A stretch of DNA of 64,000 nucleotides from Desulfotignum sp. (GTDB taxonomy: Bacteria > Desulfobacterota > Desulfobacteria > Desulfobacterales > Desulfobacteraceae): NCBI GenBank assembly GCA_011390635.1, contig JAABSA010000001.1, positions 80,623 through 144,622 on the forward strand, written 5' to 3'. The notes beneath the pieces were generated by a model. The model saw only the letters and a list, made by a program, of their open reading frames with translations. It did no database searches and had not been told where the DNA came from. The translations under genes and the position numbers were made by a program. Positions 1 to 64,000 of the stretch are shown here, one piece after another; within the stretch, counting starts at the first letter, position 1, and the number at the start of each line of letters is the position of its first letter.

Positions 1-1707
1 CGGTTTTTTCCTGCGGTTTATCCGTTTTATGATACTCTGTCGTTCTACATCATCCAGGGCATAAAAAACCTCTTTTCCCACATCGATCCGGTACAAAGGC
101 GGCATGGCCATAAACACATGCCCTGCCTGAACCACCATGGGAAAATGTTTCAGGAAAAGGGCACAAAGGAGTGTGGCAATATGAAGTCCGTCAGAATCCG
201 CATCTGCCAGAATGCAGATCTTGTTGTACCGGAGCCTGGAAATATCTTCCTGGCCGGGCAGCACGCCCAGTACCTGGACAATATCTCTGATCTCTTTTGA
301 TTCAATGATGGCGGAGGCCGGCATATCCCAGGTGTTCAGAATCTTGCCCCGCAGGGGCATGATGGCCTGAAACCGCCTGTCTCTGGCCTGTTTGGCAGAT
401 CCGCCCGCAGAGTCTCCTTCCACAAAAAAAAGTTCCCTGCGCTGCTGGTCATCACTGGTACAGTCCGACAGTTTGGCCGGCAGGACTATTCCGTTTGCCG
501 CCTGTTTTCTGGTTATTTTTTTGGATTTTTTTACCCGGGCTCTGGCCTGTTCCATGGCAAGCTGTGCCAAAGCCTCTCCCAAGTCAACATGCTGATTGAG
601 CCAGAGACTGAAGGCATCCCGTACCTTGGGATTCACAAGATTGGCACAATGCCGTGATGATAATCTTTCCTTGGTCTGGCCTGAAAACTGGGCTTCCGAT
701 AGCTTTACGGACAGAACATACCCCACATTGCTCCAGATATCTTCCGGTGCCAGAAACAGATTTTTGGGCAGAAGGTTTCGAAATTTGCAGAATTCCCGCA
801 AAGATTCCAGCAGACCGGATCTGAATCCATTGACATGGGTGCCTCCCAGACGGGTGGGAATCAGATTTACATAGCTTTCTTCCATGCCGGATCCTGTTTC
901 CGTCACCCAGTTGACCGCCCATACAGCCTGGAACTCGTCTGTCTGACAATTGCCGGTAAATGGTGTTGGGAACAATGTTTTATGGCCCTTGAGGTTTTCA
1001 TTCAAATATTCATCCAGGCCATGATCATAAAACCAGGTGTGGTTTTCTCCTGTGGCTTCATCCAGAAAACTGGTTTGTAATCCCTTGCACAGGACCGCTT
1101 TTGATTTCAAGGCATTTTTTATGGCGGTTTTAGAAAAAAAGGTTCTTTCAAAATAATCCGGGTTGGGAAAAAACTGCACCCGGGTGCCGGTGTTATTTTC
1201 TTGGGTTTCCCCCACCACTGCAAGCTCCCGGGTTTTGATACCGTTTTCAAACCCAATGGAAAACTGCTGTCCTTTGCGCCAAATAGTGATTTCAAGCCAT
1301 GCTGACAGGGCATTGACAACAGACACGCCCACCCCGTGCAGCCCGCCTGAAAATGCATAGTCTTTGTTGGAAAATTTGGCCCCTGCATGCAGCCGGGTCA
1401 TGATCAGTTCCACGCCTGAAAGATCTTCTTCGGGATGGATATCCACGGGCATTCCCCGGCCGTTGTCGGTTACAATGATGCTGTTGTCTTTTGTAAGTGT
1501 CACATCAATGGTATCGGCAAATCCGGCAATCGCTTCATCTACACTGTTGTCGATGACTTCGAACACAAGATGATCCGGGCTTGTGGTATCCGTATACATC
1601 CCGGGACGGCGTTTGACAGGGTCCAGCCCCTTGAGAATTTCTATGGATTCCGCGTCATATTTTCCGGCCCTGCCGGCCGGTTCATCCTTTGATGCAAGTG
1701 ATTTCAT
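1..1707 (-). CDS. parE: Type IIA DNA topoisomerase B subunit, ParE-like (topoisomerase IV subunit B); C-terminus lies beyond the window start
   Basis: Absent from the ORF track because no stop lies in the window. Hand translation of the minus strand from ATG at 1705..1707 gives MKSLASKDEPAGRAGKYDAESIEILKGLDPVKRRPGMYTDTT..VIDNSVDEA..DNGRGMPVDIHPEE..RLHAGAKF..GGLHGVGVSVVNALS (GHKL ATPase). Around 120-420 it gives ELFFVEGDSAGGSAKQARDRRFQAIMPLRGKILN..ILADADSDGLHI (Toprim). The frame is open down to position 1 (569 codons). ParE rather than GyrB is a judgement from close resemblance to the E. coli ParE N-terminus. Confidence 0.9.
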   Translation of the reverse strand, partial: MKSLASKDEPAGRAGKYDAESIEILKGLDPVKRRPGMYTDTTSPDHLVFEVIDNSVDEAIAGFADTIDVTLTKDNSIIVTDNGRGMPVDIHPEEDLSGVELIMTRLHAGAKFSNKDYAFSGGLHGVGVSVVNALSAWLEITIWRKGQQFSIGFENGIKTRELAVVGETQENNTGTRVQFFPNPDYFERTFFSKTAIKNALKSKAVLCKGLQTSFLDEATGENHTWFYDHGLDEYLNENLKGHKTLFPTPFTGNCQTDEFQAVWAVNWVTETGSGMEESYVNLIPTRLGGTHVNGFRSGLLESLREFCKFRNLLPKNLFLAPEDIWSNVGYVLSVKLSEAQFSGQTKERLSSRHCANLVNPKVRDAFSLWLNQHVDLGEALAQLAMEQARARVKKSKKITRKQAANGIVLPAKLSDCTSDDQQRRELFFVEGDSAGGSAKQARDRRFQAIMPLRGKILNTWDMPASAIIESKEIRDIVQVLGVLPGQEDISRLRYNKICILADADSDGLHIATLLCALFLKHFPMVVQAGHVFMAMPPLYRIDVGKEVFYALDDVERQSIIKRINRRKKP

Positions 1708-1841
1708 ATATTTTTTTACGTTGTACTATTAACACTAATTCTTTATATTGGGTTTTGGGCATCCGTTGTTTTGCATTATTGTAAACATGACCATATATCA
1801 CTTTTAAATAAAAAGGTAAAATACAACAAAATATTCTGACA

Positions 1842-4800
1842 ATGACTGATTTGTCTTCCCCGTTTGATGAAAAAAATTTTGAAGTTCTATGGGCATCTCT
1901 GGATGATGAAAAAAAAATCGATCTGGTGACCCGGGCCGGTACCCTGCCTCCTTCTCTTGGGATCATTCCTGTGATGGAAGCGGTTTTATCCTATCCATTT
2001 TCCCTTCGAACCAACGCACAGAAAACCCTGGGCATTATACAGGCAGGTATTCTGGCCATGCTGAATGATCCTGAAAACCTTCCATTGCATACCCGGGGAT
2101 TAAAAGAGTCTGCCAAGGTTTGTGCCAGGATCTACCAGCGGATCACATCTGATATATCCTTGAATGAAAGTATCTATTTGTGTAAAACCCTGGTGGAATT
2201 TGGTGAACCTGGTGCGTATTTTGCCTTTAAATCCATGCTCAACGCCTCTGTCAGCGTGACTGCCATGCAAAAGGCTGTGAATCTGGTCACCGATTCACAA
2301 CGTCTTGGTTTCATCGACCAGTATCTTCAGTCTTCCCCTGAAATCCGCCTGAGATATGCCCATGTGTTCAAAAAAATGCTCAATAACATCAATACCCGGG
2401 AAGCGGTCATTGATTTTTTTGCCGGCCTGTTTGACCGCAAACGGGATGCAGATCCCTTTTTGAACAATATTCCTGTTTTTTTGCGGGACCCGGACACCCT
2501 GGTGAAAAACGAAATACAATCCCAGTCTCCGGCCGTCAGGATCAAGGGTCTTAAAGCCCTGTCCATGTTGAAAGGAAAACTGCCCATTGACCTGCTTACA
2601 CATATTCTGGAAAATGAGGAGGTCAAAAAAACAAGAGAAGCAGTATACAGCCTGATCGAAAATTCATCCATGGGGATGTATCCACAACTATTTGATCCTG
2701 TATTCCGCCTTTTTGTAAAATCAGACATACACGAGGCGTTCAATGCCTTTAAAGCCCTTATAGTGACAGGTAAAAAGCCGGTGCATCTCCTTATCACCCA
2801 GGTGAGAGAAATTCATCCGGATCTTATACCTATTCTTTCAAGTGAACTTGCCGGTTTATCCAGGCTTTCTTTTTTTGTAATTCAAGATATTGCCCTGAAT
2901 AAATCACAATATCTGGAAACTAATTTTGATATCAATCTGGCCTGCATACTTGGCATAATTAAAAAAAGACCCGAACGGGTGGTACGTGTCCTCAGTGCCC
3001 ATGACACAATATCTGGACAAAAACCCACACGTCCGATGTTTGGGTTCATGGAAAAAGCAAGGTCACTTCTGGAACTGGAAAAACAGGATATTTCATCCTG
3101 GTTTGAAACCATGAGCCAGAAGCTCGAGCAGCCTGCGGAAAAACAAAAAAACATCTTCTCGGCAATGTTTTCTGATCCCGTTAAAAAAAAGCTGCAAATA
3201 CTGAGGGAAAATATTCCCAGCAAAACCATTGATCTTTCGGATGTAACCATTACAGATGAAAATTTTTCTGATCTTCGGTTTTCAGCATCAACCCTGTGTT
3301 GTAACGGTGCCACCCTTAAAAATTGTGATTTTTCAGGCTCTTGTATGGAAAATGCCTGTTTCAGACATGCGGTTTTCTATAACATCGACTGGTCAGGGGC
3401 GGTGGTAAAAAACGTTACATTTGATCATGCTGTTCTGATAAATATCAATGCCGGAAAAACCCGGTTTGTGAACTGCAGTTTCCAGGGGGCCAGGTTGTAT
3501 AACTGCAATTTTACCCAGGCAGATCTCCATGATACCATATTGATTGATGCGGTCATTGCCAAAACGGTTTTCAACCATGCCAATCTGTCCTGTGCTGTGT
3601 TTTCCCACGCCAGGATATCAGGGGTTTCCTTTGCCACAGCCTGCATTGATCAGGCTGATTTTTCTTTTGTCCAGTCCCGGTTTTCCCGTTTCCCCTCCTG
3701 TGCCGGTGCCATGATCCGCTCCCGGGGTATTGCATATAATGCCAGACGGTATCAACTTGGGTTTAAAGATCTGCCCTGTATGGAAAAATCCATTGCAGCA
3801 AAAATCAATCTGCTGATTTTCTGTGAGTTTATCCATTACGGAGAAATGAAATTTTTGAATCAGAACAAAATGAGTATTCTCACTGCATTTGATATTTTTA
3901 AACCTTCCCAGGCGGATTTTTTTCAACTGGTTCCCCTGCTGCTGCACAAAAACATTGATCTGCCGGGTACACCACCCATACATCCGAAAACACCCTGTGG
4001 CATAGCAGATTTTCTGCCTCCCAAAACGACACTGCAGGTACTTGAAAAAGTAATCGGTATGCACAAATACAAGGCAACACACATTTCTACGCCCTATATC
4101 GAAGGTGTTTTTACCATGGGCAGTGTGGGATCTTTGGCCCAGACCCATGAATCGGACATTGATTATTGGATCTGTATCAATGAAACGCTCATGAATGCCC
4201 ATGAGCACTCTTTGTTTTTGCAAAAGCTCAAAATGCTGGAAAAATTGGCCCTGGAACGATTTAAGATTCAGACGACATTTTTTGTGGTGGATATTCAAAA
4301 GGCGAAAAACAATGATTTCGGGGGATCGACCCAGGAGAGTTCCGGCTCAGCCCAATCCATGCTGTTGAAAGAAGAATTTTACAGAACCATGATCCATGTG
4401 GCAGGAAAACTGCCCCTCTGGTCGGTACTTCCCACACCCATAAGCCTGCACTATTACCACATGATCATGACGCAGATCAGTCGGTTTTCCAGATACCAAC
4501 GGTATATCGACTTAGGAGACATTCATGCCATACCGGTAAACGAATTTTTCGGCGCTTCCATCTGGCAGATGTTCAAATGGCTGAAAAGCCCTTTTAAATC
4601 GGTGATTAAAATGGCGCTGCTGGAAAAATATATCCATTCCTATGGACAGGAACCTCTTTTGTGCAACCAGTATAAAAATGTATGGATGAATTCGGGCACC
4701 CACCTGAAACTGGCTCAGAATGATTCATATATCATCCTGCTGAACAACCTGCTTGCCTATTACCGGTCTGCCGGCGATACAAAATCCATGAACCTGATCC

Positions 4801-5732
4801 TCACCTGTTTTTTTTTAAAACTGGGCATTTCAAAGGAAGCTGTCCTGGACAATACCGTATTCGGGCTGCGCAGACACCTGATGACCGATTCCTTAATGAA
4901 ATGGGGGTGGAGTCTTTCCAGGCTCTTTGAGATCGGGCATTTCAAAGCATGGGATTACCAGCGGATCTACCGGGTGTCAGCCTCCATTGAACGGTATATG
5001 CTCATAAAATACAATCAGGTTAAAAATACCTTTGAAACCACTTCCAAAGGGTTGATGATTTCAAACGATGACCGCCGGGTGCTGGAGCGGAAAGTGGATA
5101 TTGTTTTTCAGGACAAGCCGTTCAAAATAAAAAAAATTCTGCTGGTTTCCAGAAGCGACCGACTGTTTTCACGGCTGCATATCCGATATCTGCATGGATA
5201 TGACAGCCAGGCAAAATGGGAATTGTTGCACAAATCCGCCCGGATCCACCAGAGCCATGACGAGTCACTGGTGCAAACCCGGACTATTGAGCAAATAGGG
5301 GCATGGCTCATCAACAACGGCCTTTTTAACGAGCAGTCAACCGTCACCCTCATACCCAACCCCATGCCGGTTACCCATGATGATATCCTCAAATTGTTCT
5401 GCGCAATGAACGACTTTTTTGCACCGCAAATGAATCAAACTTTCCAGTTTACCGAGTTGAAAAAAAAATCTCCCGGCGTGATCTGTGTGTTTATCAGTAT
5501 CAACTTTTACACTCCCCGCCAGGAATCCAGAATCAAAGACTACTGTGTTGTGTATATCAACTCCTGGGGTGAAATGTTTTACCATACCTGCATTCCCGAT
5601 CGGGAATACCACTCTTTTAATGCCGCCAAAAGAGAGATTCTTGACCATCTGGGCATCCGGAAATTTCCGTTAAAGACCTCTTTTTATTTTTCCAAAGGCC
5701 GGCCCGGTAAAGGGACTGCCCCAAGACTGTGA
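1842..5732 (+). CDS. 1296-aa multidomain protein: N-terminal helical region, about 25 pentapeptide repeats, C-terminal class I (CyaA-type) adenylate cyclase core
   Basis: Track ORF. From about residue 759 it aligns by eye with the E. coli CyaA catalytic region: MGSVGSLAQTHESDIDYWICI (cf GSTGSVGQSTSSDLDIWVC), LLKEEFYRT (cf LLLDEFYRT), NEFFGASIWQMFKWLKSPFKSVIKMALLEKY (cf [31 protein letters not shown]). The start codon is not supported by a clear SD. Confidence 0.85.
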   Translation: MTDLSSPFDEKNFEVLWASLDDEKKIDLVTRAGTLPPSLGIIPVMEAVLSYPFSLRTNAQKTLGIIQAGILAMLNDPENLPLHTRGLKESAKVCARIYQRITSDISLNESIYLCKTLVEFGEPGAYFAFKSMLNASVSVTAMQKAVNLVTDSQRLGFIDQYLQSSPEIRLRYAHVFKKMLNNINTREAVIDFFAGLFDRKRDADPFLNNIPVFLRDPDTLVKNEIQSQSPAVRIKGLKALSMLKGKLPIDLLTHILENEEVKKTREAVYSLIENSSMGMYPQLFDPVFRLFVKSDIHEAFNAFKALIVTGKKPVHLLITQVREIHPDLIPILSSELAGLSRLSFFVIQDIALNKSQYLETNFDINLACILGIIKKRPERVVRVLSAHDTISGQKPTRPMFGFMEKARSLLELEKQDISSWFETMSQKLEQPAEKQKNIFSAMFSDPVKKKLQILRENIPSKTIDLSDVTITDENFSDLRFSASTLCCNGATLKNCDFSGSCMENACFRHAVFYNIDWSGAVVKNVTFDHAVLININAGKTRFVNCSFQGARLYNCNFTQADLHDTILIDAVIAKTVFNHANLSCAVFSHARISGVSFATACIDQADFSFVQSRFSRFPSCAGAMIRSRGIAYNARRYQLGFKDLPCMEKSIAAKINLLIFCEFIHYGEMKFLNQNKMSILTAFDIFKPSQADFFQLVPLLLHKNIDLPGTPPIHPKTPCGIADFLPPKTTLQVLEKVIGMHKYKATHISTPYIEGVFTMGSVGSLAQTHESDIDYWICINETLMNAHEHSLFLQKLKMLEKLALERFKIQTTFFVVDIQKAKNNDFGGSTQESSGSAQSMLLKEEFYRTMIHVAGKLPLWSVLPTPISLHYYHMIMTQISRFSRYQRYIDLGDIHAIPVNEFFGASIWQMFKWLKSPFKSVIKMALLEKYIHSYGQEPLLCNQYKNVWMNSGTHLKLAQNDSYIILLNNLLAYYRSAGDTKSMNLILTCFFLKLGISKEAVLDNTVFGLRRHLMTDSLMKWGWSLSRLFEIGHFKAWDYQRIYRVSASIERYMLIKYNQVKNTFETTSKGLMISNDDRRVLERKVDIVFQDKPFKIKKILLVSRSDRLFSRLHIRYLHGYDSQAKWELLHKSARIHQSHDESLVQTRTIEQIGAWLINNGLFNEQSTVTLIPNPMPVTHDDILKLFCAMNDFFAPQMNQTFQFTELKKKSPGVICVFISINFYTPRQESRIKDYCVVYINSWGEMFYHTCIPDREYHSFNAAKREILDHLGIRKFPLKTSFYFSKGRPGKGTAPRL
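3306..3680 (+). repeat. Protein-level pentapeptide-repeat tract (about 25 consecutive units) inside the cyclase ORF
   Basis: GATLK NCDFS GSCME NACFR HAVFY NIDWS GAVVK NVTFD HAVLI NINAG KTRFV NCSFQ GARLY NCNFT QADLH DTILI DAVIA KTVFN HANLS CAVFS HARIS GVSFA TACID QADFS. A hydrophobic residue recurs at the 4th position of almost every unit (one exception, NINAG), with no register break. Confidence 0.85.
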
Positions 5733-5750
5733 AAACAAAACCGGAGAAAT

Positions 5751-5772
5751 CTGCACTGGTGAACCAGTGCAG
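5751..5772 (+). terminator. Perfect 9-bp stem / 4-nt loop hairpin 19 nt after the cyclase stop; possible terminator, attenuator or mRNA end-stabiliser
   Basis: CTGCACTGG-TGAA-CCAGTGCAG read directly. No U-tract follows, so intrinsic termination is uncertain. Confidence 0.35.
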
Positions 5773-5883
5773 AGTATGGTATAGATGATATATGAAAACT
5801 GTGACCAACAAACCAGGTCAATTGGACCATCCCATGGAACAGATTGACTTTTTACCTGGAAACATATAAAAACGGACCTGCGT

Positions 5884-6180
5884 TTGAAAAAACAAATACA
5901 ATTGTCTCAAAAAACCATTGTCATAAATGATTTGGGAATGCATGCAAGACCTGCAGCCCAGATAGCTAAAATGGCCATGACCGCAGAAAAAGATATCTGG
6001 CTGTCAGATGGAACTACCCGGGTGGATGCCGCAAGTATCATAGATATTTTAACCCTGTGCGCCCTGAAGGGCTCCTGTCTCCATATTCAGGCGGAATCTT
6101 CTGAAGATGCCGCGGTGGTGGAAAATATCAAAGCCTTTTTTGACGATGGATTCGGAGAAGTGACAAATGAATCAAGTTAA
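5884..6180 (+). CDS. ptsH: HPr-family phosphocarrier protein
   Basis: LGMHARPAAQIAK contains the HPr active-site His motif (G-x-H-A-R-P-A), and the size is right. The track start is TTG at 5884; a second in-frame TTG at 5902 would put the His at the canonical position of about 15. The start is therefore uncertain. Confidence 0.85.
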   Translation: MKKQIQLSQKTIVINDLGMHARPAAQIAKMAMTAEKDIWLSDGTTRVDAASIIDILTLCALKGSCLHIQAESSEDAAVVENIKAFFDDGFGEVTNESS

Positions 6181-7936
6181 ACCCCGTGAAATGGTCCTTA
6201 AAGGCATCAGCGGGTCCCCTGGCATCTGCATTGGAAAAGCCTATATGGTGGACAGAGAAGGGGTCAACATCATTGAGCGGTATCCGGTTTCCAGTTCCAT
6301 GGTGCCCCGGGAAATCGACCGGTTCAAAAGTGCCGTGGCAAATGCCAAAAAAGAACATGCCCGGATTATAGAAGCCCTTGATGAAGATGTGAGCGAGACC
6401 CTGAACATCCTGGAAACCCATATGGCTTTATTCAAGGATAAGATGTTGTATGGCAAAACCATTGACACCATCCAAACCGAGCAGATCAATGCAGAATGGG
6501 CCTTGAGAAAAGTCGCCCGCAAGGTGAAGCTCATGTTCCAGCAGGTGGATGACCAGTACCTGAAAGCACGGGTCAATGACATTGTTCAGGTTTCAGACAA
6601 GATCATGTCTTATCTGCTGGGTGCCCGGGATATCAAGATTGGTGACATCACCAAACGGGTCATCATAGTTGCCCATGACCTGACCCCGGCCGATGCCAGC
6701 CAGATCCAGCTGGAACGTATCAAAGGCTTTATAACCGACCGGGGGGGCAAAGACTCCCACACCGCTATTGTGGCCAAATCTTTAAAGATTCCTTCTGTTT
6801 TTGGCCTGGCTCGTGCCACAGCCTGTATCAATAATGATGATATCCTTATTGTGGACGGATCTTCAGGTATCATCATCATCAATCCCGAAGAAGATACCCT
6901 GTTTAAATACGAAGAACGCCTGGCCCGGTTTGAAGCCTACCGGGCGGATATAGAAAGAGACAGCCATCTGCCGGCAGTTACCAAAGACGGGATATCCCTC
7001 AGCCTCATGGCCAATATTGAACTGGTGGAAGAGGTGGTGTCTGCAAAGGACAACGGAGCAGACGGCATCGGACTTTTCAGAACAGAATTTCTGTATCTTG
7101 ATCTGGAGCGTTTTCCCACTGAAGATGAGCTGCTTGTCAAATACAAGGAACTGGTGGAACTGATGAGCCCCCAGTCGGTGACCATCCGTACACTGGACAT
7201 AAACGGAGACAAGTTCAATCCGTATATCGATCCTGTGGAAGAGGCCAACCCCGCCCTTGGGCTTCGGGCGGTGCGGTTCTGCCTGGAAAACAAAGATATT
7301 TTCATCACCCAGATCAAGGCCATTCTCCGGGCAGCGGCATTTGGCAATATCAAGCTGCTTATCCCCATGATCTCCTGTATGGAAGAATTGTTGCAGGTAA
7401 AAGCCATCATTAATCAGGCGGTTGCAGAACTTGAAAATGATGACAAGATATTCAACAAGGACATTCCGCTGGGAATCATGATCGAGGTGCCGTCAGCAGT
7501 ACTCATGGCTGATGAGCTGGCCCGGCAGGTGGATTTTTTCAGTATCGGCACCAACGATCTGATCCAGTACTCCATGGCCATTGACCGGCGCAACCGCAGG
7601 GTAGCCCATTTATACCAGGCCCTGAACCCTGCAGTATTAAAAATGATCAAAATGACTTTTGCTGCTGCACAAAAAAATAATATTGAACTGGTCATGTGCG
7701 GTGAAATGGCAGGAGACCCCATAAACATACCTGTTTTGCTGGGCTTTGGATTAAAAAATCTGTCCATGAACCCGGCATCTATTCCGGTGATTAAAAAAAT
7801 GATCCGGAATATGGATTATCAAAAAGCGTGCACATTTGCACAAAAGGTTCTGAAATTTTCCACTGTCCAGGAGATTACACGGTTTACACAGGCAGAATAT
7901 AAAGATATTCTACCCTATAAAGAGATGGAAGAGTAA
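6167..7936 (+). CDS. ptsI: Phosphoenolpyruvate-protein phosphotransferase (PTS Enzyme I)
   Basis: LKGISGSPGICIGKA; GGKDSHTAIVAKSL (phospho-His region); IGTNDLIQY; CGEMAGDP. GGAG lies 9 nt upstream of ATG 6167. The gene overlaps the ptsH end by 14 nt. There is no GAF domain, so it is EI type, not PtsP type. Confidence 0.93.
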   Translation: MNQVKPREMVLKGISGSPGICIGKAYMVDREGVNIIERYPVSSSMVPREIDRFKSAVANAKKEHARIIEALDEDVSETLNILETHMALFKDKMLYGKTIDTIQTEQINAEWALRKVARKVKLMFQQVDDQYLKARVNDIVQVSDKIMSYLLGARDIKIGDITKRVIIVAHDLTPADASQIQLERIKGFITDRGGKDSHTAIVAKSLKIPSVFGLARATACINNDDILIVDGSSGIIIINPEEDTLFKYEERLARFEAYRADIERDSHLPAVTKDGISLSLMANIELVEEVVSAKDNGADGIGLFRTEFLYLDLERFPTEDELLVKYKELVELMSPQSVTIRTLDINGDKFNPYIDPVEEANPALGLRAVRFCLENKDIFITQIKAILRAAAFGNIKLLIPMISCMEELLQVKAIINQAVAELENDDKIFNKDIPLGIMIEVPSAVLMADELARQVDFFSIGTNDLIQYSMAIDRRNRRVAHLYQALNPAVLKMIKMTFAAAQKNNIELVMCGEMAGDPINIPVLLGFGLKNLSMNPASIPVIKKMIRNMDYQKACTFAQKVLKFSTVQEITRFTQAEYKDILPYKEMEE

Positions 7937-7939
7937 GGC

Positions 7940-8404
7940 ATGACCTCTGATTATATAAAGCTTGTGGCCTCCAATAAAAAAGCCCGCCACAATTTTCACA
8001 TTGATGCGGAATTTGAAGCCGGCATTGTACTGGTTGGATCAGAAGTCAAAGCCATCCGGGAAGGGCGGGTCAGTTTCCAGGATTCCTACGCTGATATCAG
8101 ACGTGGAGAGGTGTTTTTGCGCCAGCTGCACATCTCCCCATATAAATTTGCGTACAATGATAACCATGAACCCGTGCGGACCAGAAAACTGCTGCTCCAT
8201 AAAGGTGAAATTTCAAAGCTGATCGGGAAAATCAAAGAAAGAGGATATACTCTGGTCCCTTTAAAAATCTATTTTAAAAATGATAAAATCAAAGTGCTGC
8301 TGGGTCTTGGAAAAGGCAAGAAATTGTTTGACAAGCGGCAGACCATAAAAGAGCGTGACGTTAAACGGGACATGGACCGGAATCGCAAGAAATATTCCGC
8401 TTAA
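7940..8404 (+). CDS. smpB: SsrA-binding protein SmpB
   Basis: NKKARHNFHI..GSEVKAIREG..LLLHKGEI..LVPLKIYF is typical SmpB. The tmRNA gene follows immediately. Confidence 0.93.
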   Translation: MTSDYIKLVASNKKARHNFHIDAEFEAGIVLVGSEVKAIREGRVSFQDSYADIRRGEVFLRQLHISPYKFAYNDNHEPVRTRKLLLHKGEISKLIGKIKERGYTLVPLKIYFKNDKIKVLLGLGKGKKLFDKRQTIKERDVKRDMDRNRKKYSA

Positions 8405-8435
8405 CGGTTAGTCCTGCAAATGTCTTAAGTCCATA

Positions 8436-8463
8436 TTGACTTTTGGTATACATTCATTATAGT
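8436..8463 (+). promoter_or_regulatory. Candidate sigma70 promoter for ssrA
   Basis: TTGACT (8436..8441), 16-nt spacer, TATAGT (8458..8463), about 30 nt upstream of the mature tmRNA 5' end. Confidence 0.4.
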
Positions 8464-8492
8464 ATATATGTAGTTTTGATCTTTTATAATTT

Positions 8493-8850
8493 GGGGGCGA
8501 AATGGCTTCGACGGAGATTTTGAAGCCCATGGTAGCATACCGAGTCTTTTGTCAGCTCGTAAACTTGGCAAAGCCTAAAGATAATCGCAGACGATTATAA
8601 TTACGCCGTAGCTGCTTAACACCAGCTGCCGTCCTGCTGAAATCCCTCTTGCAGATCTCAGGTCAGGACGTCGACTTTGCAAGACCGCTGTTTTGGTTGC
8701 CTGATCCATAACAGTTAAATTTCTCAGGCTATACCGCCGGGTATCCCTCCTGAAGGAGACCTTACGGCTAATATCAAAGTTCAGGATAAGTATGTAGAAG
8801 CCAGGGATGATGGTTTTCGGACGCGGGTTCAACTCCCGCCGCCTCCACCA
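8493..8850 (+). ncRNA. ssrA: tmRNA (SsrA), one-piece
   Basis: The 5' end GGGGGCGAAATGGCTTCGACGG pairs with the 3' tRNA-like end GGACGCGGGTTCAACTCCCGCCGCCTCCACCA. The tag frame 8587..8619, GCAGACGATTATAATTACGCCGTAGCTGCTTAA, reads ADDYNYAVAA-stop. It lies directly downstream of smpB. Confidence 0.93.
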
Positions 8851-9274
8851 ATTATTTGTAATAAAATCAATAAGTTATATTTTTTTATTCCCTTAGGTAT
8901 GTTAATCACTTGTTGATCATTCTGCAATTTGTAAATTTTCATGGTTACCATGGTGGCCTCATTCAAATCCGGGAGCATATATCGTTTTAACGCGTTTGAT
9001 GCGTGAGCGGCGGCCCAGCTCCGTACCCGAGGGTGACAGCAGCTTGAAGCAGAACAAATCCAGGACCCGGGCGATGTTCCGGAAATCGGAAAAATGATGC
9101 ATTTACGAGCATTTGTTTGATACTTCATAAACGGGTCACAATTGTTGAAATGGAATATCGGATAATTGCATCCAAAACTAATGAAACAAAAACTCAAACA
9201 AGCGAATCGACCTTAAGAGAAATGTAATGTGATATCGAAGACTAAGGTTATTGCCTGTATAAGGAGGATGTAGC

Positions 9275-10453
9275 ATGTTTGCCAGAAAAATAAGTGACCG
9301 TATCTTTTGCTTGGGATCTGTGGACTGGGACAGACGTCTTTTTGATGCGCTGATTCCTTTGCCGGACGGTACCAGCTACAATGCGTATCTGATTAACGGC
9401 AGTGAAAAAACCGTGCTGCTGGATGCGGTGGATCCGCCTATGGCCCCTGAGCTCATGGCCCAGCTCAGGGACGTTCCCAAAATTGATTTTGTGGTTTCCC
9501 ATCATGCCGAACAGGATCATTCCGGCACCATACCAAAAATTCTTGATACCTATCCCGAGGCCAAATTGGTATGCACGCCCAAAGCAAAAGGGATGCTGGT
9601 TGATCTGCTCCAGATACCCGATGAAAAATGTAAAACCGTTGAAGATGGTGAATCAGTTTCCCTTGGTGACAAGACATTGAAATTCATCTATACTCCCTGG
9701 GTTCACTGGCCGGAAACCATGGTGACCTGGCTTGAAGAAGACCGGATTCTTTTTTCCTGTGATTTTTTCGGATCTCATATTGCTTCAACCGATCTTTTTG
9801 TCACGGACGAGGGACGCGTGTATGAAGCGGCTAAAAGGTATTTTGCCGAAATTATGATGCCATTTCGAAGTATCATTAAAAAAAATCTGGAAAAGCTGGC
9901 CCTTTATCCCATTGAGATGATCGCTCCCAGTCACGGCCAGATTTATGCAAACCCCGCATTTATTCTTGATGCATACAACGACTGGGTCAATGGTACGCCC
10001 AAAAACGTCGTGGTGCTGCCCTATGTATCCATGCATGAAAGTACAAAACAGATGGTGGACCATCTCGTGGCTTCACTTGTGGATAAGGGAGTCCGGGTGG
10101 AACTGTTTAATCTGGCGGTAACCGACATCGGCAAACTAGCCATGGCCCTTGTGGATGCCGCGACCATTGTGGTAGGAACCCCCACAGTCCTGGCAGGTCC
10201 GCATCCCTATGCAGCCTATGCCGCATTTCTGGCAAATGCCCTGCGGCCGGAAGCAAAATTTCTCTCCATTGTCGGTTCTTATGGATGGGGAGGGAAAACC
10301 GTGGAAATTCTTGCCGGCATGATCCCCAACCTGAAGGTGGAGGTACTGGACCCGGTTCTGTGCAAAGGAGTCCCGTCACAAGCTACGTTTACTGGGCTGG
10401 ATGAGCTGGCAGCGACAATTGCGAAAAAACATGCGGAAAATGGCTTTACATAA
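9275..10453 (+). CDS. Flavodiiron protein (FprA / rubredoxin:oxygen oxidoreductase type; metallo-beta-lactamase fold plus flavodoxin domain)
   Basis: SHHAEQDHSG di-iron ligand motif, then YTPWVHWPETM and a C-terminal flavodoxin-like VVGTPT. AAGGAGG SD lies 7 nt upstream. Confidence 0.88.
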   Translation: MFARKISDRIFCLGSVDWDRRLFDALIPLPDGTSYNAYLINGSEKTVLLDAVDPPMAPELMAQLRDVPKIDFVVSHHAEQDHSGTIPKILDTYPEAKLVCTPKAKGMLVDLLQIPDEKCKTVEDGESVSLGDKTLKFIYTPWVHWPETMVTWLEEDRILFSCDFFGSHIASTDLFVTDEGRVYEAAKRYFAEIMMPFRSIIKKNLEKLALYPIEMIAPSHGQIYANPAFILDAYNDWVNGTPKNVVVLPYVSMHESTKQMVDHLVASLVDKGVRVELFNLAVTDIGKLAMALVDAATIVVGTPTVLAGPHPYAAYAAFLANALRPEAKFLSIVGSYGWGGKTVEILAGMIPNLKVEVLDPVLCKGVPSQATFTGLDELAATIAKKHAENGFT

Positions 10454-10751
10454 GGAAATGAAGCATGTTTTATTATCAATGCGAACACGGTTTAGGCGGA
10501 CCGGAATCCGTGATCTAAAGAACAATTTTTCTGAATTTACTTAATATGCGATTATCATAAAAATAAAGAGGTGGCGATGCGCAGTATAATTGCTCTTTTG
10601 CTTGAACTGGACGAGCGTATTCGTGATGTGGTTGAAAGTCCGGAAGGCTGACGATATTTGTCCACCGACAGTGGCCGGATCATGCGCATCAGACCGGCAT
10701 CTGAGTGACGGCTGACCAGGAAGGTAAAGGCCATTTATGAAAGGAGAGTAT

Positions 10752-11315
10752 ATGAAAGTACAATTTTTACAGATGGCCGCGTTGTTGCTGTTGCTGTGTG
10801 TTGCGGCGGCAGGCTGTTCCAGAATTCAGGTAAGCCAGGATTATGATACAAAAATGCATTTTCCAAAACTGCACACCTATGCCTGGAAACCCCCGGTGGA
10901 AAAAAAACATGACGATATCAGAGAAAATAATCCCTTACTGCACAAACGGTTTCATGAAAACATCGACAGCGTATTGATGGAAAAAGGGTACACCAGGAAA
11001 AACAAACCCGATTTCCTGGTAGATTACGAATATTCCATCAAAACAAAAATCTATTCAGAGCCTTACAGCACTGGGATTGGCTTCGGCATTGGCCCACATT
11101 ACCGCTACAGCGGTTTTGGCATCAGTACAGCACCGCAAATTCGCCAGTATGATGTCGGGATATTGGCCATCAATGTGTATGATGCCGAATCTGAAATATT
11201 TCTGTGGCGGGGTATGGGATCCGAGGAAATTTCTTCTCACCCCACCCCCCAGCAGACCTCGGAGATGGTCAGACGTCTGGTGGAAGCCATACTCTTCCAG
11301 TTTCCACCGCAATAA
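10752..11315 (+). CDS. DUF4136-like lipoprotein
   Basis: Signal peptide with lipobox (LLLCVAAAGC). AAGGAG SD precedes ATG 10752, which I prefer over the track start 10737. The DUF4136 assignment is from overall resemblance only. Confidence 0.65.
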   Translation: MKVQFLQMAALLLLLCVAAAGCSRIQVSQDYDTKMHFPKLHTYAWKPPVEKKHDDIRENNPLLHKRFHENIDSVLMEKGYTRKNKPDFLVDYEYSIKTKIYSEPYSTGIGFGIGPHYRYSGFGISTAPQIRQYDVGILAINVYDAESEIFLWRGMGSEEISSHPTPQQTSEMVRRLVEAILFQFPPQ

Positions 11316-11460
11316 ATACACTGTGTCCCCCTTTGATTATGGTACACATCTTTTTCCATAATATACTATACCCGCCAGCTGGGAAATTTCCCTCAAAAAT
11401 CAGTTGTCAATTGAAGGGGCGTGGAAACCTGTACAAAAACCGGACAAAAAGGATGGCCCT

Positions 11461-11832
11461 ATGGGACCCAATGAAAAAAAACTGGCTGCCCTGGAGCAGA
11501 AACTGGCTGATCTGGGTATTCACAAAAAGGATCTGGAAGAAAAATTCATCAAAGCCTCGGGCAGGGGAGGGCAGAAAGTGAACAAATCCTCTTCCGCAGT
11601 GTTTATCCGTCACCGGCAAACCGGGCTTTGTGTAAAGGTTGGCAAGCACAGATCCCGCCATCTGAACCGATTTCTGGCTCTGCGGGCACTGGTTGAAAAA
11701 ATTGCCGCCCTACGTACAGGTACAGATGAAAAACAACAGGACCACATAAAAAAAACGCGCAAACAAAAATTGCGGCGAAAGCAGAAAACCCGCAAAAAAC
11801 TGGCATCATCACGGGATACTACAGATGCATGA
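11461..11832 (+). CDS. GGQ-motif release-factor-domain protein (ArfB / peptidyl-tRNA hydrolase-like) with basic C-terminal tail
   Basis: ASGRGGQKVNKSSSAV (GGQ motif) and a Lys/Arg-rich tail KKTRKQKLRRKQKTRKK. Start moved to ATG 11461, preceded by AAGGA. Confidence 0.75.
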   Translation: MGPNEKKLAALEQKLADLGIHKKDLEEKFIKASGRGGQKVNKSSSAVFIRHRQTGLCVKVGKHRSRHLNRFLALRALVEKIAALRTGTDEKQQDHIKKTRKQKLRRKQKTRKKLASSRDTTDA

Positions 11833-12106
11833 TTTCCATACTTGTATCTGCAACCATGGCAAGACCTGTATCATCCACAAAATTAAATATTTTATCCACC
11901 TGTGAATTGACCCGGGCACTGTCATTGCCCACAACACAAAACCCGATTTCTGCCCATTCATGGCTGTCGTTCAATCCTGTCTCTGCCACTGCCGCATTGA
12001 ACTGGTTCTGAACCCTTGCAACAATACTTTTGACAACCTTGCGCTTGCCCTTTAAAGAGCGAATATCATAGAGCCGCAACCTGATCTGTCCGCATCCCAC
12101 CACCAT
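11819..12106 (-). CDS. DUF503 (YlxP-like) protein
   Basis: RLRLYDIRSLKGKRKVVKSIVARVQNQFNAAVAE..WAEIGFCVVGND matches my recollection of DUF503. Confidence 0.7.
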   Translation of the reverse strand: MVVGCGQIRLRLYDIRSLKGKRKVVKSIVARVQNQFNAAVAETGLNDSHEWAEIGFCVVGNDSARVNSQVDKIFNFVDDTGLAMVADTSMEIMHL

Positions 12107-12115
12107 GGCTGGCTT

Positions 12116-12547
12116 TTAAAATGCCCCCAGCTGACAGGGTTTTATGCGGATATTAATTTTTTCGCAGGCAGATCCCATATCCAGGCGGCTGATTTTATAT
12201 TCTCTGGCAATACCCCAGGCATCACGGCAGGACATCCGGCCATCAATGCTCTGGCTTTCAATTTTGGCCCACAATTGATCTGATATATCGATGCCAGGAT
12301 CAATACGTTTTTGGTCCGGTTCATATCCGAACAGCCCCATCTGGCACTCTACAATGCGCAGTTCCATCAGATCTGCCTGGATCCCGATCTCTTTAGGAGA
12401 GACCCCTAATTCTTTGGCAGCTTTATGGGCGGATGCGCAGCGCAACTGGTTTTTGTCCCCGATATCTTTCAATTTTTGGACAATGACAGGATCACTCTTC
12501 TGATCCGGGTGTTTGCCTGCATAATGTCCTTTATCCTGGTGTGCCAT
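12116..12547 (-). CDS. Hypothetical protein with an internal duplication of an HTH-like module ending C-Q-x-G-x-F
   Basis: Repeat 1 is RCASAHKAAKELGVSPKEIGIQADLMELRIVECQMGLFG. Repeat 2 is SCRDAWGIAREYKISRLDMGSACEKINIRIKPCQLGAF. It sits 9 nt upstream of the DUF503 gene on the same strand. Confidence 0.6.
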   Translation of the reverse strand: MAHQDKGHYAGKHPDQKSDPVIVQKLKDIGDKNQLRCASAHKAAKELGVSPKEIGIQADLMELRIVECQMGLFGYEPDQKRIDPGIDISDQLWAKIESQSIDGRMSCRDAWGIAREYKISRLDMGSACEKINIRIKPCQLGAF

Positions 12548-12660
12548 GGTTGCCTTCCCTATATTTTCAGGTTATATTATGCAAAATAGTATAAACCAAA
12601 AACCGTCTGCAATAAAGGATTTAATTTGTGACAGGCTCCCCTGATTTTTCAGCGTTTCAA

Positions 12661-13479
12661 ATGATCTACATCGCATCCTGCGGAGAGGGCATCAATGCCT
12701 TTCACCTGGTGGAATCCACCCTGGTCCAGTTTCCCGATAACAGGATTACTGTGGTCAAGGTGCCTCAGATCCGGTCTGAGGTCCAGGTGGATGAACTCAT
12801 TGACAAGGTCAAGGATATTGAAAGTCTGATCGTCCATACCATTGTCAACACAAACCTTCGAAAATATCTCACCCGCAATGGCATGGAACATAAAATAGTC
12901 ACCATTGATCTCATGGGTCCGGTGCTTTCAAAAATCCAGGCATTTTTGAACCAGGATCCCCTGGAAAAACCAGGCCTTTACCGGGAACGCCACCAGGTGA
13001 ATCTCAAGCAGGTGTCTGCCATTGATTTTGCCCTGGCCCATGACGATGGTCTGAATCCGGAAACCCTCACTGAGGCTGAAATTATCCTGCTGGGGTTGTC
13101 CCGGGCTGGCAAGACCCCTTTGTCCATGTATATGGCGGTCCTGGGATGGAGGGTGGCCAATATTCCTTTTGTCCCAGGGGTTCCCATGCCCGGCATACTG
13201 GATTCTCTGGACCGTCGGCGGATTTTTGCTTTGAACATCAATGCCAAACAGCTTGTGGCACACCGTAAAATGCGCCAGGAAAGCCTTGGTGCATCAGATA
13301 TGAAAGCCTATTCTTCCAGGAAAGATATTGAGGAAGAAATCCTCATGGCCCACCGCCATTATATTGCCAAAGGGTATTCCATTATCAATGTGAGCAACAA
13401 ACCCATTGAAACCAGTGCCGAAGAGATCATTGAAATGGTCACCCGCCGCTTTAAGACCGCGGCACATCTGCATACCTGA
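12661..13479 (+). CDS. Bifunctional kinase/pyrophosphorylase of the PpsR/PDRP family (DUF299); probably the pyruvate phosphate dikinase regulatory protein
   Basis: ILLGLSRAGKTPLSMYMA P-loop and overall PpsR-like layout; ppdK is nearby. Start moved to ATG 12661 (MIYIASCGEG). Confidence 0.85.
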   Translation: MIYIASCGEGINAFHLVESTLVQFPDNRITVVKVPQIRSEVQVDELIDKVKDIESLIVHTIVNTNLRKYLTRNGMEHKIVTIDLMGPVLSKIQAFLNQDPLEKPGLYRERHQVNLKQVSAIDFALAHDDGLNPETLTEAEIILLGLSRAGKTPLSMYMAVLGWRVANIPFVPGVPMPGILDSLDRRRIFALNINAKQLVAHRKMRQESLGASDMKAYSSRKDIEEEILMAHRHYIAKGYSIINVSNKPIETSAEEIIEMVTRRFKTAAHLHT

Positions 13480-13505
13480 CAAGACGTGCCGCAAAAGACG
13501 AATCA

Positions 13506-14303
13506 TTATTTCACATACAGAGAGGGAACCTTTGGTATGGATGAAAACTTATGGGTCAGGTTCATGAGGCTTTCTGCATTGCCGATGGCAAAAAAACCCC
13601 GGGCTGCCACCGCTCCGTAGAGTTTGTTTACAACCCTTTCGCTGGTGGGCAGATCAAAATATATCATGACATTTCTGCAGACCACCGCATCAAACCCCTG
13701 GCCGGGCGGTGTGTCTGTAATCAGGTTGAAGCGCTCAAAATTGATATGTGCCTGTACCTGTTTTTTGATTTTGACATGGCCCTGATATTTACCGGTACCC
13801 TGTTGAAAATACCGGTGCAGCAGGGCTTTGGGAACATCTCTGGTCTTGTCAATGCGGTAGATGCCCCTTACAGCCGTGGTCAGAACCGAATGGGATATGT
13901 CAGTGGCCAGTATGGAAAAATCAAGGCCTGCTTCCAGAAGCTGCATGGCAATGGAATATGGCTCATCTCCGGTGGAGCACGCAGCACACCATATTTTGAA
14001 CACCTGGTTTTTTTTTGTAGCGATAGTTTTAAAATGATGGACCATGTATGCAATGCTGTTGTTTTCCCTGAAAAAGTAGGAATGGTTGGTCGTGACAGTG
14101 TCAATGAATTCCACTACTTCCTGTTCATTGGAAGCCAGATACGCCAGGTATTGGTCAAAATTTTTTCTGGTCAGACGCATACGTTTGGCAAGTTTGGATT
14201 TGAGCAGCTCTTTTTTGCCTTCATGCAGATTGATTCCAGATGACTGGTATACCAGATTCTGTAATTCAAGAAACTGATTTTTGGAAAGAACTATTTCATT
14301 CAT
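13506..14303 (-). CDS. cheR: Chemotaxis protein methyltransferase CheR
   Basis: TNHSYFFRE and IWCAACSTGDEPYSIAM (SAM-binding region), plus VVCRNVMIYF. Confidence 0.9.
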   Translation of the reverse strand: MNEIVLSKNQFLELQNLVYQSSGINLHEGKKELLKSKLAKRMRLTRKNFDQYLAYLASNEQEVVEFIDTVTTNHSYFFRENNSIAYMVHHFKTIATKKNQVFKIWCAACSTGDEPYSIAMQLLEAGLDFSILATDISHSVLTTAVRGIYRIDKTRDVPKALLHRYFQQGTGKYQGHVKIKKQVQAHINFERFNLITDTPPGQGFDAVVCRNVMIYFDLPTSERVVNKLYGAVAARGFFAIGNAESLMNLTHKFSSIPKVPSLYVK

Positions 14304-14466
14304 GGCAAAACCATATTATATATTTCAACATGTCCCATAAAAAACCATAGGAGAATACCTGAACAACCGCAGCACAAAATCCTTTGAACGGCGGAAATCA
14401 CAAGATGTCTGGGCCAGACTTTTCATTGTCCTGCACCTGCTTGCCTGGACCGTCCTTTTTATATCC

Positions 14467-14757
14467 ATGCTGGTATTTCACCGGGCCCAGCCGGAATTTG
14501 AAACTTTTTTTGACCGGTTTTACCAGCTGGATTTAAGAACGGTCTGGGATTTGCGTTTTCTGCAGTACCTGTTATATATTATTTTTTTGGGTCTTGCTAT
14601 CAGTATTTTCGGAATGATCCTGGCGCGATTCCGGGCCAGACGCAAAAATGACCTGAAAAAACAGATGAAGATTTTAGGTTGCCTTTACCTGGCCTTGTTT
14701 TTTATATACTGGCTTATGATATGGGGTTCAAGATTGTCAGAACTCTGGCCGATATGA
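14467..14757 (+). CDS. Small integral membrane protein (2 TM as annotated; possibly 3 TM if initiated upstream at CTG 14359)
   Basis: Hydrophobic segments YLLYIIFLGLAISIFGMILA and ILGCLYLALFFIYWLMIW. The frame is open upstream to 14341. Confidence 0.5.
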   Translation: MLVFHRAQPEFETFFDRFYQLDLRTVWDLRFLQYLLYIIFLGLAISIFGMILARFRARRKNDLKKQMKILGCLYLALFFIYWLMIWGSRLSELWPI

Positions 14758-14792
14758 AGTATATTTTGCAACAACCGTAAAAGGAATCTATC

Positions 14793-15626
14793 ATGAAATT
14801 TATCACAGGCATTCTGCAAATCCCGGTGCTTATCATTGTGCTGGCGGTCACCCCCTGTTCTGCCAGGGATTTCATGATTGAATTCATTGCTGAAAACTAC
14901 AAGGAAACCCAGATTCCCTACACCAACACCCCCCAGATTTATCATTCCATCCAGGTGAATACCCATGCAGGCCCCAAACTGCTGATTCTCACAGGAGACG
15001 ATCTGACCTCCCGCAGATGGCTGCGCCAATATATTGCAGACAACAAAAGATTCATTGCCCGGGTGGCGGATACGGAAAACGATCTGTTTGTAGCTTCCCG
15101 TGTCTATGAAATTGATGTCACCCGGCTGCATCCGGTCAGTAAAGACAACCGGGACAATTTTTTCACAAAAGATGCGGCTGCTGCGGAAGCCGGGCACATC
15201 ATCGGGACCCGGCATATCCTGGTGATTGATACCAATGAAACCCGCAGCCATTTGATTGCACAGGTTATCACCGCAATGGGATACACCCCTGTCATATCCA
15301 CAAACGGTCGACAGGCCCTGGAAATGTTCAGGATCCAGCCTGAAAAATTTCAAATGGTCATTGCCAATCACAAGGCTCCCGGCATTGAAACAGAAGTTTT
15401 TGTGGAACAGGTTCTCAACATCGACCACCAGATCCCCATCCTTGTGGAAACAGGGTACCGTGATCCCGAAACCCGACAGCGTTACCAGAAACGTTTTTCC
15501 GGGGCCGGCTCAGTGGTCCTCACCCCCATGGCCCTCAAGGATTTGCAAAAAAATATTCAGGGCATGGTCAAGAATGTATCCACCCAAGAAGATGCTCCCA
15601 TGGATGAGCAACAGGCGGCATCATGA
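14793..15626 (+). CDS. Exported or membrane-anchored protein with a C-terminal receiver-like (pseudo-receiver) domain
   Basis: N-terminal hydrophobic signal/anchor (ILQIPVLIIVLAVTPCSA). The C-terminal half has a CheY-like pattern, ILVIDTNETRSHL..GYTPVISTNGRQALEMF..FQMVIANHKAPGIE..PILVETGY. The expected phospho-acceptor Asp is Asn (VIANH) and the conserved Lys position reads LTPM. Confidence 0.7.
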   Translation: MKFITGILQIPVLIIVLAVTPCSARDFMIEFIAENYKETQIPYTNTPQIYHSIQVNTHAGPKLLILTGDDLTSRRWLRQYIADNKRFIARVADTENDLFVASRVYEIDVTRLHPVSKDNRDNFFTKDAAAAEAGHIIGTRHILVIDTNETRSHLIAQVITAMGYTPVISTNGRQALEMFRIQPEKFQMVIANHKAPGIETEVFVEQVLNIDHQIPILVETGYRDPETRQRYQKRFSGAGSVVLTPMALKDLQKNIQGMVKNVSTQEDAPMDEQQAAS

Positions 15627-16060
15627 CACGATGGCCCAAACCATTTTATCTGCCGGCTCTTCTGCTTTTTTCCTTGGTATCCGCTACTGTGTCCGGGGCT
15701 GCTGAAGACGGATTCCGCCGGTATGAAGCCGGATTTACAAATTTTGTAACCTGTGAGCTCACGCGCATCGGACAAGGCTCTTATTTCCAGGGCAAGTCTG
15801 TTGATATCACCATGATTAATGTGTTTGACGTTCGGCCTGAATCTGATCTGGTGATCATCACAGGTGCGGTGCAGTGTTTTGTGGAAGATACCTACCAAAC
15901 CCTTTATGCGGCAGTGGGAGTCAAAACCATCATGGACAAGGAGAAAGTGATGTATTTTACCATCCGGCCTGACGATTTTTCCATTCTTGCCACAGAATTG
16001 ATGCGCTATCCTTATAAAGAACGCTGCGGATGGTCACGGTACCTGTTGGATATTCATTAA
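15623..16060 (+). CDS. Secreted hypothetical protein
   Basis: Signal peptide LPALLLFSLVSATVSGAAE. The start overlaps the preceding stop (ATGA), indicating translational coupling. Confidence 0.6.
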   Translation: MTRWPKPFYLPALLLFSLVSATVSGAAEDGFRRYEAGFTNFVTCELTRIGQGSYFQGKSVDITMINVFDVRPESDLVIITGAVQCFVEDTYQTLYAAVGVKTIMDKEKVMYFTIRPDDFSILATELMRYPYKERCGWSRYLLDIH

Positions 16061-16062
16061 AA

Positions 16063-16090
16063 CCCCCTGCCATGCACCCGGGGCAGGGGG
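16063..16090 (-). terminator. Intrinsic terminator between convergent genes, best oriented for ppdK
   Basis: CCCCCTGCC..10 nt..GGCAGGGGG. On the minus strand the stem is followed by TTTTAAT. Confidence 0.6.
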
Positions 16091-16100
16091 CCTTGCAGGT

Positions 16101-18812
16101 CTATTTGTCCATGATGGCGGCCTGGGCTGCTGCCAGCCGTGCAATGGGTACCCGGTAAGGAGAACACGATACATAGGTGAGGCCTGCCCTGTGACAGAAC
16201 GCCACTGAATCAGGATCTCCCCCGTGTTCGCCGCAGATCCCCAGTTTGATATCAGGCCGTGTTTTTTTTCCCCGGTCCACAGCGATTTCAATAAGGCTGC
16301 CCACTGCCTCCTGATCCAGGGTTTCAAAGGGATCTGCGTCCAAAATGGCATTGTCAATATAATCGTTCATAAACGAGCCGATATCATCCCTGGAAAATCC
16401 AAAGGTCATCTGGGTCAGATCATTGGTACCAAAGGAAAAGAACTGGGCATATTCGGCCATTTTATCCGCGATCAAAGCAGCCCTGGGGATTTCAATCATG
16501 GTGCCGTATAAATAGGGTATCTGCGCCAGATTATGGGTCTTCAGGGCTTTTTCGTAACAGTCATCAACAATTTTTTTGGTAAAAGACAGTTCTTTTTCAT
16601 TGCAGGTGACCGGCACCATGATTTCAGGCAGGGGGTGTCTGCCCTGGTGGATCAGGTCTGCAGATGCTGCAAAAATAGCTTTCACCTGCATTCTGGTGAT
16701 GTCAGGAAAACTGATTCCCAGACGGACCCCCCGGTGCCCGATCATGGGATTGGATTCTTTCAAAAGCATGCTGCGCTTGATCACTTCCTCCAAATCTATG
16801 CCCAGAGCCCTGGCAATTTCCATCTGGTTTTGCTCTGCGCCGGGTACAAATTCGTGCAAAGGCGGATCAAGCAGCCGCAGGGTTACCGGCAGGTTGTCCA
16901 TGACAGCCAGGGTTTTTTGTATCTCCTCTTTTACAAACGGGAACAGCTCATCCAGAGCTACCTTCCGCTCTTCTATTGTTTTGCTTAAAATCATTTTTCG
17001 CAGCAGAAACAGCGGCCGGTCTGATTCAGCCCCGTAGAACATATGCTCTGTGCGGAAAAGCCCGATACCCTGTGCCCCGAACTCCAGGGCAGTTGCCGCA
17101 TCTTTGGGCGTATCAGCATTGGTGCGTACCGCCATGGTCCGGTGGCGGTCGGCAATGGTCATGAATTTTTTGAATTTGGGATTTTCCAGGGCATCTTTCA
17201 TTTGGAGCCGGCCCTCATAAACGATACCGCGGGTGCCGTTTAAGGTGAAAATATCTCCTTCATTAAAGATCCTTGTACCTGCCTGCACCTGACGGGTTTT
17301 TGCATTTATTTTCAGGGCACCGGCGCCCACAATGCAGCACTTTCCCCATCCCCTTGCCACCAGGGCCGCATGGCTGGTCATACCGCCTCTGGCCGTAAGT
17401 ACGGCAGCGGCAGCCCGCATGCCTTCAATATCTTCCGGATTGGTTTCTTCTCTGACCAGTATTGCGTTTTCACCGGTTTTTGCCAGATAGACAGCATCTT
17501 CTGCTGTAAATACAATTTTTCCCCAGGCTCCACCGGGGCCTGCAGGCAGGCCTTCCGCCACTTTGACAGCCGTTTTTTCCTGTTCCGGGTCCACTATGGG
17601 ATGAAGCATTTCATCCAGGGTTTTGGGATTCAGGCGGCAGACCATGGTTTTTTCATCAATCATGCCCTGTTCATGCATGTCCATGGCCATGTTTAAAGCC
17701 GCTGTGGCGGTCCTTTTTCCCACCCGGCACTGGAGCATGTATAATCTGCCTTCCTGGATGGTGAATTCAATATCCTGCATATCCTTGTAATGGGCTTCCA
17801 GCTTGTTTCTGATATCATACAGCTGGCCATAGAGTTCGGGCATGGCCTCTTCCAGGGAAGCAAGATGCTGATTCTGCATATTCTTTGTATCTGTGTTCAA
17901 AGGGTTGGGGGTGCGGCTGCCTGCGACCACATCTTCGCCCTGTGCATTCACCAGCCATTCTCCGAAAAAAATGTTCCTGCCGGTGGCAGGGTCACGGGTA
18001 AATGCCACACCGGTTGCAGAGGTGTTTCCCATGTTGCCGAACACCATGCTCTGCACATTCACTGCCGTTCCCCAGGAATCAGGAATATGTTCAATGCGGC
18101 GGTAGGATACCGCTCGCTTACCATTCCAGCTCTTGAACACCGCCCCTATTGCTCCCATGAGCTGTTCATGGGGGTCATCTGGAAAATCTTTTTTCAGGTA
18201 CTGCCGAATTTTTTTTTTGAACCGGTCACACAGGGCCTTCATATCCTGGGTGGAAATGTCGGTATCGTTTTCATATCCCCGGTCATTTTTCAGGTTGTTC
18301 ATCATCATTTCCAGATTCAGCCGGATACCCATACCATCTTCGGGCACCACCTGTTCTGTTTTTTCCATGACCACATCTGAGTACATCATGATCAGCCGGC
18401 GGTAGGCATCATACACAAACCATTCATTGCCGGTTTTTTTCACCAGTCCCGGAATGGTTTTGGAGCACAATCCTACATTTAGAATGGTTTCCATCATCCC
18501 GGGCATGGAGCTTCTGGCCCCGGATCGGCAGGACACCAGCAGGGGGGATGCGGGATCTCCAAAGAGCAGCCCCATCTGGGTTTCAATATTTGCCATGGCT
18601 GTCATGATATCTGGTTCAAGGGTAGGGGGAAACCGGCCGCCCAGATCTAAATAATGGTTGCAGCATGCCGTGGAAATGGTGAATCCCGGAGGTACCGGCA
18701 GGCCCATGCGTGCCATTTCAGCCAGATTGGCGCCTTTTCCACCCAGAAGATTTTTCAAGGATACGTCCCCTTCAGTTTTTTCGGGGCCGAATTCATAGAT
18801 GTATTTGGTCAT
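16101..18812 (-). CDS. ppdK: Pyruvate, phosphate dikinase
   Basis: 903 aa. KNLLGGKGANLAEM, GGMTSHAALVARGWGKCCIVG (catalytic His), FFSFGTNDLTQ, ICGEHGGDP. Confidence 0.95.
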   Translation of the reverse strand: MTKYIYEFGPEKTEGDVSLKNLLGGKGANLAEMARMGLPVPPGFTISTACCNHYLDLGGRFPPTLEPDIMTAMANIETQMGLLFGDPASPLLVSCRSGARSSMPGMMETILNVGLCSKTIPGLVKKTGNEWFVYDAYRRLIMMYSDVVMEKTEQVVPEDGMGIRLNLEMMMNNLKNDRGYENDTDISTQDMKALCDRFKKKIRQYLKKDFPDDPHEQLMGAIGAVFKSWNGKRAVSYRRIEHIPDSWGTAVNVQSMVFGNMGNTSATGVAFTRDPATGRNIFFGEWLVNAQGEDVVAGSRTPNPLNTDTKNMQNQHLASLEEAMPELYGQLYDIRNKLEAHYKDMQDIEFTIQEGRLYMLQCRVGKRTATAALNMAMDMHEQGMIDEKTMVCRLNPKTLDEMLHPIVDPEQEKTAVKVAEGLPAGPGGAWGKIVFTAEDAVYLAKTGENAILVREETNPEDIEGMRAAAAVLTARGGMTSHAALVARGWGKCCIVGAGALKINAKTRQVQAGTRIFNEGDIFTLNGTRGIVYEGRLQMKDALENPKFKKFMTIADRHRTMAVRTNADTPKDAATALEFGAQGIGLFRTEHMFYGAESDRPLFLLRKMILSKTIEERKVALDELFPFVKEEIQKTLAVMDNLPVTLRLLDPPLHEFVPGAEQNQMEIARALGIDLEEVIKRSMLLKESNPMIGHRGVRLGISFPDITRMQVKAIFAASADLIHQGRHPLPEIMVPVTCNEKELSFTKKIVDDCYEKALKTHNLAQIPYLYGTMIEIPRAALIADKMAEYAQFFSFGTNDLTQMTFGFSRDDIGSFMNDYIDNAILDADPFETLDQEAVGSLIEIAVDRGKKTRPDIKLGICGEHGGDPDSVAFCHRAGLTYVSCSPYRVPIARLAAAQAAIMDK

Positions 18813-18917
18813 GTTTGCCTCTGTTTGTATAATGAAATTGCAATGGTTCTCCTGTAACTATGCAAGATTGAAAATCCAAGTCAAGCAAAATCTGATGTTT
18901 ATAAATTCCGGTACAAA

Positions 18918-18926
18918 TGATATAAT
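18918..18926 (+). promoter_or_regulatory. Candidate extended -10 element (TGaTATAAT) for the ABC-F gene
   Basis: TGATATAAT read at 18918..18926, 58 nt upstream of ATG 18985. No good -35 was seen. Confidence 0.35.
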
Positions 18927-18984
18927 ACTATTTTATGCATTCAAAAAAACCAAAGATAAGAACCCATGCCGGAACAGATACCAT

Positions 18985-20826
18985 ATGTTGACAATTGAAT
19001 CTATTTGTAAGGGGTTTGGCAACCAGACTCTGTTTGAAGATGCCAGCCTGCAGATCAACCCCGGCGAACGGGTGGGACTGGTGGGCAGAAACGGCCACGG
19101 AAAAACCACGCTGCTGCATATCATTGCAGGATATGATCACCCGGATGAGGGCAGGGTGAACTGTCCGGCCGGATACCGCATCGGTATATTGTCCCAGAAA
19201 ATTGTATTTTCAGAAAGCACGGTACGAAAAGAAGCCATGACAGGACTGCCTGACCATGAAAGAGAACACTATTGGAAGGCGGAAAAAGTACTGGCCGGCC
19301 TGGGGTTTTCTTCTTTGGATATGGACAGGGACCCTGCTGTTTTCTCCGGTGGTTTCCAGGTCAGGCTGAACCTGGCAAAAGTGCTGGTGTCCGAGCCGGA
19401 CCTGCTTATTTTAGATGAGCCCACCAATTACCTTGATATCACTTCCATTCGATGGATATCTCGATTTTTGACTGCCTGGCCCAGAGAGGTCCTGCTGGTC
19501 ACCCATGACCGGGGATTCATGGACCATGTGGTCACCCATATTGCCGGCATTCACCGCCATAAAATCAGAAAAATTGCAGGAGACACTGCCAAATACTATG
19601 ATCAGGTGGCCCAGGATGAAGCGGTATATGAAAAAACCCGGCTCAATGAGGAAAAACGCAAAAAAGAAATTGAGACATTTATCAACCGGTTCCGGGCCAA
19701 GGCGCGGCTGGCCAACATGGTACAGTCCAGAATCAAGACCCTTGAAAAACAGGAGTCAAAAGAAAAACTATCACAGCTCAAAAATCTGGATTTTTCTTTT
19801 CATTATCTGCCCTTTAACGGCAAGCAGATGCTCACAGCCGAAAAGCTTTCTTTTGCCTATGAGCCACAAAAACCGTTAATCAACCATTTTTCTGTGACGG
19901 TCCAGCCAGGAGACAAAATTGCCGTCATCGGCCAGAACGGTAAAGGCAAGACCACCCTGGTCAAACTGCTCACCCAAAAAGTTGTCCCAAATTCGGGCAG
20001 TGTCACCTTCAACCCGGGGGTTGCTGCAGGGTATTTTGAACAGACCAATGTGCTCACCCTCAACGAAGGCCATACCATAGAAGAAGAGCTGATAGAAGCC
20101 CATCCGGATTTCGACCGCCAGGCCGCCAGAAATATATGCGGGGCCATGATGTTTGAAAAAGATGCTGCCCTGAAGAAGATCAGCGTATTGTCAGGGGGAG
20201 AAAAATCCCGGGTCATGCTGGGAAAACTGCTGTTGACCCCTGTGAACCTGCTGCTGCTGGATGAACCCACCAACCACCTGGATATTGAGGCATGTGATGC
20301 CTTTTCAGCGGCGCTGCAGAATTTTCCCGGCGCCTTGATTCTGGTGACCCATAATGAACTGTTTTTACATTCTCTGGCCACCCGGCTGGTGGTATTTAAA
20401 AAGGATCATATTTCTGTATTTGAAGGCAATTACCAGGAATTTTTAGACAAGGACGGCTGGGAAGAAGCGCTTCCGGTTTCAGGAAAACAAAACAAATCCC
20501 AAAACCTGAACAAAAAGGAAATGCGCCAGAAAAAATCGGAAATCATTGCCGGCCGATCCAGGGTGCTGGGCCCTATTCAAAAAAAGATTAACGCCATTGA
20601 AGATGAGATCGAAATCCGGGAAAGCCGTATTCAGGCGGTGAATGATGAGCTGCTGACAGCATCTGAAAAAGGGGATGGCAAAAATATCCAACTGCTTTCA
20701 AAGCAGCTGTCCGACCTTGAACTTGAGGTGGAATCTCTTTTTGCAGATCTGGAAGAAAAAACCAATGACCTGGAGTCTCATAATATACAGTTTGAAAAAC
20801 AACTCAAAGAATTGGAAAGGCTGTGA
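18985..20826 (+). CDS. ABC-F family ATPase (two ABC domains, C-terminal coiled coil; no transmembrane domain)
   Basis: Walker A motifs GRNGHGKTT and GQNGKGKTT. Signature motifs FSGGFQVRL and LSGGEKSRV. Start trimmed to ATG 18985 (MLTIESICKGF), because the track start 18799 overlaps the ppdK start. Confidence 0.9.
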   Translation: MLTIESICKGFGNQTLFEDASLQINPGERVGLVGRNGHGKTTLLHIIAGYDHPDEGRVNCPAGYRIGILSQKIVFSESTVRKEAMTGLPDHEREHYWKAEKVLAGLGFSSLDMDRDPAVFSGGFQVRLNLAKVLVSEPDLLILDEPTNYLDITSIRWISRFLTAWPREVLLVTHDRGFMDHVVTHIAGIHRHKIRKIAGDTAKYYDQVAQDEAVYEKTRLNEEKRKKEIETFINRFRAKARLANMVQSRIKTLEKQESKEKLSQLKNLDFSFHYLPFNGKQMLTAEKLSFAYEPQKPLINHFSVTVQPGDKIAVIGQNGKGKTTLVKLLTQKVVPNSGSVTFNPGVAAGYFEQTNVLTLNEGHTIEEELIEAHPDFDRQAARNICGAMMFEKDAALKKISVLSGGEKSRVMLGKLLLTPVNLLLLDEPTNHLDIEACDAFSAALQNFPGALILVTHNELFLHSLATRLVVFKKDHISVFEGNYQEFLDKDGWEEALPVSGKQNKSQNLNKKEMRQKKSEIIAGRSRVLGPIQKKINAIEDEIEIRESRIQAVNDELLTASEKGDGKNIQLLSKQLSDLELEVESLFADLEEKTNDLESHNIQFEKQLKELERL

Positions 20827-20832
20827 TTTAAG

Positions 20833-21042
20833 ATGGACAAAAAAAAATTCGCATTCTATTATGGGATCATTCTTATTGCAGTGGGACTCGGGGTCTTTTA
20901 CCGGATACCGGAAGTGACTGCCCAGGTGGCAACCATTGAATTTTTCAGCAGTAAACTCTTTATTGTCACGTTCTGTTTTTACCTGCTGGGCATATTTCTG
21001 GTGATTGCAGGCGGCATCCGGGTGTACAAAAACTATAAATAA
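20833..21042 (+). CDS. Small two-TM membrane protein
   Basis: FYYGIILIAVGLGVFY and FIVTFCFYLLGIFLVIAGGI. It lies 6 nt after the ABC-F stop and 17 nt before the next gene. Confidence 0.55.
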   Translation: MDKKKFAFYYGIILIAVGLGVFYRIPEVTAQVATIEFFSSKLFIVTFCFYLLGIFLVIAGGIRVYKNYK

Positions 21043-21059
21043 TGTAGACACAATTACAC

Positions 21060-23276
21060 ATGATTAAAAGTCCAAAGGGAAAATCCAGTCTCACATCCAC
21101 CATCAAGGATCAGTCCGGTGCCGGTAAAACCAGGATAGGGGAAATCCTTTCCAAGGAAGGACAGATCACCAGTCTTCAGCTGGATGAGGCCCTGGGGGTT
21201 CACAAAAAAACCGGCGAACGTCTCAGTTCCATCCTGCTCAACAAAGGGTATATTGATCCGGAAACCATCATCAATGTATTGGGAAGAATCTATAATTACA
21301 ATGTGATCCGGTTTGCAGAAATGAAACCCGATGCAGCGGCCCAAAAAATGCTTCCCTTTGATATGGCCAAAGAACATATGGTATTTCCCCTGGCACTGAA
21401 GAATGATGACCTGTCCGTGGCCATGGTGGAACCTACCGACACCCAGGTAGTGGAAGAACTCCACAAAAGCACCAGAAAAAATATCCACGTGTATGTCACC
21501 ACTGAAAATGATATTATCCAGGCCTACCGGGATTTTTACAAGATCAGTGATGAAGCCTATAAAAAATTTCTCCATTTTGAAGAAGATGGGGAAGATGACA
21601 CCCCTGTTACCTCTGTGGATGATTTTGGTTCCCTGGTATCAGAGGCTGCGGAAGAAATTGAGGTTGGTGCTGCTGAAAGAGATGATGGCCAGGATGAATT
21701 TATGGCCTCTGATGCCCCCATCATCAAGCTTGTAAACGGGATCTTGACCAAAGCCATCAATGACGGGGTGTCTGATATTCACATTGAGCCCTTTGAAAAA
21801 TCTTTCCAGGTCCGGTACCGGCTGGACGGCGGCATGTACAAGGCCATGAACCTGCCGGTATCCATCAAAAATGCCGTGGTTTCCCGCATTAAAATTCTGG
21901 CATCCCTGGATATTGCAGAAAGACGGGTTCCCCAGGACGGCCGGATCAAATTGCGCCTGGGCAGAAAAAAATCAGTGGATTTCCGGGTATCATCCCTGCC
22001 CACCCTGTTCGGGGAGAGCATTGTCATGCGGATACTGGACCAGAGTGCCTTGAGCATTGATCTGACCCGGCTGGGATTTGAATCAGCCACTTTTGACATG
22101 CTCAAGCGCAGCATTTCACGGCCCTATGGCCTGCTGCTGGTCACAGGCCCCACCGGATCAGGCAAAACCACCACCCTGTATTCCATCCTCAACCGGCTCA
22201 ACAAGGATGATATCAAAATTCTTACAGCTGAAGATCCCGTGGAATTCAACTTCAAAGGCATCAATCAGGTGCCGGTGAGAGAAGAGATCGGCATGACATT
22301 CGCCGCTGCCTTAAAAGCCTTTCTGCGCCAGGACCCGGACATCATCATGGTGGGGGAAATCCGGGATATCGAGACAGCGGAAATCGCCATAAAGGCAGCC
22401 ATGACCGGTCACCTGGTATTTGCCACCCTGCATACCAATGATTGTCCCTCCACCATCGGCCGCCTGGTTGACATCGGTATTCCGCCTTATATGCTGGCAG
22501 CATCAGTAACCATGGTCCTGTCCCAGCGCCTTGCCCGGCGGCTGTGCCCGGAGTGTAAAAAAGAGGTCACCGGATATAATGCCAATGAACTGGAACTTCA
22601 CGGATTTCCCAAAACCGAGATCCCCAATCTGAAAATCATGGGTCCCAACGGATGCAGCCATTGCAACGGTACCGGCTACAAAGGCAGAGTAGGGCTGTAT
22701 GAACTCATGGAGGTTACCGATGAGGTGGCCAAGGCCATCAGTGCGGAAGTGGCCGAGGACCAGCTGCGAAAGGTGGCGGTCCAGGAAGGGATGGTCACCT
22801 TGCGGGATGCCGGCCTTCAGAAGATCAAAACAGGGGAAACATCACTGGAAGAGGTGGCAAAAAAAACGGTTATCACGAAAGAGTCTTTGCCCGCCTACCT
22901 GGTGAATCCTGATGTGGAAACTTACGAGGACAAAGATGTTATCATCCGGGAAAACAATACAGATATCGATTTTTTCAAACTGGTTCAGGGTGCGGTGTAT
23001 GTGGTCAAAGGAGGCAAAAAAATTGCAGAAATCACCCAGCCCGGAGAATATTTCGGGGAAATGGCCGCCATCACCAAAGATGCCCGGTCCGCATCCATCA
23101 TCTCCAAGGGCCGATCCAAGATCAAGCGGTTTCCCGGAGACAAATTAGAAGAAATCATTGAAAAATATCCGGAGGTGGCAAAGCATTTGTTTACGGTACT
23201 GGCGGCCCGTCTCCACCAAACCGACCGGCGCCTGGTCTCCATGATCAACCAGATCAGAAAAGTCCCCCCCAACTAA
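21060..23276 (+). CDS. PilB/GspE-family (T2SSE) secretion/pilus ATPase with MshEN-like N-terminal domain and C-terminal cyclic-nucleotide-binding domain
   Basis: GPTGSGKTT (Walker A), DPDIIMVGEIRD (Walker B), TGHLVFATLHTND (His box), CPEC..CSHCNGTGYKGR (tetra-Cys). N-terminus: RIGEILSKEGQITSLQLDEALGVH-KKTGE-RLSSILLNKGYIDPETIINVLGRI. C-terminus (about residues 612-738): YFGEMAAITKDARSASIIS, the phosphate-binding cassette FGE..RSA. Confidence 0.9.
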   Translation: MIKSPKGKSSLTSTIKDQSGAGKTRIGEILSKEGQITSLQLDEALGVHKKTGERLSSILLNKGYIDPETIINVLGRIYNYNVIRFAEMKPDAAAQKMLPFDMAKEHMVFPLALKNDDLSVAMVEPTDTQVVEELHKSTRKNIHVYVTTENDIIQAYRDFYKISDEAYKKFLHFEEDGEDDTPVTSVDDFGSLVSEAAEEIEVGAAERDDGQDEFMASDAPIIKLVNGILTKAINDGVSDIHIEPFEKSFQVRYRLDGGMYKAMNLPVSIKNAVVSRIKILASLDIAERRVPQDGRIKLRLGRKKSVDFRVSSLPTLFGESIVMRILDQSALSIDLTRLGFESATFDMLKRSISRPYGLLLVTGPTGSGKTTTLYSILNRLNKDDIKILTAEDPVEFNFKGINQVPVREEIGMTFAAALKAFLRQDPDIIMVGEIRDIETAEIAIKAAMTGHLVFATLHTNDCPSTIGRLVDIGIPPYMLAASVTMVLSQRLARRLCPECKKEVTGYNANELELHGFPKTEIPNLKIMGPNGCSHCNGTGYKGRVGLYELMEVTDEVAKAISAEVAEDQLRKVAVQEGMVTLRDAGLQKIKTGETSLEEVAKKTVITKESLPAYLVNPDVETYEDKDVIIRENNTDIDFFKLVQGAVYVVKGGKKIAEITQPGEYFGEMAAITKDARSASIISKGRSKIKRFPGDKLEEIIEKYPEVAKHLFTVLAARLHQTDRRLVSMINQIRKVPPN

Positions 23277-23309
23277 AGGGCCTGGCCGGACATCAAAAAA
23301 GATATCTTT

Positions 23310-23858
23310 TCAGGGAGCGGAGTTCTTTGCCGGCCGATAGTAACGGTCTTTTTCACTGTAAATACATCCGCAATAAGATTGTCTGTACATGTCCATGGTT
23401 TTTGACTGTGCAATACCCTGTTTCCAGCCTTCCCTGAAATCATGGTAAAAAAACCGTATGCTGTTTTCTTTTGCGACAGCCTCGCCAGTCTCACGGATCA
23501 GGTCATGATTTTGAAACCGGCTGTAGAGCAGGGTGGAGGAAAATCCGTCAAATTTTCCTTTTTTGGCAATTTTCGCTGTTGCGGTAAGCCGTGCATGATA
23601 GCAGTATCTGCACCGGTCCTTTTCCCGGAAGGCCACAGACTGAAGAAATATTTCCAGATCATATCCCGGCTGCCAGATCATTTTGAAACCCCGGTCATCA
23701 GCGTACCGGCGGAGGGTGTCTTCCCGTTTGAGGCATTCGGTAAAGGGATGGATGTTGTGGCGGTAAAAAAATCCCATCACCTGGATATCCAGGCCCCTGA
23801 GTACCTGGAGAGGATAGATGGTGCAGGGCCCGCAGCAGGTATGCAGCAGCAGTTTCAC
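23310..23858 (-). CDS. queH: Epoxyqueuosine reductase QueH (DUF208)
   Basis: LLLHTCCGPCT..RCRYCYHARL..YCGCIYSE, the cysteine pattern of QueH. Confidence 0.85.
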   Translation of the reverse strand: MKLLLHTCCGPCTIYPLQVLRGLDIQVMGFFYRHNIHPFTECLKREDTLRRYADDRGFKMIWQPGYDLEIFLQSVAFREKDRCRYCYHARLTATAKIAKKGKFDGFSSTLLYSRFQNHDLIRETGEAVAKENSIRFFYHDFREGWKQGIAQSKTMDMYRQSYCGCIYSEKDRYYRPAKNSAP

Positions 23859-24547
23859 TATCTGCTCCCGAAAATGGCGGTTCCCACTCTCACCATGGTG
23901 GCCCCTTCCTGGATGGCCACGGTAAAATCATTGCTCATCCCCATGGACAGATGGGCCATGGCATCGGGATCCACTCCGGCATCCAGAATATCTGTCTTGA
24001 TTTTAGCCAGTTGTGTAAAATAGACCCTGGCATCTTCCGGATCGTCAAAATAGGGGGGCATGCACATCAGCCCCTGGAGTGAGATATGTTCAAATCCCAT
24101 GATTTTTTTGGCCAGATCAACTGTCTGATCCGTGGTGGCACCGAATTTGGTATCTTCCATGGCAATATTGACCTGGAGCAAAATTTTCTGGCATTTGGAA
24201 ATTTTTTTGGCCTGCTTATCAATCTCTTTTGCGATTTTCAGCGTGTCCACCGTATGGATGAAATCAAAATATGGAACGGCAAACCTGGCTTTGTTGGATT
24301 GGAGATGGCCTATGAAATGCCAGCTGGCGGCATGCTGACCAATGGTTTCAATTTTCTCCATGGCCTCCTGGATATAGTTTTCCCCCAGGCAGTTGAGCCC
24401 TGCATCCATGGCCTGTTTCATCTGTTGCACGGATTTTTTCTTGCTGACACCGATAAGTAAAATTTCATCCGGATCTCTGCCGCAGCCTATGGCGGTTTTG
24501 CTGATTGTTTCTTTAACAGCAGTAAGGTTTTGTTTGATCCCTGACAT
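23858..24547 (-). CDS. yggS: YggS-family pyridoxal-phosphate homeostasis protein
   Basis: LIGVSKKK, LGENYIQE, HFIGHLQSNK, SMGMSNDF..VRVGTAIFGSR. Confidence 0.9.
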   Translation of the reverse strand: MSGIKQNLTAVKETISKTAIGCGRDPDEILLIGVSKKKSVQQMKQAMDAGLNCLGENYIQEAMEKIETIGQHAASWHFIGHLQSNKARFAVPYFDFIHTVDTLKIAKEIDKQAKKISKCQKILLQVNIAMEDTKFGATTDQTVDLAKKIMGFEHISLQGLMCMPPYFDDPEDARVYFTQLAKIKTDILDAGVDPDAMAHLSMGMSNDFTVAIQEGATMVRVGTAIFGSR

Positions 24548-24559
24548 GGCATTTTGTCC

Positions 24560-25150
24560 TCAAAATTGTATTGCTTCCAAAGATTTCAGTGTCTGTATCA
24601 CTTCGCACACGGGCAAACCCACTACATTGGTGTAGGAGCCGCAGATTTTTTGGACCATAAAGGCTCCCAGTCCCTGGACGGCATATCCCCCGGCTTTGTC
24701 ATAGGGTTCATCTGTGTCAGTGTACCAGAGGATTTCTGTATTTGTCAAAGTTTTGAACAACACCTGTGTTTCAACAGCATGAGTTTCCATCTGCCGCTTG
24801 GTCCCATGGCCTACTGTATAGCCGGTAAACACCGAATGTGTCCGGCCACTCATAAATTCAAGCATGTGGATGGCATTTTCCCGGTCTCTGGGTTTTCCAA
24901 GTATCTGGTTATCTTTCACCACAATCGTATCAGCTGCGATCACCCAGGCATCCTCATGCTGGTGCATGCCATAACGGGCCTTTTTTTCAGACAAGACTGT
25001 GACAAAGTTGCGGGGTGACTGACCAGGTTCTCCGGTTTCATTCACATCCGGGGTTACAATGTCAATGTCAAGGCCCATTTGTTCCAGCAGCTCTTTTCTT
25101 CTGGGGGATCGGGATGCCAGCACCAGTTTGTTTTTATCCATCCATTTCAT
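24560..25150 (-). CDS. maf: Maf-like nucleoside triphosphate pyrophosphatase
   Basis: LVLASRSPRRKELL..DKAGGYAVQG. An alternative start at 25141 is possible. Confidence 0.88.
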   Translation of the reverse strand: MKWMDKNKLVLASRSPRRKELLEQMGLDIDIVTPDVNETGEPGQSPRNFVTVLSEKKARYGMHQHEDAWVIAADTIVVKDNQILGKPRDRENAIHMLEFMSGRTHSVFTGYTVGHGTKRQMETHAVETQVLFKTLTNTEILWYTDTDEPYDKAGGYAVQGLGAFMVQKICGSYTNVVGLPVCEVIQTLKSLEAIQF

Positions 25151-25342
25151 AGCAGATTGTTCTTAGCAGAAAAAACGATCCGTGGCAATCTAATTGCCAC
25201 CGATTCCCGGGACTGTCATACACAGACAAATTCTTTTCGGCACATCGATATGCGAATGCCCAGCACAGATCTATATTTTGGGTTGCCAATCCAGACCATG
25301 ATGCTACACTGTGTCTTAAAAAGAATGTTGTAAGGAAAACAT

Positions 25343-26221
25343 ATGAACCAGACATTTTACGGTGCACTCTTTGCCCTGGCGGCATTTGCAGCCTGGGGTT
25401 TTTTGCCGGCCTACTGGAAACAGATGCAGGCTGCCCTGCCTTTTGAAATTTTATGCCACCGCATTGTCTGGTCCTGTGTCTTTTTGGCCGGCATCCTTTT
25501 TATTCAGAAACGACACAAAGAAGTACTGCATATTCTGCGGTCCCCTGCCACATTAAAGGGACTGGTATTGAGCAGCGCATTGATTGCCCTCAACTGGTTT
25601 GTCTATATCTGGGCTGTCAACTCCGGGCGGGTGGTAGAAACAAGCCTGGGTTATTATATCAATCCCATGATTAATGTGCTTTTGGGATATCTGCTGCTCA
25701 GTGAGACCTTTACGCGCCTGCAGTGCATTTCTCTGGGGTTTGCTCTGGCTGGTGTGATATATTCTCTGCTGGCCTATGGTGCGCTGCCCATATTCGGTCT
25801 GACCCTGGCTTTTACCTTTGCCTTTTACGGGTATTGCAGAAAACGAATACAGGTGGCACCCTTGCCGGGGCTGTTTGTTGAAACCCTGATTCTGATGGTT
25901 CCTGCCCTGGCACATATCGTGTTTTTGATGGTTACAAACAATTCTTTGTTTTTAAAAGACAGTGTTTTGAGCTTCTGGATGATTGGTGCAGGGGTGGTGA
26001 CTTCTCTGCCGCTGCTGTGGTTTGCTGCAGCGGCCAGACGGCTCAACCTGTCCACCATTGGCATTTTGCAGTATCTGGCCCCGTCAATCGCCTTTGTTCT
26101 GGGGGTGTTTGTATACCAAGAAGCCTTTTCCATCCACAATCTGATCACCTTTGCCTGCATCTGGATCGGTGTCATTCTGTATACTCTGGAATTTATAAAA
26201 CGCACCCATCCAAAACCATGA
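25343..26221 (+). CDS. rarD: RarD / EamA-family (DMT) transporter
   Basis: Ten hydrophobic segments. Typical RarD N-terminus GALFALAAFAAWGFLPAYWK, and LGYYINP. Confidence 0.8.
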   Translation: MNQTFYGALFALAAFAAWGFLPAYWKQMQAALPFEILCHRIVWSCVFLAGILFIQKRHKEVLHILRSPATLKGLVLSSALIALNWFVYIWAVNSGRVVETSLGYYINPMINVLLGYLLLSETFTRLQCISLGFALAGVIYSLLAYGALPIFGLTLAFTFAFYGYCRKRIQVAPLPGLFVETLILMVPALAHIVFLMVTNNSLFLKDSVLSFWMIGAGVVTSLPLLWFAAAARRLNLSTIGILQYLAPSIAFVLGVFVYQEAFSIHNLITFACIWIGVILYTLEFIKRTHPKP

Positions 26222-26292
26222 GAAACAGCAGAATGCCACTGGAATTTGGTCTTGCAAAAGCAGGCAAATTGCGATAAAAGGTCAAAGATTAT

Positions 26293-26380
26293 GCCTGGGT
26301 GGCGGAACTGGTAGACGCAAGGGACTTAAAATCCCTCGGCCAAATTGGCTGTACGAGTTCAATTCTCGTCCCAGGTACCA
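26293..26380 (+). tRNA. tRNA-Leu (anticodon UAA), CCA encoded
   Basis: Acceptor GCCTGGG/CCCAGGT, anticodon loop CTTAAAA, long variable arm (CGGCCAAATTGGCTG), T arm ACGAG-TTCAATT-CTCGT, 3' ACCA. Confidence 0.92.
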
Positions 26381-26392
26381 TCAAAAACAAAA

Positions 26393-26419
26393 GGGTTTTG
26401 GCCTTCCAAGGCCCTTTTT
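26393..26419 (+). terminator. Weak hairpin plus T5 tract after tRNA-Leu
   Basis: GGCC-TTCCAA-GGCC followed by CTTTTT. Confidence 0.35.
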
Positions 26420-26442
26420 CCATCTTGAATCCGGTATTTTCT

Positions 26443-27696
26443 ATGGACAAAATTCAAATTAACGGCGGAAGAAAACTTGCCGGAGAGGTTGACATTTCCG
26501 GGGCCAAAAACGCGGCACTGCCGCTCATTGCCGCAAGTATTCTGGTGGATGGAACCTGTGAGTTCAGTAATGTCCCCCATCTTGTGGATATTCACAGTAT
26601 CCGGCTTCTACTGGAGGATCTGGGGGCCCGGTGTACCTTTGATAACCATGTCATGACTGTGGATGGGTCTGGTATCCATAAAATTGAAGCAGAATATGAT
26701 CTGGTGCGCAAAATGCGGGCATCCATTCTCGTACTGGGACCACTGGTGGCCAGATTCGGCCATGCCAGGGTATCTTTGCCGGGCGGATGCGCTATTGGTG
26801 CCCGGCCCGTAAACATGCATCTGACGGGACTGGAGGCTTTGGGTGCAAACATCAATATTACCCACGGATACATAGAAGCCAGGGCACAAAAACTGGTAGG
26901 AAACGACATCTATTTTGACATTCCAACAGTAACCGGGACTGAAAACCTGATGATGGCCGCTGTTCTTGCCAAAGGAACGAGTGTTCTCAAAAATGCAGCA
27001 CGGGAACCTGAAATTGTCTGCCTGGCAGAAGCCCTGAACCGGATGGGGGCAAAAATATCCGGTGCAGGTACGGCCTTTATCACCATAGAGGGGGTGGACC
27101 GGCTGGGACCGGCAAGGGTCAAGGTGATTCCGGACCGCATTGAAACCGGCACCTTTATGGTGGCGGCCGCCGCCACCCGGGGGGATGTGTTGATCAAAGG
27201 ATGCAACCCTGAGCATTTAGGCGGTGTGATCAATAAACTCAGAGCGTGCGGTACGAAAATAGACATCAATGGAGATCAGATCCGGGTTACGGGTGTGGAA
27301 CATATCAAAAGCGTGGACATCAAGACCTTGCCATATCCTGGATTTCCCACTGATATGCAGGCCCAGTTCATGACCCTGATGTGTATTGCCGACAGCACCA
27401 GTGTGATCCATGAATCGATTTTTGAAAACCGGTTTATCCATGCCAATGAATTGCTGCGCATGGGAGCGGATATAACCCTTTTCAAGGCTAACATTGCCAT
27501 GGTCAAAGGGGTGCCGGAACTTCAGGCAGCACCGGTTATGGCTTCAGACCTTCGGGCCAGTGCCTCTTTGGTGATTGCCGGGCTTATCGCCAAAGGAACC
27601 ACACTGATTTCACGGGTCTATCACATGGACCGGGGGTATGAAACCATTGAAAAAAAATTCTGCGCCCTGGGAGCTGATATGGTGCGCATCAAATAG
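26443..27696 (+). CDS. murA: UDP-N-acetylglucosamine 1-carboxyvinyltransferase
   Basis: MDKIQINGGRKLAGEVDISGAKNAALPLIAASIL..GGCAIGARPVNMHL. Start trimmed to ATG 26443, because the track ORF starts inside the tRNA gene. Confidence 0.95.
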   Translation: MDKIQINGGRKLAGEVDISGAKNAALPLIAASILVDGTCEFSNVPHLVDIHSIRLLLEDLGARCTFDNHVMTVDGSGIHKIEAEYDLVRKMRASILVLGPLVARFGHARVSLPGGCAIGARPVNMHLTGLEALGANINITHGYIEARAQKLVGNDIYFDIPTVTGTENLMMAAVLAKGTSVLKNAAREPEIVCLAEALNRMGAKISGAGTAFITIEGVDRLGPARVKVIPDRIETGTFMVAAAATRGDVLIKGCNPEHLGGVINKLRACGTKIDINGDQIRVTGVEHIKSVDIKTLPYPGFPTDMQAQFMTLMCIADSTSVIHESIFENRFIHANELLRMGADITLFKANIAMVKGVPELQAAPVMASDLRASASLVIAGLIAKGTTLISRVYHMDRGYETIEKKFCALGADMVRIK

Positions 27697-27723
27697 ACGA
27701 AAACCCCATATTGGTGAGGACAT

Positions 27724-30177
27724 GTGAAACAAGGGTCCCATCCGCTGATTCCACCACTGGTTCCTGTGATCCTGTCAATGATTACCGGAATACTGGCAGG
27801 CAGTGTGTCCTCACCATCAGATCTGCCGTTGGCGGCCATTGGTTTTTGTATACTGGCGGCCCTGTTTTATCTCGGCGTTTCCGGAAAAAAAAACCTTGTG
27901 TTCTGCATCTGTCTTCTGGCCGGAATATGGACGGGTTATCACAGCTATCACCTTCACAACCCGCGTCACCCACCCGGTCATGTATCTCGATTCTACAACC
28001 AATCCGATATCATCATTGAAGGCAGAATTGTTTCTTTTTTACGGCAATACCCCGACAAAAGCAGAATGGTGCTGGCCTGCCGGGAAATCGCTGCAAAAGA
28101 TGCACACAATGCTCCCCGTGCTGTTCCTGCAAAAGGATCCATATACCTGAATGTGTATGGAAAAACCGACCATCCGTTACGGTATAATGACCTTATCCGG
28201 TTTTCCGGTACGATCAGGCCCATCCGGAATTTTGGCAATCCAGGGGCATTTGATTACAAAACGTTTCTGAAACGCAAAGGTATTTTCGGTGCTGTCCATG
28301 TGGGGGGATATAAAATTGACAAGGTTTTTGAGGAACAGCCCCCTGTCATTACTCCCCTGGTCCAGGCATTGGAAAAAACAAGAGATCAATTTTACCATTT
28401 TGCCATGCATCACCTGCATTATCAGCAGCCGGGCCATATCCTGGCCGCTCTGGTCACGGGTAAAAAAAATCAGATGCCCATTGATATACGAGATCTGTTC
28501 TCAAAAGCAGGCGTATCCCATTTGCTGGCTATTTCCGGCCTTCATATGGGCATTCTGTCCATGATTTTTTTCTTTCTTTTTTATGGCATACTTTCGCTAT
28601 TTCCCTCCTTGCTGATTTCGGCCAGGGCCAAAAAAACAGCCGGGATTCTAACGCTGGTCCCCTTGTGTCTGTATGCTATTTTCTGTGGATTTTCGCCTTC
28701 CACCCAGCGGGCCTTTATCATGATCAGCTTTTTTATGGTATCGTTTCTGGGTGAAAAACAAAGTCATCCAGTCAACACCCTGGCAGGGGCTGGTATTCTC
28801 ATCCTCCTGGCAGACCCGGCTTCCTTGTTTTCCATCTCGTTTCAACTGTCTTTCACAGCGGTCTTGTTTATCATCTTAGGCATCGGTATCGGTGCAAAAC
28901 ACAAGATACTGACCATACCCCGTGTTCCTGGATTTGTGATGTCTCTTTGTGCCGTGACCCTGCTGGCCGGACTTGGTACATTTCCGCTGATTGCCCGGTA
29001 TTTTCATCTGGTTTCAATGATTCAGATTCCAGCAAACCTGGTTTTGGTACCTGTGATAGGATTTGTCTGTCTGCCCCTGGCCCTGATGAGCCTTGTGGCC
29101 TGGCCATTAATCCCAGGCCTTGCAGGCGGACTTCTCACTATGGCTGCCTGGCTGGTTTCTGTGTGTCTGAAATATATTGCCTGGCTGACGGAACTGCCTT
29201 TTGCCTGGTCACACCTGCCGTTTTTACCCATGGCTGATGTGTTGATCATCTATGCGCTGATGGCGGGAATTTTCTGTGTTTTGTATTTCAAAAAGACAAA
29301 ATATGTGGTGGCTGTCTGCCTTGCCATTTTGACCATGGCCTGTCTGCATGGCATACGGATGATGTGTCCTGTCAGGCTGCCCGGACATATGGCCATTACG
29401 ATCCTGGATGTGGGCCAGGGCAATGCAGCCCTCATTCAGAGCATTGAAGGTAAAAATATCCTGGTGGATGGCGGCGGGTTTTCAGGTGGCAGTAGTTTCG
29501 ATATAGGCCGGTATGTGGTGGCACCTTTTTTGTGGCGGCAGCGTGTCATGACACTGGACAAGGTGATACTCACCCATCCGGATACAGATCATATGAACGG
29601 ACTGGTATTTATCCTTGAAAACTTCAGAGTGGGATCTTTGATGAAAAATAGTGATACCAGTCCCAATGAAGCCTTTGGCCGTATCATGGCGGCCTGCCGT
29701 GATAAAAATATTGCCGTTGTTGTTCCGGACTGTCAAAACAATACTTTTGTCTGGGACAGGACCAGGCTTTTGTTTTACCAGTGTGAATCTGTCCGCCCCG
29801 GACTGAACACCAATGACAATTCGCTGGTCTTCAAACTTACACTGGATGAATTTTCCATGTTTTTTCCAGCAGATATCATGGAAACCCGGGAATTGCTGCT
29901 GACCCAAACCCGGGGAAAAAACATGGCATCCCGGATTTTATTGGCGCCCCATCATGGCAGCAATGGTTCCTCTCAAAAATTTTTCCTTGATCAGATTCAA
30001 CCAGAAAGTGTTATAATATCCTGCGGATTTAATAACCCGTATAAATTTCCCCATCCGGAAGTTCTGGACAGGTACCGGCAGCAGGGCTGCAAGATATTTA
30101 GAACAGATGCCCATGGTGCCGTGACCATCACCTCTTCTGGAAAAGGATATACCATTGTTACACACAAAGGCGGTTAA
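27724..30177 (+). CDS. comEC: DNA internalisation-related competence protein ComEC/Rec2 (with metallo-beta-lactamase domain)
   Basis: Polytopic membrane core (SHLLAISGLHMG) and a C-terminal MBL domain (ITILDVGQGNAALI, HPDTDHMNGL). GTG start preceded by GGTGAGGA. Confidence 0.88.
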   Translation: MKQGSHPLIPPLVPVILSMITGILAGSVSSPSDLPLAAIGFCILAALFYLGVSGKKNLVFCICLLAGIWTGYHSYHLHNPRHPPGHVSRFYNQSDIIIEGRIVSFLRQYPDKSRMVLACREIAAKDAHNAPRAVPAKGSIYLNVYGKTDHPLRYNDLIRFSGTIRPIRNFGNPGAFDYKTFLKRKGIFGAVHVGGYKIDKVFEEQPPVITPLVQALEKTRDQFYHFAMHHLHYQQPGHILAALVTGKKNQMPIDIRDLFSKAGVSHLLAISGLHMGILSMIFFFLFYGILSLFPSLLISARAKKTAGILTLVPLCLYAIFCGFSPSTQRAFIMISFFMVSFLGEKQSHPVNTLAGAGILILLADPASLFSISFQLSFTAVLFIILGIGIGAKHKILTIPRVPGFVMSLCAVTLLAGLGTFPLIARYFHLVSMIQIPANLVLVPVIGFVCLPLALMSLVAWPLIPGLAGGLLTMAAWLVSVCLKYIAWLTELPFAWSHLPFLPMADVLIIYALMAGIFCVLYFKKTKYVVAVCLAILTMACLHGIRMMCPVRLPGHMAITILDVGQGNAALIQSIEGKNILVDGGGFSGGSSFDIGRYVVAPFLWRQRVMTLDKVILTHPDTDHMNGLVFILENFRVGSLMKNSDTSPNEAFGRIMAACRDKNIAVVVPDCQNNTFVWDRTRLLFYQCESVRPGLNTNDNSLVFKLTLDEFSMFFPADIMETRELLLTQTRGKNMASRILLAPHHGSNGSSQKFFLDQIQPESVIISCGFNNPYKFPHPEVLDRYRQQGCKIFRTDAHGAVTITSSGKGYTIVTHKGG

Positions 30178-30179
30178 CC

Positions 30180-31004
30180 GTGTATTACATTTATTTTCCC
30201 TATGTTCTGCTGTTGTCCGGACTGATTCTGGTGGACTGCTCTATGAAAAAAAATCCCAAATGGTGGGCTGCCATGGTTCTGGTGGCGCCCGTCACCACCC
30301 CGTATGTTATTTTTAAATCCAGAAAAACCAGGGGTATGATCCTGTTCATGGTGTTTTTGGCCAGTTTTTCAGGGGTTGCTGCCGCAGAATTTTATATCTG
30401 GACACAAGAAAAAGAAAAAAACAGATACGCCCATCTGCCGCCCATAACCAGTCAGGTTATACGGCTTTGTGACAATCTCAAGCAGATCACCCATGATCTG
30501 GATACCGGATTGATCCAGCTGGAACATATGTCCAAGGTGGAATCAAGTCTGGATAAATTACACCAGACCATTGCGTTCATAAAAACATTGCGCATTACCC
30601 TGGCCCGGAACCAGGATGCCATTGATCAGCTGGTCAAATTTACCACAGACTACAAAGGGTATTTTCTGAAAAAGGAGTTACACTGGATCTATCAGGTACG
30701 CCAGTATTATACCAACCGCCACGTAATCCGCCATTTTGAAAGCCTTCAAACATATCTGGATGATTTCAATGCCCTGCTCACCTATGCCTATAACAATTTT
30801 TCCCTTATAGCAGACCATAAAGATCCCACCCGTTTAAACAATTATGATGAATACTATCTGCGGTACAGGCGGGCAGTGGACCGGCACAATGCCTTCAATG
30901 TCCAGCGCATTGAGTTCCAGAATGAGTATGTGAAAAAGTATCCGGCCATCAAAGACTACCTGCCTGGTGAGCGTCAGACGGAAACTTTTCTGCTGTGGGA
31001 ATAG
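30180..31004 (+). CDS. Membrane protein with PLDc_N-like N-terminal two-TM module and an uncharacterised helical C-terminal domain
   Basis: LILVDCSMKKNPKWWAAMVLVAPVTTPYVIFKSRK resembles the PLDc_N (cardiolipin synthase N-terminal) motif. The remaining ~190 aa have no recognisable motif. Confidence 0.55.
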   Translation: MYYIYFPYVLLLSGLILVDCSMKKNPKWWAAMVLVAPVTTPYVIFKSRKTRGMILFMVFLASFSGVAAAEFYIWTQEKEKNRYAHLPPITSQVIRLCDNLKQITHDLDTGLIQLEHMSKVESSLDKLHQTIAFIKTLRITLARNQDAIDQLVKFTTDYKGYFLKKELHWIYQVRQYYTNRHVIRHFESLQTYLDDFNALLTYAYNNFSLIADHKDPTRLNNYDEYYLRYRRAVDRHNAFNVQRIEFQNEYVKKYPAIKDYLPGERQTETFLLWE

Positions 31005-34000
31005 CCCCTGCGTCTGTAATATTTGATAAAAGGTACAATCACCTTATTTTTATTACCGCCGGATACATCATAGGTAATACTGACGATGGGTATCCCGGTT
31101 CTGGCTTCCAGGGTAGCGGCCATGGCTTCTGTAACCAGGCCGGGACAGCAGAAGCCCGGATTGGTCTGGACCAGGAGGGCCAGATCCGGATGTTCCCGGA
31201 TAATATGGTGGATTTTTAAAATATTGTCCATGGATTCTCCGGTATGCTCCGGCTGAACACCATACTGTTCCAGAACATTTTCACAGGAGTCGGCAACCTG
31301 AAAATCCGATTCCTGCAACAGGGGTTCAAAATAGGGAAAATATTTTTTTTCCATGGTTTGCATGGCAACCAGCAGGGCTTTGTTAGAAATCAGGCTAAAG
31401 TACTTGCCCTCCTTGAACCATTTTTTAAAATAAGAATTGGCAATGATCTTGAGATATTTATAATAGGGTGTGGTGATCACTTCCCCGCCGTTGTCCTCAA
31501 TATAATGAATCAGATCCTGGTTCATGACATCATTGTCTCTGACATACAGGTCTCCGAAAATGGCCACTTTGGGCCGGGTGCCGCAAGGGTTTGTCCTGAT
31601 TTCACCAAACAGGGCAATGGCTTGTGCCAGTGCGTCTTCCTTTGATTCATTACAGGCGAATGCCCGGCTGAGAATGGCCAGTGCCCTGGACAATGTGTGG
31701 TCGGTTTCTCCTTTGTTTCTTTCATAGGGCCGGATCTTGCATCCGATGCTCCTGAGAAGCCCGCCGAACATATAGGCAAAATAGGCATTGGTGGAGGCCC
31801 GAAAAGAGATATCAAACAATGACAATTCCCCCAGATACACCCCTGATTTTTCAAACCCGTTTGCTTCCCGTAACAGTATCTGCTGGATATGATAGGGATA
31901 CATCCTGATATTGCAGGCGATGTCCGAGCGGTTGAGCCAGAGCACGGTTTCTGCCGGGTCCAGGTTGTGTTTTTTTACGGTGTGGATGAAGCCTGCTGCC
32001 ACGGCATTGAGGGGTATGCACTGGCCGGTGTTGGTGAGAAGGCATTTTTTAAGGGTTTCAGGCGTTTCTTCCATTAGAAATGCGTTGTAACCTTCACTGT
32101 GAAAAGTGGATACGATCAATTGGCCGGTCAAGACGTCCCAGTTGGGAAAAATAATGGTTTTTTGTGCCGGCCGGTCAAAATACCGGGGTGCAAAATCCAG
32201 GGGCAGGACAGGTGATTTTTCCGTTGCCTGATAATGGTTGTTAAAAGCCCTTACAGCGGCTTCGATACGGGTTTCATACCCCACACCGGAATCATGCTCA
32301 TCCAGTTCCAAAACCAGGTATGGCTTGTTGCATTTTTCCATGATCTGTTTGAAATAATCCACCCCGAATGCATCTGGTGAGCATTTAAACGAGGTGATAT
32401 ATACCGGGTACAACCCATCGGTCAACGCCGCTGCATAAGTTGTCTCCAGAATTTTTGCCGCATATTTCCAGTGAATTTCCGCCAGCAGGGGACGGATGGG
32501 GGCAAGGTCAATGTCTGATGTATCCAGCATATCCTGGAAAAAAGTTTTGACCCCCATTTTTTCAAACATCTGTGGGATATGGTGGTTCATGGTGTCAGGC
32601 AGAACAGTATAGGGACGTCCCAGCAGCATCACCTTGACCCCGGGTATTCCATGACCTTGTGCCTGGTAAATCCCGGACAGCTTTGCCCGGGTTTGTTTGC
32701 GCAGATCCATGGCGTTGTCCCAGGCGGCGCTGATATCAAAAAATGAAAACAAAAACTTTTGTGATATCTGCTTGAGAGCCCTGTACAGGGCCATTTTGGT
32801 GTGAAAACTGGTGTATAAATATTTAATGGTTGGCATGACCAGACGGTGTGCCTCACACCTGTCCAGGCAGGCAATCACCGACGGGCTGAACTGGGTGTAA
32901 TAGCAATGCTGGCGCCTGATCCGTTTCTGATCTGTTTTTTCTTCAAAATAAAACGGCAAAAACACATAATCTGTTTTTTCAAGCAGATGGGCCACATGGC
33001 CGTGCAATGCCATGACCGGTGCGCAGAACTCTGCCCTGGCAAGGGTTTTACCAAGGGAAACCGGTTGTTTCAGACTGCGGCTGACAATGGTTTTGATGCC
33101 CAGGTATGAAAAAAACACCTCCCAGAATTCCAGGTCTTCATACAGGTGCAAAGCCGCGGGAATTCCCATGGTAAACGGATGTTTTTCCGGGTGACAAACA
33201 AGGGGCGGTGTGTGATTTTTTCTCAGTTTTTTCAGGTCATAGGGATTTTTTCGGGGGACCATTTTCTGGGTATCATAATCTCTGCCGCATAAAAAGCCAT
33301 AAGCCCGGGGCTGGCCATCCACATAAGCAATGGTGAGTTTGCAGTGGTTGGTGCACAACTGACAGACTTCCTGGTGCACCGGTATCTTTTTTTTCCATAG
33401 ATCAAACCCCCGAAACTGTGTATCGGTGATCTGTTGTGCCCTGGCCAGAAGGGCAACGCCCAGGGCACCGGTCAAGTGACAGAACTGGGACACATGGATG
33501 GGTTTTTGCAGTTTCTGTTCAAAGGCTGCCACCAGTGCCCGGTTTCTGGCAGTTGCCCCCTGAAAGAGAATGCAGTTTCCAATCCTGCCCACAGTGGCCA
33601 CTTTGGTCAGATAATTGTCCCGCACCGAATGGAGAACAGACGCCAAAATATCATTTTTTGCATATCCTTCGGCAAAATAGTAATTGATGTCACGTTCCAT
33701 GAAGACCGTGCATCTGTCACTGGACACCGGGGCCTTAATCCCTTCTGCCCTGCCGGAATATTCTGAAAGGGGACAGGACAGTTTTAGCGCCTGTTCTTCA
33801 ATGAAACTGCCGGTACCGGCAGCACACACCGTATTCATAACCGATGCGGTCACCCTGCCGTTTTTTACCAGGGTGAATTTGGCATCCTGGCCACCGATTT
33901 CAATGATGGTGTCTACATCCTTGTTCAGATTCACCGCAGCCGTGGCATGGGCGGTTATTTCATCAGGTTCCAGATCCGCACCGATGATCCTGCCGCTGAT

Positions 34001-35179
34001 GCGGCGGCCCGAACCGGTTGTGCCGCAGCCTTTTACCGTCACACAAAGGTTTTCATGGGTGATAAATGCATCCATGGCTTTGCATATTTTCTGCACTGCC
34101 TGGACCGGACGGGACGCGGTTTTTGTATAGCAGCCCACAACAGGGACCCCGTCCTGGTTGATCAGAATGCTCTTGGTACTGGTGGAACCCACATCCAGCC
34201 CTAAAAAAGTTGCGGACAGATCCACCAGGGCAGGATCAGTATAGATTTCAATTTCAACCCCGTCTTGTACAAACTGCTTATAACAGGTAAAATCCGGGTA
34301 ATTGGACAGGGTTAAAGAGAGAGCCGGATACAGGTAGTTGGTTTTGTGGGAAGTGGTTGTAAAAAAAGCCCGGGGAGAATCAAAGATTTTCGGTATCATC
34401 TTTTTTTCCTGCAGCTGGTCCCAAAAGCACAAAGCTGCACCAAGGGCACCATACCCCCGGGAATAATCATCAATGGTCAGGTCAAGCCCCAAAATTGATT
34501 CCAGATATCGGGTCACTGAGCCGTTTCTGGCAACCCCCCCGCAGAAAATAATTTTTTTTGAAAAAGTCTGGCCTTTAAACAGGGTATTGACAATATTTTT
34601 GGCCAGGCCGTAACACAGTCCGTCACAGATCTGTTCAATCGTATATCCTTCCTGCTGGGCATGAATCAGATCGGTTTTGGCAAATACTGCGCACCGAGTG
34701 GCAATATCCGGCCGCCGGCCCCTGTTTTTCAATGCATTTTCACTGATCTGACAAGAGCCCTCCAGGTTCAGACGTCTGGCCTGCTGGTCCAGAAAGCTGC
34801 CGGTACCGGCGGCGCAGGAGGTGTTATGCCTGGCCCCGGTATAATTGCCGTTTTCATCAAACAGACTCAAGGAAAACTTTTCTCCCCCGACATGCAGGAT
34901 GGCTTCAAAAGAGTTGTCATAAAGGGCCTTTGCAGCGCGTATAATGACCACCTGATCATCGAACCGCTCATGGAAAAAAACAAAACCAGGGGTGGCATCT
35001 GTCACAGCCACGTATGTTACATGATCCACAGCCCCATGGGACAGCAGTGTTGATAAGCAGGATTTTATATCTCCATGGTGAAAAGCGGTGGCAGTATGGA
35101 CCACATTTTTATGGTCATCCAGGACAACCAGACTCACTGAAACAGATCCAACATCAATACCGGCAATTGCATATTTCAT
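30974..35179 (-). CDS. 1401-aa fusion: two BcrAD/BadFG-type (2-hydroxyacyl-CoA dehydratase activase-like) ATPase domains plus a C-terminal dehydratase/double-cubane-cluster-protein-like (DUF2229/YjiM-like) region
   Basis: Two actin-fold ATPase starts (IAGIDVGSVSVSLVV and FLGLDVGSTSTKSIL), each followed by C(A)AGTGSF motifs (SCAAGTGSFLDQQA, VCAAGTGSFIEEQA). The long C-terminal half is typical of CoA-substrate-specific enzyme activase fusions. Confidence 0.8.
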   Translation of the reverse strand: MKYAIAGIDVGSVSVSLVVLDDHKNVVHTATAFHHGDIKSCLSTLLSHGAVDHVTYVAVTDATPGFVFFHERFDDQVVIIRAAKALYDNSFEAILHVGGEKFSLSLFDENGNYTGARHNTSCAAGTGSFLDQQARRLNLEGSCQISENALKNRGRRPDIATRCAVFAKTDLIHAQQEGYTIEQICDGLCYGLAKNIVNTLFKGQTFSKKIIFCGGVARNGSVTRYLESILGLDLTIDDYSRGYGALGAALCFWDQLQEKKMIPKIFDSPRAFFTTTSHKTNYLYPALSLTLSNYPDFTCYKQFVQDGVEIEIYTDPALVDLSATFLGLDVGSTSTKSILINQDGVPVVGCYTKTASRPVQAVQKICKAMDAFITHENLCVTVKGCGTTGSGRRISGRIIGADLEPDEITAHATAAVNLNKDVDTIIEIGGQDAKFTLVKNGRVTASVMNTVCAAGTGSFIEEQALKLSCPLSEYSGRAEGIKAPVSSDRCTVFMERDINYYFAEGYAKNDILASVLHSVRDNYLTKVATVGRIGNCILFQGATARNRALVAAFEQKLQKPIHVSQFCHLTGALGVALLARAQQITDTQFRGFDLWKKKIPVHQEVCQLCTNHCKLTIAYVDGQPRAYGFLCGRDYDTQKMVPRKNPYDLKKLRKNHTPPLVCHPEKHPFTMGIPAALHLYEDLEFWEVFFSYLGIKTIVSRSLKQPVSLGKTLARAEFCAPVMALHGHVAHLLEKTDYVFLPFYFEEKTDQKRIRRQHCYYTQFSPSVIACLDRCEAHRLVMPTIKYLYTSFHTKMALYRALKQISQKFLFSFFDISAAWDNAMDLRKQTRAKLSGIYQAQGHGIPGVKVMLLGRPYTVLPDTMNHHIPQMFEKMGVKTFFQDMLDTSDIDLAPIRPLLAEIHWKYAAKILETTYAAALTDGLYPVYITSFKCSPDAFGVDYFKQIMEKCNKPYLVLELDEHDSGVGYETRIEAAVRAFNNHYQATEKSPVLPLDFAPRYFDRPAQKTIIFPNWDVLTGQLIVSTFHSEGYNAFLMEETPETLKKCLLTNTGQCIPLNAVAAGFIHTVKKHNLDPAETVLWLNRSDIACNIRMYPYHIQQILLREANGFEKSGVYLGELSLFDISFRASTNAYFAYMFGGLLRSIGCKIRPYERNKGETDHTLSRALAILSRAFACNESKEDALAQAIALFGEIRTNPCGTRPKVAIFGDLYVRDNDVMNQDLIHYIEDNGGEVITTPYYKYLKIIANSYFKKWFKEGKYFSLISNKALLVAMQTMEKKYFPYFEPLLQESDFQVADSCENVLEQYGVQPEHTGESMDNILKIHHIIREHPDLALLVQTNPGFCCPGLVTEAMAATLEARTGIPIVSITYDVSGGNKNKVIVPFIKYYRRRGYSHSRKVSV

Positions 35180-35180
35180 C

Positions 35181-35654
35181 TTATAGCGCTTCCTTTACCT
35201 GATTCCAGAATTCTGTTACCCCGTTCATCCACCCGTCCAGAAACATTTTTTTATGGTCTGCCTTTCCTTCAATGGAAAACCGATCCACCCCGTATCTGTT
35301 CAGGGTGCTGTCAAAATATTCCTTGAGCCGTACGTCCTGCACCAGTTCATACGTATCAGGAACATGCAATACGTATAACAGGTCTTCAAAATGGGCGGAT
35401 TTACCCCATGCCACTCCTTCTTTTCTGCCCAGCCTGTAAAACTGCCTGAGCCAGGCCTGTTTTTCCTGTTGCAGCCGCTTGACCACTTCGGACATATCAA
35501 ATTCTTGGGAAAAGCGTTTCTGGATTTCTTCTTTTTTCTGGATGGCATCAGCGACCGCCTCCTGGAACATTTTTGAAAGATTGAAGGAATCCCGCCACTC
35601 TGTAAGTTTTTCATGGAGCATGTCAGGTATGCTCAAGGTGATTTTCTGGGCCAT
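35181..35654 (-). CDS. Hypothetical protein with N-terminal ribbon-helix-helix (CopG-like) motif
   Basis: MAQKITLSIPDMLHEKLTEW..NLSKMFQEAVADAI fits the strand-helix-helix pattern. Start moved to ATG 35654, preceded by AGGGGA. The stop lies 1 nt before the start of the 1401-aa gene. Confidence 0.55.
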   Translation of the reverse strand: MAQKITLSIPDMLHEKLTEWRDSFNLSKMFQEAVADAIQKKEEIQKRFSQEFDMSEVVKRLQQEKQAWLRQFYRLGRKEGVAWGKSAHFEDLLYVLHVPDTYELVQDVRLKEYFDSTLNRYGVDRFSIEGKADHKKMFLDGWMNGVTEFWNQVKEAL

Positions 35655-35861
35655 GGGTCTTTCCCCTGCACTGAAATTTGTCATGTATGTACTACTGTCA
35701 AACAAGCATATTATACGTATTCTTTTTTACACTACGTGTCAATCTGTTTTTTCCAACCGGCAATTGGGCGTGATTGTTTTGTCCAGGTCTGTATTACAAG
35801 GTTTTTAGACATCTTCTATAGCTTGTATTTTTCTTATAAATCCGGTATAAGACATTACATT

Positions 35862-36653
35862 ATGTATACCCGTTTCATTTACACCATCGGCGGCATCTTT
35901 GCACCCCCCATCACATCTGTGGGCAGATTTTTTTCGTTTTTTGGTGCCGGTGTATGGCAGATTTTTACAACACCGTTTCAGGCAGGCAAAGTACTGGATC
36001 ATATCTGGTTTATCGGCGCCAAATCTATTTTTGTCATACTGCTCACCGGACTGTTTACGGGTATGGTTCTGGGACTCCAGGGATATTACACCCTGGTAAC
36101 CTTTGGATCTGAAGCGGCACTGGGGGGAGCTGTTTCTTTGACCCTCATACGGGAGCTGGGCCCGGTGCTCACCGCCATCATGATTACGGCCAGGGCCGGT
36201 TCAGCCATGGCTGCTGAAATCGGTGTCATGCGCATGTCAGAACAGATTGATGCCCTGCTCACCATGCAGATCAATCCCATTCGCTTTGTATTTACCCCGA
36301 GAATTCTGGCAGCTGTCCTCAGTTTTCCTTTGCTTACAGCACTTTTTGACGTAGTGGGGATCTTTGGGGGATATCTGTCAGGGTCTTTGCTGTTAGGAAT
36401 GAATGAAGCCGTTTACATGGACAAGGTGATTCGCAGTGTCAATCTGGCAGATATCTGGGGGGGATTTTTAAAATCGCTTGTGTTTGCGCTTGTAGTGACC
36501 ACCATCTGCTGCTACCGGGGGTATTATTCACACCTGTCCCAACAGGGTGAATTCGGTGCCAAAGGGGTTTCTTTGGCAACAACCAGGGCTGTGGTGCAAT
36601 CGTGCATCTGTATTCTTATCTGTGATTATATCATCACATTTTTTCTGGTGTAA
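35862..36653 (+). CDS. mlaE: MlaE-type ABC transporter permease
   Basis: TGMVLGLQGYYTL..IRELGPVLTAIMITARAGSAMAAEIGVMRMSEQIDAL. Start trimmed to ATG 35862. Confidence 0.9.
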   Translation: MYTRFIYTIGGIFAPPITSVGRFFSFFGAGVWQIFTTPFQAGKVLDHIWFIGAKSIFVILLTGLFTGMVLGLQGYYTLVTFGSEAALGGAVSLTLIRELGPVLTAIMITARAGSAMAAEIGVMRMSEQIDALLTMQINPIRFVFTPRILAAVLSFPLLTALFDVVGIFGGYLSGSLLLGMNEAVYMDKVIRSVNLADIWGGFLKSLVFALVVTTICCYRGYYSHLSQQGEFGAKGVSLATTRAVVQSCICILICDYIITFFLV

Positions 36654-36656
36654 TCC

Positions 36657-37406
36657 ATGCAAACGCCGTTTATTCAATTTAAAGAGGTAAAAAAAAAATT
36701 TGGTTCCCTTGCGGTTCTTAACGGCGTGAATCTGTCCATCAACAAAGGAGAAATTACCGTTATCATCGGTAAAAGCGGTACAGGAAAATCCGTGTTATTG
36801 AAACATATTGTCGGTCTGGTCCAGGAAGATTCAGGGCAGTTGCTGATCCAGGGTGAGCCCCTAAACCAGCTTCCCCGAAAAAAAGCGCTTCATTTTAAAA
36901 AAAGCATGAGTTATATGTTCCAGGATAATGCCCTGTTTGATTTTCTTACGGTTTTCGATAATATTGCGCTGCCCCTGGTGGAGACATCCCGGGTCTCCCC
37001 TTCCGTATTGAAGGAAAAAGTACATACCCGGATGTCCCAGTTGAGCATTGAAGGTATCGACCATAAATATCCGTCGGAACTGTCCGGTGGCATGCGAAAG
37101 CGTGTTGCTCTGGCCCGTGCCCTTGTCACCAATCCCGAGGTAATCTTGTTTGATGAACCGACCGCCGGACTGGATCCGGTCAGAAAAAAAAATGTGCACA
37201 ATATGATCAAAGAATACCAGAAGAAATTTGGATTTACCGCGGTTATTGTCAGTCATGATATCCCTGAAATATTTGATCTGGCCCAGCACATTGCTTTTCT
37301 GGATGAGGGAATTATTGCCTTTGAAGGGTCGAAACAGGACATACTGCACTCTGATATGAAAAGCGTACATGGTTTCATCCGGGGAAAGGACATACGATAT
37401 GAATGA
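36657..37406 (+). CDS. mlaF: MlaF-type ABC transporter ATP-binding protein
   Basis: GKSGTGKSV Walker A, LSGGMRKRVALARAL signature, ILFDEPTAGLDP Walker B. Confidence 0.9.
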   Translation: MQTPFIQFKEVKKKFGSLAVLNGVNLSINKGEITVIIGKSGTGKSVLLKHIVGLVQEDSGQLLIQGEPLNQLPRKKALHFKKSMSYMFQDNALFDFLTVFDNIALPLVETSRVSPSVLKEKVHTRMSQLSIEGIDHKYPSELSGGMRKRVALARALVTNPEVILFDEPTAGLDPVRKKNVHNMIKEYQKKFGFTAVIVSHDIPEIFDLAQHIAFLDEGIIAFEGSKQDILHSDMKSVHGFIRGKDIRYE

Positions 37407-37851
37407 AGCAAAACGAAATTTTTATGTGGGCATTTTTGTGATTATCACATTACTCTGCACAGGATATCTGTTCATTATCATCGGCGAGTTTTCCCTGTTT
37501 TTCAAAGACAGGTACACGGTGCATGGCTATTTTTCTTCAGTCTCAGGCCTTAAAAAAGGAGCTGCCGTGGAACTGGCAGGGGTGAAAGTCGGTCATGTCT
37601 CCGCCATCTCCATCGACCACCGGTATCTGGTGGCCAAAGTGGCATTTGATATTGATACAAGTCTGACCCTGTCGGAAGACAGCATTGCCTCCATCAAAAC
37701 CGCAGGTATCATCGGTGAAAAATACATTGAAATTCTACCCGGCGGATCTGATATTATGCTGGCCCATGGGGATGAAATTGAAAATACGGAATCGGTTCTG
37801 GATATTGAGTCGTTGATTAGAAAATTTATTTTCAGCAGTAATAACCCGTAA
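37399..37851 (+). CDS. mlaD: MlaD-type MCE-domain substrate-binding protein
   Basis: N-terminal TM (FYVGIFVIITLLCTGYLFII) then the MCE core (GLKKGAAVELAGVKVGHV). Start moved to ATG 37399; overlaps mlaF by 8 nt. Confidence 0.85.
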   Translation: MNEAKRNFYVGIFVIITLLCTGYLFIIIGEFSLFFKDRYTVHGYFSSVSGLKKGAAVELAGVKVGHVSAISIDHRYLVAKVAFDIDTSLTLSEDSIASIKTAGIIGEKYIEILPGGSDIMLAHGDEIENTESVLDIESLIRKFIFSSNNP

Positions 37852-37891
37852 CACCTCAACATCGTGGCTGCAGCCAAAATGTTGCCGGACA

Positions 37892-38716
37892 ATGACAAAA
37901 AAGGAAACAAAAAAAATGGTACAAAAATATTGGGTGTTGATTATTCTGGGGATTTTGGTTTCAACCGGGATGCATTCAAGAGTGTGGGCTGCTGAGTCAG
38001 CATCAGGGATGCAGCAGATGTCACAAAATGATACCAGTGCCGATACAGGATTTGAAGATGATTCAGCAGATGACCTGTTTGATGAATACCAGGATGATGC
38101 ATACAAAGATTCCCGGGTGCCCGACCCGTTGTATTATGTTAATTTTGCCATGTATACAGTCAATGACAGGCTTTATTTTTACGTACTCAAACCCGTTGCC
38201 AGCGGATATAAGGCTGTGGTGCCGGTTTCGGCCAGACGAGGTATCAGCCATTTTTTCCACAACCTTTTGTTTCCTGTCCGGTTTGTCAACAACCTGCTCC
38301 AGGGAAAGCTGGAACAGGCATCAGATGAGATCGGGATTTTTCTGGTTAATTCCACTGCAGGTATCCTGGGCTTCAATCAGGTGGCGCAAAAACATTTGGC
38401 CATGCACACAAAATCAGAAGATCTGGGACAGACGCTGGGCACCTGGCATATAAAGGACGGTTTTTACCTGGTGCTGCCGTTTTTAGGGCCCTCCACACTC
38501 CGGGATACGGTGGGCAGGGTGGGGGATTATTTTATTACCCCGGTCAATTATGTCGAACCCTGGGAACTTGACCTTGGACTTGGCATTGTTGATACCATCA
38601 ACCAGACATCCTTTCGCCTCGGTGATTATGAAGATCTGAAAAAAGCATCCCTGGACCCCTATACCGCCATCCGGAATGCCTATATCCAGAACAGAAAGAA
38701 AAAAATCACAGAGTAA
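37892..38716 (+). CDS. mlaA: MlaA/VacJ-family lipoprotein
   Basis: DPLYYVNFAMYTVNDRLYFYVLKPVASGYKAVVP..FFHNLLFPVRFVNNLLQGK. An alternative start at 37916 is possible. Confidence 0.85.
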   Translation: MTKKETKKMVQKYWVLIILGILVSTGMHSRVWAAESASGMQQMSQNDTSADTGFEDDSADDLFDEYQDDAYKDSRVPDPLYYVNFAMYTVNDRLYFYVLKPVASGYKAVVPVSARRGISHFFHNLLFPVRFVNNLLQGKLEQASDEIGIFLVNSTAGILGFNQVAQKHLAMHTKSEDLGQTLGTWHIKDGFYLVLPFLGPSTLRDTVGRVGDYFITPVNYVEPWELDLGLGIVDTINQTSFRLGDYEDLKKASLDPYTAIRNAYIQNRKKKITE

Positions 38717-39521
38717 CCGGAAACAGGTCATTGCGCCGGAAAGGCAGAAAATAGCGCATGCGGTGGGACCGGACATGGGTGAGCATCTCCGGATCAAGAT
38801 CCACGGTGTGCAAATGATTTTCCTGGTCCATGCACCGGGAAATGAGATTTCCATCAGGTCCGATAACAACAGAAAGTCCTGGAAAACATAATCCTGCTCC
38901 ATTGTCGGCAATCTGGTTTACAGCAGCAATGAATATCCCGTTGTCAAATGCTCTGGCCGGCAGATGCCGCATCCAGGAAGCAAATTTTTGCGCTGTGCTT
39001 CCCCTGGGCGATGCATGGGGAAAAACAATGAGATCCACCTGCTGCAGCGCCATGGTGGTTGATAATTCCGGAAAATGGGCATCATAACAAAGCTGGACCC
39101 CGAACCTGATTTTGGGATGTTCAAAGACCGGGATGCTGTTTCCCGCTGTAAAAATATCTTGTTCATTGGGGGCGGTGTGAATTTTTCGGTATTTACCGTA
39201 CGGGGCGTTCGGTAAAAATATCAGGTGGGAGGCATATATCTGACCGCTGTCTGTTTTTTCTGCCAGTCCCACAAGAATTATCATATGCAGTTGATGCGAA
39301 ATCTGGATAAATGGTTGGATAAGGTCTTTGTCTATGGTCCGGGCCATTGCATAAATCTGGTGATCACCCGCATAACCGGTAAGATTCATTTCCGGAAATA
39401 CCACCATATCCGCTTTTTTTCTGCCTGCCTTTTGAATGGCATCAAGGCAAATTTCCAGGTTTTCTGCAAATTTGCCGGCCTTGCTCTTTGTGATGGCAAG
39501 ACAAATTCTGACCGGTTTCAT
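38706..39521 (-). CDS. Carbon-nitrogen hydrolase (nitrilase-superfamily amidohydrolase)
   Basis: Glu-Lys-Cys triad context: VVFPEMNLTGY, YRKIH, VQLCYDAHFPE. Confidence 0.8.
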   Translation of the reverse strand: MKPVRICLAITKSKAGKFAENLEICLDAIQKAGRKKADMVVFPEMNLTGYAGDHQIYAMARTIDKDLIQPFIQISHQLHMIILVGLAEKTDSGQIYASHLIFLPNAPYGKYRKIHTAPNEQDIFTAGNSIPVFEHPKIRFGVQLCYDAHFPELSTTMALQQVDLIVFPHASPRGSTAQKFASWMRHLPARAFDNGIFIAAVNQIADNGAGLCFPGLSVVIGPDGNLISRCMDQENHLHTVDLDPEMLTHVRSHRMRYFLPFRRNDLFPVTL

Positions 39522-39973
39522 AATTTAAAATTAGCAGAAATTTTAAATACTCTTGTGGCCGGCAGGTTCAATATAGGATTGACACCGGTCTTCTCGGATA
39601 TGTCATCAAGATGTGTCTGAATCAGTTTTCGGGATGGAGCGATAAAGGTAAACCAGATATTGAAGGTATGATCACGCATGTAGTTATGGGTGACCCCGGG
39701 GTATGCATTCACCGCCTGTGTAAACAGATCAATTTTTTCCTGTGCAACACTTGCCGCGCAAAGAGTGGAATAATAGCCAAGCCGGTCCGGGCTGAAATTT
39801 CCGCCGATGCGCCGGATAAGGGAATTTTGCCGCATGGACCGGATCCGGTCCATAAGCGCCTCTTCTGTCAGCCCCAGCTTTTCGGCCAGAACCCTGTAAG
39901 GTCTGGCATCAATGGGAAAGTCAATCTGAATCGTGTTGAGAATGCGTTTGTTGGTCTTATCGATGGCTGTCAT
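39518..39973 (-). CDS. Lrp/AsnC-fold siroheme decarboxylase subunit (AhbA/AhbB, NirDLGH family)
   Basis: NKRILNTIQIDFPIDARPYRVLAEKLGLTEEALMDRIRSMRQNSLIRRIG and GVTHNYMRDHTFNIWFT are characteristic of the family. ATG 39973 with GGAG SD is preferred over TTG 40003. The stop overlaps the CN-hydrolase start by 4 nt. Confidence 0.75.
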   Translation of the reverse strand: MTAIDKTNKRILNTIQIDFPIDARPYRVLAEKLGLTEEALMDRIRSMRQNSLIRRIGGNFSPDRLGYYSTLCAASVAQEKIDLFTQAVNAYPGVTHNYMRDHTFNIWFTFIAPSRKLIQTHLDDISEKTGVNPILNLPATRVFKISANFKL

Positions 39974-40024
39974 GGGCGCACTCCAAAAAAAAGAATGGGG
40001 CAACAGGCGGATATAAATAATTAA

Positions 40025-40050
40025 GGCCCTGTTTTGTAAAAAACAGGGCC
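40025..40050 (-). terminator. Intrinsic terminator downstream of dsrC
   Basis: GGCCCTGTTTT-GTAA-AAAACAGGGCC is a perfect 11-bp stem, T-rich on both sides. It lies 38 nt after the dsrC stop. Confidence 0.7.
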
Positions 40051-40087
40051 TTTAAAAACAAATCAAATCAATCGAATATGCAGTGAA

Positions 40088-40405
40088 TTATACACATCCG
40101 GTCGGTTTGGGAAGACCGGCCATTTTACAGGCGCCTTTGCCAGGTCCTGAAGGAAACAGCTCATAGATGTGTTTGAGTTTGAATTTGGTCAGCTTGGAAA
40201 GTACCCGCACCATGGGGGCAATACCGTTTTTCTCATAGTAGTCCTGGAGCACTTTTACCAGCTGCCAGTGCTCATCGGTCATTTCCTCAATTCCTTCCTG
40301 GGTTTTTACATAATCCACCCATTCTTCTGAATAGGAATTGTAGTCAAGAAGGAACCCATCTTCATCTATTTCAAATGTTTTCCCGTTAAATTCGATTGTT
40401 GCCAT
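40088..40405 (-). CDS. dsrC: DsrC (TusE/DsrC/DsvC family) sulfur-carrier protein of dissimilatory sulfite reduction
   Basis: 105 aa. The C-terminal arm GACKMAGLPKPTGCV has the two conserved Cys spaced by 10 residues, with the second penultimate. Confidence 0.92.
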   Translation of the reverse strand: MATIEFNGKTFEIDEDGFLLDYNSYSEEWVDYVKTQEGIEEMTDEHWQLVKVLQDYYEKNGIAPMVRVLSKLTKFKLKHIYELFPSGPGKGACKMAGLPKPTGCV

Positions 40406-40497
40406 GTAAACTTTCCTCCTGTAAATTGTTGTATTTTTGCTATCATGTTAAGACATTCTGTCTTGGCTTCAAGGTCTGCCTTGATAATTGAACACTA

Positions 40498-40526
40498 ACC
40501 ATATCTCAGCAACCTAAGCTTGTCAA
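40498..40526 (-). promoter_or_regulatory. Candidate sigma70 promoter for dsrC
   Basis: On the minus strand: TTGACA (40521..40526), 17-nt spacer, TATGGT (40498..40503). This leaves a 5' UTR of about 90 nt ending in an AGGAGG SD. Confidence 0.45.
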
Positions 40527-40576
40527 CAAAGAATCATGCCTGAATATAAAAAATTGATCCGGCAAACCCATTGGAT

Positions 40577-41422
40577 TTAATATTCTTTCGGGGTCTGGTT
40601 TATTTCTGCGAGTGTGAATACCGGCCCGTCTTTACACACCAGCTCCTTGCCGATATTGCACCGGCCGCACATGCCGATACCGCACTTCATTCTGTTTTCC
40701 AGGGACATGATAATCTGATCATCTTGATATCCCAGTTTTGTCAGGGCCGGCTGGGTAAATTTAATCATGATGGGCGGTCCGCACACAATGGCATAGGTGT
40801 CCTCATCTGCTGTCGGGGCATGCTGCTCCACCACCTGGGGGACAAACCCTTTGTGGTATTTCCAGTCCGGGTCATCGGTACCGTCCACGGTGATGTGCAT
40901 GTTGATGTCATCGCGTTGTTCCCAGTCAAAAAGTTCTTCTCTGTATAACAGCATACCAGGGGATCTGGCACCATAAACCACGTCGATATTTTTGAACTTG
41001 GAACGGTTGGCCGGATCCAGCATGTAGACAATGGAAGATCGCAATGTGGTAAAGGCAAATCCACCACCGATGATGACCACATTCTTGTTTTCCAGTTTCT
41101 CCCAGGGATACCAGTTGCCCAAAGGTCCTCTGATACCCATGATGTCTCCCTTTTTCATGTTGTGCAGATGGGAGGTGACCACACCGGTTCGAAATACAGT
41201 GAATTTGACAAATCCTTTTTCCACCGGAGATGAGGCGATGCCGATGGGGATTTCCCCCACACCGGGTATGGACAGTTCGGCAAACTGGCCCGCCTTATAG
41301 GCAAATTTTTCTTCATCTCCGGGGTTCAGAAAAACAAAGGTAAAGGTCTTCAGCGACTTGTCTTCCGTTGCCACTTCGATATCATCAATGCGAACCGGAT
41401 ACGGCATATAGGGGTTTTCCAT
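40577..41422 (-). CDS. FAD/NAD(P)-binding oxidoreductase with C-terminal [2Fe-2S] motif (FlxA / sulfhydrogenase gamma HydG / AsrB-like)
   Basis: Ferredoxin-reductase-type fold (GQFAELSIPGVGEIPIGIAS, VVIIGGGFAFTTL) and MKCGIGMCGRCNIG at the C-terminus. Confidence 0.8.
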   Translation of the reverse strand: MENPYMPYPVRIDDIEVATEDKSLKTFTFVFLNPGDEEKFAYKAGQFAELSIPGVGEIPIGIASSPVEKGFVKFTVFRTGVVTSHLHNMKKGDIMGIRGPLGNWYPWEKLENKNVVIIGGGFAFTTLRSSIVYMLDPANRSKFKNIDVVYGARSPGMLLYREELFDWEQRDDINMHITVDGTDDPDWKYHKGFVPQVVEQHAPTADEDTYAIVCGPPIMIKFTQPALTKLGYQDDQIIMSLENRMKCGIGMCGRCNIGKELVCKDGPVFTLAEINQTPKEY

Positions 41423-41447
41423 GTGATTTCTCCTTGGTGTCCGCTAT

Positions 41448-42497
41448 TTATTTTTTCTCATAATTATTCATGATGGTGCATACCTCCCGGATATCAATGT
41501 TCACCGGACAGCTGGCAACACACCGGCCGCATCCCACACACATGATTCCCTGGTCATATTTATCCACAAAGTATTTGAGCTTGTGCATAAACCGCTGTCT
41601 GACACGGTGCACCTTGGATTCCCGGGGGTTGTGGCCGGATGCATGGTTGGTGAACAAAGGTGACATACAGGTGTCCCAGTTCCTGAACCGGGCAGCTTTT
41701 TTATGCTTTGTTTCATCCTGGATATCAAAACACCAGCAGGTGGGACACACAAACGTGCAGGTACCGCAGTTGATGCAGGAAAATGCCACATCATCCCAGA
41801 AAGGGGCCTCATAAAGATCCAGAATGGATTTTTGGGCAAGCTTGTCAGTACCAAGATCTGTGGAGATGTTTTTTTCCGCCTCTTTTTTGAGAATATCAAA
41901 CAGGACCTGGCTTTCTTTGGTATCGGCACCGGCATCAAAGCCACAGGCCGCAGCCCAGGCTTCACCTTTGGGGGTCAGCACTTTGGCCAGGTATCTGTCA
42001 TCCAGATCAGCCAAAAGTACATCCAGTCCTTCTTCACTGAAAGGACCGCACCCGGTGGATGTGGAAAAGTCAAAAGGAGTGGGACGGTTTTGTCCTATCC
42101 CCACAAAGGTGGTTGCCTCATACGCATCACACCAGTAGGGGTCCCGGTAATCTTTGGTGTCAAAATTTAATTTTACCAGTTGAATGGCCCTGGCATCATA
42201 TGGTCGGATACCCAGTACCGCCCTGGGGGTATATTTTTGTTCCGCCCGTTTCATAATATGATGGTCCTCTTTTGACTCATCCAGGTCTGCGGTCAATATT
42301 GTTTCTGTCTGGGGAAACAGCACGGACTTTGGAGACATGACCGTGACATCCGCATTCATTTTGGGCTGACCACCAGGTTCCAGGGATTTTATCTGGCAGC
42401 CGTTTTCGTCTTCCACCGGACCAAAAATCTGATAGGTCCCTCTGGACTTTTCAATGCCTTTGGTCCAGTTACTTTTATCAATTGTAATGAAGTTCAT
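41448..42497 (-). CDS. Iron-sulfur protein, AsrA / sulfhydrogenase beta (HydB) / FlxB-like
   Basis: FSCINCGTCTFVCPTCWCFD..WDTCMSPLFTNHASGHNPR..MCVGCGRCVASCP closely follows the AsrA C-terminal pattern. Confidence 0.8.
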   Translation of the reverse strand: MNFITIDKSNWTKGIEKSRGTYQIFGPVEDENGCQIKSLEPGGQPKMNADVTVMSPKSVLFPQTETILTADLDESKEDHHIMKRAEQKYTPRAVLGIRPYDARAIQLVKLNFDTKDYRDPYWCDAYEATTFVGIGQNRPTPFDFSTSTGCGPFSEEGLDVLLADLDDRYLAKVLTPKGEAWAAACGFDAGADTKESQVLFDILKKEAEKNISTDLGTDKLAQKSILDLYEAPFWDDVAFSCINCGTCTFVCPTCWCFDIQDETKHKKAARFRNWDTCMSPLFTNHASGHNPRESKVHRVRQRFMHKLKYFVDKYDQGIMCVGCGRCVASCPVNIDIREVCTIMNNYEKK

Positions 42498-42515
42498 ATG
42501 CGTACCTTATTTTGT

Positions 42516-43478
42516 TTACTTGATAAAATCATCCGGATCATCCGGACTGTATACATCCAGAGGCGGCCGCCGGTCAAGATCCATGCCGGCTTCCCATCCA
42601 AAAAGGTCCAAAGCGTCTTTGTTGAGTTTGCGGGTGAAATCCCTGACATTGATTCCCATGGGACAGGCTTCCACACAGGCACCGCAATCGGTGCACCTGC
42701 CGGCACAATGAAAGGCCCGCAGAAAATGGAAGGTTGTGATGTCGGTCTTATCCTGGCCCTTGCCAACCCACTGGGGAGAGGATTCATCCACAAAACAGGT
42801 GGGGCAGTAGCATAAGGGGCAGGCATTTCTGCAGGCATAACACCGGATGCAGTTTTTGGTCAACTCAGCAAAATGATCCCATCTGGTCTCCGGATCCATG
42901 GATGCGATATGGTCCACATCGGGAAACGGCTGGTCAAGAATCTGTTCTTCAACCGGATCGCCCGACATGACATCATACACAGGAGGATTGCGGTGGGTAC
43001 AGTACTGGCAGTTGTGCCGCAGCACATCCTTTTTGGCAATGACCTCTTGCTGTAAAGCCGATGTAACTGTGAGGGTATCACCATCCTGGGTACATTGGGT
43101 AATTTCATCTTCAAACCGTTGTGCGATCATGCGTTTGTCCACCATGCCGGTACAGGGTACACCGATGATAAAAACCTTTTCCCGGGGCACCTGGTTTTCC
43201 ACCATATGGGTAACCAGGTTTCTGGCATCACACCCCTTGGCCACCACCGCAATCTTTGCACCGTTTTTGGGCAGATTGTTCTTTGATACATAATTGGCCA
43301 GATTCAGCCCGCAGAAGGCATTGAAAACCAGTTTTTCCACATCTGCTTCTGAAGTGACGGCAATGGGCCGGGTGGCCATGGGGATGGATCCGCCGGCAAA
43401 CCCGATCACCTTTTCCACTTCCCCGTTTGCAAGCAGGTCTGTGCAGATCGCCTTTATTTTTTCTATACAGGTATCCAT
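42516..43478 (-). CDS. Iron-sulfur protein with two 4Fe-4S ferredoxin-type motifs (FlxC/HydB-like)
   Basis: CIRCYACRNACPLCYCPTC and CTDCGACVEACP. Start trimmed to ATG 43478, 10 nt after the upstream stop, because the track start lies inside the mvhD-like gene. Confidence 0.7.
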   Translation of the reverse strand: MDTCIEKIKAICTDLLANGEVEKVIGFAGGSIPMATRPIAVTSEADVEKLVFNAFCGLNLANYVSKNNLPKNGAKIAVVAKGCDARNLVTHMVENQVPREKVFIIGVPCTGMVDKRMIAQRFEDEITQCTQDGDTLTVTSALQQEVIAKKDVLRHNCQYCTHRNPPVYDVMSGDPVEEQILDQPFPDVDHIASMDPETRWDHFAELTKNCIRCYACRNACPLCYCPTCFVDESSPQWVGKGQDKTDITTFHFLRAFHCAGRCTDCGACVEACPMGINVRDFTRKLNKDALDLFGWEAGMDLDRRPPLDVYSPDDPDDFIK

Positions 43479-43488
43479 GATATAACCT

Positions 43489-43914
43489 TTATTTGGTATA
43501 GTCCTTTGCAAATTTTTTGGTGGTGCCGAGTGCCCTGACTTTGTCGGATATTTCCTTGACCACATCCACAAACTTGGTGGCTTCGGCAGAGGAAATCCAG
43601 GAAAAATGCAGCCGGTCCCGGTCAACACCCATATGTTCCAGCAAGTTGCCCATCATAGCAAATTTTCGTCTCGCATAGTAATTACCGTCCAGGTAATGGC
43701 ATTCGCCGGGATGTCAGCCGGACACCCACACGGCATCAGCACCTTCTCTGAAGGCGGACAAAACAAACTTGGGACTCATACGTCCGGAACAGGGGATCCG
43801 AATCACACGTATGTCAGCCGGGTATTCCATCCTGCTCACCCCTGCCAGGTCTGCTGCACCATAGGAGCACCAGTTGCACAGAAAACTTACAATTTTTATA
43901 TTATCATCAGCCAT
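43489..43914 (-). CDS. mvhD: MvhD/FlxD-like protein, 141 codons with one in-frame UGA read as selenocysteine
   Basis: The track ORF (66 aa) ends VWVSG-TGA. The same frame continues [63 protein letters not shown]..-TAA (stop 43489..43491). G-[C/U]-H-x-G-x-C-H-Y is the conserved MvhD cluster-binding motif. Confidence 0.8.
43681..43716 (-). other. Recoding site: UGA (43714..43716) plus candidate SECIS hairpin (43681..43697)
   Basis: mRNA AUUACC-UGGAC-GGUAAU (6-bp stem, 5-nt loop containing GG) begins 17 nt after the UGA. Confidence 0.5.
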
Positions 43915-43943
43915 TAATTCTTATCTCCTTTAGCATTTTTTAT

Positions 43944-46900
43944 CTAACTTACTTCATCCAAAGCAAAGATCTGTGAAAGAATCTGGTTGGTATCAAATCC
44001 CCGCAGATGGATGGCACCGGATCTACAGGATGCCACACACAGGCCGCAGCCCTTGCACAGAACCGCATTGACACCAGCCTTGCCTTCAAATCTGCCTTCG
44101 GTTACAAATGACGGGGCATTATAGGGGCAGATGGACACGCACACACCGCAGGCGGTACATTTTTGTACATCCACACTGGCAATGGTGCCCGAGGTGAACA
44201 GATTGTCTTTTTTGGCCAGCAGAGTCAATGCCCTGGACGCGGCAGCCCGGCCCTGGGTAATGGCCTCGTTCACCGGTTTGGGATAGTGGGCGGATCCCGC
44301 TACAAACACACCGTCTGTGGCAAATTCCGCCGGACCCAGCTTGGCATGTTTTTCCACAAAAAACCCTTCATCATTCAAGGGAACTTTGAAGAAATTGGCC
44401 AGCCGTTCATCCTTTCTGGGCACAAGGGCCGCCGCAAGGGTGAGCAGATCCGCATGGATGGTCACCGGCTGATTCAATACATGGTCAACAAGGGTGATCT
44501 TAAGGCAGTCTTCTTCCACCTTTACTTCAGGCTTGTTTTCCACATCATACCGTATAAAGATCACCCCTTTTTCTCTGGCTTCTTTGTAGAGCAGTTCTCT
44601 TTCCCCGTATGTTCTGATATCCCTGTACAGAATAAACACATCCATCCGGGGATTTTTATTTTTTAACGCAATGGCATTGTCCACGGAATGGGTACAGCAG
44701 ACCCGGGAACAATAAGGCCGTTCCGGCTCACGGGAGCCGACACACTGAATGAACACTGCAGACGCAATCGTATCCAGTTTTGGATCATTTTCCTTGAACA
44801 TCTTATCAAGATCCAGGGTCCTGATGATTCTGTCATCTTTGCCAAAGCTGTATTCAGTGGGTTCAAATGCCTTGGCACCGGTGGCCAGTACCGCAACTCC
44901 GTGTTCCAGTGCCGTGGTTTTTCCATCGGTTTTCAGCTGGGAGATGAAATTGCCCACAAATCCTTCCACCCCTTCCAGGGTGGTGTTTGTATGGACAACT
45001 ATCTTGTCATTGGATGTAATATCCGCAATCAAAGCACCCAGTTCTTGTTGCACATCTTCGCCCTGGGCTGTTTTCCATAATTTTAAGGCTTCTCCGCCCA
45101 AACAGTCCTTTTTTTCAATGATATGGGTTTCATATCCCTGGGATGCAAGACTTTTTGCCGCAGTCATGCCGGCCAGGCCACCGCCCACCACCATTACCGA
45201 TGCATTGACATTGATCTTTTCCTCTTTCAAAGGCTGGGCCAGTGCTGCTTTGGCAACCGCCATTCTCACCAGATCTTTGGCTTTAACAGTGGCAATGTCG
45301 GGATTGTTTTTGTGGACCCAGGAGTTGTGGTTCCGGATGTTGGTCATCTCAAACAGATATTTGTTCAATCCGGCGTTTTTCAAGGTTTCCTGGAACAGCG
45401 GTTCATGGGTCTTCGGGGTGCAGGCGGCCACCACTATGCGGTTAAGGCCTTTTTCTTTGATGATTTCCACCATCTTGTCCTGGGCATCCTGGCTGCATGC
45501 GTAGGTGGTTTCTTCGGCCACCGTCACATAGGGCAGGGTGGCGGCATATTCGGTGACATCGGGACAATCCACCACACCGGAAATATTGGAGCCGCAGTCA
45601 CAGATAAACACCCCGATATTGGGCCGGTCCCCCACCACATTGGTTTCCGCTACCACCTGCATTTCCTTTGTCAGGGTGTTGCGTACTTCAGCCAGATAAT
45701 CTCCGGCAGCAGAAGCGGCTGCAGATGCATCCAGAACCGATTCAGGAATGTCTTTGGGATTGTTGAATACCCCGGACACATAGATGCCGTCCCGTGAAGT
45801 GGTCACCGGTTCAAAAGAGTGTGTCTTTGCAAATCCGCTGGAGGTGATGTCGATGTCAAGCTTTTTGGCCAGGTCCCGGGTTTCGTTAGAAATTTCAAGG
45901 CCCACGGACAATACGATCATGTCATAGGTATCGGTGATGATCTGGCCGAGTTCATCCACATACCGAAGCGTCAAATCTCCGGTTTCCGGATCTTCTGTGA
46001 CGGAATGCACTTTTGACCGGATGAAATTGATGCCGTGCTTGTGTTTGGCATTCTGGTAGTATTTTTCAAATTCCTTGCCCGGGGTGCGCATGTCCATAAA
46101 AAAGATGGAACATTCCAGGTCATTGCCGGCATGTTCCTTGGCGATAATAGCTTCTTTAACTGCATACATGCAGCACACCGATGAACAATAGGGATTGTCG
46201 CATTTGTTGATGTCCCTGGATCCCACACACTGGAACCAGGCAATTTTTTTGGGATCTTTGCGCTTTTGTGCCAGCAGCTTGTCTTTTTTCTTTTTGGGGC
46301 TGGCAGGCAGTTTGGGAAAGGTGGTCACATGCCCCATGGTGGGACCGGTGGCGGACAGAATCCGTTCAAACTCCATGGAGGTAACCACATTGGGAAAATT
46401 GGCATACTGGTAATTATCAAACCTGGATGGGTCAAAGGGTTTGAAACCGGGAGCCAGGATAATGGAACCGGCAGCAATGGTCAGCATTTCCTCTGTCATG
46501 GTGTAGTCGATGGCATCCGCGGGACAGACGGTTTCACAGGTGCCGCATTTATCCTTGGTCAGTTTCAGACAGACATCCGGATTAATGGCATATTTCAAGG
46601 GCACGGCCTGGGGATATTCCACGTAAATGGCGGTTCGTGCTTTAAGATCCGCATTATAGGTGTCATCGAATTTGCCTGGACATTTTTCGGTACAGGCCCC
46701 GCAGGCAATACAGCGGTCTTCTCTGACGTATCGGGGTTTTTTCAATATTTCAACGGTAAAATTGCCTTTTTCACCGGTGATATTTTTAACTTCAGAAAGG
46801 GTTAAAAGTTCTATGTTTAAATGCCGGCCGACCTCGACCAGTGTGGGTGAGATAATTCACATGGCACAGTCGTTGGTTGGAAAAGTCTTGTCCAGCTGGG

Positions 46901-47069
46901 CCATGACACCGCCGATGGACGGGCCTTTTTCAACCAGATAAACATAAAATCCGGAGTTTGCAAGATCCAGTGCCGACAGCATGCCCGAAATTCCGCCACC
47001 AATCACCACCACTGATCCGGTTTTTTTTGATTCCATTGTTTGTCTCTCCTGTTGAGTTCTAAAAATCAA
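43944..47069 (-). CDS. hdrA: HdrA-like flavoprotein with two tandem HdrA modules, 1041 codons with one in-frame UGA read as selenocysteine
   Basis: The 70-aa track ORF ([24 protein letters not shown]) and the 933-aa track ORF are in the same frame, with 37 stop-free codons between them. The UGA aligns with the Cys of the HdrA DCxxC motif. A second FAD fold ([10 protein letters not shown]) and a second VGSR..C..VCC block occur in the C-terminal half. Ferredoxin motifs: [44 protein letters not shown]. Confidence 0.82.
46824..46859 (-). other. Recoding site: UGA (46857..46859) plus candidate SECIS hairpin (46824..46841)
   Basis: mRNA CUGGUC-GAGGUC-GGCCGG (6-bp stem including two G-U pairs, 6-nt loop containing GGU) begins 16 nt after the UGA. 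Confidence 0.5.
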
Positions 47070-47246
47070 TATCAGCCAAAGTGTAAAACAGCCCGGTTTT
47101 AGAAAAATATAAAACTGCTGTTATCTTTCATATGTTACATTGTGTGTTTTTTAATTAATTGTTATTAATTAAAGGATTATGTTATAAAACCATCTGCCAA
47201 ATAATGTCAACCATTATTGACCAAAAGACAGATACGCTTTTTATTC

Positions 47247-48158
47247 ATGAAAAAAATCATCACCATCTGCGGTCCCACAGGTATCGGGAAAACAGATTTT
47301 GCCATTGCCCTGGCCAAAGATTTTTGCGGGGAGATCATTGGTGCCGATTCCATGCAGATCTATAAATATATGGATATCGGAACTGCCAAACCGGATGCCG
47401 GTGAACTGGCACAGGCCCCACATCATCTGGTGGATTTTGTCGATCCTGTCGAAAATTTTGATGCCGGCCGGTATGCACAGATGGCGGCCCGGAAAATAGA
47501 AGAGATCTGCGAAAGAAACAGGGTCCCCATTGTTGCCGGGGGTACAGGCCTGTATATCCGCTCCCTTTTATATGGCCTGTTCCGTTCACAACCTGTGTGT
47601 CAAAAAATCGTGGCACAATTGACAGCACTGTTGGAAAAAAAAGGCAGTGCCTATCTTCACCAGCAGCTGCAGACCTGTGATCCTGCAGCTGCGCAAAAAA
47701 TTCACCCCAAAGACAGTTTCCGCATCATCCGGGCCCTTGAGATTTTCAAGACAACAGGCAGCCCCATATCCCTTCGACAGCAAGAACACAATTTTTCATC
47801 ACCCCGTTACCAGAGTCTGACCATCGGACTTTTTATGGACCGCAACCTGTTGTACGACCGCATCAACCTCCGGGTGGATGCCATGATCCGTCAAGGCCTT
47901 CTGGCGGAAGTGACAGACCTGGTCGAAAAAGGATATTCCCTGGATCTTAAATCCATGCAGTCCATAGGGTACCGCCATATGGGATGGTTTCTCACAGGTA
48001 AACAACCCTTTGACCAGGCAGTTCACCTGCTCAAGCGAGATTCCAGGCGGTATGCCAAGCGCCAGTTCACCTGGTTTAAAAAAGAACCCGGTATCATCTG
48101 GCTTGAGCCATCCCAACTGGATGCAGCCAGGGCACTGGCTAAAGAATTTTTGACATAG
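47247..48158 (+). CDS. miaA: tRNA dimethylallyltransferase
   Basis: ICGPTGIGKT, GADSMQIYKYMDIGTAKP, GGTGLYIRSLL. Start trimmed to ATG 47247. Confidence 0.92.
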   Translation: MKKIITICGPTGIGKTDFAIALAKDFCGEIIGADSMQIYKYMDIGTAKPDAGELAQAPHHLVDFVDPVENFDAGRYAQMAARKIEEICERNRVPIVAGGTGLYIRSLLYGLFRSQPVCQKIVAQLTALLEKKGSAYLHQQLQTCDPAAAQKIHPKDSFRIIRALEIFKTTGSPISLRQQEHNFSSPRYQSLTIGLFMDRNLLYDRINLRVDAMIRQGLLAEVTDLVEKGYSLDLKSMQSIGYRHMGWFLTGKQPFDQAVHLLKRDSRRYAKRQFTWFKKEPGIIWLEPSQLDAARALAKEFLT

Positions 48159-48217
48159 GCCGTTATTTTACATATAATCCACACATGACAATAACCTTGA
48201 TGACCAGAAGAGCATAT

Positions 48218-49801
48218 ATGAAATTGCCCCATTTTTTATTGTTCCGCAGCATGGCCTGGATCATGGCTGTTTTTTTTCTGACAGCTGTCTGGGGATGTGC
48301 CCCGAAAACCGTTCAAAAACCTGTTGATGACATTGCGCCTTTGGAAACGCAAAAAGAGCAAAAAAACGCAGCTTTGGTGAAAATACTTATGGCTGAGGCA
48401 CTAAAATTGTTGGAACAGGGAAATATTAAAGAGGCTTTTTCCGCCTATAACCAGGCCGCTGCCCTGGCCCCTGAAGAACCCTTGAACGAGCAGGTTATTT
48501 CAGGCGTTGAACGGTTGCTGGCAAAAACGGACCCGTCATTGATCCAAACATTTTTACAAATGGAAAATCTGGCGGTTCCCCAACATTTGCTGCTCTACTG
48601 GCTGGGGGTGGGCCATGCCGCAGCCCGGGAATATTCCGATGCCCTGGCAGTGTTGACCCGGTTTGTGAACACCTTTCCCGACCATGTCCACACATCTGAT
48701 GCAAAAGAATTGATGGACCTTATCAAACAGACCACCTTTAAAAAAGATACTATCGGATGCCTGCTGCCGCTGTCGGGAAAATATGGCATTTACGGCCAAA
48801 AAGCATTAAAAGGGATCCAGCTGGCCATCCAGGATCTTTCAAAGACCTATGACCGAAATTTTAACATCATTGTCAAAGATACCCAGTCAGATCCCCAAAA
48901 AGCGGCAGCAAGCGTGGATGAGCTCAACCAGGCACATGTCATGGGCATCATAGGTCCGATTTTAGAGGTGGAGACAGCCGGATCACGGGCCCAGGAACTT
49001 CAGATTCCGTTGATTGCCCTGACCCAGAAAGCAGACTTCCCCCTGACCGGAGACTATCTGTTTTCCAATTTTATCACCCCGCAGATGCAGGTTGAGACCC
49101 TTGCCGCCTATGTGTTCAAAAAGCGGGGAATCAGCAAAGTGGCCGTGCTGTATCCTGATGAACGGTATGGCAGACTGCATATGCAAATGTTCCGGGATAT
49201 GGTGGATGAATACAACGGCCAGATGGTGGGTGCAGAAGCCTATGACGGCAGCAGCACCGACTTTTCCATTCCAATCCGGAAACTGATTGGTGACAAAAAA
49301 GACCCTGATTCCCCCAACAAAATCCTAATTGATTTTGAGGCCCTGTTTATTCCGGACTCGGTTTCCCGGATCAACATGATCCTTCCCCAGCTGGCGTTTA
49401 ACGATGCAAAAGGAATGATTCTGCTGGGCACCAATCTCTGGCACCAGCAAAGCCTGTTGGCCCAGACAAAAGGATACAACCGCAATACAGTGATCACAGA
49501 CGGCTATTTCGGCAACAGCCGAAAACCTGCCACAGCCCGGTTTGAAAAGGCATTCACCGAACTGTACGCAGAGCCTCCCGGTTTTTTAGAAGCAATTTCC
49601 TATGATACGGTGCAGATTTTTTTTCTGACAGCCATGGATGACGCTGTGGATTCCCGGCAACGCTTAAAGGATGCCCTGGTGGAAGGCCGTCTGTTTGAAG
49701 GGGTGACCGGTAATACGATTTTTGATCAAACCGGTGCGGCCCGTAAAGAATTGTTTTTAATTACCATAAAAAACAACCAGTTTACAGAAATAGGGTACTG
49801 A
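48218..49801 (+). CDS. Lipoprotein with TPR-like N-terminal region and type 1 periplasmic binding-protein (LivK/LpoA-like) domain
   Basis: Lipobox FLTAVWGC. The helical repeat region is followed by IGCLLPLSGKYGIYGQKALKGIQLA, typical of Peripla_BP_6/LpoA-type domains. Confidence 0.7.
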   Translation: MKLPHFLLFRSMAWIMAVFFLTAVWGCAPKTVQKPVDDIAPLETQKEQKNAALVKILMAEALKLLEQGNIKEAFSAYNQAAALAPEEPLNEQVISGVERLLAKTDPSLIQTFLQMENLAVPQHLLLYWLGVGHAAAREYSDALAVLTRFVNTFPDHVHTSDAKELMDLIKQTTFKKDTIGCLLPLSGKYGIYGQKALKGIQLAIQDLSKTYDRNFNIIVKDTQSDPQKAAASVDELNQAHVMGIIGPILEVETAGSRAQELQIPLIALTQKADFPLTGDYLFSNFITPQMQVETLAAYVFKKRGISKVAVLYPDERYGRLHMQMFRDMVDEYNGQMVGAEAYDGSSTDFSIPIRKLIGDKKDPDSPNKILIDFEALFIPDSVSRINMILPQLAFNDAKGMILLGTNLWHQQSLLAQTKGYNRNTVITDGYFGNSRKPATARFEKAFTELYAEPPGFLEAISYDTVQIFFLTAMDDAVDSRQRLKDALVEGRLFEGVTGNTIFDQTGAARKELFLITIKNNQFTEIGY

Positions 49802-49813
49802 ACCCGGTTCTTT

Positions 49814-49845
49814 TGCCCATCATAACGGGCATGCCCTGACGGGCA
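49814..49845. terminator. Two tandem short hairpins between convergent genes
   Basis: TGCCC-ATCATAAC-GGGCA immediately followed by TGCCC-TGAC-GGGCA. Stems are only 5 bp. Confidence 0.3.
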
Positions 49846-49892
49846 CAACAAAGAAAGAATTGGAGTGGGTTCTCCAGTTCTTTCCTATAAAA

Positions 49893-51221
49893 TTATTCTC
49901 TGAAATAGGCATCCTGGCCTGTGGCTTCCAGAACAGACTGCCAAAGTCTTCCGTTGGGATCCAGCCGCTTTTGCCGGCCGGCAGATGCTTCCATAGGCAC
50001 ATGGACATAATGGTTGTTCCAGAAGCTGATCAAAAGCTTGGTCTTTCCTGCCATGCCCGCATGCACCGCATCCCGCCCCAACAGCCCGCAGAATACACTG
50101 TCATTGGCATTGGCCGCCAGACTGCGGATGATATAGGCCGGATCAATATATTTTAAGGAAATGGGGATGTTTTTGTCCGCAAACCATTGGGTGATTTTGT
50201 CTTTGAGAAATAAACCGATATCCTGGAGCACGATATTGCCTGAGGCATCAAATTTTTCCTCCTTGTCTTCAAAAAAATTCTGACCAGCCCCTTCCGCCAC
50301 AATCACCACTGCATGTTTTCTGGTTTTAATCCTGTTTTCCAGGGCCTGGAGAAATCCGGTTTTGCCATACAGATCAATATCAACTTCCGGTATGAGCACA
50401 AAATTGCCATCCTGCTGGGCCAGGGCAGCCGTGGCTGCCAGAAAACCGGAATGCCGGCCCATGAGCTTGATCAGCCCGATGCCGTTGGGATAAGCTTCAG
50501 ATTCATTATGGGCGCCTTTTATGGCCAAAGTGGCAACATCCACGGCAGAGTCAAAACCGAATGACCGGGACACCAGAAAAATATCATTGTCAATGGTCTT
50601 GGGGATTCCCACCACAGATATTTTCAGGTTGCGCTTGTCTATTTCATCGGCAATTTTTTTGGAGGCCATAAGGGTGCCGTCTCCCCCCACCATAAATAAT
50701 ATGCCGACACTCATACGCTCCAGACAGTCCACCACCACCCCGATATCCTGACTGCCCCTTGAGGATCCCAAAATAGTGCCACCCATGTCCTGGATACCTG
50801 ATACAGTGGCCGGAGTCAGATCCAGAACATCATGTCCATATTCCGGAACAAAGCCCTGAAGTCCATGACGGATACCATATATTGTCTTGACATTGTATAT
50901 ATGGTAAAGCTCCAGCACAATGGCCCGGATAATGTCATTCAACCCCGGACAGAGCCCGCCGCAGGTCACAATAGCGCACTTGAGCTTGCTGGGATCAAAA
51001 TAAATATGCTCCCTGGGGCCGGCCTGTTCAAAACTGAGAAGGGTCTGGCTGGTATCAATCGCGTCCTGGACATATTCTGCCTGGACATCCACAATGATAC
51101 GCGCATCATCGGAAATAAACTGTTTCTGCCCTTTGTCTGTTTTATTTCTCCGTTTTATGGGAGAAATGATATTGGCTTTGCCGAGAACCGGGATGTTGGT
51201 GCACAGATCCTGGGGTATCAT
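49893..51221 (-). CDS. pfk: 6-phosphofructokinase (long form; GGDGT motif suggests ATP-dependent)
   Basis: CAIVTCGGLCPGLNDIIRAIV, MVGGDGTL, IPKTIDNDI, MGRHSGFLA. Confidence 0.88.
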   Translation of the reverse strand: MIPQDLCTNIPVLGKANIISPIKRRNKTDKGQKQFISDDARIIVDVQAEYVQDAIDTSQTLLSFEQAGPREHIYFDPSKLKCAIVTCGGLCPGLNDIIRAIVLELYHIYNVKTIYGIRHGLQGFVPEYGHDVLDLTPATVSGIQDMGGTILGSSRGSQDIGVVVDCLERMSVGILFMVGGDGTLMASKKIADEIDKRNLKISVVGIPKTIDNDIFLVSRSFGFDSAVDVATLAIKGAHNESEAYPNGIGLIKLMGRHSGFLAATAALAQQDGNFVLIPEVDIDLYGKTGFLQALENRIKTRKHAVVIVAEGAGQNFFEDKEEKFDASGNIVLQDIGLFLKDKITQWFADKNIPISLKYIDPAYIIRSLAANANDSVFCGLLGRDAVHAGMAGKTKLLISFWNNHYVHVPMEASAGRQKRLDPNGRLWQSVLEATGQDAYFRE

Positions 51222-52216
51222 TGACTTCCTCCATTGAATTTAAAAGATCCTTTGCCAAGGATGTCATGCAGATGTAAAAGTCCTTCCAGACGGCCGCCGG
51301 TATCCACAATGGGCAACACCGTAATCTCATATTTCTCCATAAGATTCAGGGCATCATACACATAGGCATCCACGCCCAGACTATGGGGATTTCTGGTCAT
51401 GATCTCCGCCACCGGCATGCCGGCAAAATCAGTCATGCCGCAAGCCAGGGCATGCCTGATATCACCGTCTGTAATAATACCCACCATTTGATGATTCCGG
51501 TTGAGCACCAGCACGGCACCTATACTGAACCGGTCCATGGTTTCAAGGGCTGTGGCCATGGTTTCATCCAGAAAAGTGCAGGGCGCCTGGGCTGCCTTGA
51601 ACATGATTTCTCCCACCTGACAGGAGAGCCGCTGGCCCAGAGCCCCGCCGGGATGGGATTTCATGAAGTCACTTTTTTTGAACTTCTTTTTATCAATCAA
51701 CACAATGGCCAGGGCATCTCCCATGGCCAGTTGGGCGGTGGTGCTGGAAGTCGGGGTCATATTGAACGGGCAGGCTTCTTTTTCCACCCCGGTGTCAATC
51801 ACCAGGTCACAAAATCCTGCCATGGTAGATGATGGATTTCCGGTAAATCCGGCCAGGCGGCAGCCGATATCCCGGATCACCGGGAGCAGCTGGTTTAATT
51901 CGCTTGTTTCACCGCTGTTGGAAATAGCAAGGAACACATCATGGGGGCTCACCATTCCCAGATCTCCATGCACCGCTTCCACCGGATGCAGAAACATGGC
52001 ATTGGTGCCGGTACTGCTCAAGGTAGCGGCAATTTTTCGGCCGATGAGACCCGATTTTCCAATACCTGAAATTATCACCCGCCCGGGTGAGGCACAGATA
52101 TCATGCACAAGGGTTTCAAATGCCTCATCCAGTTTGGCTGCCAGACCCAAAATGCTTTGGGCTTCAATTTTCAAAACGTCAATGGCTGTGGAAATAATCA
52201 TGGTTTTATGATTCAT
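51218..52216 (-). CDS. kdsD: KpsF/GutQ-family arabinose-5-phosphate isomerase (SIS plus two CBS domains)
   Basis: RVIISGIGKSGLIGRKIAATL..SNSGETSE, with C-terminal CBS pairs. Overlaps the pfk start by 4 nt. Confidence 0.88.
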   Translation of the reverse strand: MNHKTMIISTAIDVLKIEAQSILGLAAKLDEAFETLVHDICASPGRVIISGIGKSGLIGRKIAATLSSTGTNAMFLHPVEAVHGDLGMVSPHDVFLAISNSGETSELNQLLPVIRDIGCRLAGFTGNPSSTMAGFCDLVIDTGVEKEACPFNMTPTSSTTAQLAMGDALAIVLIDKKKFKKSDFMKSHPGGALGQRLSCQVGEIMFKAAQAPCTFLDETMATALETMDRFSIGAVLVLNRNHQMVGIITDGDIRHALACGMTDFAGMPVAEIMTRNPHSLGVDAYVYDALNLMEKYEITVLPIVDTGGRLEGLLHLHDILGKGSFKFNGGSQ

Positions 52217-52485
52217 CTGGTTGTGGTTGGTTATTTTCGGATTTCAGATAAGGGTTATACACCTTTCCCCGGGTTTTTCCCATAAAAAAATAACAGGGCT
52301 GCGCACTTGCCTCCTGAAGGCACAAGAAAAATCTATGATTGACATTATATCATATTTTGTGATATTGAGTTACGGTTTATCGTCTCAGGCAGGCGTGTGC
52401 CAGACAAAACAGCCGAAATCACCTCCACAGAAAAGGGTTTTTTGGGCTTTTATAAATTAATGAAACAGTATTTAGGAATTTTATC

Positions 52486-52758
52486 ATGATTTGTACGACT
52501 GTAAGAGAAGGGGATGACTGCGTATTTATGACAACCGCCGGCTGCAGCTATAATGAGGGCAACTGCCTGCCGGTTGTGGATGAATGTATGGGATGTCAGA
52601 GAATTTCTGAATATCCCACAGGCATGTATTGCACGGCAGCACCTGACCCGTCTTTAAAATGGAAAAACGGCAATTGCAATATTGCCACCCATATCAAGAC
52701 CGCAGCTGAAATCAAAAAACAGAAGATCAACCCCATCAAGGCATCCAAGAGAAGATAG
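52486..52758 (+). CDS. Small cysteine-rich protein (9 Cys; PxxKW-type motif PSLKW)
   Basis: MICTTVREGDDCVFMTTAGCSYNEGNCLPVVDECMGCQRISEYPTGMYCTAAPDPSLKWKNGNCN, plus a basic tail. I recall a family named PxxKW cysteine-rich protein but cannot verify membership. Confidence 0.6.
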   Translation: MICTTVREGDDCVFMTTAGCSYNEGNCLPVVDECMGCQRISEYPTGMYCTAAPDPSLKWKNGNCNIATHIKTAAEIKKQKINPIKASKRR

Positions 52759-52782
52759 TCTGTATCGTTGACCGTTTTTGTA

Positions 52783-52828
52783 AACTCTGTGGTTTTCACC
52801 TCTTGTAAAGCCGCAGAGTTTTTTATTT
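52783..52828 (+). terminator. Intrinsic terminator after the Cys-rich protein gene
   Basis: AACTCTGTGG..18 nt..CCGCAGAGTT (one G-U pair) followed by TTTTTTATTTT. Confidence 0.6.
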
Positions 52829-52892
52829 TATGAAACCGGCATGGACATGCAAACGTTTGTTTTGATCCTTGTATCGCTGAGGAAATGAACCC

Positions 52893-54209
52893 ATGAATGT
52901 GATTGCACAACAATTGAACTCCACCATTACACAAGCCAATCCCCATATATATGACATGCTTTCCGATATGGGCAAGGCATTGTTTTTTCCCAGGGGCATT
53001 TTAAGCCAGAGTGCAGAGGCCAAAGCCAAAGCCCATAAGATCAATGCCACCATCGGCATTGCCAAAGAGGGGGATACCGTAATGCATCTGCCGTCTGTGA
53101 CCCGGTATGTCACAGGTATTGCACCGGATGCCTATCTGTCTTATGCACCGTCTTTCGGGATACCCGGGCTGCGGGAACAATGGAAAAATAACCTTTTTTG
53201 CAAAAATCCTTCTTTGGCTGGCTGTGACATCAGCCTGCCTGTAGTGACATCGGGCATTACCCACGGTGTCAGCGTGTTCTCAGATATGTGGGTGAACAAG
53301 GAAGATGTCATTGTGATGCCGGACATGATGTGGGGCAACTACAACATGACTTTCACAGTGCGCAACAACGCAAAGATAGTGCACTACAAAGCCTATGATG
53401 ATGCACTGACCAGATTCAACATAGATGATTTTGCATCGGTTCTGCGGGCACAGGCCGCAAAAAACGACAAGATAATCACTGTGCTCAATTTTCCCCACAA
53501 TCCCAGCGGATACTCTTTGCGCAAGGATGAGGCTGACCAGGTGGCTGCCGTTCTTCTGGACATTGCCCAAAAAGGAACAAACGTTGTGGCTGTCTGCGAT
53601 GATGCGTATTTCGGTCTGTTTTTTGAGGAGCAGACCAGCAAAGAATCCTTGTTTGCAAAACTTGCCGGCAAACACAAACGCCTTGTGGCCGTCAAACTGG
53701 ATGGCGCCACAAAAGAGGACTATGTATGGGGACTCAGGGTCGGATTTGTGACCTATGGTCTCGCAGCCGACAAAGATCTTGCAGGTGTTTACCAGGCCCT
53801 GGAACAAAAAACCGCAGGCTGCATCCGGGGCAATATTTCCAATGCATCCCATCTGGGCCAGACCATCCTGCTCAAGGCCATGGCAGATCCGGATTACAAA
53901 GCCCAGAAAAAGGAAAAATTTGCCCTGCTCAAACAGCGGGCACGCCAGATAAAAAAGGTATTGGAAAATCTGGAATATGCACAATATTTTGATGTCTATC
54001 CCTTTAATTCCGGGTATTTCATGTGTATCCGCCTAAAGGATGTGGATGCGGAAAAACTTCGGCTGCACCTGCTGGATAAGTACGGAGTAGGGCTCATTTC
54101 CATTGGAGAAAAAAACATCCGGGTGGCGTTTTCCTGTCTGGAAGAAAAAGATGTACAGACCCTGTTTGACATCATCGTAAGCGGCATTTCGGATCTTCGC
54201 AAAACCTGA
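52893..54209 (+). CDS. Class I/II-fold PLP-dependent aminotransferase
   Basis: NFPHNPSGY, and DGATKEDYVWGLRVGF with the Schiff-base Lys context. Confidence 0.8.
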   Translation: MNVIAQQLNSTITQANPHIYDMLSDMGKALFFPRGILSQSAEAKAKAHKINATIGIAKEGDTVMHLPSVTRYVTGIAPDAYLSYAPSFGIPGLREQWKNNLFCKNPSLAGCDISLPVVTSGITHGVSVFSDMWVNKEDVIVMPDMMWGNYNMTFTVRNNAKIVHYKAYDDALTRFNIDDFASVLRAQAAKNDKIITVLNFPHNPSGYSLRKDEADQVAAVLLDIAQKGTNVVAVCDDAYFGLFFEEQTSKESLFAKLAGKHKRLVAVKLDGATKEDYVWGLRVGFVTYGLAADKDLAGVYQALEQKTAGCIRGNISNASHLGQTILLKAMADPDYKAQKKEKFALLKQRARQIKKVLENLEYAQYFDVYPFNSGYFMCIRLKDVDAEKLRLHLLDKYGVGLISIGEKNIRVAFSCLEEKDVQTLFDIIVSGISDLRKT

Positions 54210-54231
54210 ACCACTGAAAGGACCCGGGAAC

Positions 54232-56040
54232 ATGGCATCACTTGATTTCAGAGTGGCCTTCAGATGGTTGTTTTATTTTGTGCTCATCGGCCTGATCGCA
54301 GGTCTTGGTGCCATTGTCTTTCATTATCTGTGCGGTCTTGGCATGCATTATTTTCTGGACATGATGGCCGGATACCGGCCGGATGCCCCGGCAGGCGAAC
54401 ATGCCCTGCTGCCCTCCACCAATACGCCGTTCAACCGGTGGATGCTGCTTATTCTGCCGGCCCTGGGAGGGATCGTGTCGGGCTGGCTGGTCTACACCTT
54501 TGCGCCCGAGGCTGAAGGCCACGGCACCGATGCCGCCATTGATGCCTACCACAACAAGGGCGGCATGATCCGGGGCAGAATTCCGATCATCAAGACCATT
54601 GCTTCCACCATCACCCTGACCACCGGGGGCTCCGGGGGCAGGGAAGGGCCCATCGCCCAGATCGGTTCCGGTTTCGGCTCGTTTCTGGCCACCCGGTTCA
54701 AATTGTCGGAACGAGAGCGCCGCATCATGATGGCCGCCGGTATCGGTGCCGGGGTGGGCAGTATTTTCCGGGCACCTCTGGCAGGGGCCCTGTTTGCCGC
54801 CGAGGTATTGTACCGGGACCCGGATTTTGAATCAGAAGTCATTATTCCGGCAGGTATCTCTTCGGTGGTGGCATATTGTGTTTTCTGCCTGGTATTCGGC
54901 TGGGGATCATTGTTTGATTCTCCAGGGTTCAAATTTCAAAACCCACTGGAACTGGGACCTTATATAATACTGGCAGGGGTCCTGGTGGTGTTCGGCTATA
55001 TATATGTCAAGGTGTTTTACGGCCTGGTGGGGTTTTTTAAAAAACTTGCGGTCCCCAACCATATAAAACCCGCCATCGGCGGTCTGTGCACCGGCATTAT
55101 CGGGTTTTTTCTGCCCTATACCCTGGCATTCGGATATGGCATGGCCCAGAATGCCATTTTCAACCAGGTGGCCATCTCCACCCTCATCGCCCTGGCAATC
55201 GGCAAGATTTTTACCACCTCCTTTTCCATCGGTTCCGGAGGCAGCGGCGGGGTGTTCGGGCCATCCGTCGTCATCGGCGGTGCACTGGGCGGGGCTGTGG
55301 GCAAAATATTCCACATGATTATCCCCACGGTGGTCACCCATCCGGGCGCATTTGTGATTGTGGGGATGGCCGGATTTTTTACGTCAGTTTCCAACACCCC
55401 CATTTCCACCATTATTTTTGTCAGTGAAATGACCAATTCCTATCACCTGCTGTTGCCCAGCCTGCTGGTGTGTTCTTTGTGCTATCTTTTGTCCCAGCGC
55501 TTCACCATTTTTGAGAACCAGGTGAAATCCCGGGTGGATTCCCCGGCCCATGCCGGTGAGTTCATGATGGACATCCTCCAGACCATGAAGGTGGGCAGCT
55601 TGGATCATTTGATCAAAAAGGTGCAGTGTGTCAATGAAAACATGCCGTTTTCAGAATTCAAGTCCATTTTTCAGGCTACCAAGCAGCATTATTTTCCTGT
55701 GCTGAATGCCAAAGGGGAATTTACCGGTATTTTTTCATCCAATGATATCCGGGAGGTGATCTTTACCATCCACATTGAAGACCTGGTGGTCATGAAGGAT
55801 ATCATGATTTCAGATTTGATCATTACTACGCCTGCGGAAGATCTGAACACGGTGCTGCACAAATTGACCCAGAAAAATATCGATGCCCTGCCAGTGGTGA
55901 ACCAGGACAATCACAAAGAGCTGATCGGTCTTATTTACCGGCGGGATATCATTGCCCATTACAATCGGCACATTCAAAAAATCCGGGAACCAGAATCAGA
56001 CCCTGAAAAAAAAGCGGTTCCCCCCCCTGTCAATGGATAA
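54232..56040 (+). CDS. ClC-family chloride channel/antiporter with C-terminal CBS pair
   Basis: GGSGGREGP (gating Glu motif), FRAPLAGALFAAEVLY, GSGGSGGVFGP. C-terminal CBS-like repeats are present. Confidence 0.88.
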   Translation: MASLDFRVAFRWLFYFVLIGLIAGLGAIVFHYLCGLGMHYFLDMMAGYRPDAPAGEHALLPSTNTPFNRWMLLILPALGGIVSGWLVYTFAPEAEGHGTDAAIDAYHNKGGMIRGRIPIIKTIASTITLTTGGSGGREGPIAQIGSGFGSFLATRFKLSERERRIMMAAGIGAGVGSIFRAPLAGALFAAEVLYRDPDFESEVIIPAGISSVVAYCVFCLVFGWGSLFDSPGFKFQNPLELGPYIILAGVLVVFGYIYVKVFYGLVGFFKKLAVPNHIKPAIGGLCTGIIGFFLPYTLAFGYGMAQNAIFNQVAISTLIALAIGKIFTTSFSIGSGGSGGVFGPSVVIGGALGGAVGKIFHMIIPTVVTHPGAFVIVGMAGFFTSVSNTPISTIIFVSEMTNSYHLLLPSLLVCSLCYLLSQRFTIFENQVKSRVDSPAHAGEFMMDILQTMKVGSLDHLIKKVQCVNENMPFSEFKSIFQATKQHYFPVLNAKGEFTGIFSSNDIREVIFTIHIEDLVVMKDIMISDLIITTPAEDLNTVLHKLTQKNIDALPVVNQDNHKELIGLIYRRDIIAHYNRHIQKIREPESDPEKKAVPPPVNG

Positions 56041-56041
56041 A

Positions 56042-56791
56042 TCAGTTTCCCGCATAGTTCACCTGTGTAAGGAATAATCCCCTGGCGGGTGCAGTGGCGC
56101 CGGCAAGCCTTCTGTTTCGACCTGATAAAATGCTTTCAAATGCTTCCGGTGTTATTTTTTGTTTGCCAGCATCAACCAGGGTCCCCACCATATTTCTCAC
56201 CATGTTTTTCAAAAATCCATTGGCACAGACCATAAATACCAGGCAGCTGTCCTTTTGTTTCTCCACCCGGGCGAAAAATACCTCCCGGACAGCGGACCGT
56301 CTCGGGGAACCTGTGTTTTCAAAGGATGTAAAATCATGGATACCGCACATATACCTGCAGCACGCATTCATGGCTTCCACGTCCAGAGGGGTCTGGATAT
56401 GCCAGATATAGCTGCGGCCCACTGCACAGGGTTCCTGTCTGTTGAGAATATGGTAATGGTATTCCTTTGAAACCGCGGCAAACCGGGCATGAAAATCATT
56501 GGACACAATGGCGCATTCTCTGATGACAATGGGGTGCTTCATAAGACTGTTGACCCCTTTTTTCAAGCGCTGGGGATCCATGGCTGTATCTGCGCAAAAA
56601 GAGGCCACCTGGCCCCGGGCATGGACACCGGCATCGGTGCGGCCGGATCCGGCAAGCGCGATTTTCTGGTTCAGGATAATCCCCAGCACCGATTCAAGCT
56701 CACCCTGGATGGTAGGCATGTCCGCCTGGCGCTGCCACCCGGAAAACCCGGTGCCGTCGTATTCAATGGTCAGTTTAAAGGTCTGGATCAT
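56042..56791 (-). CDS. truA: tRNA pseudouridine(38-40) synthase
   Basis: FKLTIEYDGTGFSGWQRQ and GSGRTDAGVHARGQV (catalytic Asp). Start trimmed to ATG 56791. Confidence 0.92.
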   Translation of the reverse strand: MIQTFKLTIEYDGTGFSGWQRQADMPTIQGELESVLGIILNQKIALAGSGRTDAGVHARGQVASFCADTAMDPQRLKKGVNSLMKHPIVIRECAIVSNDFHARFAAVSKEYHYHILNRQEPCAVGRSYIWHIQTPLDVEAMNACCRYMCGIHDFTSFENTGSPRRSAVREVFFARVEKQKDSCLVFMVCANGFLKNMVRNMVGTLVDAGKQKITPEAFESILSGRNRRLAGATAPARGLFLTQVNYAGN

Positions 56792-57239
56792 GGTCCGGCT
56801 CTGACATGGAAAACCGGGCCAGTTCTCGGTTGGCCTGGTTGATCTGAAGGGCCAGGCTGTGGGCGCGATGATCTCCCAGTATATGGCTGTAATTGATATA
56901 AAATGCCTTGTATGCCTTGGCAATAGCGGATTTGAGATCATCCCCCCTGTCGGTGGAATACAGGGCGCTTGCTTTACCGCTGCTTTTTCTTCTCACCAGT
57001 TTTTTTTTGGCCAGAGAGTCGATGAACCTGGTGATGGTGGACGGGGTAAGCTGCAAAAGTTCCCCCAGTTTTTTGGGACTGATGCCTGGATTTTCATACA
57101 GGATCAGCATCAAAGAGGCATGGGCAGGAGAGAGGTTCAACGGCGCAAAACTAATTTCCGCAAGTTTCAACAACTGTCGTGAAAATGCATTTACATTGAA
57201 AAACAAACAATCTTCCAGAAAATGATGGGGGTGATTCAT
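56775..57239 (-). CDS. MarR-family transcriptional regulator
   Basis: Winged-helix core LSPAHASLMLILYENPGISPKKLGELLQLTPSTITRFIDSLAKKKLVRR. Overlaps the truA start by 17 nt. Confidence 0.82.
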   Translation of the reverse strand: MNHPHHFLEDCLFFNVNAFSRQLLKLAEISFAPLNLSPAHASLMLILYENPGISPKKLGELLQLTPSTITRFIDSLAKKKLVRRKSSGKASALYSTDRGDDLKSAIAKAYKAFYINYSHILGDHRAHSLALQINQANRELARFSMSEPDHDPDL

Positions 57240-57413
57240 TGTATCGAGCCTGTGTTACACCAGAAGTATTGATGCCGGATATACTTATCCCAAAGCATTG
57301 CACATACAAATATGGTATCTGGCTCCGTTTGTCAAGGAATTTACCTGATCAATTCCAGACCTTTTTGGGGAATTTCAGAAAGCAGATGATGCCAAAGAGG
57401 GCTGAAGCTGAGC

Positions 57414-58337
57414 TCACCTGATCAGATTCAGGCCGGACTCCTTTCCTATGTGCAGGGCTGTTTTAAATTCCTGCGGCGTCAATGGGTGTGACAGATCGGG
57501 AAACCGGGCCGCATCTCCCATGGGCCGGTACTGGGACATCAGGTTCACATGGGTGTTTTCAGATACCTCTTCTTTGAGAAATTGTAAAATCAACCGGGTG
57601 TCTGCTACACGGCCGGGCATCACCAGATGCCGCACCAGAAGTCCGGAACAGGCAATGCCGGTGCTGTCATCCACAACCAGATCCCCCACCTGGGCATACA
57701 TGGCCTGTATAGCGTTCTGCGCTGTCTGCCGGTAGGCTTTTGCATGGCAGAACTGCGCTGCAGCCGCATTGTCCCAGAACTTAAAATCCGGCATATAGAT
57801 ATCGATAATTCCGTTTAAAATTTCAAGGGTTTCCATGCTTTCATATCCTGAACAATTGTACACCAGCGGAAGGCGCAGTCCATGGGCAACGGCTGTATCC
57901 AGGGCTTCCAGAATCTGGGGAACCACGTGGGTGGGTGTCACAAGATTGATGTTGTGGCAGCCGTCTTCCTGCAAATACAACATGATACCCGCAATCTGGT
58001 CGGTATCTGCTGTCCGGCCATATCCCTGGATACTGATGTCATGGTTCTGGCAGAAAACACATTTAAGGTTGCAATGGGAAAAAAAGATAGTTCCTGAGCC
58101 GTATTTTCCCACCAAAGGCGGTTCTTCTCCGAAATGTGGGGCAAAACTTGCCACCACCGCTTTTTTGCCGGCACCGCAATACCCTTTTTCACCCTTTGTC
58201 CGGTCAACTCGGCACTGGCGGGGGCACAGGGTGCAGCATGTCAGCATATCCCGGGACGCACGGATTTTCTCTTCCAGCCGTCCTTTGTTCTTTGCCATGA
58301 TATATCGGGGTGCAGGATCGTGCATTTTTTGTCTCAT
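57414..58337 (-). CDS. Radical SAM protein of the PflX / putative pyruvate formate-lyase-activating-like group
   Basis: CNLKCVFCQN (CxxxCxxC) preceded by CTLCPRQCRVDRTKGEKGYCG. Confidence 0.8.
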   Translation of the reverse strand: MRQKMHDPAPRYIMAKNKGRLEEKIRASRDMLTCCTLCPRQCRVDRTKGEKGYCGAGKKAVVASFAPHFGEEPPLVGKYGSGTIFFSHCNLKCVFCQNHDISIQGYGRTADTDQIAGIMLYLQEDGCHNINLVTPTHVVPQILEALDTAVAHGLRLPLVYNCSGYESMETLEILNGIIDIYMPDFKFWDNAAAAQFCHAKAYRQTAQNAIQAMYAQVGDLVVDDSTGIACSGLLVRHLVMPGRVADTRLILQFLKEEVSENTHVNLMSQYRPMGDAARFPDLSHPLTPQEFKTALHIGKESGLNLIR

Positions 58338-58676
58338 TTGTCGGTATATGAAAAATTTTCGGTCACATTAATGGTATCTGGATATTTTGGGGTCAATAAA
58401 AATATTAGCCGTCAGCCCTGTTTTTTACAATGGGTTTTGTGGTTGCGTTACCAAAAAACTGGTGATGTCCCGACACAAAGTGTTGATGTGGGAATGGAAC
58501 GTGAATCTACGGTAATGGCAGGAGCAGACTGAAACATTGGCGGGCGTATGTCTTATAGCAAATATCTGGCCCATTCACATATCCATTTACACGGTGTGCT
58601 TCCATGGATATAATACACTTATTTGCACGGATATGCCATTGATGAATCTGTTATGCCAAGGAGTTATCCAATCCAT

Positions 58677-59858
58677 ATGAAAGGATTTTCATTTGCCGGT
58701 ATCCATGCCGGTATCAAAAAAAACGGCCGCAAAGACCTGGGACTGATTTTTTGTGACAGGCCGGCAACTGCCGCTGCCGTGTTTACAAAAAACCAGGTGA
58801 AGGCCGCTCCGGTGATCCTGGGGCAGCAGGTGATACAAAAGGGTATTTGTCAGGCCGTGCTGGTGAATTCGGGCAATGCCAACTGCTTTACCGGAAAGGG
58901 GGGAATAGCGGATGCACAGCGTTCTGCCAAGCTGGTGGCTGATGTGTTCGGCATTCCCCGGGACCTTGTAATGGTTTCGTCCACCGGTGTAATCGGGGCG
59001 CCCTTGCCCATGGATGCCTTTGAAACCGGGGTGCCGCAGCTCAAAACCAAAATTTGTGCGGGAACGCTTGAAGATTTTGCCGCTGCTATTCTGACAACAG
59101 ATCTTCGCACCAAAATGGTGGACATGACTGCTGATATTGATACTGATCAGGGCATAAAGACCATACACATGGCAGGGGTCGCCAAAGGATCGGGCATGAT
59201 CCGGCCGGACATGGCCACCATGCTGGCCTATGTGCTCACAGATGCCGCCATCAGTGTCCCTGATCTGAAATCAGCACTGACCGCCGCCTGTGATAAATCA
59301 TTCAACCGCATCACCGTGGACGGGGATACCTCCACCAATGATACTTTGTTGTGTCTTGCCGGGGGTACCGGCGGGGTTGTTATTCAAAACGAGACTTCTT
59401 TGGCCGTGTTCCAGGATCTGCTGGAAACGGTTTGCCTGGATCTTGCCAGACAGATTGTAAAAGACGGAGAAGGGGCAACCAAGGTGGTGCAGATCACGGT
59501 GAAGGGTGCGGCAGCAAAACAAGATGCGTTCAGGGCTGCAGAGGCCATAGCCCATTCCAACCTGGTAAAAACCGCTATTTATGGACAAGACCCTAACTGG
59601 GGAAGGATCACGGCTGCTGCCGGAAGGTCCGGTGCCAGAGTGGACCAAGATCTGATGGACTTGTATTTTGATACCGTCCCCCTGGTGATCCAGGGCCGGT
59701 GGCTGGGAAAAGAGGCGGAAGTACAGGCAGCGCAGGTCATGAAAGCCAAAGATATCTATATCACCCTGGATCTGCACCTGGGGGAATATGCAGATAGTTT
59801 TTTGTTCTGCGATTTCAGTGAAAACTATGTCAAGATCAATGCCGACTACCGGTCCTGA
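58677..59858 (+). CDS. argJ: Bifunctional glutamate N-acetyltransferase / amino-acid acetyltransferase
   Basis: GFSFAGIHAGIKK, and PDMATMLAYVLTDA (autoprocessing T site). AAGGAG SD precedes ATG 58677. Confidence 0.92.
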   Translation: MKGFSFAGIHAGIKKNGRKDLGLIFCDRPATAAAVFTKNQVKAAPVILGQQVIQKGICQAVLVNSGNANCFTGKGGIADAQRSAKLVADVFGIPRDLVMVSSTGVIGAPLPMDAFETGVPQLKTKICAGTLEDFAAAILTTDLRTKMVDMTADIDTDQGIKTIHMAGVAKGSGMIRPDMATMLAYVLTDAAISVPDLKSALTAACDKSFNRITVDGDTSTNDTLLCLAGGTGGVVIQNETSLAVFQDLLETVCLDLARQIVKDGEGATKVVQITVKGAAAKQDAFRAAEAIAHSNLVKTAIYGQDPNWGRITAAAGRSGARVDQDLMDLYFDTVPLVIQGRWLGKEAEVQAAQVMKAKDIYITLDLHLGEYADSFLFCDFSENYVKINADYRS

Positions 59859-60570
59859 ACCTGAAAACGGCCTTATGCGGCTGCAGAAATTTCTGGCCAA
59901 AGCAGGGGTATGTTCCAGGCGGGCCGCAGAAAAACTGATGGTTGAGGGCCGCATACAGGTCAATGGTGATACCGTCACGACGTTGGGAACACAGGTAGAC
60001 CCGATAACGGATAAGGTAGTGTGTGACGGCAAACCGGTCTGTCTTTCCCGGAACAAGGAGTTTGTCTATATTGCCGTGAACAAACCAAAAGGTGTGGTCA
60101 CCTCCTGTGCCAAAAAGCACAATGACCGGATTATTCTGGAGCTGGTGCAGATACCGGAACGGATTTTTCCTGTCGGCCGGCTGGACAAGGATTCCCAGGG
60201 CCTGGTACTGCTCACCAATGACGGGGACCTGCACAACAAGCTGTCCCATCCTTCCCATAACCATGAAAAAGAATACCGGGTCACAACCGGTCATCCCGTA
60301 AAGGATGCAGATCTTAACGCCATGGCACAAGGCATGGTGATCCAGGGACAAAAAACCCGCAAAGCAAGGGTTCGGCGAATTTCAGAAAATATGTTTTCCA
60401 TTGTTCTCAAGCAGGGGTTGAACCGACAAATCCGCAGGATGGTGGGAAAAACCGGTAACCGTGTGGAAACGCTTGTACGCATCCGCATGGCCAATGTAAC
60501 CTTAGGTGATTTGCAGCAGGGGGCCTGGCGGTACCTGACCCCCCGGGAGATTGCCGGTCTAACCCAGTGA
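59839..60570 (+). CDS. RsuA/RluB/RluF-family rRNA pseudouridine synthase (S4 domain plus catalytic domain)
   Basis: MRLQKFLAKAGVCSRRAAEKLMVEGRIQVNG (S4) and VGRLDKDSQGLVLLTNDGDL (catalytic Asp). The start could be 59839 or 59875. Confidence 0.85.
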   Translation: MPTTGPEPENGLMRLQKFLAKAGVCSRRAAEKLMVEGRIQVNGDTVTTLGTQVDPITDKVVCDGKPVCLSRNKEFVYIAVNKPKGVVTSCAKKHNDRIILELVQIPERIFPVGRLDKDSQGLVLLTNDGDLHNKLSHPSHNHEKEYRVTTGHPVKDADLNAMAQGMVIQGQKTRKARVRRISENMFSIVLKQGLNRQIRRMVGKTGNRVETLVRIRMANVTLGDLQQGAWRYLTPREIAGLTQ

Positions 60571-61569
60571 CCGGATGCCGATGGCGGACCGGATTTTTTC
60601 CAGAAACGGCACCGAATACTGCCTGGCTTTATGCGCGCCTTTGGCCAGAATGGCTTCAATATCTTTGGGGTTTTTCATCAGGTCATCATACCGCTGCCGG
60701 GGATCTGCCAGAATGGTGTTGATATATTCGAACAGTTCCTGTTTCATGATTCCCCAGGCAATGCCTTTTCTGTACCGGTCCGCCATGGCGACTGTTTCTT
60801 CCTGTGTGGCAAAGGCCCGGTAAATGGAAAACAACGTGCAGGTGTCAGGGTCTTTGGGTTCATCCGGTCCCAGAGAATTGGTCTGGATCTTCATGATCAT
60901 TTTTCGCAATCTTTTTTCCGTGTCAAACAGCGGGATATAGTTGTCATAGCTTTTGCTCATTTTTCTGCCGTCCAGGCCGGACAGGACGGCGCTGTTGTCA
61001 TCCACCACCACTTCGGGCAGGATAAACAGTTTTTCATACACATGGTTGAATCTTGCTGCAATATCCCTGGTCATTTCCAGGTGTTGAACCTGATCCTTTC
61101 CCACGGGTACTTTTGCAGCATTGAACATGAGAATATCAGCGGCCATAAGAATGGGATAGGAGAACAGCCCCATGGTAATGGCCTGGTCAGGATCCTTGTT
61201 GCCCGCGGTTTCATTTTCCTGGACCTTTGCCTTGTAGGCATGTGCCCGGTTCATCAGCCCTTTGGCTGTAAGGCAGGTAAGAATCCAGGTTAATTCGGGG
61301 ATTTCAGGGATATCCGATTGCCGGTAAAATACGCAGTTTTCATGATCAAGACCCAAAGCGATCCAGGCTGCTGCAATTTGCAGGGTGGATTCCCGGCGTT
61401 TTTCAGGATCATGGTTTTTTATCAATGAATGGTAATCTGCCAGAAAATAATAGGATGTCAGATCTTTATCTTTGCTGGATGCCACGGCCGGCCGGATGGC
61501 GCCCACAAAATTTCCCAGGTGAGGGGTGCCTGAGGTGGTGATGCCGGTTAAAAAATCTGCGTTCTTCAT
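60559..61569 (-). CDS. trpS: Tryptophan--tRNA ligase
   Basis: TSGTPHLGNFVGAI (HIGH-type) and GRKMSKSYDN (KMSKS). ATG 61569 is preferred over TTG 61590. Confidence 0.92.
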   Translation of the reverse strand: MKNADFLTGITTSGTPHLGNFVGAIRPAVASSKDKDLTSYYFLADYHSLIKNHDPEKRRESTLQIAAAWIALGLDHENCVFYRQSDIPEIPELTWILTCLTAKGLMNRAHAYKAKVQENETAGNKDPDQAITMGLFSYPILMAADILMFNAAKVPVGKDQVQHLEMTRDIAARFNHVYEKLFILPEVVVDDNSAVLSGLDGRKMSKSYDNYIPLFDTEKRLRKMIMKIQTNSLGPDEPKDPDTCTLFSIYRAFATQEETVAMADRYRKGIAWGIMKQELFEYINTILADPRQRYDDLMKNPKDIEAILAKGAHKARQYSVPFLEKIRSAIGIRSLG

Positions 61570-61667
61570 GGGGTCATCTTTCGTAAACAAAAATTGAATT
61601 CAAAAAAACATTGTTATATATACGTCATGCCCGGGGGGAGTATCAGAAAGGCACGATTTAATCAATA

Positions 61668-64000
61668 TTAAAAAAGCAACCCATTGGACCGGGCATATTC
61701 TTTTGCAAAAGCAATCTCTTTCTCCCGGGTATCCAGGCCGTCGTCCAACTTGGCATTGCGCACCTCATTTAAAATCCGGGTAAACGCCGGTCCGGGTTTC
61801 ACCCCGATTTTGATCAGCTCTTTTCCCCTTATCAGGGGTTTGACATGCCGGTAATCGGTATAAAAATTGGAAATGGCTTTGCGAACCGCCTCTTTTTTTG
61901 ACAGAGCCATCATATAGATGATAAATTCAGTCTTAAAATTGATCAATGCCCAGTACAGTTTCTGGCGGGAGATCGGGAAAGCGGATTCAATGAAACCAAG
62001 GCGGTTTTCCGCTTTATACCGGTTTTCCAAAAGCAGGCACTTTTCACTGACCGGCATCATCAGCCGGTCACATATCTGTTCACACACCTTAAAGGAACAC
62101 CGGTTGAGCAGTACCATAAAATACACCGCCCACCTGGGGTATGTTTCATCCACATAAAGCAAATCATGCCATGCCAGGGCTTTATTTGCCGATTCAAACA
62201 TTTGATAGGTATGGGGATTGATCTCAAGCCGCGGGTGAATGACTTTTTCAAGCCCGTAGGTTTCCATTGTGTGAATGGCAGGAATGGGGTTTTCTTCACT
62301 GAATATCTGCTTGAGTTCCGACAGCACCCGAAGCCCGCTCAGATTTTTAAAGCAGTCTACTTTAATGGCATTTTTGATGAGATTGGATGTCACCTTGCCG
62401 ATCTGGAAACCGAACCGGTTGGAAAATTTAATGGCCCTGAATATCCGGGTGGGATCTTCCACAAAACTTAGATTATGGAGGGTACGGATGGTTTTGTCTT
62501 TCAGGTCCCGATTGGCACCGAAATAATCAATCATGGTGCCGAAGCTGTCCGGATTCAGGCTCAGCGCAAGGGTGTTGATGGTGAAGTCCCGTCTGGCCAG
62601 ATCCCTTTTGATGGAGCTTTTTTCCACAATGGGAAGGGCAGCGGGGAAATTATAGTATTCCAGCCGGGCGGATGCCACGTCCACTTTGACATTATCGGGA
62701 AATATGATCACAGCAGTGCCGAATTTTTTGTGGGTATTCACCCGGCAGTTCCTTTTTTGGGCAAAGTGTTTGGCAAAAGCGATCCCGTCACCTTCCACCA
62801 CAATATCAATATCATCCACCCGGCGCTGCAACAGCAGGTCTCTGACAAACCCGCCCACCACATAAAGTCTGAGATTGAGTTCATCTCCTGTTCTGCCGAT
62901 GGATTTGAGCAGATCCAGGGTATCGGCATCCAGCCGCTGCTCCATGATATTGTGGATTCTGCGCTTTTTGGTATTCTGTCTTTTAAAGATAAGCTGGTCT
63001 GTATGTTTCACCGCCTTATCGTGGGCAACCAGATAATTGAGCAGATCGGTGCGGGTGATAACACCTGTGATCCCGCCATTGTCAATGACCGGGATAATCC
63101 GCTGTTTTTCTTCGATGATTTTATATTCGATCTCGGCAATGTCCGCATCTGATGAGACGGATGTCGCTTCTGAATTCATGTATTCTTCCACCGGTCTGTC
63201 TTTGAGTTTGTGGAAAAAAATTTTTTCAAGCACCTGGCGGGTGATATATCCTTCATAGGCGTTTTTATGTTCATCCACCACCAGAAGGGTGTTGATATTA
63301 TACCGGGTCATGATACTGCCTGCCTTTTCACAGGAAGCTTTCGGTCCAATGGTAATGGCAGGAGATGACATCAGCGTTTTGGCCACCTGTATCTTTGTGG
63401 TGGCCTCTTTTACCTGGTCAATGACCATATGTTCCACCTGGGTAAGGGTATGGTTTTCCACTTTGGCGGATGCGGCATACGCATGGCCGCCGCCGCCGAA
63501 ACCCGACAGAATTTTGCCCACATCCACTTCCGGTATCCGGTTTCTGGCAATAATATTGATTTTGTTGCCCATGAGCACAATGGCAAAATACAGGTCCAGG
63601 CTTTCCATGCGCACAATTTTCTGGACAATGGATGCCAGGTCCGTAATATAGGCGGAAGAAGAGATGGTGGATATGTGAACATCAATACCGTTGATTTTGT
63701 GGACGGTCATTTCATTGAGCAGTTCATTGAGCCAGGTAACCTGTTCCGCCTTGATCTCCCTGACCACCAGACTGACAATGGTGTTGAGGCTGGCACCGCA
63801 AGACAAAAGGTATCCTGCCTGGATAAAATCCTGCCTGGTAGTGGAAGAATGGGTGAACAACCCGGTGTCTTCATATATCCCCAGGGCCATGACAGTGGCT
63901 TCTTCCGGGGTGGGAATGATATTTTTTTCCTGGAGTATCTCAGTCAATATGGTGACGGTGGCACCATAGGGTTTGAAAATTTCCATGGTGGCTGTCACAT
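61668..64000 (-). CDS. DHH/DHHA1 - CBS pair - polyA polymerase/CCA-adding nucleotidyltransferase fusion protein; N-terminus probably beyond the window end
   Basis: GGGGHAYAASA (DHHA1), two CBS-like segments, then LYVVGGFVRDLLL..DIDIVV (NTase head) and RRDFTINTLA. The frame is still open at position 64000, and the expected DHH motif is not seen in the window. Confidence 0.85.
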   Translation of the reverse strand, partial: VTATMEIFKPYGATVTILTEILQEKNIIPTPEEATVMALGIYEDTGLFTHSSTTRQDFIQAGYLLSCGASLNTIVSLVVREIKAEQVTWLNELLNEMTVHKINGIDVHISTISSSAYITDLASIVQKIVRMESLDLYFAIVLMGNKINIIARNRIPEVDVGKILSGFGGGGHAYAASAKVENHTLTQVEHMVIDQVKEATTKIQVAKTLMSSPAITIGPKASCEKAGSIMTRYNINTLLVVDEHKNAYEGYITRQVLEKIFFHKLKDRPVEEYMNSEATSVSSDADIAEIEYKIIEEKQRIIPVIDNGGITGVITRTDLLNYLVAHDKAVKHTDQLIFKRQNTKKRRIHNIMEQRLDADTLDLLKSIGRTGDELNLRLYVVGGFVRDLLLQRRVDDIDIVVEGDGIAFAKHFAQKRNCRVNTHKKFGTAVIIFPDNVKVDVASARLEYYNFPAALPIVEKSSIKRDLARRDFTINTLALSLNPDSFGTMIDYFGANRDLKDKTIRTLHNLSFVEDPTRIFRAIKFSNRFGFQIGKVTSNLIKNAIKVDCFKNLSGLRVLSELKQIFSEENPIPAIHTMETYGLEKVIHPRLEINPHTYQMFESANKALAWHDLLYVDETYPRWAVYFMVLLNRCSFKVCEQICDRLMMPVSEKCLLLENRYKAENRLGFIESAFPISRQKLYWALINFKTEFIIYMMALSKKEAVRKAISNFYTDYRHVKPLIRGKELIKIGVKPGPAFTRILNEVRNAKLDDGLDTREKEIAFAKEYARSNGLLF

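Follow-up and report, generated by a model that had tools for sequence, protein, structure and literature searches.

What does a long N-terminal arm do for a class I adenylate cyclase outside the gammaproteobacteria? The question was raised by a 64,000-nucleotide stretch of DNA from Desulfotignum sp. (the window), in which one ORF was proposed, from the letters alone (hereafter the sequence-only reading), to encode a class I cyclase core behind a long helical region and a pentapeptide-repeat beta-helix. That layout was borne out by Pfam, BLASTP and >110 homologues, and the N-terminal modules proved to be real domains preceding the cyclase. The features of the locus are given in Table 1.

Table 1. 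Features of the cya locus in the window.
Feature	Position	Residues	Strand	Basis
Divergent type IIA topoisomerase B-subunit gene, parE/gyrB-like, 5' part, runs off the window	1..1707		-	Translation; Pfam on L001 orthologues
AT-rich divergent intergenic region, 134 bp	1708..1841		.	Two sequence blocks conserved among Desulfotignum loci
Whole ORF, HEAT-like solenoid + pentapeptide beta-helix + class I adenylate cyclase	1842..5732	1296 aa	+	ATG start
All-alpha HEAT/ARM-like solenoid, ~25 helices	1842..3131	1-430	+	AF2, Foldseek
Lysine-rich low-confidence linker and short capping helix before the beta-helix	3132..3233	431-464	+	AF2, pI
31 uninterrupted pentapeptide repeats, right-handed quadrilateral beta-helix, ~7.75 coils	3234..3698	465-619	+	Register, Pfam, NCBIfam, AF2
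Conserved connector from beta-helix to cyclase, runs into long helix (aa ~649-685)	3699..3848	620-669	+	Alignment, AF2
Class I cyclase N-terminal catalytic domain, Pol-beta-type nucleotidyltransferase, PF12633	3849..4421	670-860	+	Pfam, E 1.2e-48
Catalytic motif GSVGSLAQTHESDIDYW	4119..4169	760-776	+	Alignment to E. coli CyaA
Class I cyclase domain PF01295	4503..5441	888-1200	+	Profile positions 2-314 of 601, E 1.6e-47
C-terminal alpha/beta subdomain, homologous to CyaA ~540-654, with NSWGE motif	5442..5732	1201-1296 plus stop	+	Alignment, AF2
ptsH (HPr), 98 aa, active-site motif GMHARPA	5884..6180		+	PF00381, E 1e-19
ptsI (Enzyme I), 589 aa, without GAF domain	6167..7936		+	PF05524, PF00391, PF02896

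Architecture and Distribution of the Protein

The 1296-aa protein comprises a solenoid (aa ~10-430), a beta-helix (aa 465-619) and a cyclase core (aa ~660-1296). Its full-length homologues in the database clusters were 1285-1314 aa long and shared 37-100% identity with it. The three-part architecture was found in >110 full-length clusters (112 counted), among them the cultured Desulfobacula toluolica, Desulfobacter and Desulfospira, and at 68 genome loci; the full-length arm was retained down to ~25% identity. Because the E-values were far below threshold and the architecture was retained in >110 homologues, the domain matches are not due to chance. The host, Desulfotignum of the Desulfobacteraceae, confirmed the non-gammaproteobacterial background that had been supposed, and the closest genome locus belonged to a Desulfotignum MAG (93% identity, phylum Thermodesulfobacteriota). 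On the sequences compared, the HEAT-pentapeptide-cyclase design is conserved across Desulfobacteraceae, the bacterial family of the host.

A survey of the phylogenetic distribution of the fusion, suggested in the sequence-only reading, covered these 112 clusters and 68 loci. In a tree of the cyclase domain, all pentapeptide-bearing class I cyclases grouped together in a single clade (83/100), in which shorter pentapeptide fusions were sister to the solenoid-bearing family (83/100). Class I cyclases in general were widespread outside Gammaproteobacteria in present databases, so the expectation that they would be unusual there did not hold.

The possibility that the architecture might already be common had been allowed for, and common it is, in 112 automatically annotated full-length clusters. 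Database sources already label full-length relatives "class I adenylate cyclase". These labels come from annotation pipelines. Literature searches found no published work on the combination of solenoid, pentapeptide repeats and class I cyclase, in agreement with the earlier remark that no characterised example was known. What is new here is the restriction of the solenoid to the family, the near-constant length of the beta-helix, the single pentapeptide-cyclase clade and the conserved gene position.

The Cyclase Core and Its C-Terminal End

As had been proposed, the C-terminal half is homologous to class I cyclases and retains the catalytic residues: profile searches placed it there with 166.2 bits for PF12633 (Adenyl_cycl_N) and 162.8 bits for PF01295 (Adenylate_cycl), against cut-offs of 27. 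BLASTP against E. coli K-12 CyaA gave 28% identity between aa 675-1173 and CyaA 16-512 (E 2e-55), and profile comparison lengthened the match to aa 675-1291 and CyaA 16-653 (hhalign probability 100%, 594 columns). The core as a whole (aa ~660-1296) aligned to CyaA 1-654. All nine NCBIfam class I cyclase equivalog models remained below their cut-offs, the best being NF006981 (380.7 bits vs. 802, aa 668-1249); therefore, the protein represents a divergent subfamily and not an equivalog.

The GS...SDIDYW catalytic motif was intact. S761, S771, D772, D774 and W776 were aligned to S103, S113, D114, D116 and W118 of E. coli CyaA, which are reportedly essential (Linder's 2008 work in Biochem J is said to have found this). 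The motif aspartates were retained in 109 of 110 family members; among the distant members, three had lost the DxD motif and still had the whole architecture. The AF2 model of the beta-helix and cyclase part was confident (pLDDT 88), and its core resembled an adenylyltransferase fold. Foldseek matched the catalytic domain to the AAD(9) adenylyltransferase 6xz0 (E 5.5e-4), and a weak Polbeta Pfam match covered aa 750-821. The structure prediction that had been called for gave two confident models (pLDDT 88 and 89.4), with solenoid, beta-helix and adenylyltransferase-like core.

The protein ends opposite CyaA residue ~654. Of the C-terminal region of CyaA (~540-848) only ~540-654 is represented, including the NSWGE motif, in which W1242 and E1244 were invariant in the family, and CyaA 655-848 has no counterpart. 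The shortness noticed in the sequence-only reading was real, but it amounts to ~195 residues and not ~250. The same absence was common to stand-alone class I cyclases of 625-705 aa from Nitrospinota, Tectomicrobia, Syntrophia and others, and the shorter pentapeptide-cyclase fusions likewise lacked these residues. Since both groups end likewise, the C-terminal absence is not tied to the N-terminal fusion, and the idea that the N-terminal modules replaced a regulatory input was not supported as stated.

The N-Terminal Arm

The N-terminal extension was first put at ~690 residues; the extension stood, but its length is 659 aa beyond CyaA residue 1. The AF2 model of aa 1-470 had a pLDDT of 89.4 and a pTM of 0.79. 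Foldseek matched the solenoid to generic solenoids only (alphaRep, importins and PP2A-A; E at least 1.3e-3, TM 0.2-0.4). The HEAT_2 match in the 1296-aa protein was weak (E 0.02, 15.6 bits vs. a threshold of 27.7), and HEAT_2 was significant in three distant family members (best E 4e-13). Two patches of the solenoid were conserved, LFDRxRDADPFLNN (aa 196-209) and KKRPERV (aa 374-380), and the family alignment contained no invariant histidine in aa 1-660. In an exhaustive search of 1.84 billion representative proteins, the solenoid module was confined to the class I cyclase family studied here. In the linker that follows, pLDDT fell below 50 at aa 434-443, and aa 431-460 had a family mean pI of 10.0.

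To count as a pentapeptide-repeat domain, a tract had to contain 8 or more A(D/N)LXX-like units in tandem, each hydrophobic at its centre, and to be predicted to fold as a right-handed quadrilateral beta-helix. The domain in this protein belongs to the PF00805 type, with 31 in-register units and agreement from AF2 and Foldseek. The uninterrupted tract reported earlier as 25 units (3306..3680, aa 489-613) was therefore real, but its count had to be raised to 31, over 3234..3698. Position i was F, L or I in 74% of the units (the centre residue was F in 52%), and position i-2 was A, V, C, S or T in 79%. PF00805, PF13599 and PF13576 matched with E 8e-14 to 6e-8 (PF00805 51.3 bits vs. a cut-off of 20.2). 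The AF2 pLDDT was 90-98, and Foldseek matched MfpA, QnrB1, AlbG and HetL (E 1e-9 to 1e-6). By family-level sequence match and net charge, the domain did not qualify as a Qnr/MfpA-type topoisomerase-binding DNA mimic, with 16-24 bits against cut-offs of 240-500 and a net charge of ~-2 (family mean -0.9, pI ~6.5). The length of the beta-helix was 153-155 aa in 17 of 19 distant members, and its surface was conserved asymmetrically, with an entropy of 1.61 bits on one face vs. 2.56 on the opposite face. N633, R635, E662 and G667 of the connector were invariant in the family.

The full length retained, the fixed length of the beta-helix, the uneven conservation of its faces, the invariant connector, the family-specific solenoid and the single clade together indicate that the arm is functional and not junk.

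Gene Neighborhood

In 58 of the 68 loci, cya was placed between the divergent parE/parC genes and ptsH-ptsI-smpB; the 58 loci with ptsH-ptsI downstream included that of a 38%-identical member (L075). A parC-like gene followed the parE-like gene in related loci (gene tables of L072 and L075). In a ~27%-identical member (L073/L074), a LOG-family gene and ptsH were still found 7-8 kb downstream of cya, and the adjacency to parE was gone. In most genera an opposite-strand LOG-family gene lay between cya and ptsH, so cya-ptsH is not an obligatory operon. In the window, no terminator was predicted between the two genes. The ptsH-ptsI genes downstream and parE/parC upstream, which the sequence-only reading did not mention, alone offer a concrete hint of what the input signal might be.

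What is conserved is a whole block, rng-mltF-parC-parE diverging from cya-ptsH-ptsI-smpB, with unrelated housekeeping genes included; the proximity of the PTS genes may simply reflect vertical inheritance of this block. No EIIA gene was found within 10 kb on either side of cya. In favor of the PTS lead, PTS genes were absent near stand-alone short class I cyclases (three contexts checked) and near the shorter pentapeptide-cyclase fusions. Second paralogues with the same arm occurred elsewhere, with a histidine kinase, a response regulator, PAS-DUF294 and HDOD-SpoIIE as neighbors and no PTS genes.

A secretion/pilus ATPase with a cNMP-binding domain was encoded 15 kb from cya, and the Desulfotignum genome encoded cNMP-binding proteins. 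As an anti-phage defence cyclase (CBASS, Pycsar, Hailong and others) the protein was rejected: there was no PADLOC match, the neighbors were housekeeping genes, and a weak HalA match was due only to the pentapeptide repeats.

Proposed Function and Alternatives

On balance, we consider it somewhat more likely than not that the protein is an active cAMP synthase with a protein-docking N-terminal arm as its control, in which a PTS partner would be speculative. The homology to CyaA and the intact catalytic residues point to a cytoplasmic, catalytically competent CyaA-type cyclase that would convert ATP to cAMP in a Pol-beta-type nucleotidyltransferase active site; that the product is cAMP seems highly likely. 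Control would, with moderate confidence, be exerted through the family-specific arm and not through the gammaproteobacterial C-terminal extension. The arm would run from the HEAT-like solenoid through a flexible basic linker, the rigid beta-helix of 31 pentapeptides and the conserved connector to the first cyclase helix. A protein partner might dock on the solenoid and on the beta-helix faces that are conserved, or these might fold back onto the cyclase, and activity would thereby be gated. The effect of the arm on the enzyme may be activating, inhibiting or merely localising.

The partner could, speculatively and with a probability that we put well below even, belong to the regulatory PTS encoded next door, as HPr, Enzyme I or an EIIA from another part of the genome; the amount of cAMP made would in that case reflect the PEP/pyruvate state. 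The mode would be binding, not histidine phosphotransfer to the arm. The lead draws on the downstream ptsH-ptsI genes at 58 of the 68 loci, on their lack near the other short and pentapeptide-fused cyclases and on the lack of a predicted terminator after cya. A precedent for this lead is that EIIA-Glc acts on enterobacterial adenylate cyclase (PMC2405797). The paralogues with the same arm and no PTS genes, the lack of an invariant histidine in aa 1-660 and the missing EIIA gene near cya speak against PTS control. To our knowledge, Desulfobacteraceae are mostly without sugar-transporting PTS permeases. More tentatively still, we speculated that the neighboring HPr/Enzyme I phosphorelay controls cAMP synthesis in Desulfobacteraceae by binding the HEAT-pentapeptide arm, with the beta-helix as a rigid lever of fixed length from sensor to catalytic domain. 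If true, this would be an independently evolved N-terminal coupling of PTS to cyclase, as against EIIA-Glc and the C-terminus of CyaA in enterobacteria.

The arm might instead transmit no signal and serve as a scaffold or localisation device that tethers a constitutive or substrate-limited cyclase and so creates local cAMP pools, for example at the pilus/secretion machinery or a signalling cluster. Both modules of the arm, HEAT/ARM solenoid and pentapeptide beta-helix, belong to generic classes of scaffold that bind proteins, as the Foldseek matches to importins, PP2A-A and pentapeptide-repeat proteins recall; a beta-helix of constant length suits a rigid spacer, the secretion/pilus ATPase with its cNMP-binding domain is encoded 15 kb from cya, and the paralogues are located in signalling clusters. 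However, no membrane or targeting signal was noticed in the protein, the invariant connector residues beside the first helix of the cyclase suggest that arm and catalytic domain are mechanically coupled, and the partner is still only hypothetical. We regard this tethering, targets included, as unlikely. A different chemistry from that of E. coli CyaA, as a cGMP, cCMP or cUMP cyclase or as a nucleotidyltransferase whose target would be a protein bound to the arm, appears less likely again. The low identity to CyaA (28%), the scores below every NCBIfam equivalog cut-off and the versatility of Pol-beta-fold enzymes (cf. the AAD(9) match) leave room for it, and the three members without DxD retain the architecture, so the scaffold has value beyond catalysis. 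Against this stand the presence of all the CyaA residues reportedly essential, a homology of ~640 residues that includes non-catalytic subdomains, and the cNMP-binding proteins in the genome; we are aware of no class I cyclase with another activity.

The divergent ParE/ParC offered one more candidate partner, which the beta-helix would bind as a DNA mimic in the manner of Qnr/MfpA, coupling cAMP to DNA topology or replication state or protecting the topoisomerase. The genes are neighbors in the window and at most loci, MfpA, QnrB1 and AlbG rank among the top structural matches of the beta-helix, and the NCBIfam models for Qnr and MfpA do match weakly. Those matches nevertheless reach 16-24 bits where 240-500 are needed, and the fold match holds for any pentapeptide-repeat protein. 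MfpA is markedly acidic, as a DNA mimic should be, but this beta-helix is near neutral (net charge -2). The adjacency to parE was lost in L073/L074 and in paralogues that retain the same beta-helix, and the neighborhood is a vertically inherited housekeeping block. We consider this role very improbable, and the gated cAMP synthase remains the preferred reading.

Comparison with Known Systems

E. coli CyaA (848 aa) is homologous over residues 1-654 and shares the GS...SDxDxW motif, PF12633 and PF01295. The Desulfotignum protein differs from it in the 659 extra N-terminal residues, in the lack of CyaA 655-848, which is part of the regulatory C-terminal region implicated in EIIA-Glc control, and in its host, which is an anaerobic sulfate reducer and not a gammaproteobacterium. 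The stand-alone short class I cyclases (625-705 aa, NF006981-type; Nitrospinota, Tectomicrobia, Syntrophia, Thermodesulfobacteriota) share the core and the C-terminal end point, those of ~632 aa also ending near CyaA ~650-660, but they have no N-terminal arm and are ~28-32% identical to the Desulfotignum protein. The shorter metagenomic pentapeptide fusions P0198 (1064 aa), P0195 (912 aa) and P0153 (786 aa) likewise have a beta-helix before the cyclase and an extended connector helix. The ~430-aa HEAT-like solenoid is absent from these fusions, which are ~30% identical and have other neighbors.

MfpA, Qnr, AlbG and HetL share the right-handed quadrilateral beta-helix, by Foldseek (E 1e-9 to 1e-6) and by PF00805 above threshold. 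They are small stand-alone proteins, MfpA and Qnr being dimeric DNA mimics of acidic character, whereas the Desulfotignum beta-helix is a near-neutral internal domain of a 1296-aa enzyme, and its scores against the NCBIfam models for Qnr, MfpA and HetL all fall far short of the cut-offs. In cyanobacteria, pentapeptide-repeat domains are reportedly fused to Ser/Thr kinases, a precedent for such a beta-helix in an accessory role within a signalling enzyme; the catalytic domain of these kinases is different. The PP2A A subunit, importins and alphaRep share the alpha-solenoid architecture, and HEAT_2 was significant in distant members of the cyclase family; in contrast to these generic solenoids, which gave no specific family match, the module described here is restricted to the cyclase family.

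Domain Organization and Catalytic Core

The cya gene was one ORF with an ATG start and 1296 codons, and the C-terminal half of its product was homologous to class I adenylate cyclases. Pfam matched PF12633, PF01295, and PF00805, and BLASTP aligned aa 675–1173 with residues 16–512 of CyaA (E. coli K-12, reference sequence from NC_000913) at 28% identity (E 2e-55). A profile comparison based on 110 members of the family, i.e., the HEAT-pentapeptide-class I adenylate cyclase proteins, extended the homology to aa 675–1291, corresponding to CyaA 16–653. The sequence-only reading had described a CyaA-type core behind a helical region and a pentapeptide tract. The domain matches and the CyaA alignment proved that observation correct and far beyond chance, apart from three figures. 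Its 25-unit tract (aa 489–613) lies inside a real pentapeptide run, but the run is longer, with 31 units at aa 465–619 in an unbroken register once the residues are grouped by five. The N-terminal extension is large, but 659 residues in the MAFFT alignment with CyaA is a better figure than 690. The protein ended opposite CyaA ~654, a shortfall of about 195 residues instead of 250.

The catalytic motif GSVGSLAQTHESDIDYW (aa 760–776) matched, residue for residue, S103, S113, D114, D116, and W118 of CyaA, all of which are reportedly essential in that enzyme. The catalytic aspartates were retained in 109 of 110 close family members. The best NCBIfam model, NF006981 (638 positions), scored 380.7 bits where its cut-off is 802, and the window protein fell short of the cut-off in every one of the nine class I equivalog models. 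In the PDB, neither sequence searches nor fold searches (Foldseek) found a structure of a class I cyclase. The AlphaFold2 model of aa 441–1296 (pLDDT 88.0, pTM 0.74) comprised a beta-helix (aa 460–620), a long helix (aa ~649–685), and the cyclase, and its catalytic core resembled the adenylyltransferase AAD(9) (Foldseek, E 5.5e-4).

Three divergent members from other contigs (P0112, P0269, and P0285) had lost the SDxDxW aspartates and carried NTMKFY, TTIHYV, and SAINYW instead, yet the solenoid, beta-helix, and cyclase architecture was retained in all of them. Judged by their motifs, they are probable pseudo-cyclases, and their intact architecture implies a scaffold role beyond catalysis.

C-terminal End Point

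In the alignment, three groups had the same or nearly the same end point. Most family members ended opposite CyaA ~644–660, and stand-alone short forms of ~632 aa ended at CyaA ~659. Longer stand-alone forms and shorter pentapeptide fusions extended to CyaA ~726–790, but solely by tail residues that were aligned with gaps. Taken together, the stand-alone forms had 625–705 aa, their named sources being Nitrospinota, Tectomicrobia, Syntrophaceae, and Thermodesulfobacteriota. The full length of CyaA was spanned only by forms of ~1050 aa, one of them named Myxococcota, and by a few others. The alignments indicate that absence of CyaA 655–848 is a trait common to many non-gammaproteobacterial class I cyclases.

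It had been proposed from the sequence that the N-terminal arm (solenoid, linker, and beta-helix) replaced the C-terminal regulatory input. Because the stand-alone short forms have the same end point and no arm, the missing C-terminus is not evidence for such a replacement, and the proposal was not supported. The view of class I cyclases as classically enterobacterial or gammaproteobacterial is no longer upheld by current metagenomic data.

N-terminal Arm

With a 110-sequence alignment as input, AlphaFold2 gave a confident all-alpha model of aa 1–470 with about 25 helices (pLDDT 89.4, pTM 0.79). The PDB matches from Foldseek were all to solenoids of a generic kind (alphaRep, importin-alpha/beta, PP2A-A, and beta-catenin; E at least 1.3e-3, TM 0.2–0.4). 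Pfam HEAT_2 was sub-threshold in the window protein, yet significant in three distant members. Conserved patches of the solenoid included LFDRxRDADPFLNN (aa 196–209) and KKRPERV (aa 374–380), and the linker after it (aa ~431–460) was lysine-rich and of low model confidence. When aa 1–440 were run exhaustively with phmmer against 1.84 billion representatives, the 65 hits were all family proteins of ~1250–1394 aa or fragments, with none outside the family. A word-index profile search for other homes of the solenoid also returned just fragments from the family itself. Within these searches, the module was confined to the family.

The central position of the pentapeptides was F, L, or I in 74% of units, with a small residue at i-2. 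The beta-helix fold matched MfpA, QnrB1, AlbG, and HetL (Foldseek, E 1e-9 to 1e-6), and its length was 153–155 aa in 17 of the 19 distant members. Mean identity to the window protein was 45% for the solenoid, 44% for the beta-helix, and about 59% for the cyclase. The outward positions of the beta-helix were unevenly conserved (entropy 1.61 bits on face 1 and 2.56 bits on face 3), and the most conserved surface lay on faces 0 and 1 of the five C-terminal coils, which fits a specific contact surface. The net charge of the helix was -2 (family mean -0.9), and such near neutrality is at odds with the acidic DNA-mimic type. The connector contained the invariant residues N633, R635, E662, G667, and F671.

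Distribution and Origin

The closest genome locus, in a Desulfotignum MAG, had 93% identity, and all 68 related loci belonged to Desulfobacteraceae or unclassified relatives, which bore out the non-gammaproteobacterial host inferred in the sequence-only reading. Cultured hosts among these loci included Desulfobacter curvatus, D. latus, D. vibrioformis, and Desulfospira joergensenii. The protein database contained 112 full-length clusters (1285–1314 aa, 37–100% identity) with an identical Pfam string, and pentapeptide and class I cyclase domains were both present in 19/19 distant members (25–42% identity). By this distribution, the design with its three parts is an old and conserved one, and it is common in the Desulfobacteraceae lineage. 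The literature search turned up no paper on class I cyclases fused to pentapeptide or HEAT modules and none on cAMP in Desulfobacteraceae. The fusion may in that sense be called uncharacterized, as had been supposed, but the architecture is common and already auto-named: many of the 112 clusters bear the NCBI or JGI name "class I adenylate cyclase," and the one from Desulfobacula toluolica is called "Cya."

Three shorter metagenomic fusions, P0198 (1064 aa), P0195 (912 aa), and P0153 (786 aa), had a pentapeptide helix and an extended connector but lacked a large solenoid. In a neighbor-joining tree of 538 cyclase columns, the family was monophyletic (99/100) and grouped with the shorter fusions (83/100). 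Since the two cluster together, the pentapeptide-cyclase fusion probably arose once, with the solenoid either a subsequent addition or dropped from the shorter fusions.

Some MAGs carried a second paralogue of the same architecture (1290–1301 aa), which shared about 50% identity with the first. The catalytic motif was intact in those examined (loci L045, L058, and L032). The neighbors in L045 and L058 were a histidine kinase, a response regulator, a PAS-DUF294 nucleotidyltransferase, and an HDOD-SpoIIE phosphatase, with no PTS or topoisomerase genes; L047, L060, and L027 were grouped with these loci solely because PTS neighbors were absent. In L059 (CAXXXR010000002.1, a long-read Desulfobacula MAG) the gene was called as two ORFs, P0236 (608 aa) and P0116 (707 aa), with the solenoid and pentapeptide in one and the cyclase in the other. 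This split is probably a frameshift or assembly error and not a natural division.

Gene Neighborhood

HPr and EI were encoded downstream of cya in 58 of the 68 loci, and the same arrangement occurred in D. toluolica Tol2 and in L075, a member with 38% identity. The whole block, rng-mltF-parC-parE / cya-ptsH-ptsI-smpB, was syntenic, with a parC-like gene next after the parE-like gene in related loci, and vertical inheritance can therefore explain the adjacency of cya and PTS genes. Between cya and ptsH, most genera had a LOG-family gene (PF03641, SLOG; "lysine decarboxylase-like") on the opposite strand; it was absent from this position in Desulfotignum (5733..5883 of the window). In a ~27%-identical member (L073/L074), parE was lost and the LOG-family gene and ptsH lay together 7–8 kb downstream of cya. 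No PTS neighbors were found beside the shorter pentapeptide fusions or three stand-alone short forms. Three small ORFs at 1435..1692 (+), 1119..1388 (-), and 584..949 (-) appeared conserved by tblastn, but were rejected as shadow frames inside the parE-like gene.

The parE/cya intergenic region had two blocks nearly invariant across 10 Desulfotignum loci, separated by a variable center; one block, upstream of the cya ATG, included ATGACCATATATCACTTTTAA and AAAAAGGTAAAA. A conserved imperfect TGA-N7-TCA element was present in this region, where no CRP-type TGTGA-N6-TCACA site was seen by eye. There was no obvious close Shine-Dalgarno sequence at the cya start codon, and a promoter/terminator scan gave consensus-level matches only.

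Elsewhere in the window, a T2SSE/PilB-type secretion or pilus ATPase carried an MshEN domain (aa 79–163) and, at its C-terminus, a cyclic-nucleotide-binding domain (PF00027, aa 620–703, E 3e-13), and its domains make it a possible cAMP effector.

Coordinates of the genes and domains discussed (window positions, unless a related locus or aa is given)
Feature	Position	Strand	Remark
Type IIA topoisomerase B-subunit gene (parE/gyrB-like)	1..1707	-	Divergent from cya; runs off left end of window
parE/cya intergenic region	1708..1841		
cya	1842..5732	+	
cya/ptsH gap	5733..5883		
ptsH	5884..6180		Downstream of cya
ptsI	6167..7936		Downstream of ptsH; without GAF domain
smpB	7940..8404		Downstream of ptsI
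Pyruvate phosphate dikinase	16101..18812	-	
T2SSE/PilB-type ATPase	21060..23276	+	738 aa; about 15 kb from cya
BcrAD/BadFG-type CoA-enzyme activase	30974..35179	-	1400 aa; with DUF2229
CBS-domain protein	61668..63998	-	Fused to poly(A) polymerase/CCA-adding head domain
LOG-family gene, L009	11895..12638	-	Between cya and ptsH
LOG-family gene, L072	13935..14678	-	Between cya and ptsH
LOG-family gene, L075	11971..12621	-	Between cya and ptsH
Second paralogue, L045	8001..11873		
Second paralogue, L058	8001..11906		
PF00805, PF13599, PF13576 (pentapeptide)	aa ~462–627		
PF12633 (Adenyl_cycl_N)	aa 670–860		E 1.2e-48
PF01295 (Adenylate_cycl, class I)	aa 888–1200		E 1.6e-47; profile positions 2–314 of 601 only

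Proposed Function and Alternatives

By sequence, the window protein has clear cyclase homology and the catalytic residues, and cAMP is very likely its product. We propose that the protein is an active class I cyclase that forms cAMP, and that a protein-docking N-terminal arm would gate its output. A regulatory role of the arm is reasonably suggested by its conservation, its fixed length, the asymmetric conserved surface, and the invariant connector. That the arm is instead a pure scaffold or localization device is rather unlikely; in that case, the family would be an ordinary lineage-specific domain fusion. Some different nucleotidyl chemistry in the catalytic domain is an improbable reading, favored by the AAD(9)-like fold and disfavored by the retained CyaA residues.

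The PTS as input to a regulated cyclase is a doubtful proposition and is offered as a lead only. No histidine of the arm is invariant (aa 1–660 of the family alignment), so such input would have to act by binding, as EIIA-Glc does in E. coli. The Qnr- and MfpA-like fold and the neighboring topoisomerase gene might point to a link between the two, but the helix is nearly charge neutral and the adjacency is lost in lineages that still carry the helix, making this link very improbable. A role in defense was rejected; PADLOC gave no hit and the neighbors are housekeeping genes.

In textbooks, the cAMP of E. coli catabolite repression comes from class I adenylate cyclases. PTS control of these enzymes is incompletely understood, and an additional uncharacterized regulatory factor has been noted (PMC2405797). 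The family lacks the C-terminus, has an arm, adjoins ptsH-ptsI, and occurs in cultured strains (Desulfobacula toluolica Tol2, Desulfobacter, and Desulfospira). Thus, two questions can now be put to a direct test: what is required for the regulation of a minimal class I core, and whether PTS and cAMP are coupled in strictly anaerobic sulfate reducers. Functional roles for internal pentapeptide-repeat domains are rare, and the proposed gating would also supply one. For specialists, the system is interesting more than startling, and its value is that it makes the regulation of class I cyclases, and cAMP signaling in sulfate reducers, tractable to study. As a natural variant, the family does without the gamma-specific C-terminus, and its opposite end carries a large docking arm that was modeled with confidence. 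It is a real and conserved variant of a known enzyme class, uncharacterized as far as we found, and not a categorically new system.

Follow-up and report, generated by a model that had tools for sequence, protein, structure and literature searches.

Second-messenger control of type IV pilus motors is an active field. To our knowledge, direct control of these motors by a second messenger is known only for c-di-GMP, which acts either through MshEN domains or through the FimX-PilZ complex. In the systems known so far, cAMP acts on type IV pili only through the transcription factors Vfr/CRP, as summarized in a 2024 review of PilB regulation (PMC11656802).

The closest described relatives of the protein studied here, encoded in a 64-kb stretch of the genome of Desulfotignum sp. 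(64,000 nucleotides of contig JAABSA010000001.1; hereafter the window), are the PilB ATPases of Geobacter and Myxococcus (PDB 5tsg, 6olj, 5zfr, and 3jc8). They resemble it end to end over aa 23-604, sharing an MshEN-type N-terminus, the N2D/CTD core, the Walker, Asp, and His boxes, and the tetra-Cys Zn site. However, they end at about 566-588 aa, whereas the Desulfotignum protein has 134 extra residues that constitute a cyclic nucleotide monophosphate (cNMP)-binding (CNB) domain. The gene, here called pilB-CNB, is also solitary, while the Geobacter and Myxococcus pilB genes are located in large pil clusters.

The same principle, i.e., a second-messenger sensor fused to a pilus ATPase of the T2SSE family, is found in MshE from Vibrio cholerae and in PilF (GSPII-B/C) from Thermus thermophilus, whose N-terminal domain is homologous to that of PilB-CNB. 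Nevertheless, the sensor of MshE and PilF is N-terminal and its ligand is c-di-GMP, whereas the intact sensor of the Desulfotignum protein is C-terminal and appears, by its residues, to be of the cAMP/cGMP type. The CNB domains of CRP/Vfr, GlxR, MloK1/SthK, and HCN share with it the fold, the cassette (FGE-hydrophobic-A...R-S/T-A), the hinge, and the C-helix, but their output is directed to a DNA-binding domain or a pore instead of the CTD of a hexameric motor ATPase. In addition, the conserved junction that attaches the Desulfotignum CNB domain by its N-terminus is short, and an N-terminal helical bundle is not apparent. GspE proteins, including that of the gspG-F cluster of Desulfobacteraceae, belong to the same superfamily and have the same domain order (MshEN-like, then T2SSE), but PilB-CNB scores below the GspE equivalog cut-off and its gene is not part of a gsp cluster.

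A PilB ATPase carrying a third domain

The pilB-CNB gene (Table 1) encodes a protein with three domains, i.e., an MshEN-type N-terminus, a T2SSE core, and a cNMP-binding domain, each of them above its curated cut-off. The search with PF05157, PF00437, and PF00027 proposed in a preliminary description of this DNA, made from the sequence alone, was positive for all three models.

Table 1. Features of the pilB-CNB gene and its surroundings (positions in the window; aa, residues of PilB-CNB).
Feature	Position	Strand	Remarks
Class I adenylate cyclase with N-terminal pentapeptide-repeat region; then HPr and PTS enzyme I	1842..5732	+	15.3 kb upstream
ABC-F family ATPase	18985..20826	+	ABC_tran x2 + ABC_tran_Xtn (Pfam)
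69-aa two-transmembrane ORF	20833..21042	+	17 nt upstream of pilB-CNB; NCBI: hypothetical protein
pilB-CNB gene, 738 aa	21060..23276	+	Type IVa-type pilus assembly ATPase with C-terminal CNB domain
Tandem 24-residue MshEN-type motifs, aa 25-48 and 54-77, 5-residue spacer	21132..21290	+	NF053729
MshEN C-subdomain, aa 79-163	21294..21548	+	PF05157, 58.4 bits, cut-off 23.1
Acidic low-confidence linker, aa 171-216	21570..21707	+	AF2 pLDDT <50 over aa 172-218; E/D-rich
T2SSE ATPase core (N2D + CTD), aa 217-600	21708..22859	+	PF00437, 460 bits
Conserved junction from ATPase CTD to CNB beta-barrel, aa 601-619 (...KTVITKESLPAYLVNPD...)	22860..22916	+	Conservation
CNB domain, aa 620-738	22917..23273	+	PF00027; beta-barrel, cassette, hinge helix, C-helix
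Phosphate-binding cassette, aa 665-679	23052-23096	+	F665-G-E-M-A...R676-S-A-S679
ComEC	27724-30177		4.4 kb downstream of pilB-CNB

The ORF encodes a PilB rather than a GspE. It scores 743.1 bits with the NCBIfam PilB equivalog TIGR02538 (cut-off 675.65) and only 575.7 bits with the GspE equivalog TIGR02533 (cut-off 630.25), and the window is devoid of gsp genes. Its closest solved relatives, the PilB proteins mentioned above, match with 520-529 bits, compared with about 393 bits for the GspE structures. The T2SSE core is complete, as had been deduced from its motifs: Walker A GPTGSGKT (aa 363-370), the Asp box (E391/D392), Walker B DPDIIMVGEIRD (aa 425-436), the His box (H451/H458), and the tetra-Cys Zn motif (C496, C499, C532, and C535) can all be read in the sequence. 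The catalytic and Zn residues show no variation in 76 out of 76 orthologues, and the dN/dS of the core is 0.04-0.07. Although this core is that of a routine PilB, the gene is not the ordinary pilB paralogue that the preliminary description had considered as an alternative, because the CNB fusion is real.

We interpret the gene as encoding the Desulfotignum PilB, an extension ATPase of the type IVa-pilus type, predicted to be gated by cAMP or cGMP through the fused CNB domain, an interpretation in which we place about as much confidence as doubt. Gating of a motor ATPase by a cyclic nucleotide had already been suggested, and it is the best reading of the evidence; the three domains, the complete core, and the intact cassette are confirmed.

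The MshEN-type N-terminus and a possible c-di-GMP input

The two tandem motifs of the N-terminus have exact geometry (24 + 5 + 24 residues), and the NCBIfam model of the MshE-related c-di-GMP motif (NF053729) reaches 49.7 bits over aa 25-75, above its cut-off of 38. Geobacter PilB, MshE, and PilF GSPII have N-terminal domains with which the MshEN C-subdomain can be aligned. Each motif fits 7 of the 11 key positions of the strict MshEN consensus RLGxx(L/V/I)(L/V/I)xxG(L/V/I)(L/V/I)xxxxLxxxLxxQ (Wang et al. 2016), but neither of them matches this consensus or the published relaxed pattern [RKPN]hGxxhhxx[GAS]hhxxxxhxxxhxx[QNKRYWST], which demands Gly at position 3 of both motifs. Motif I departs from the relaxed pattern with S at position 7, Q at position 11, and H at position 24, and motif II with S at position 3 and I at position 24, whereas motif II of Geobacter PilB fits the strict consensus.

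These deviations are a property of the whole group. In motif II, position 3 is occupied by Ser (S56) in 75 of the 76 orthologues and by Ser or Ala in the distant members. At position 24, where the strict consensus has Gln, motif I carries His or Gln and motif II usually Ile or Leu. In MshE, the replacement G11I, at the equivalent position of motif I, abolishes c-di-GMP binding (PMC5013675). Similar defects are found in the GSPII-A domain of PilF, where His ends motif I and motif II is degenerate, and which does not bind c-di-GMP (PMC11731258); the Desulfotignum site is nearer to this domain than to GSPII-B. The N-terminus also shows the most relaxed dN/dS of PilB-CNB, up to 0.2. Judging from these residues, c-di-GMP binding by the N-terminus is doubtful, and the degenerate site may bind this messenger weakly or not at all.

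The preliminary description had proposed a motor gated by two different second messengers, with c-di-GMP acting as the other input through the MshEN region. The position, spacing, and partial consensus fit of the motifs on which this proposal was based stand, but the c-di-GMP input is weakened. Besides the NF053729 score and the geometry, it is favored by the very strong conservation of the motif residues within the family and by the tolerance observed elsewhere, since GSPII-B, with K or L at position 1, binds at 6 nM (PMC11731258). Moreover, a regular expression is a harsh criterion that motif I of Geobacter PilB fails too. Because both motifs of PilB-CNB fail the strict and the relaxed patterns, control by two messengers is possible rather than established, and we consider it unlikely.

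Genomic neighborhood and partner machine

The ABC-F ATPase gene opens a conserved arrangement, ABC-F / small ORF / pilB-CNB, that is found in 71 of the 80 orthologous loci. The ABC-F gene probably starts at M63 of the mechanical ORF 18799..20826, and its relatives are 612-614 aa long. The small two-transmembrane ORF, which shows 68-75% identity across genera, is present in 74/80 loci; no terminator-like site was seen between this ORF and pilB-CNB, and both are probably co-transcribed. A REC-like neighbor (14793-15626) was considered as a PatA_N-containing regulator of PilB of the cyanobacterial PATAN-REC style and was discarded, as no PatA_N was detected even at E = 5 and REC was below its cut-off. 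The comEC gene is found downstream of pilB-CNB as previously indicated.

The class I adenylate cyclase demonstrates that the organism can make cAMP, and its position beside the HPr and enzyme I genes suggests a link to carbon status. It had been postulated as a source of the messenger sensed by the ATPase. The cyclase is indeed there, but its connection with PilB-CNB is circumstantial only, and in L001 and L002, the loci examined from two other genera, upstream synteny extends no farther than cheR.

The absence of nearby partners was confirmed: Pfam scans of the ORFs of the 64 kb revealed no T2SSF/PilC, pilin, PilM-Q, or secretin genes, and the prepilin motif G-F-T-L-x-E is absent from all six frames. 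For this organism, the analysis located neither a PilC-type platform nor PilT, PilMNOPQ, or a pilin. Thus, the designation of the gene as an orphan holds for the window, and it also holds for nearly all orthologous loci, but it is unremarkable, since clustering of T4aP genes in Desulfobacterales-type deltaproteobacteria is normally limited to pilMNOPQ, with the rest scattered (PMC6060248). Pilus-type neighbors are sporadic, being restricted to the loci L004, L044, L045/L046, and L068. In the distant member L004, a pilM gene is located directly downstream of the fusion gene (TIGR01175, 274 bits, cut-off 133), and in L044 the fusion gene is adjoined by three prepilin genes and a PilT-like ATPase gene, two arrangements that point to a T4aP. 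L046 carries an MSHA-like cluster. PilM was found in none of the 80 orthologous loci, and among the 120 homologues that best match the L004 PilM none is from Desulfobacteraceae; the more distant matches of the PilM/PilN/GspL type correspond to T2SS clusters of the kind described below. When the PilT-like protein of L044 was used as query in a metagenome scan, a single locus was retrieved, with 36% identity. The genome of D. phosphitoxidans, whose PilB is 92% identical to the Desulfotignum protein, has been reported to contain pilBCDQ (PMC4046663), a label that could partly mean T2SS genes.

The relatives carry a separate and complete T2SS cluster, gspG...D-E-F, with its own GspE and GspF. This GspE passes the GspE equivalog (TIGR02533, 662.5 bits, cut-off 630.25), is 38% identical to PilB-CNB, and has no CNB domain. 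In one relative genome of 5.34 Mb, the T2SS cluster is about 590 kb away from pilB-CNB. The T2SS, followed up from the T2SS-like cluster of L068, was considered as a partner machine and set aside as unlikely, because its cluster has a GspE and a GspF of its own.

A further possibility is that the solitary PilB-CNB does not drive a pilus itself but is a cNMP-responsive signaling ATPase, or an alternative or competing motor with the T2SS-like platform (GspF/GspL) of these genomes as its docking site. No platform gene adjoins the fusion gene in any of more than 85 loci, and the T2SSF-family genes seen in relatives belong only to the T2SS cluster, which in L068 lies 2 kb from the fusion gene. In addition, the protein P0128 joins the same CNB domain to a GspE-type N-terminus, and the PilB of M. 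xanthus reportedly has a signaling role in the control of exopolysaccharide (EPS) (PMC5544727). Against this possibility, the adjacency to the T2SS cluster occurs in only 1/80 loci, the T2SS already has a bona fide GspE by the equivalog while PilB-CNB fails it, the N-terminus of PilB-CNB is of the MshEN/PilB type and not of the GspL-binding type, and the neighbors of L004 and L044 argue for a T4aP. We regard it as rather improbable.

The CNB domain, its predicted role, and its distribution

The approximately 130 additional C-terminal residues with an FGEMA..RSAS cassette were correctly recognized from the sequence, and profile searches support the cNMP-binding fold. Pfam cNMP_binding (PF00027) matches aa 620-703 with 49.9 bits (gathering cut-off 27.5), and PDB sequence matches include the CNB domains of PKG, PKA, HCN, and SthK, down to E = 1e-14. 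The AF2 model of the CNB domain alone has a pLDDT of 87-95 in the barrel, and a Foldseek search with this model placed cAMP-bound CRP, CAP, GlxR, and Vfr, together with HCN and SthK, at the top (probability 1.0, TM 0.65-0.72). The model contains the eight-stranded beta-barrel, the cassette helix, the hinge, and the lid helix, and a long C-helix spans aa 704-733.

In CNB domains, the Gly-Glu pair of the cassette contacts the ribose 2'-OH, and Arg-Ser/Thr-Ala contacts the cyclic phosphate. The corresponding G666, E667, R676, and A678 are invariant in all 76 orthologues, and the dN/dS of the domain (0.04-0.08) is on par with the value for the ATPase core. We conclude that this domain is genuine and constrained. 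The cassette ends in RSAS in the Desulfotignum protein and in RTAT or RSAT in distant members, which is compatible with cAMP or cGMP. Of the five distant full-length members that were aligned, three keep the cassette intact, as does the partial sequence P0126 from Ca. Adiutrix, and two have a degenerate one, P0276 (FGL...RSTT) and P0143 (FCE...HTAS); therefore, nucleotide binding is dispensable in some lineages.

The loss of cassette residues in these two members, as well as a long C-helix resembling the dimerization helix of CRP, would agree with a CNB fold that does not sense cyclic nucleotides and acts as a structural or oligomerization module or binds another ligand. CooA, FNR, CprK, and PrfA are familiar examples of proteins whose CNB-like domains bind other ligands, but such domains generally lack the G-E...R-S-A cassette. 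The invariance of this signature in the orthologues, its persistence in most of the distant members, and the nucleotide-bound state of the receptors that match its fold best argue against a non-sensing domain, to which we give little credence. Finally, a chance match or an assembly or frameshift artifact is excluded because the E-values of the domain matches range from 1e-13 to 1e-138, and the single ORF, with its junction, is kept unbroken in the 80 best genomic loci, each from a distinct Desulfobacteraceae species.

Returning to a cyclic nucleotide-gated PilB, established CNB-domain allostery allows us to propose how it might work. cAMP (or cGMP) would bind the FGEMA...RSAS cassette and reposition the hinge and the long C-helix, and the signal would reach the C-terminal domain of the ATPase via the short junction LPAYLxNPD. 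The C-helices of neighboring protomers may pair as in CRP. The outcome would be an altered hexamer packing or ATP turnover and, with it, an altered pilus extension. The junction has a median identity of 84% (75 orthologues), and its LPAYL-NPD segment is kept down to members that are only about 40-56% identical overall. The full-length AF2 model (pTM 0.29) is too poor to place the CNB domain on the ATPase. The remaining pilus machine would be encoded elsewhere, as is usual for the group, and cAMP could be supplied by the class I cyclase of the window. More tentatively, the extension motor of Desulfobacteraceae might be wired directly to cAMP in such a way that the PTS-coupled cyclase reports the carbon status and the cAMP-CNB module switches extension on or off post-translationally, beside or in place of the ancestral c-di-GMP control at the MshEN site that is now degenerate.

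An intact CNB domain on a PilB under strong purifying selection predicts a direct post-translational control of pilus extension by cAMP or cGMP. If true, PilB-CNB would be the first type IV filament motor known to carry its own receptor for cAMP or cGMP, and a degenerate c-di-GMP site beside a gained cNMP site might represent a rewiring of messengers. PilB-CNB offers a compact testable system, as a single protein contains separable ATPase and CNB domains. Our literature search found no paper that mentions the domain names cNMP_binding and T2SSE together and no description of the fusion, which is mentioned neither in the PilB regulation review nor in the MshEN paper.

The fusion is conserved across the Desulfobacteraceae, which suggests that cAMP or cGMP may act directly on the pilus motor throughout this family of abundant marine sulfate reducers. 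It was found in at least 80 species of the family, and the three-domain architecture is present in all of the 120 best protein matches. The distant members show about 35-51% identity when the junction plus the CNB domain is used as query. Outside the family, the PilB-CNB fusion occurs sporadically in other Thermodesulfobacteriota.

PilB-CNB is a PilB-type ATPase

The product of pilB-CNB, a gene encoding a PilB-type ATPase with a C-terminal cNMP-binding (CNB) domain, contains MshEN, T2SSE and cNMP_binding domains, all three above the curated Pfam thresholds. The preliminary description was confirmed in its ORF bounds, complete T2SSE core, tandem N-terminal motifs and intact cNMP cassette, and its residue numbering proved correct on re-reading of the sequence, where the Asp and His boxes were both found. 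As a whole protein, PilB-CNB passes the NCBIfam type IV-A PilB equivalog TIGR02538 (743.1 vs a cut-off of 675.65) and fails the GspE model TIGR02533 (575.7 vs 630.25). Among solved structures, the T4aP PilBs from Geobacter and Myxococcus come closest and align with it end to end.

Relatives within the Desulfobacteraceae possess an entire T2SS cluster (gspG-H-I-J-K-L-M-(N)-C-D-E-F, with yidD after it), which in one 5.34-Mb genome is about 590 kb away from pilB-CNB. Its secretin passes the GspD model and its major pseudopilin the GspG model, its platform scores 423.2 vs a GspF cut-off of 424, and NCBI names its GspL-like protein "PilN domain-containing". This cluster has an ATPase of its own, which passes the GspE equivalog (662.5 vs 630.25), has no CNB domain and shares only 38% identity with the pilB-CNB product; PilB-CNB is therefore unlikely to be the T2SS motor and, judged by its sequence, is a second, PilB-type assembly ATPase.

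Features of the pilB-CNB protein, its window and related loci
Feature	Location	Strand	Remarks
pilB-CNB ORF	window 21060..23276	+	738 aa
MshEN domain (Pfam)	aa 79-163		58.4 bits
T2SSE domain (Pfam)	aa 217-600		460 bits
cNMP_binding domain (Pfam)	aa 620-703		49.9 bits vs gathering score 27.5
Walker A	aa 363-370		read in sequence
Walker B	aa 425-436		read in sequence
Zn-site cysteines	C496, C499, C532, C535		read in sequence
Phosphate-binding cassette	F665-GEMA...R676-SAS		read in sequence
Class I cyclase, then directly HPr and PTS enzyme I	window 1842-7936	+	
tmRNA gene	window 8493-8850	+	after smpB; tag ADDYNYAVAA
cheR / 96-aa ORF / 277-aa protein / 145-aa ORF block	window 13506-16060	cheR -	upstream of ABC-F-pilB
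Mechanical ABC-F ORF	window 18799-20826	+	675 aa; orthologues 612-614 aa
69-aa two-transmembrane ORF	window 20833..21042	+	6 nt after ABC-F, 17 nt before pilB
tRNA-Leu(TAA)	window 26293-26380	+	overlaps mechanical start of aroA ORF
PatA_N-PilZNR-PilZ protein (Desulfospira)	L001 3769-4830	+	~5 kb upstream of pilB-CNB
Prepilin-type genes and ATPase (one MAG)	L044 149-6560	+	directly upstream of ABC-F-pilB-CNB
PilZ and MSHA-like region	L046 520-7297	-	
T2SS cluster	L086 6608-20617		
T2SS cluster	L087 + L088 6766-18781		
T2SS cluster	L068 14180-21695		

Distribution and gene neighbourhood of the fusion

The best 120 protein matches, at least 81% identical, all had the same three Pfam domains, and the named sources among them were Desulfotignum (95%), Desulfospira, Desulfobacter and Desulfobacula, which assigns the window to a Desulfotignum species. 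With one genome scanned per species, 499 relatives were confirmed, and in the best 80 of these every locus, from distinct Desulfobacteraceae, carried a full-length fusion. An exhaustive search for distant fusions, with the junction and CNB domain (aa 530-738) as query, returned the full-length proteins P0127 (774 aa), P0144 (743 aa) and P0143 (667 aa), which share about 35-51% identity with PilB-CNB over this region and 43-56% over the full length; further members come from one Thermodesulfobacteriota MAG and "Ca. Adiutrix". As full-length fusions recur in the best 80 loci and in distant members, the fusion is not an artefact; it is a family-wide trait of Desulfobacteraceae, sporadic outside. 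The distant-fusion search also returned the metagenomic protein P0128 (645 aa), which carries the junction and CNB domain on an ATPase with a GspE-type N-terminus (LPYSFA motif) and without the MshEN tandem motifs; therefore, either the CNB module has also been joined to a T2SS-type motor or this contig is chimeric.

The window is a stretch of ordinary sulfate-reducer chromosome, in which a class I adenylate cyclase, HPr, PTS enzyme I (EI), SmpB and tmRNA are followed by cheR, a weak REC-like gene, PPDK and ABC-F, then by pilB, with queH, yggS and maf on the opposite strand, and finally by eamA, aroA, comEC, mla genes, dsrC and housekeeping genes. The absence of pilus genes nearby was borne out: no T2SSF, pilin, PilM-Q or secretin genes lie within the 64-kb window, and none of its frames contains a prepilin motif; for this organism, no PilC, PilT, PilM-Q or pilins came to light. 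A comparative study found that Desulfobacterales-type deltaproteobacteria cluster only pilMNOPQ, with the remaining T4aP genes scattered (PMC6060248), so a solitary pilB is expected in this group. The D. phosphitoxidans genome was reported to contain pilBCDQ and no pilA (PMC4046663).

Among the best 80 loci, many of them ended by contig ends, the most frequent neighbours were the 69-aa ORF (74), ABC-F (71), queH (67), yggS (64) and maf (63), followed by the REC-like gene (40), PPDK (36), aroA (28), cheR (26) and comEC (22); pilM was found near pilB-CNB in none. The 69-aa ORF, annotated only as hypothetical, is 68-75% identical across genera, no terminator-like site separates ABC-F, this ORF and pilB, and its product might partner the solitary PilB at the membrane. 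About half of the related loci retain the cheR block upstream of ABC-F-pilB; the block's 277-aa protein matches a receiver domain below threshold, and no PATAN domain was found in it. Pilus-type neighbours are sporadic, each arrangement occurring in one or two loci only. A true pilM lies directly downstream in the distant member L004 (TIGR01175, 274 vs a cut-off of 133); L044 has three prepilin-type genes together with a 1057-aa protein that matches no Pfam family and a PilT/PilU-like ATPase that narrowly misses TIGR01420 (304 vs 319); two Desulfobacula genomes (L045 and L046) have, divergent from ABC-F-pilB-CNB, a PilZ gene and an MSHA-like set (601-aa, 190-aa and 168-aa proteins, an STN-secretin and an AAA_22 MshM/ExeA-like ATPase); and in L068 a T2SS-like cluster lies 2 kb away. 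The Desulfospira PatA_N-PilZNR-PilZ protein resembles in architecture PlpA/PixA, linked to T4P regulation in Myxococcus.

Orthologues of the mechanical ABC-F ORF are about 62 codons shorter, which makes M63 (nt 18985) its probable true start. The tRNA-Leu(TAA) overlap places the true aroA start further downstream.

The two candidate ligand sites

Control by two messengers, c-di-GMP and a cNMP, had been proposed. The N-terminal motifs I (aa 25-48) and II (aa 54-77) have the exact 24 + 5 + 24 residue geometry of an MshEN-type site, and the MshE-related c-di-GMP motif model NF053729 matches aa 25-75 (49.7 vs a cut-off of 38), but neither motif matches the strict MshEN consensus or the published relaxed pattern. 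Motif I is off-consensus at positions 7 and 11 and also at 24, where it has His or Gln, while in motif II position 3 is Ser in 75 of 76 orthologues (Ser or Ala in distant members) and position 24 is mostly Ile or Leu. In MshE, Gly contacts the guanine through its backbone amide and Gln the ribose-phosphate, and the G11I mutant loses binding (PMC5013675); PilF GSPII-A, a non-binder, has a motif I ending in His and a degenerate motif II (PMC11731258). Because the regular-expression test is harsh, failing Geobacter PilB motif I too, we consider c-di-GMP binding uncertain, leaning negative, and dual-messenger control possible but doubtful.

As for the CNB domain, a sequence search of solved structures matched PKG, PKA, HCN and SthK with the cassette in register. 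A CNB-only AF2 model (barrel pLDDT 87-95) has its strands, cassette helix, hinge and long C-helix in the canonical order, and Foldseek aligned it with cAMP-bound CRP, CAP, GlxR and Vfr as well as HCN and SthK (probability 1.0, TM 0.65-0.72). G666, E667, R676 and A678 are invariant in the 76 orthologues, and in comparisons with nine orthologues from Desulfotignum and Desulfospira the CNB dN/dS (0.04-0.08) is the same as that of the ATPase core (0.04-0.07). The junction LPAYLxNPD is kept even among distant members, two of which (P0276 and P0143) have a degenerate cassette. The ligand would be cAMP or cGMP, between which sequence does not choose.

Proposed gating and source of cAMP

The earlier interpretation is thus partly supported: a cNMP-gated T4aP PilB is the best explanation, held with about even confidence, whereas c-di-GMP as second input is doubtful. 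Pilin insertion is powered by PilB hexamers. The junction, short and conserved, would tie the CNB domain to the final helix of the ATPase CTD, so that ligand-induced movement of hinge and C-helix may be passed on to the CTD; alternatively, or in addition, C-helices of different protomers might pair, as they do in CRP. By either route, hexamer packing or ATP turnover could be altered. The full-length AF2 model (pTM 0.29) is too poor to reveal CNB docking.

The PilB-CNB architecture is already in databases, with precomputed Pfam domains and the PGAP name PilB. In the literature, we found no published description or test of the fusion and no papers pairing the cNMP_binding and T2SSE domain names; a 2024 review of PilB regulation considers cAMP only as a transcriptional input via Vfr (PMC11656802), and cNMP domains go unmentioned in the MshEN paper. 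PilB-CNB would be a second-messenger-gated T4P ATPase of a kind already known, set apart by its class of messenger, the fold of its sensor and the place where that sensor is attached.

The suggested messenger source is indeed a class I cyclase, showing that cAMP can be made, and its position beside HPr and EI hints at a tie to carbon status; however, no such linkage to pilB was seen in the two other genera checked, within 10-kb flanks that fall short of the 15-kb distance to the cyclase. The 1296-aa cyclase has its catalytic region at aa ~670-1200 and a long N-terminal extension with pentapeptide repeats (aa ~527-607), an unusual architecture for a cyclase; with HPr and EI it makes up a PTS-cAMP module in a sulfate reducer.
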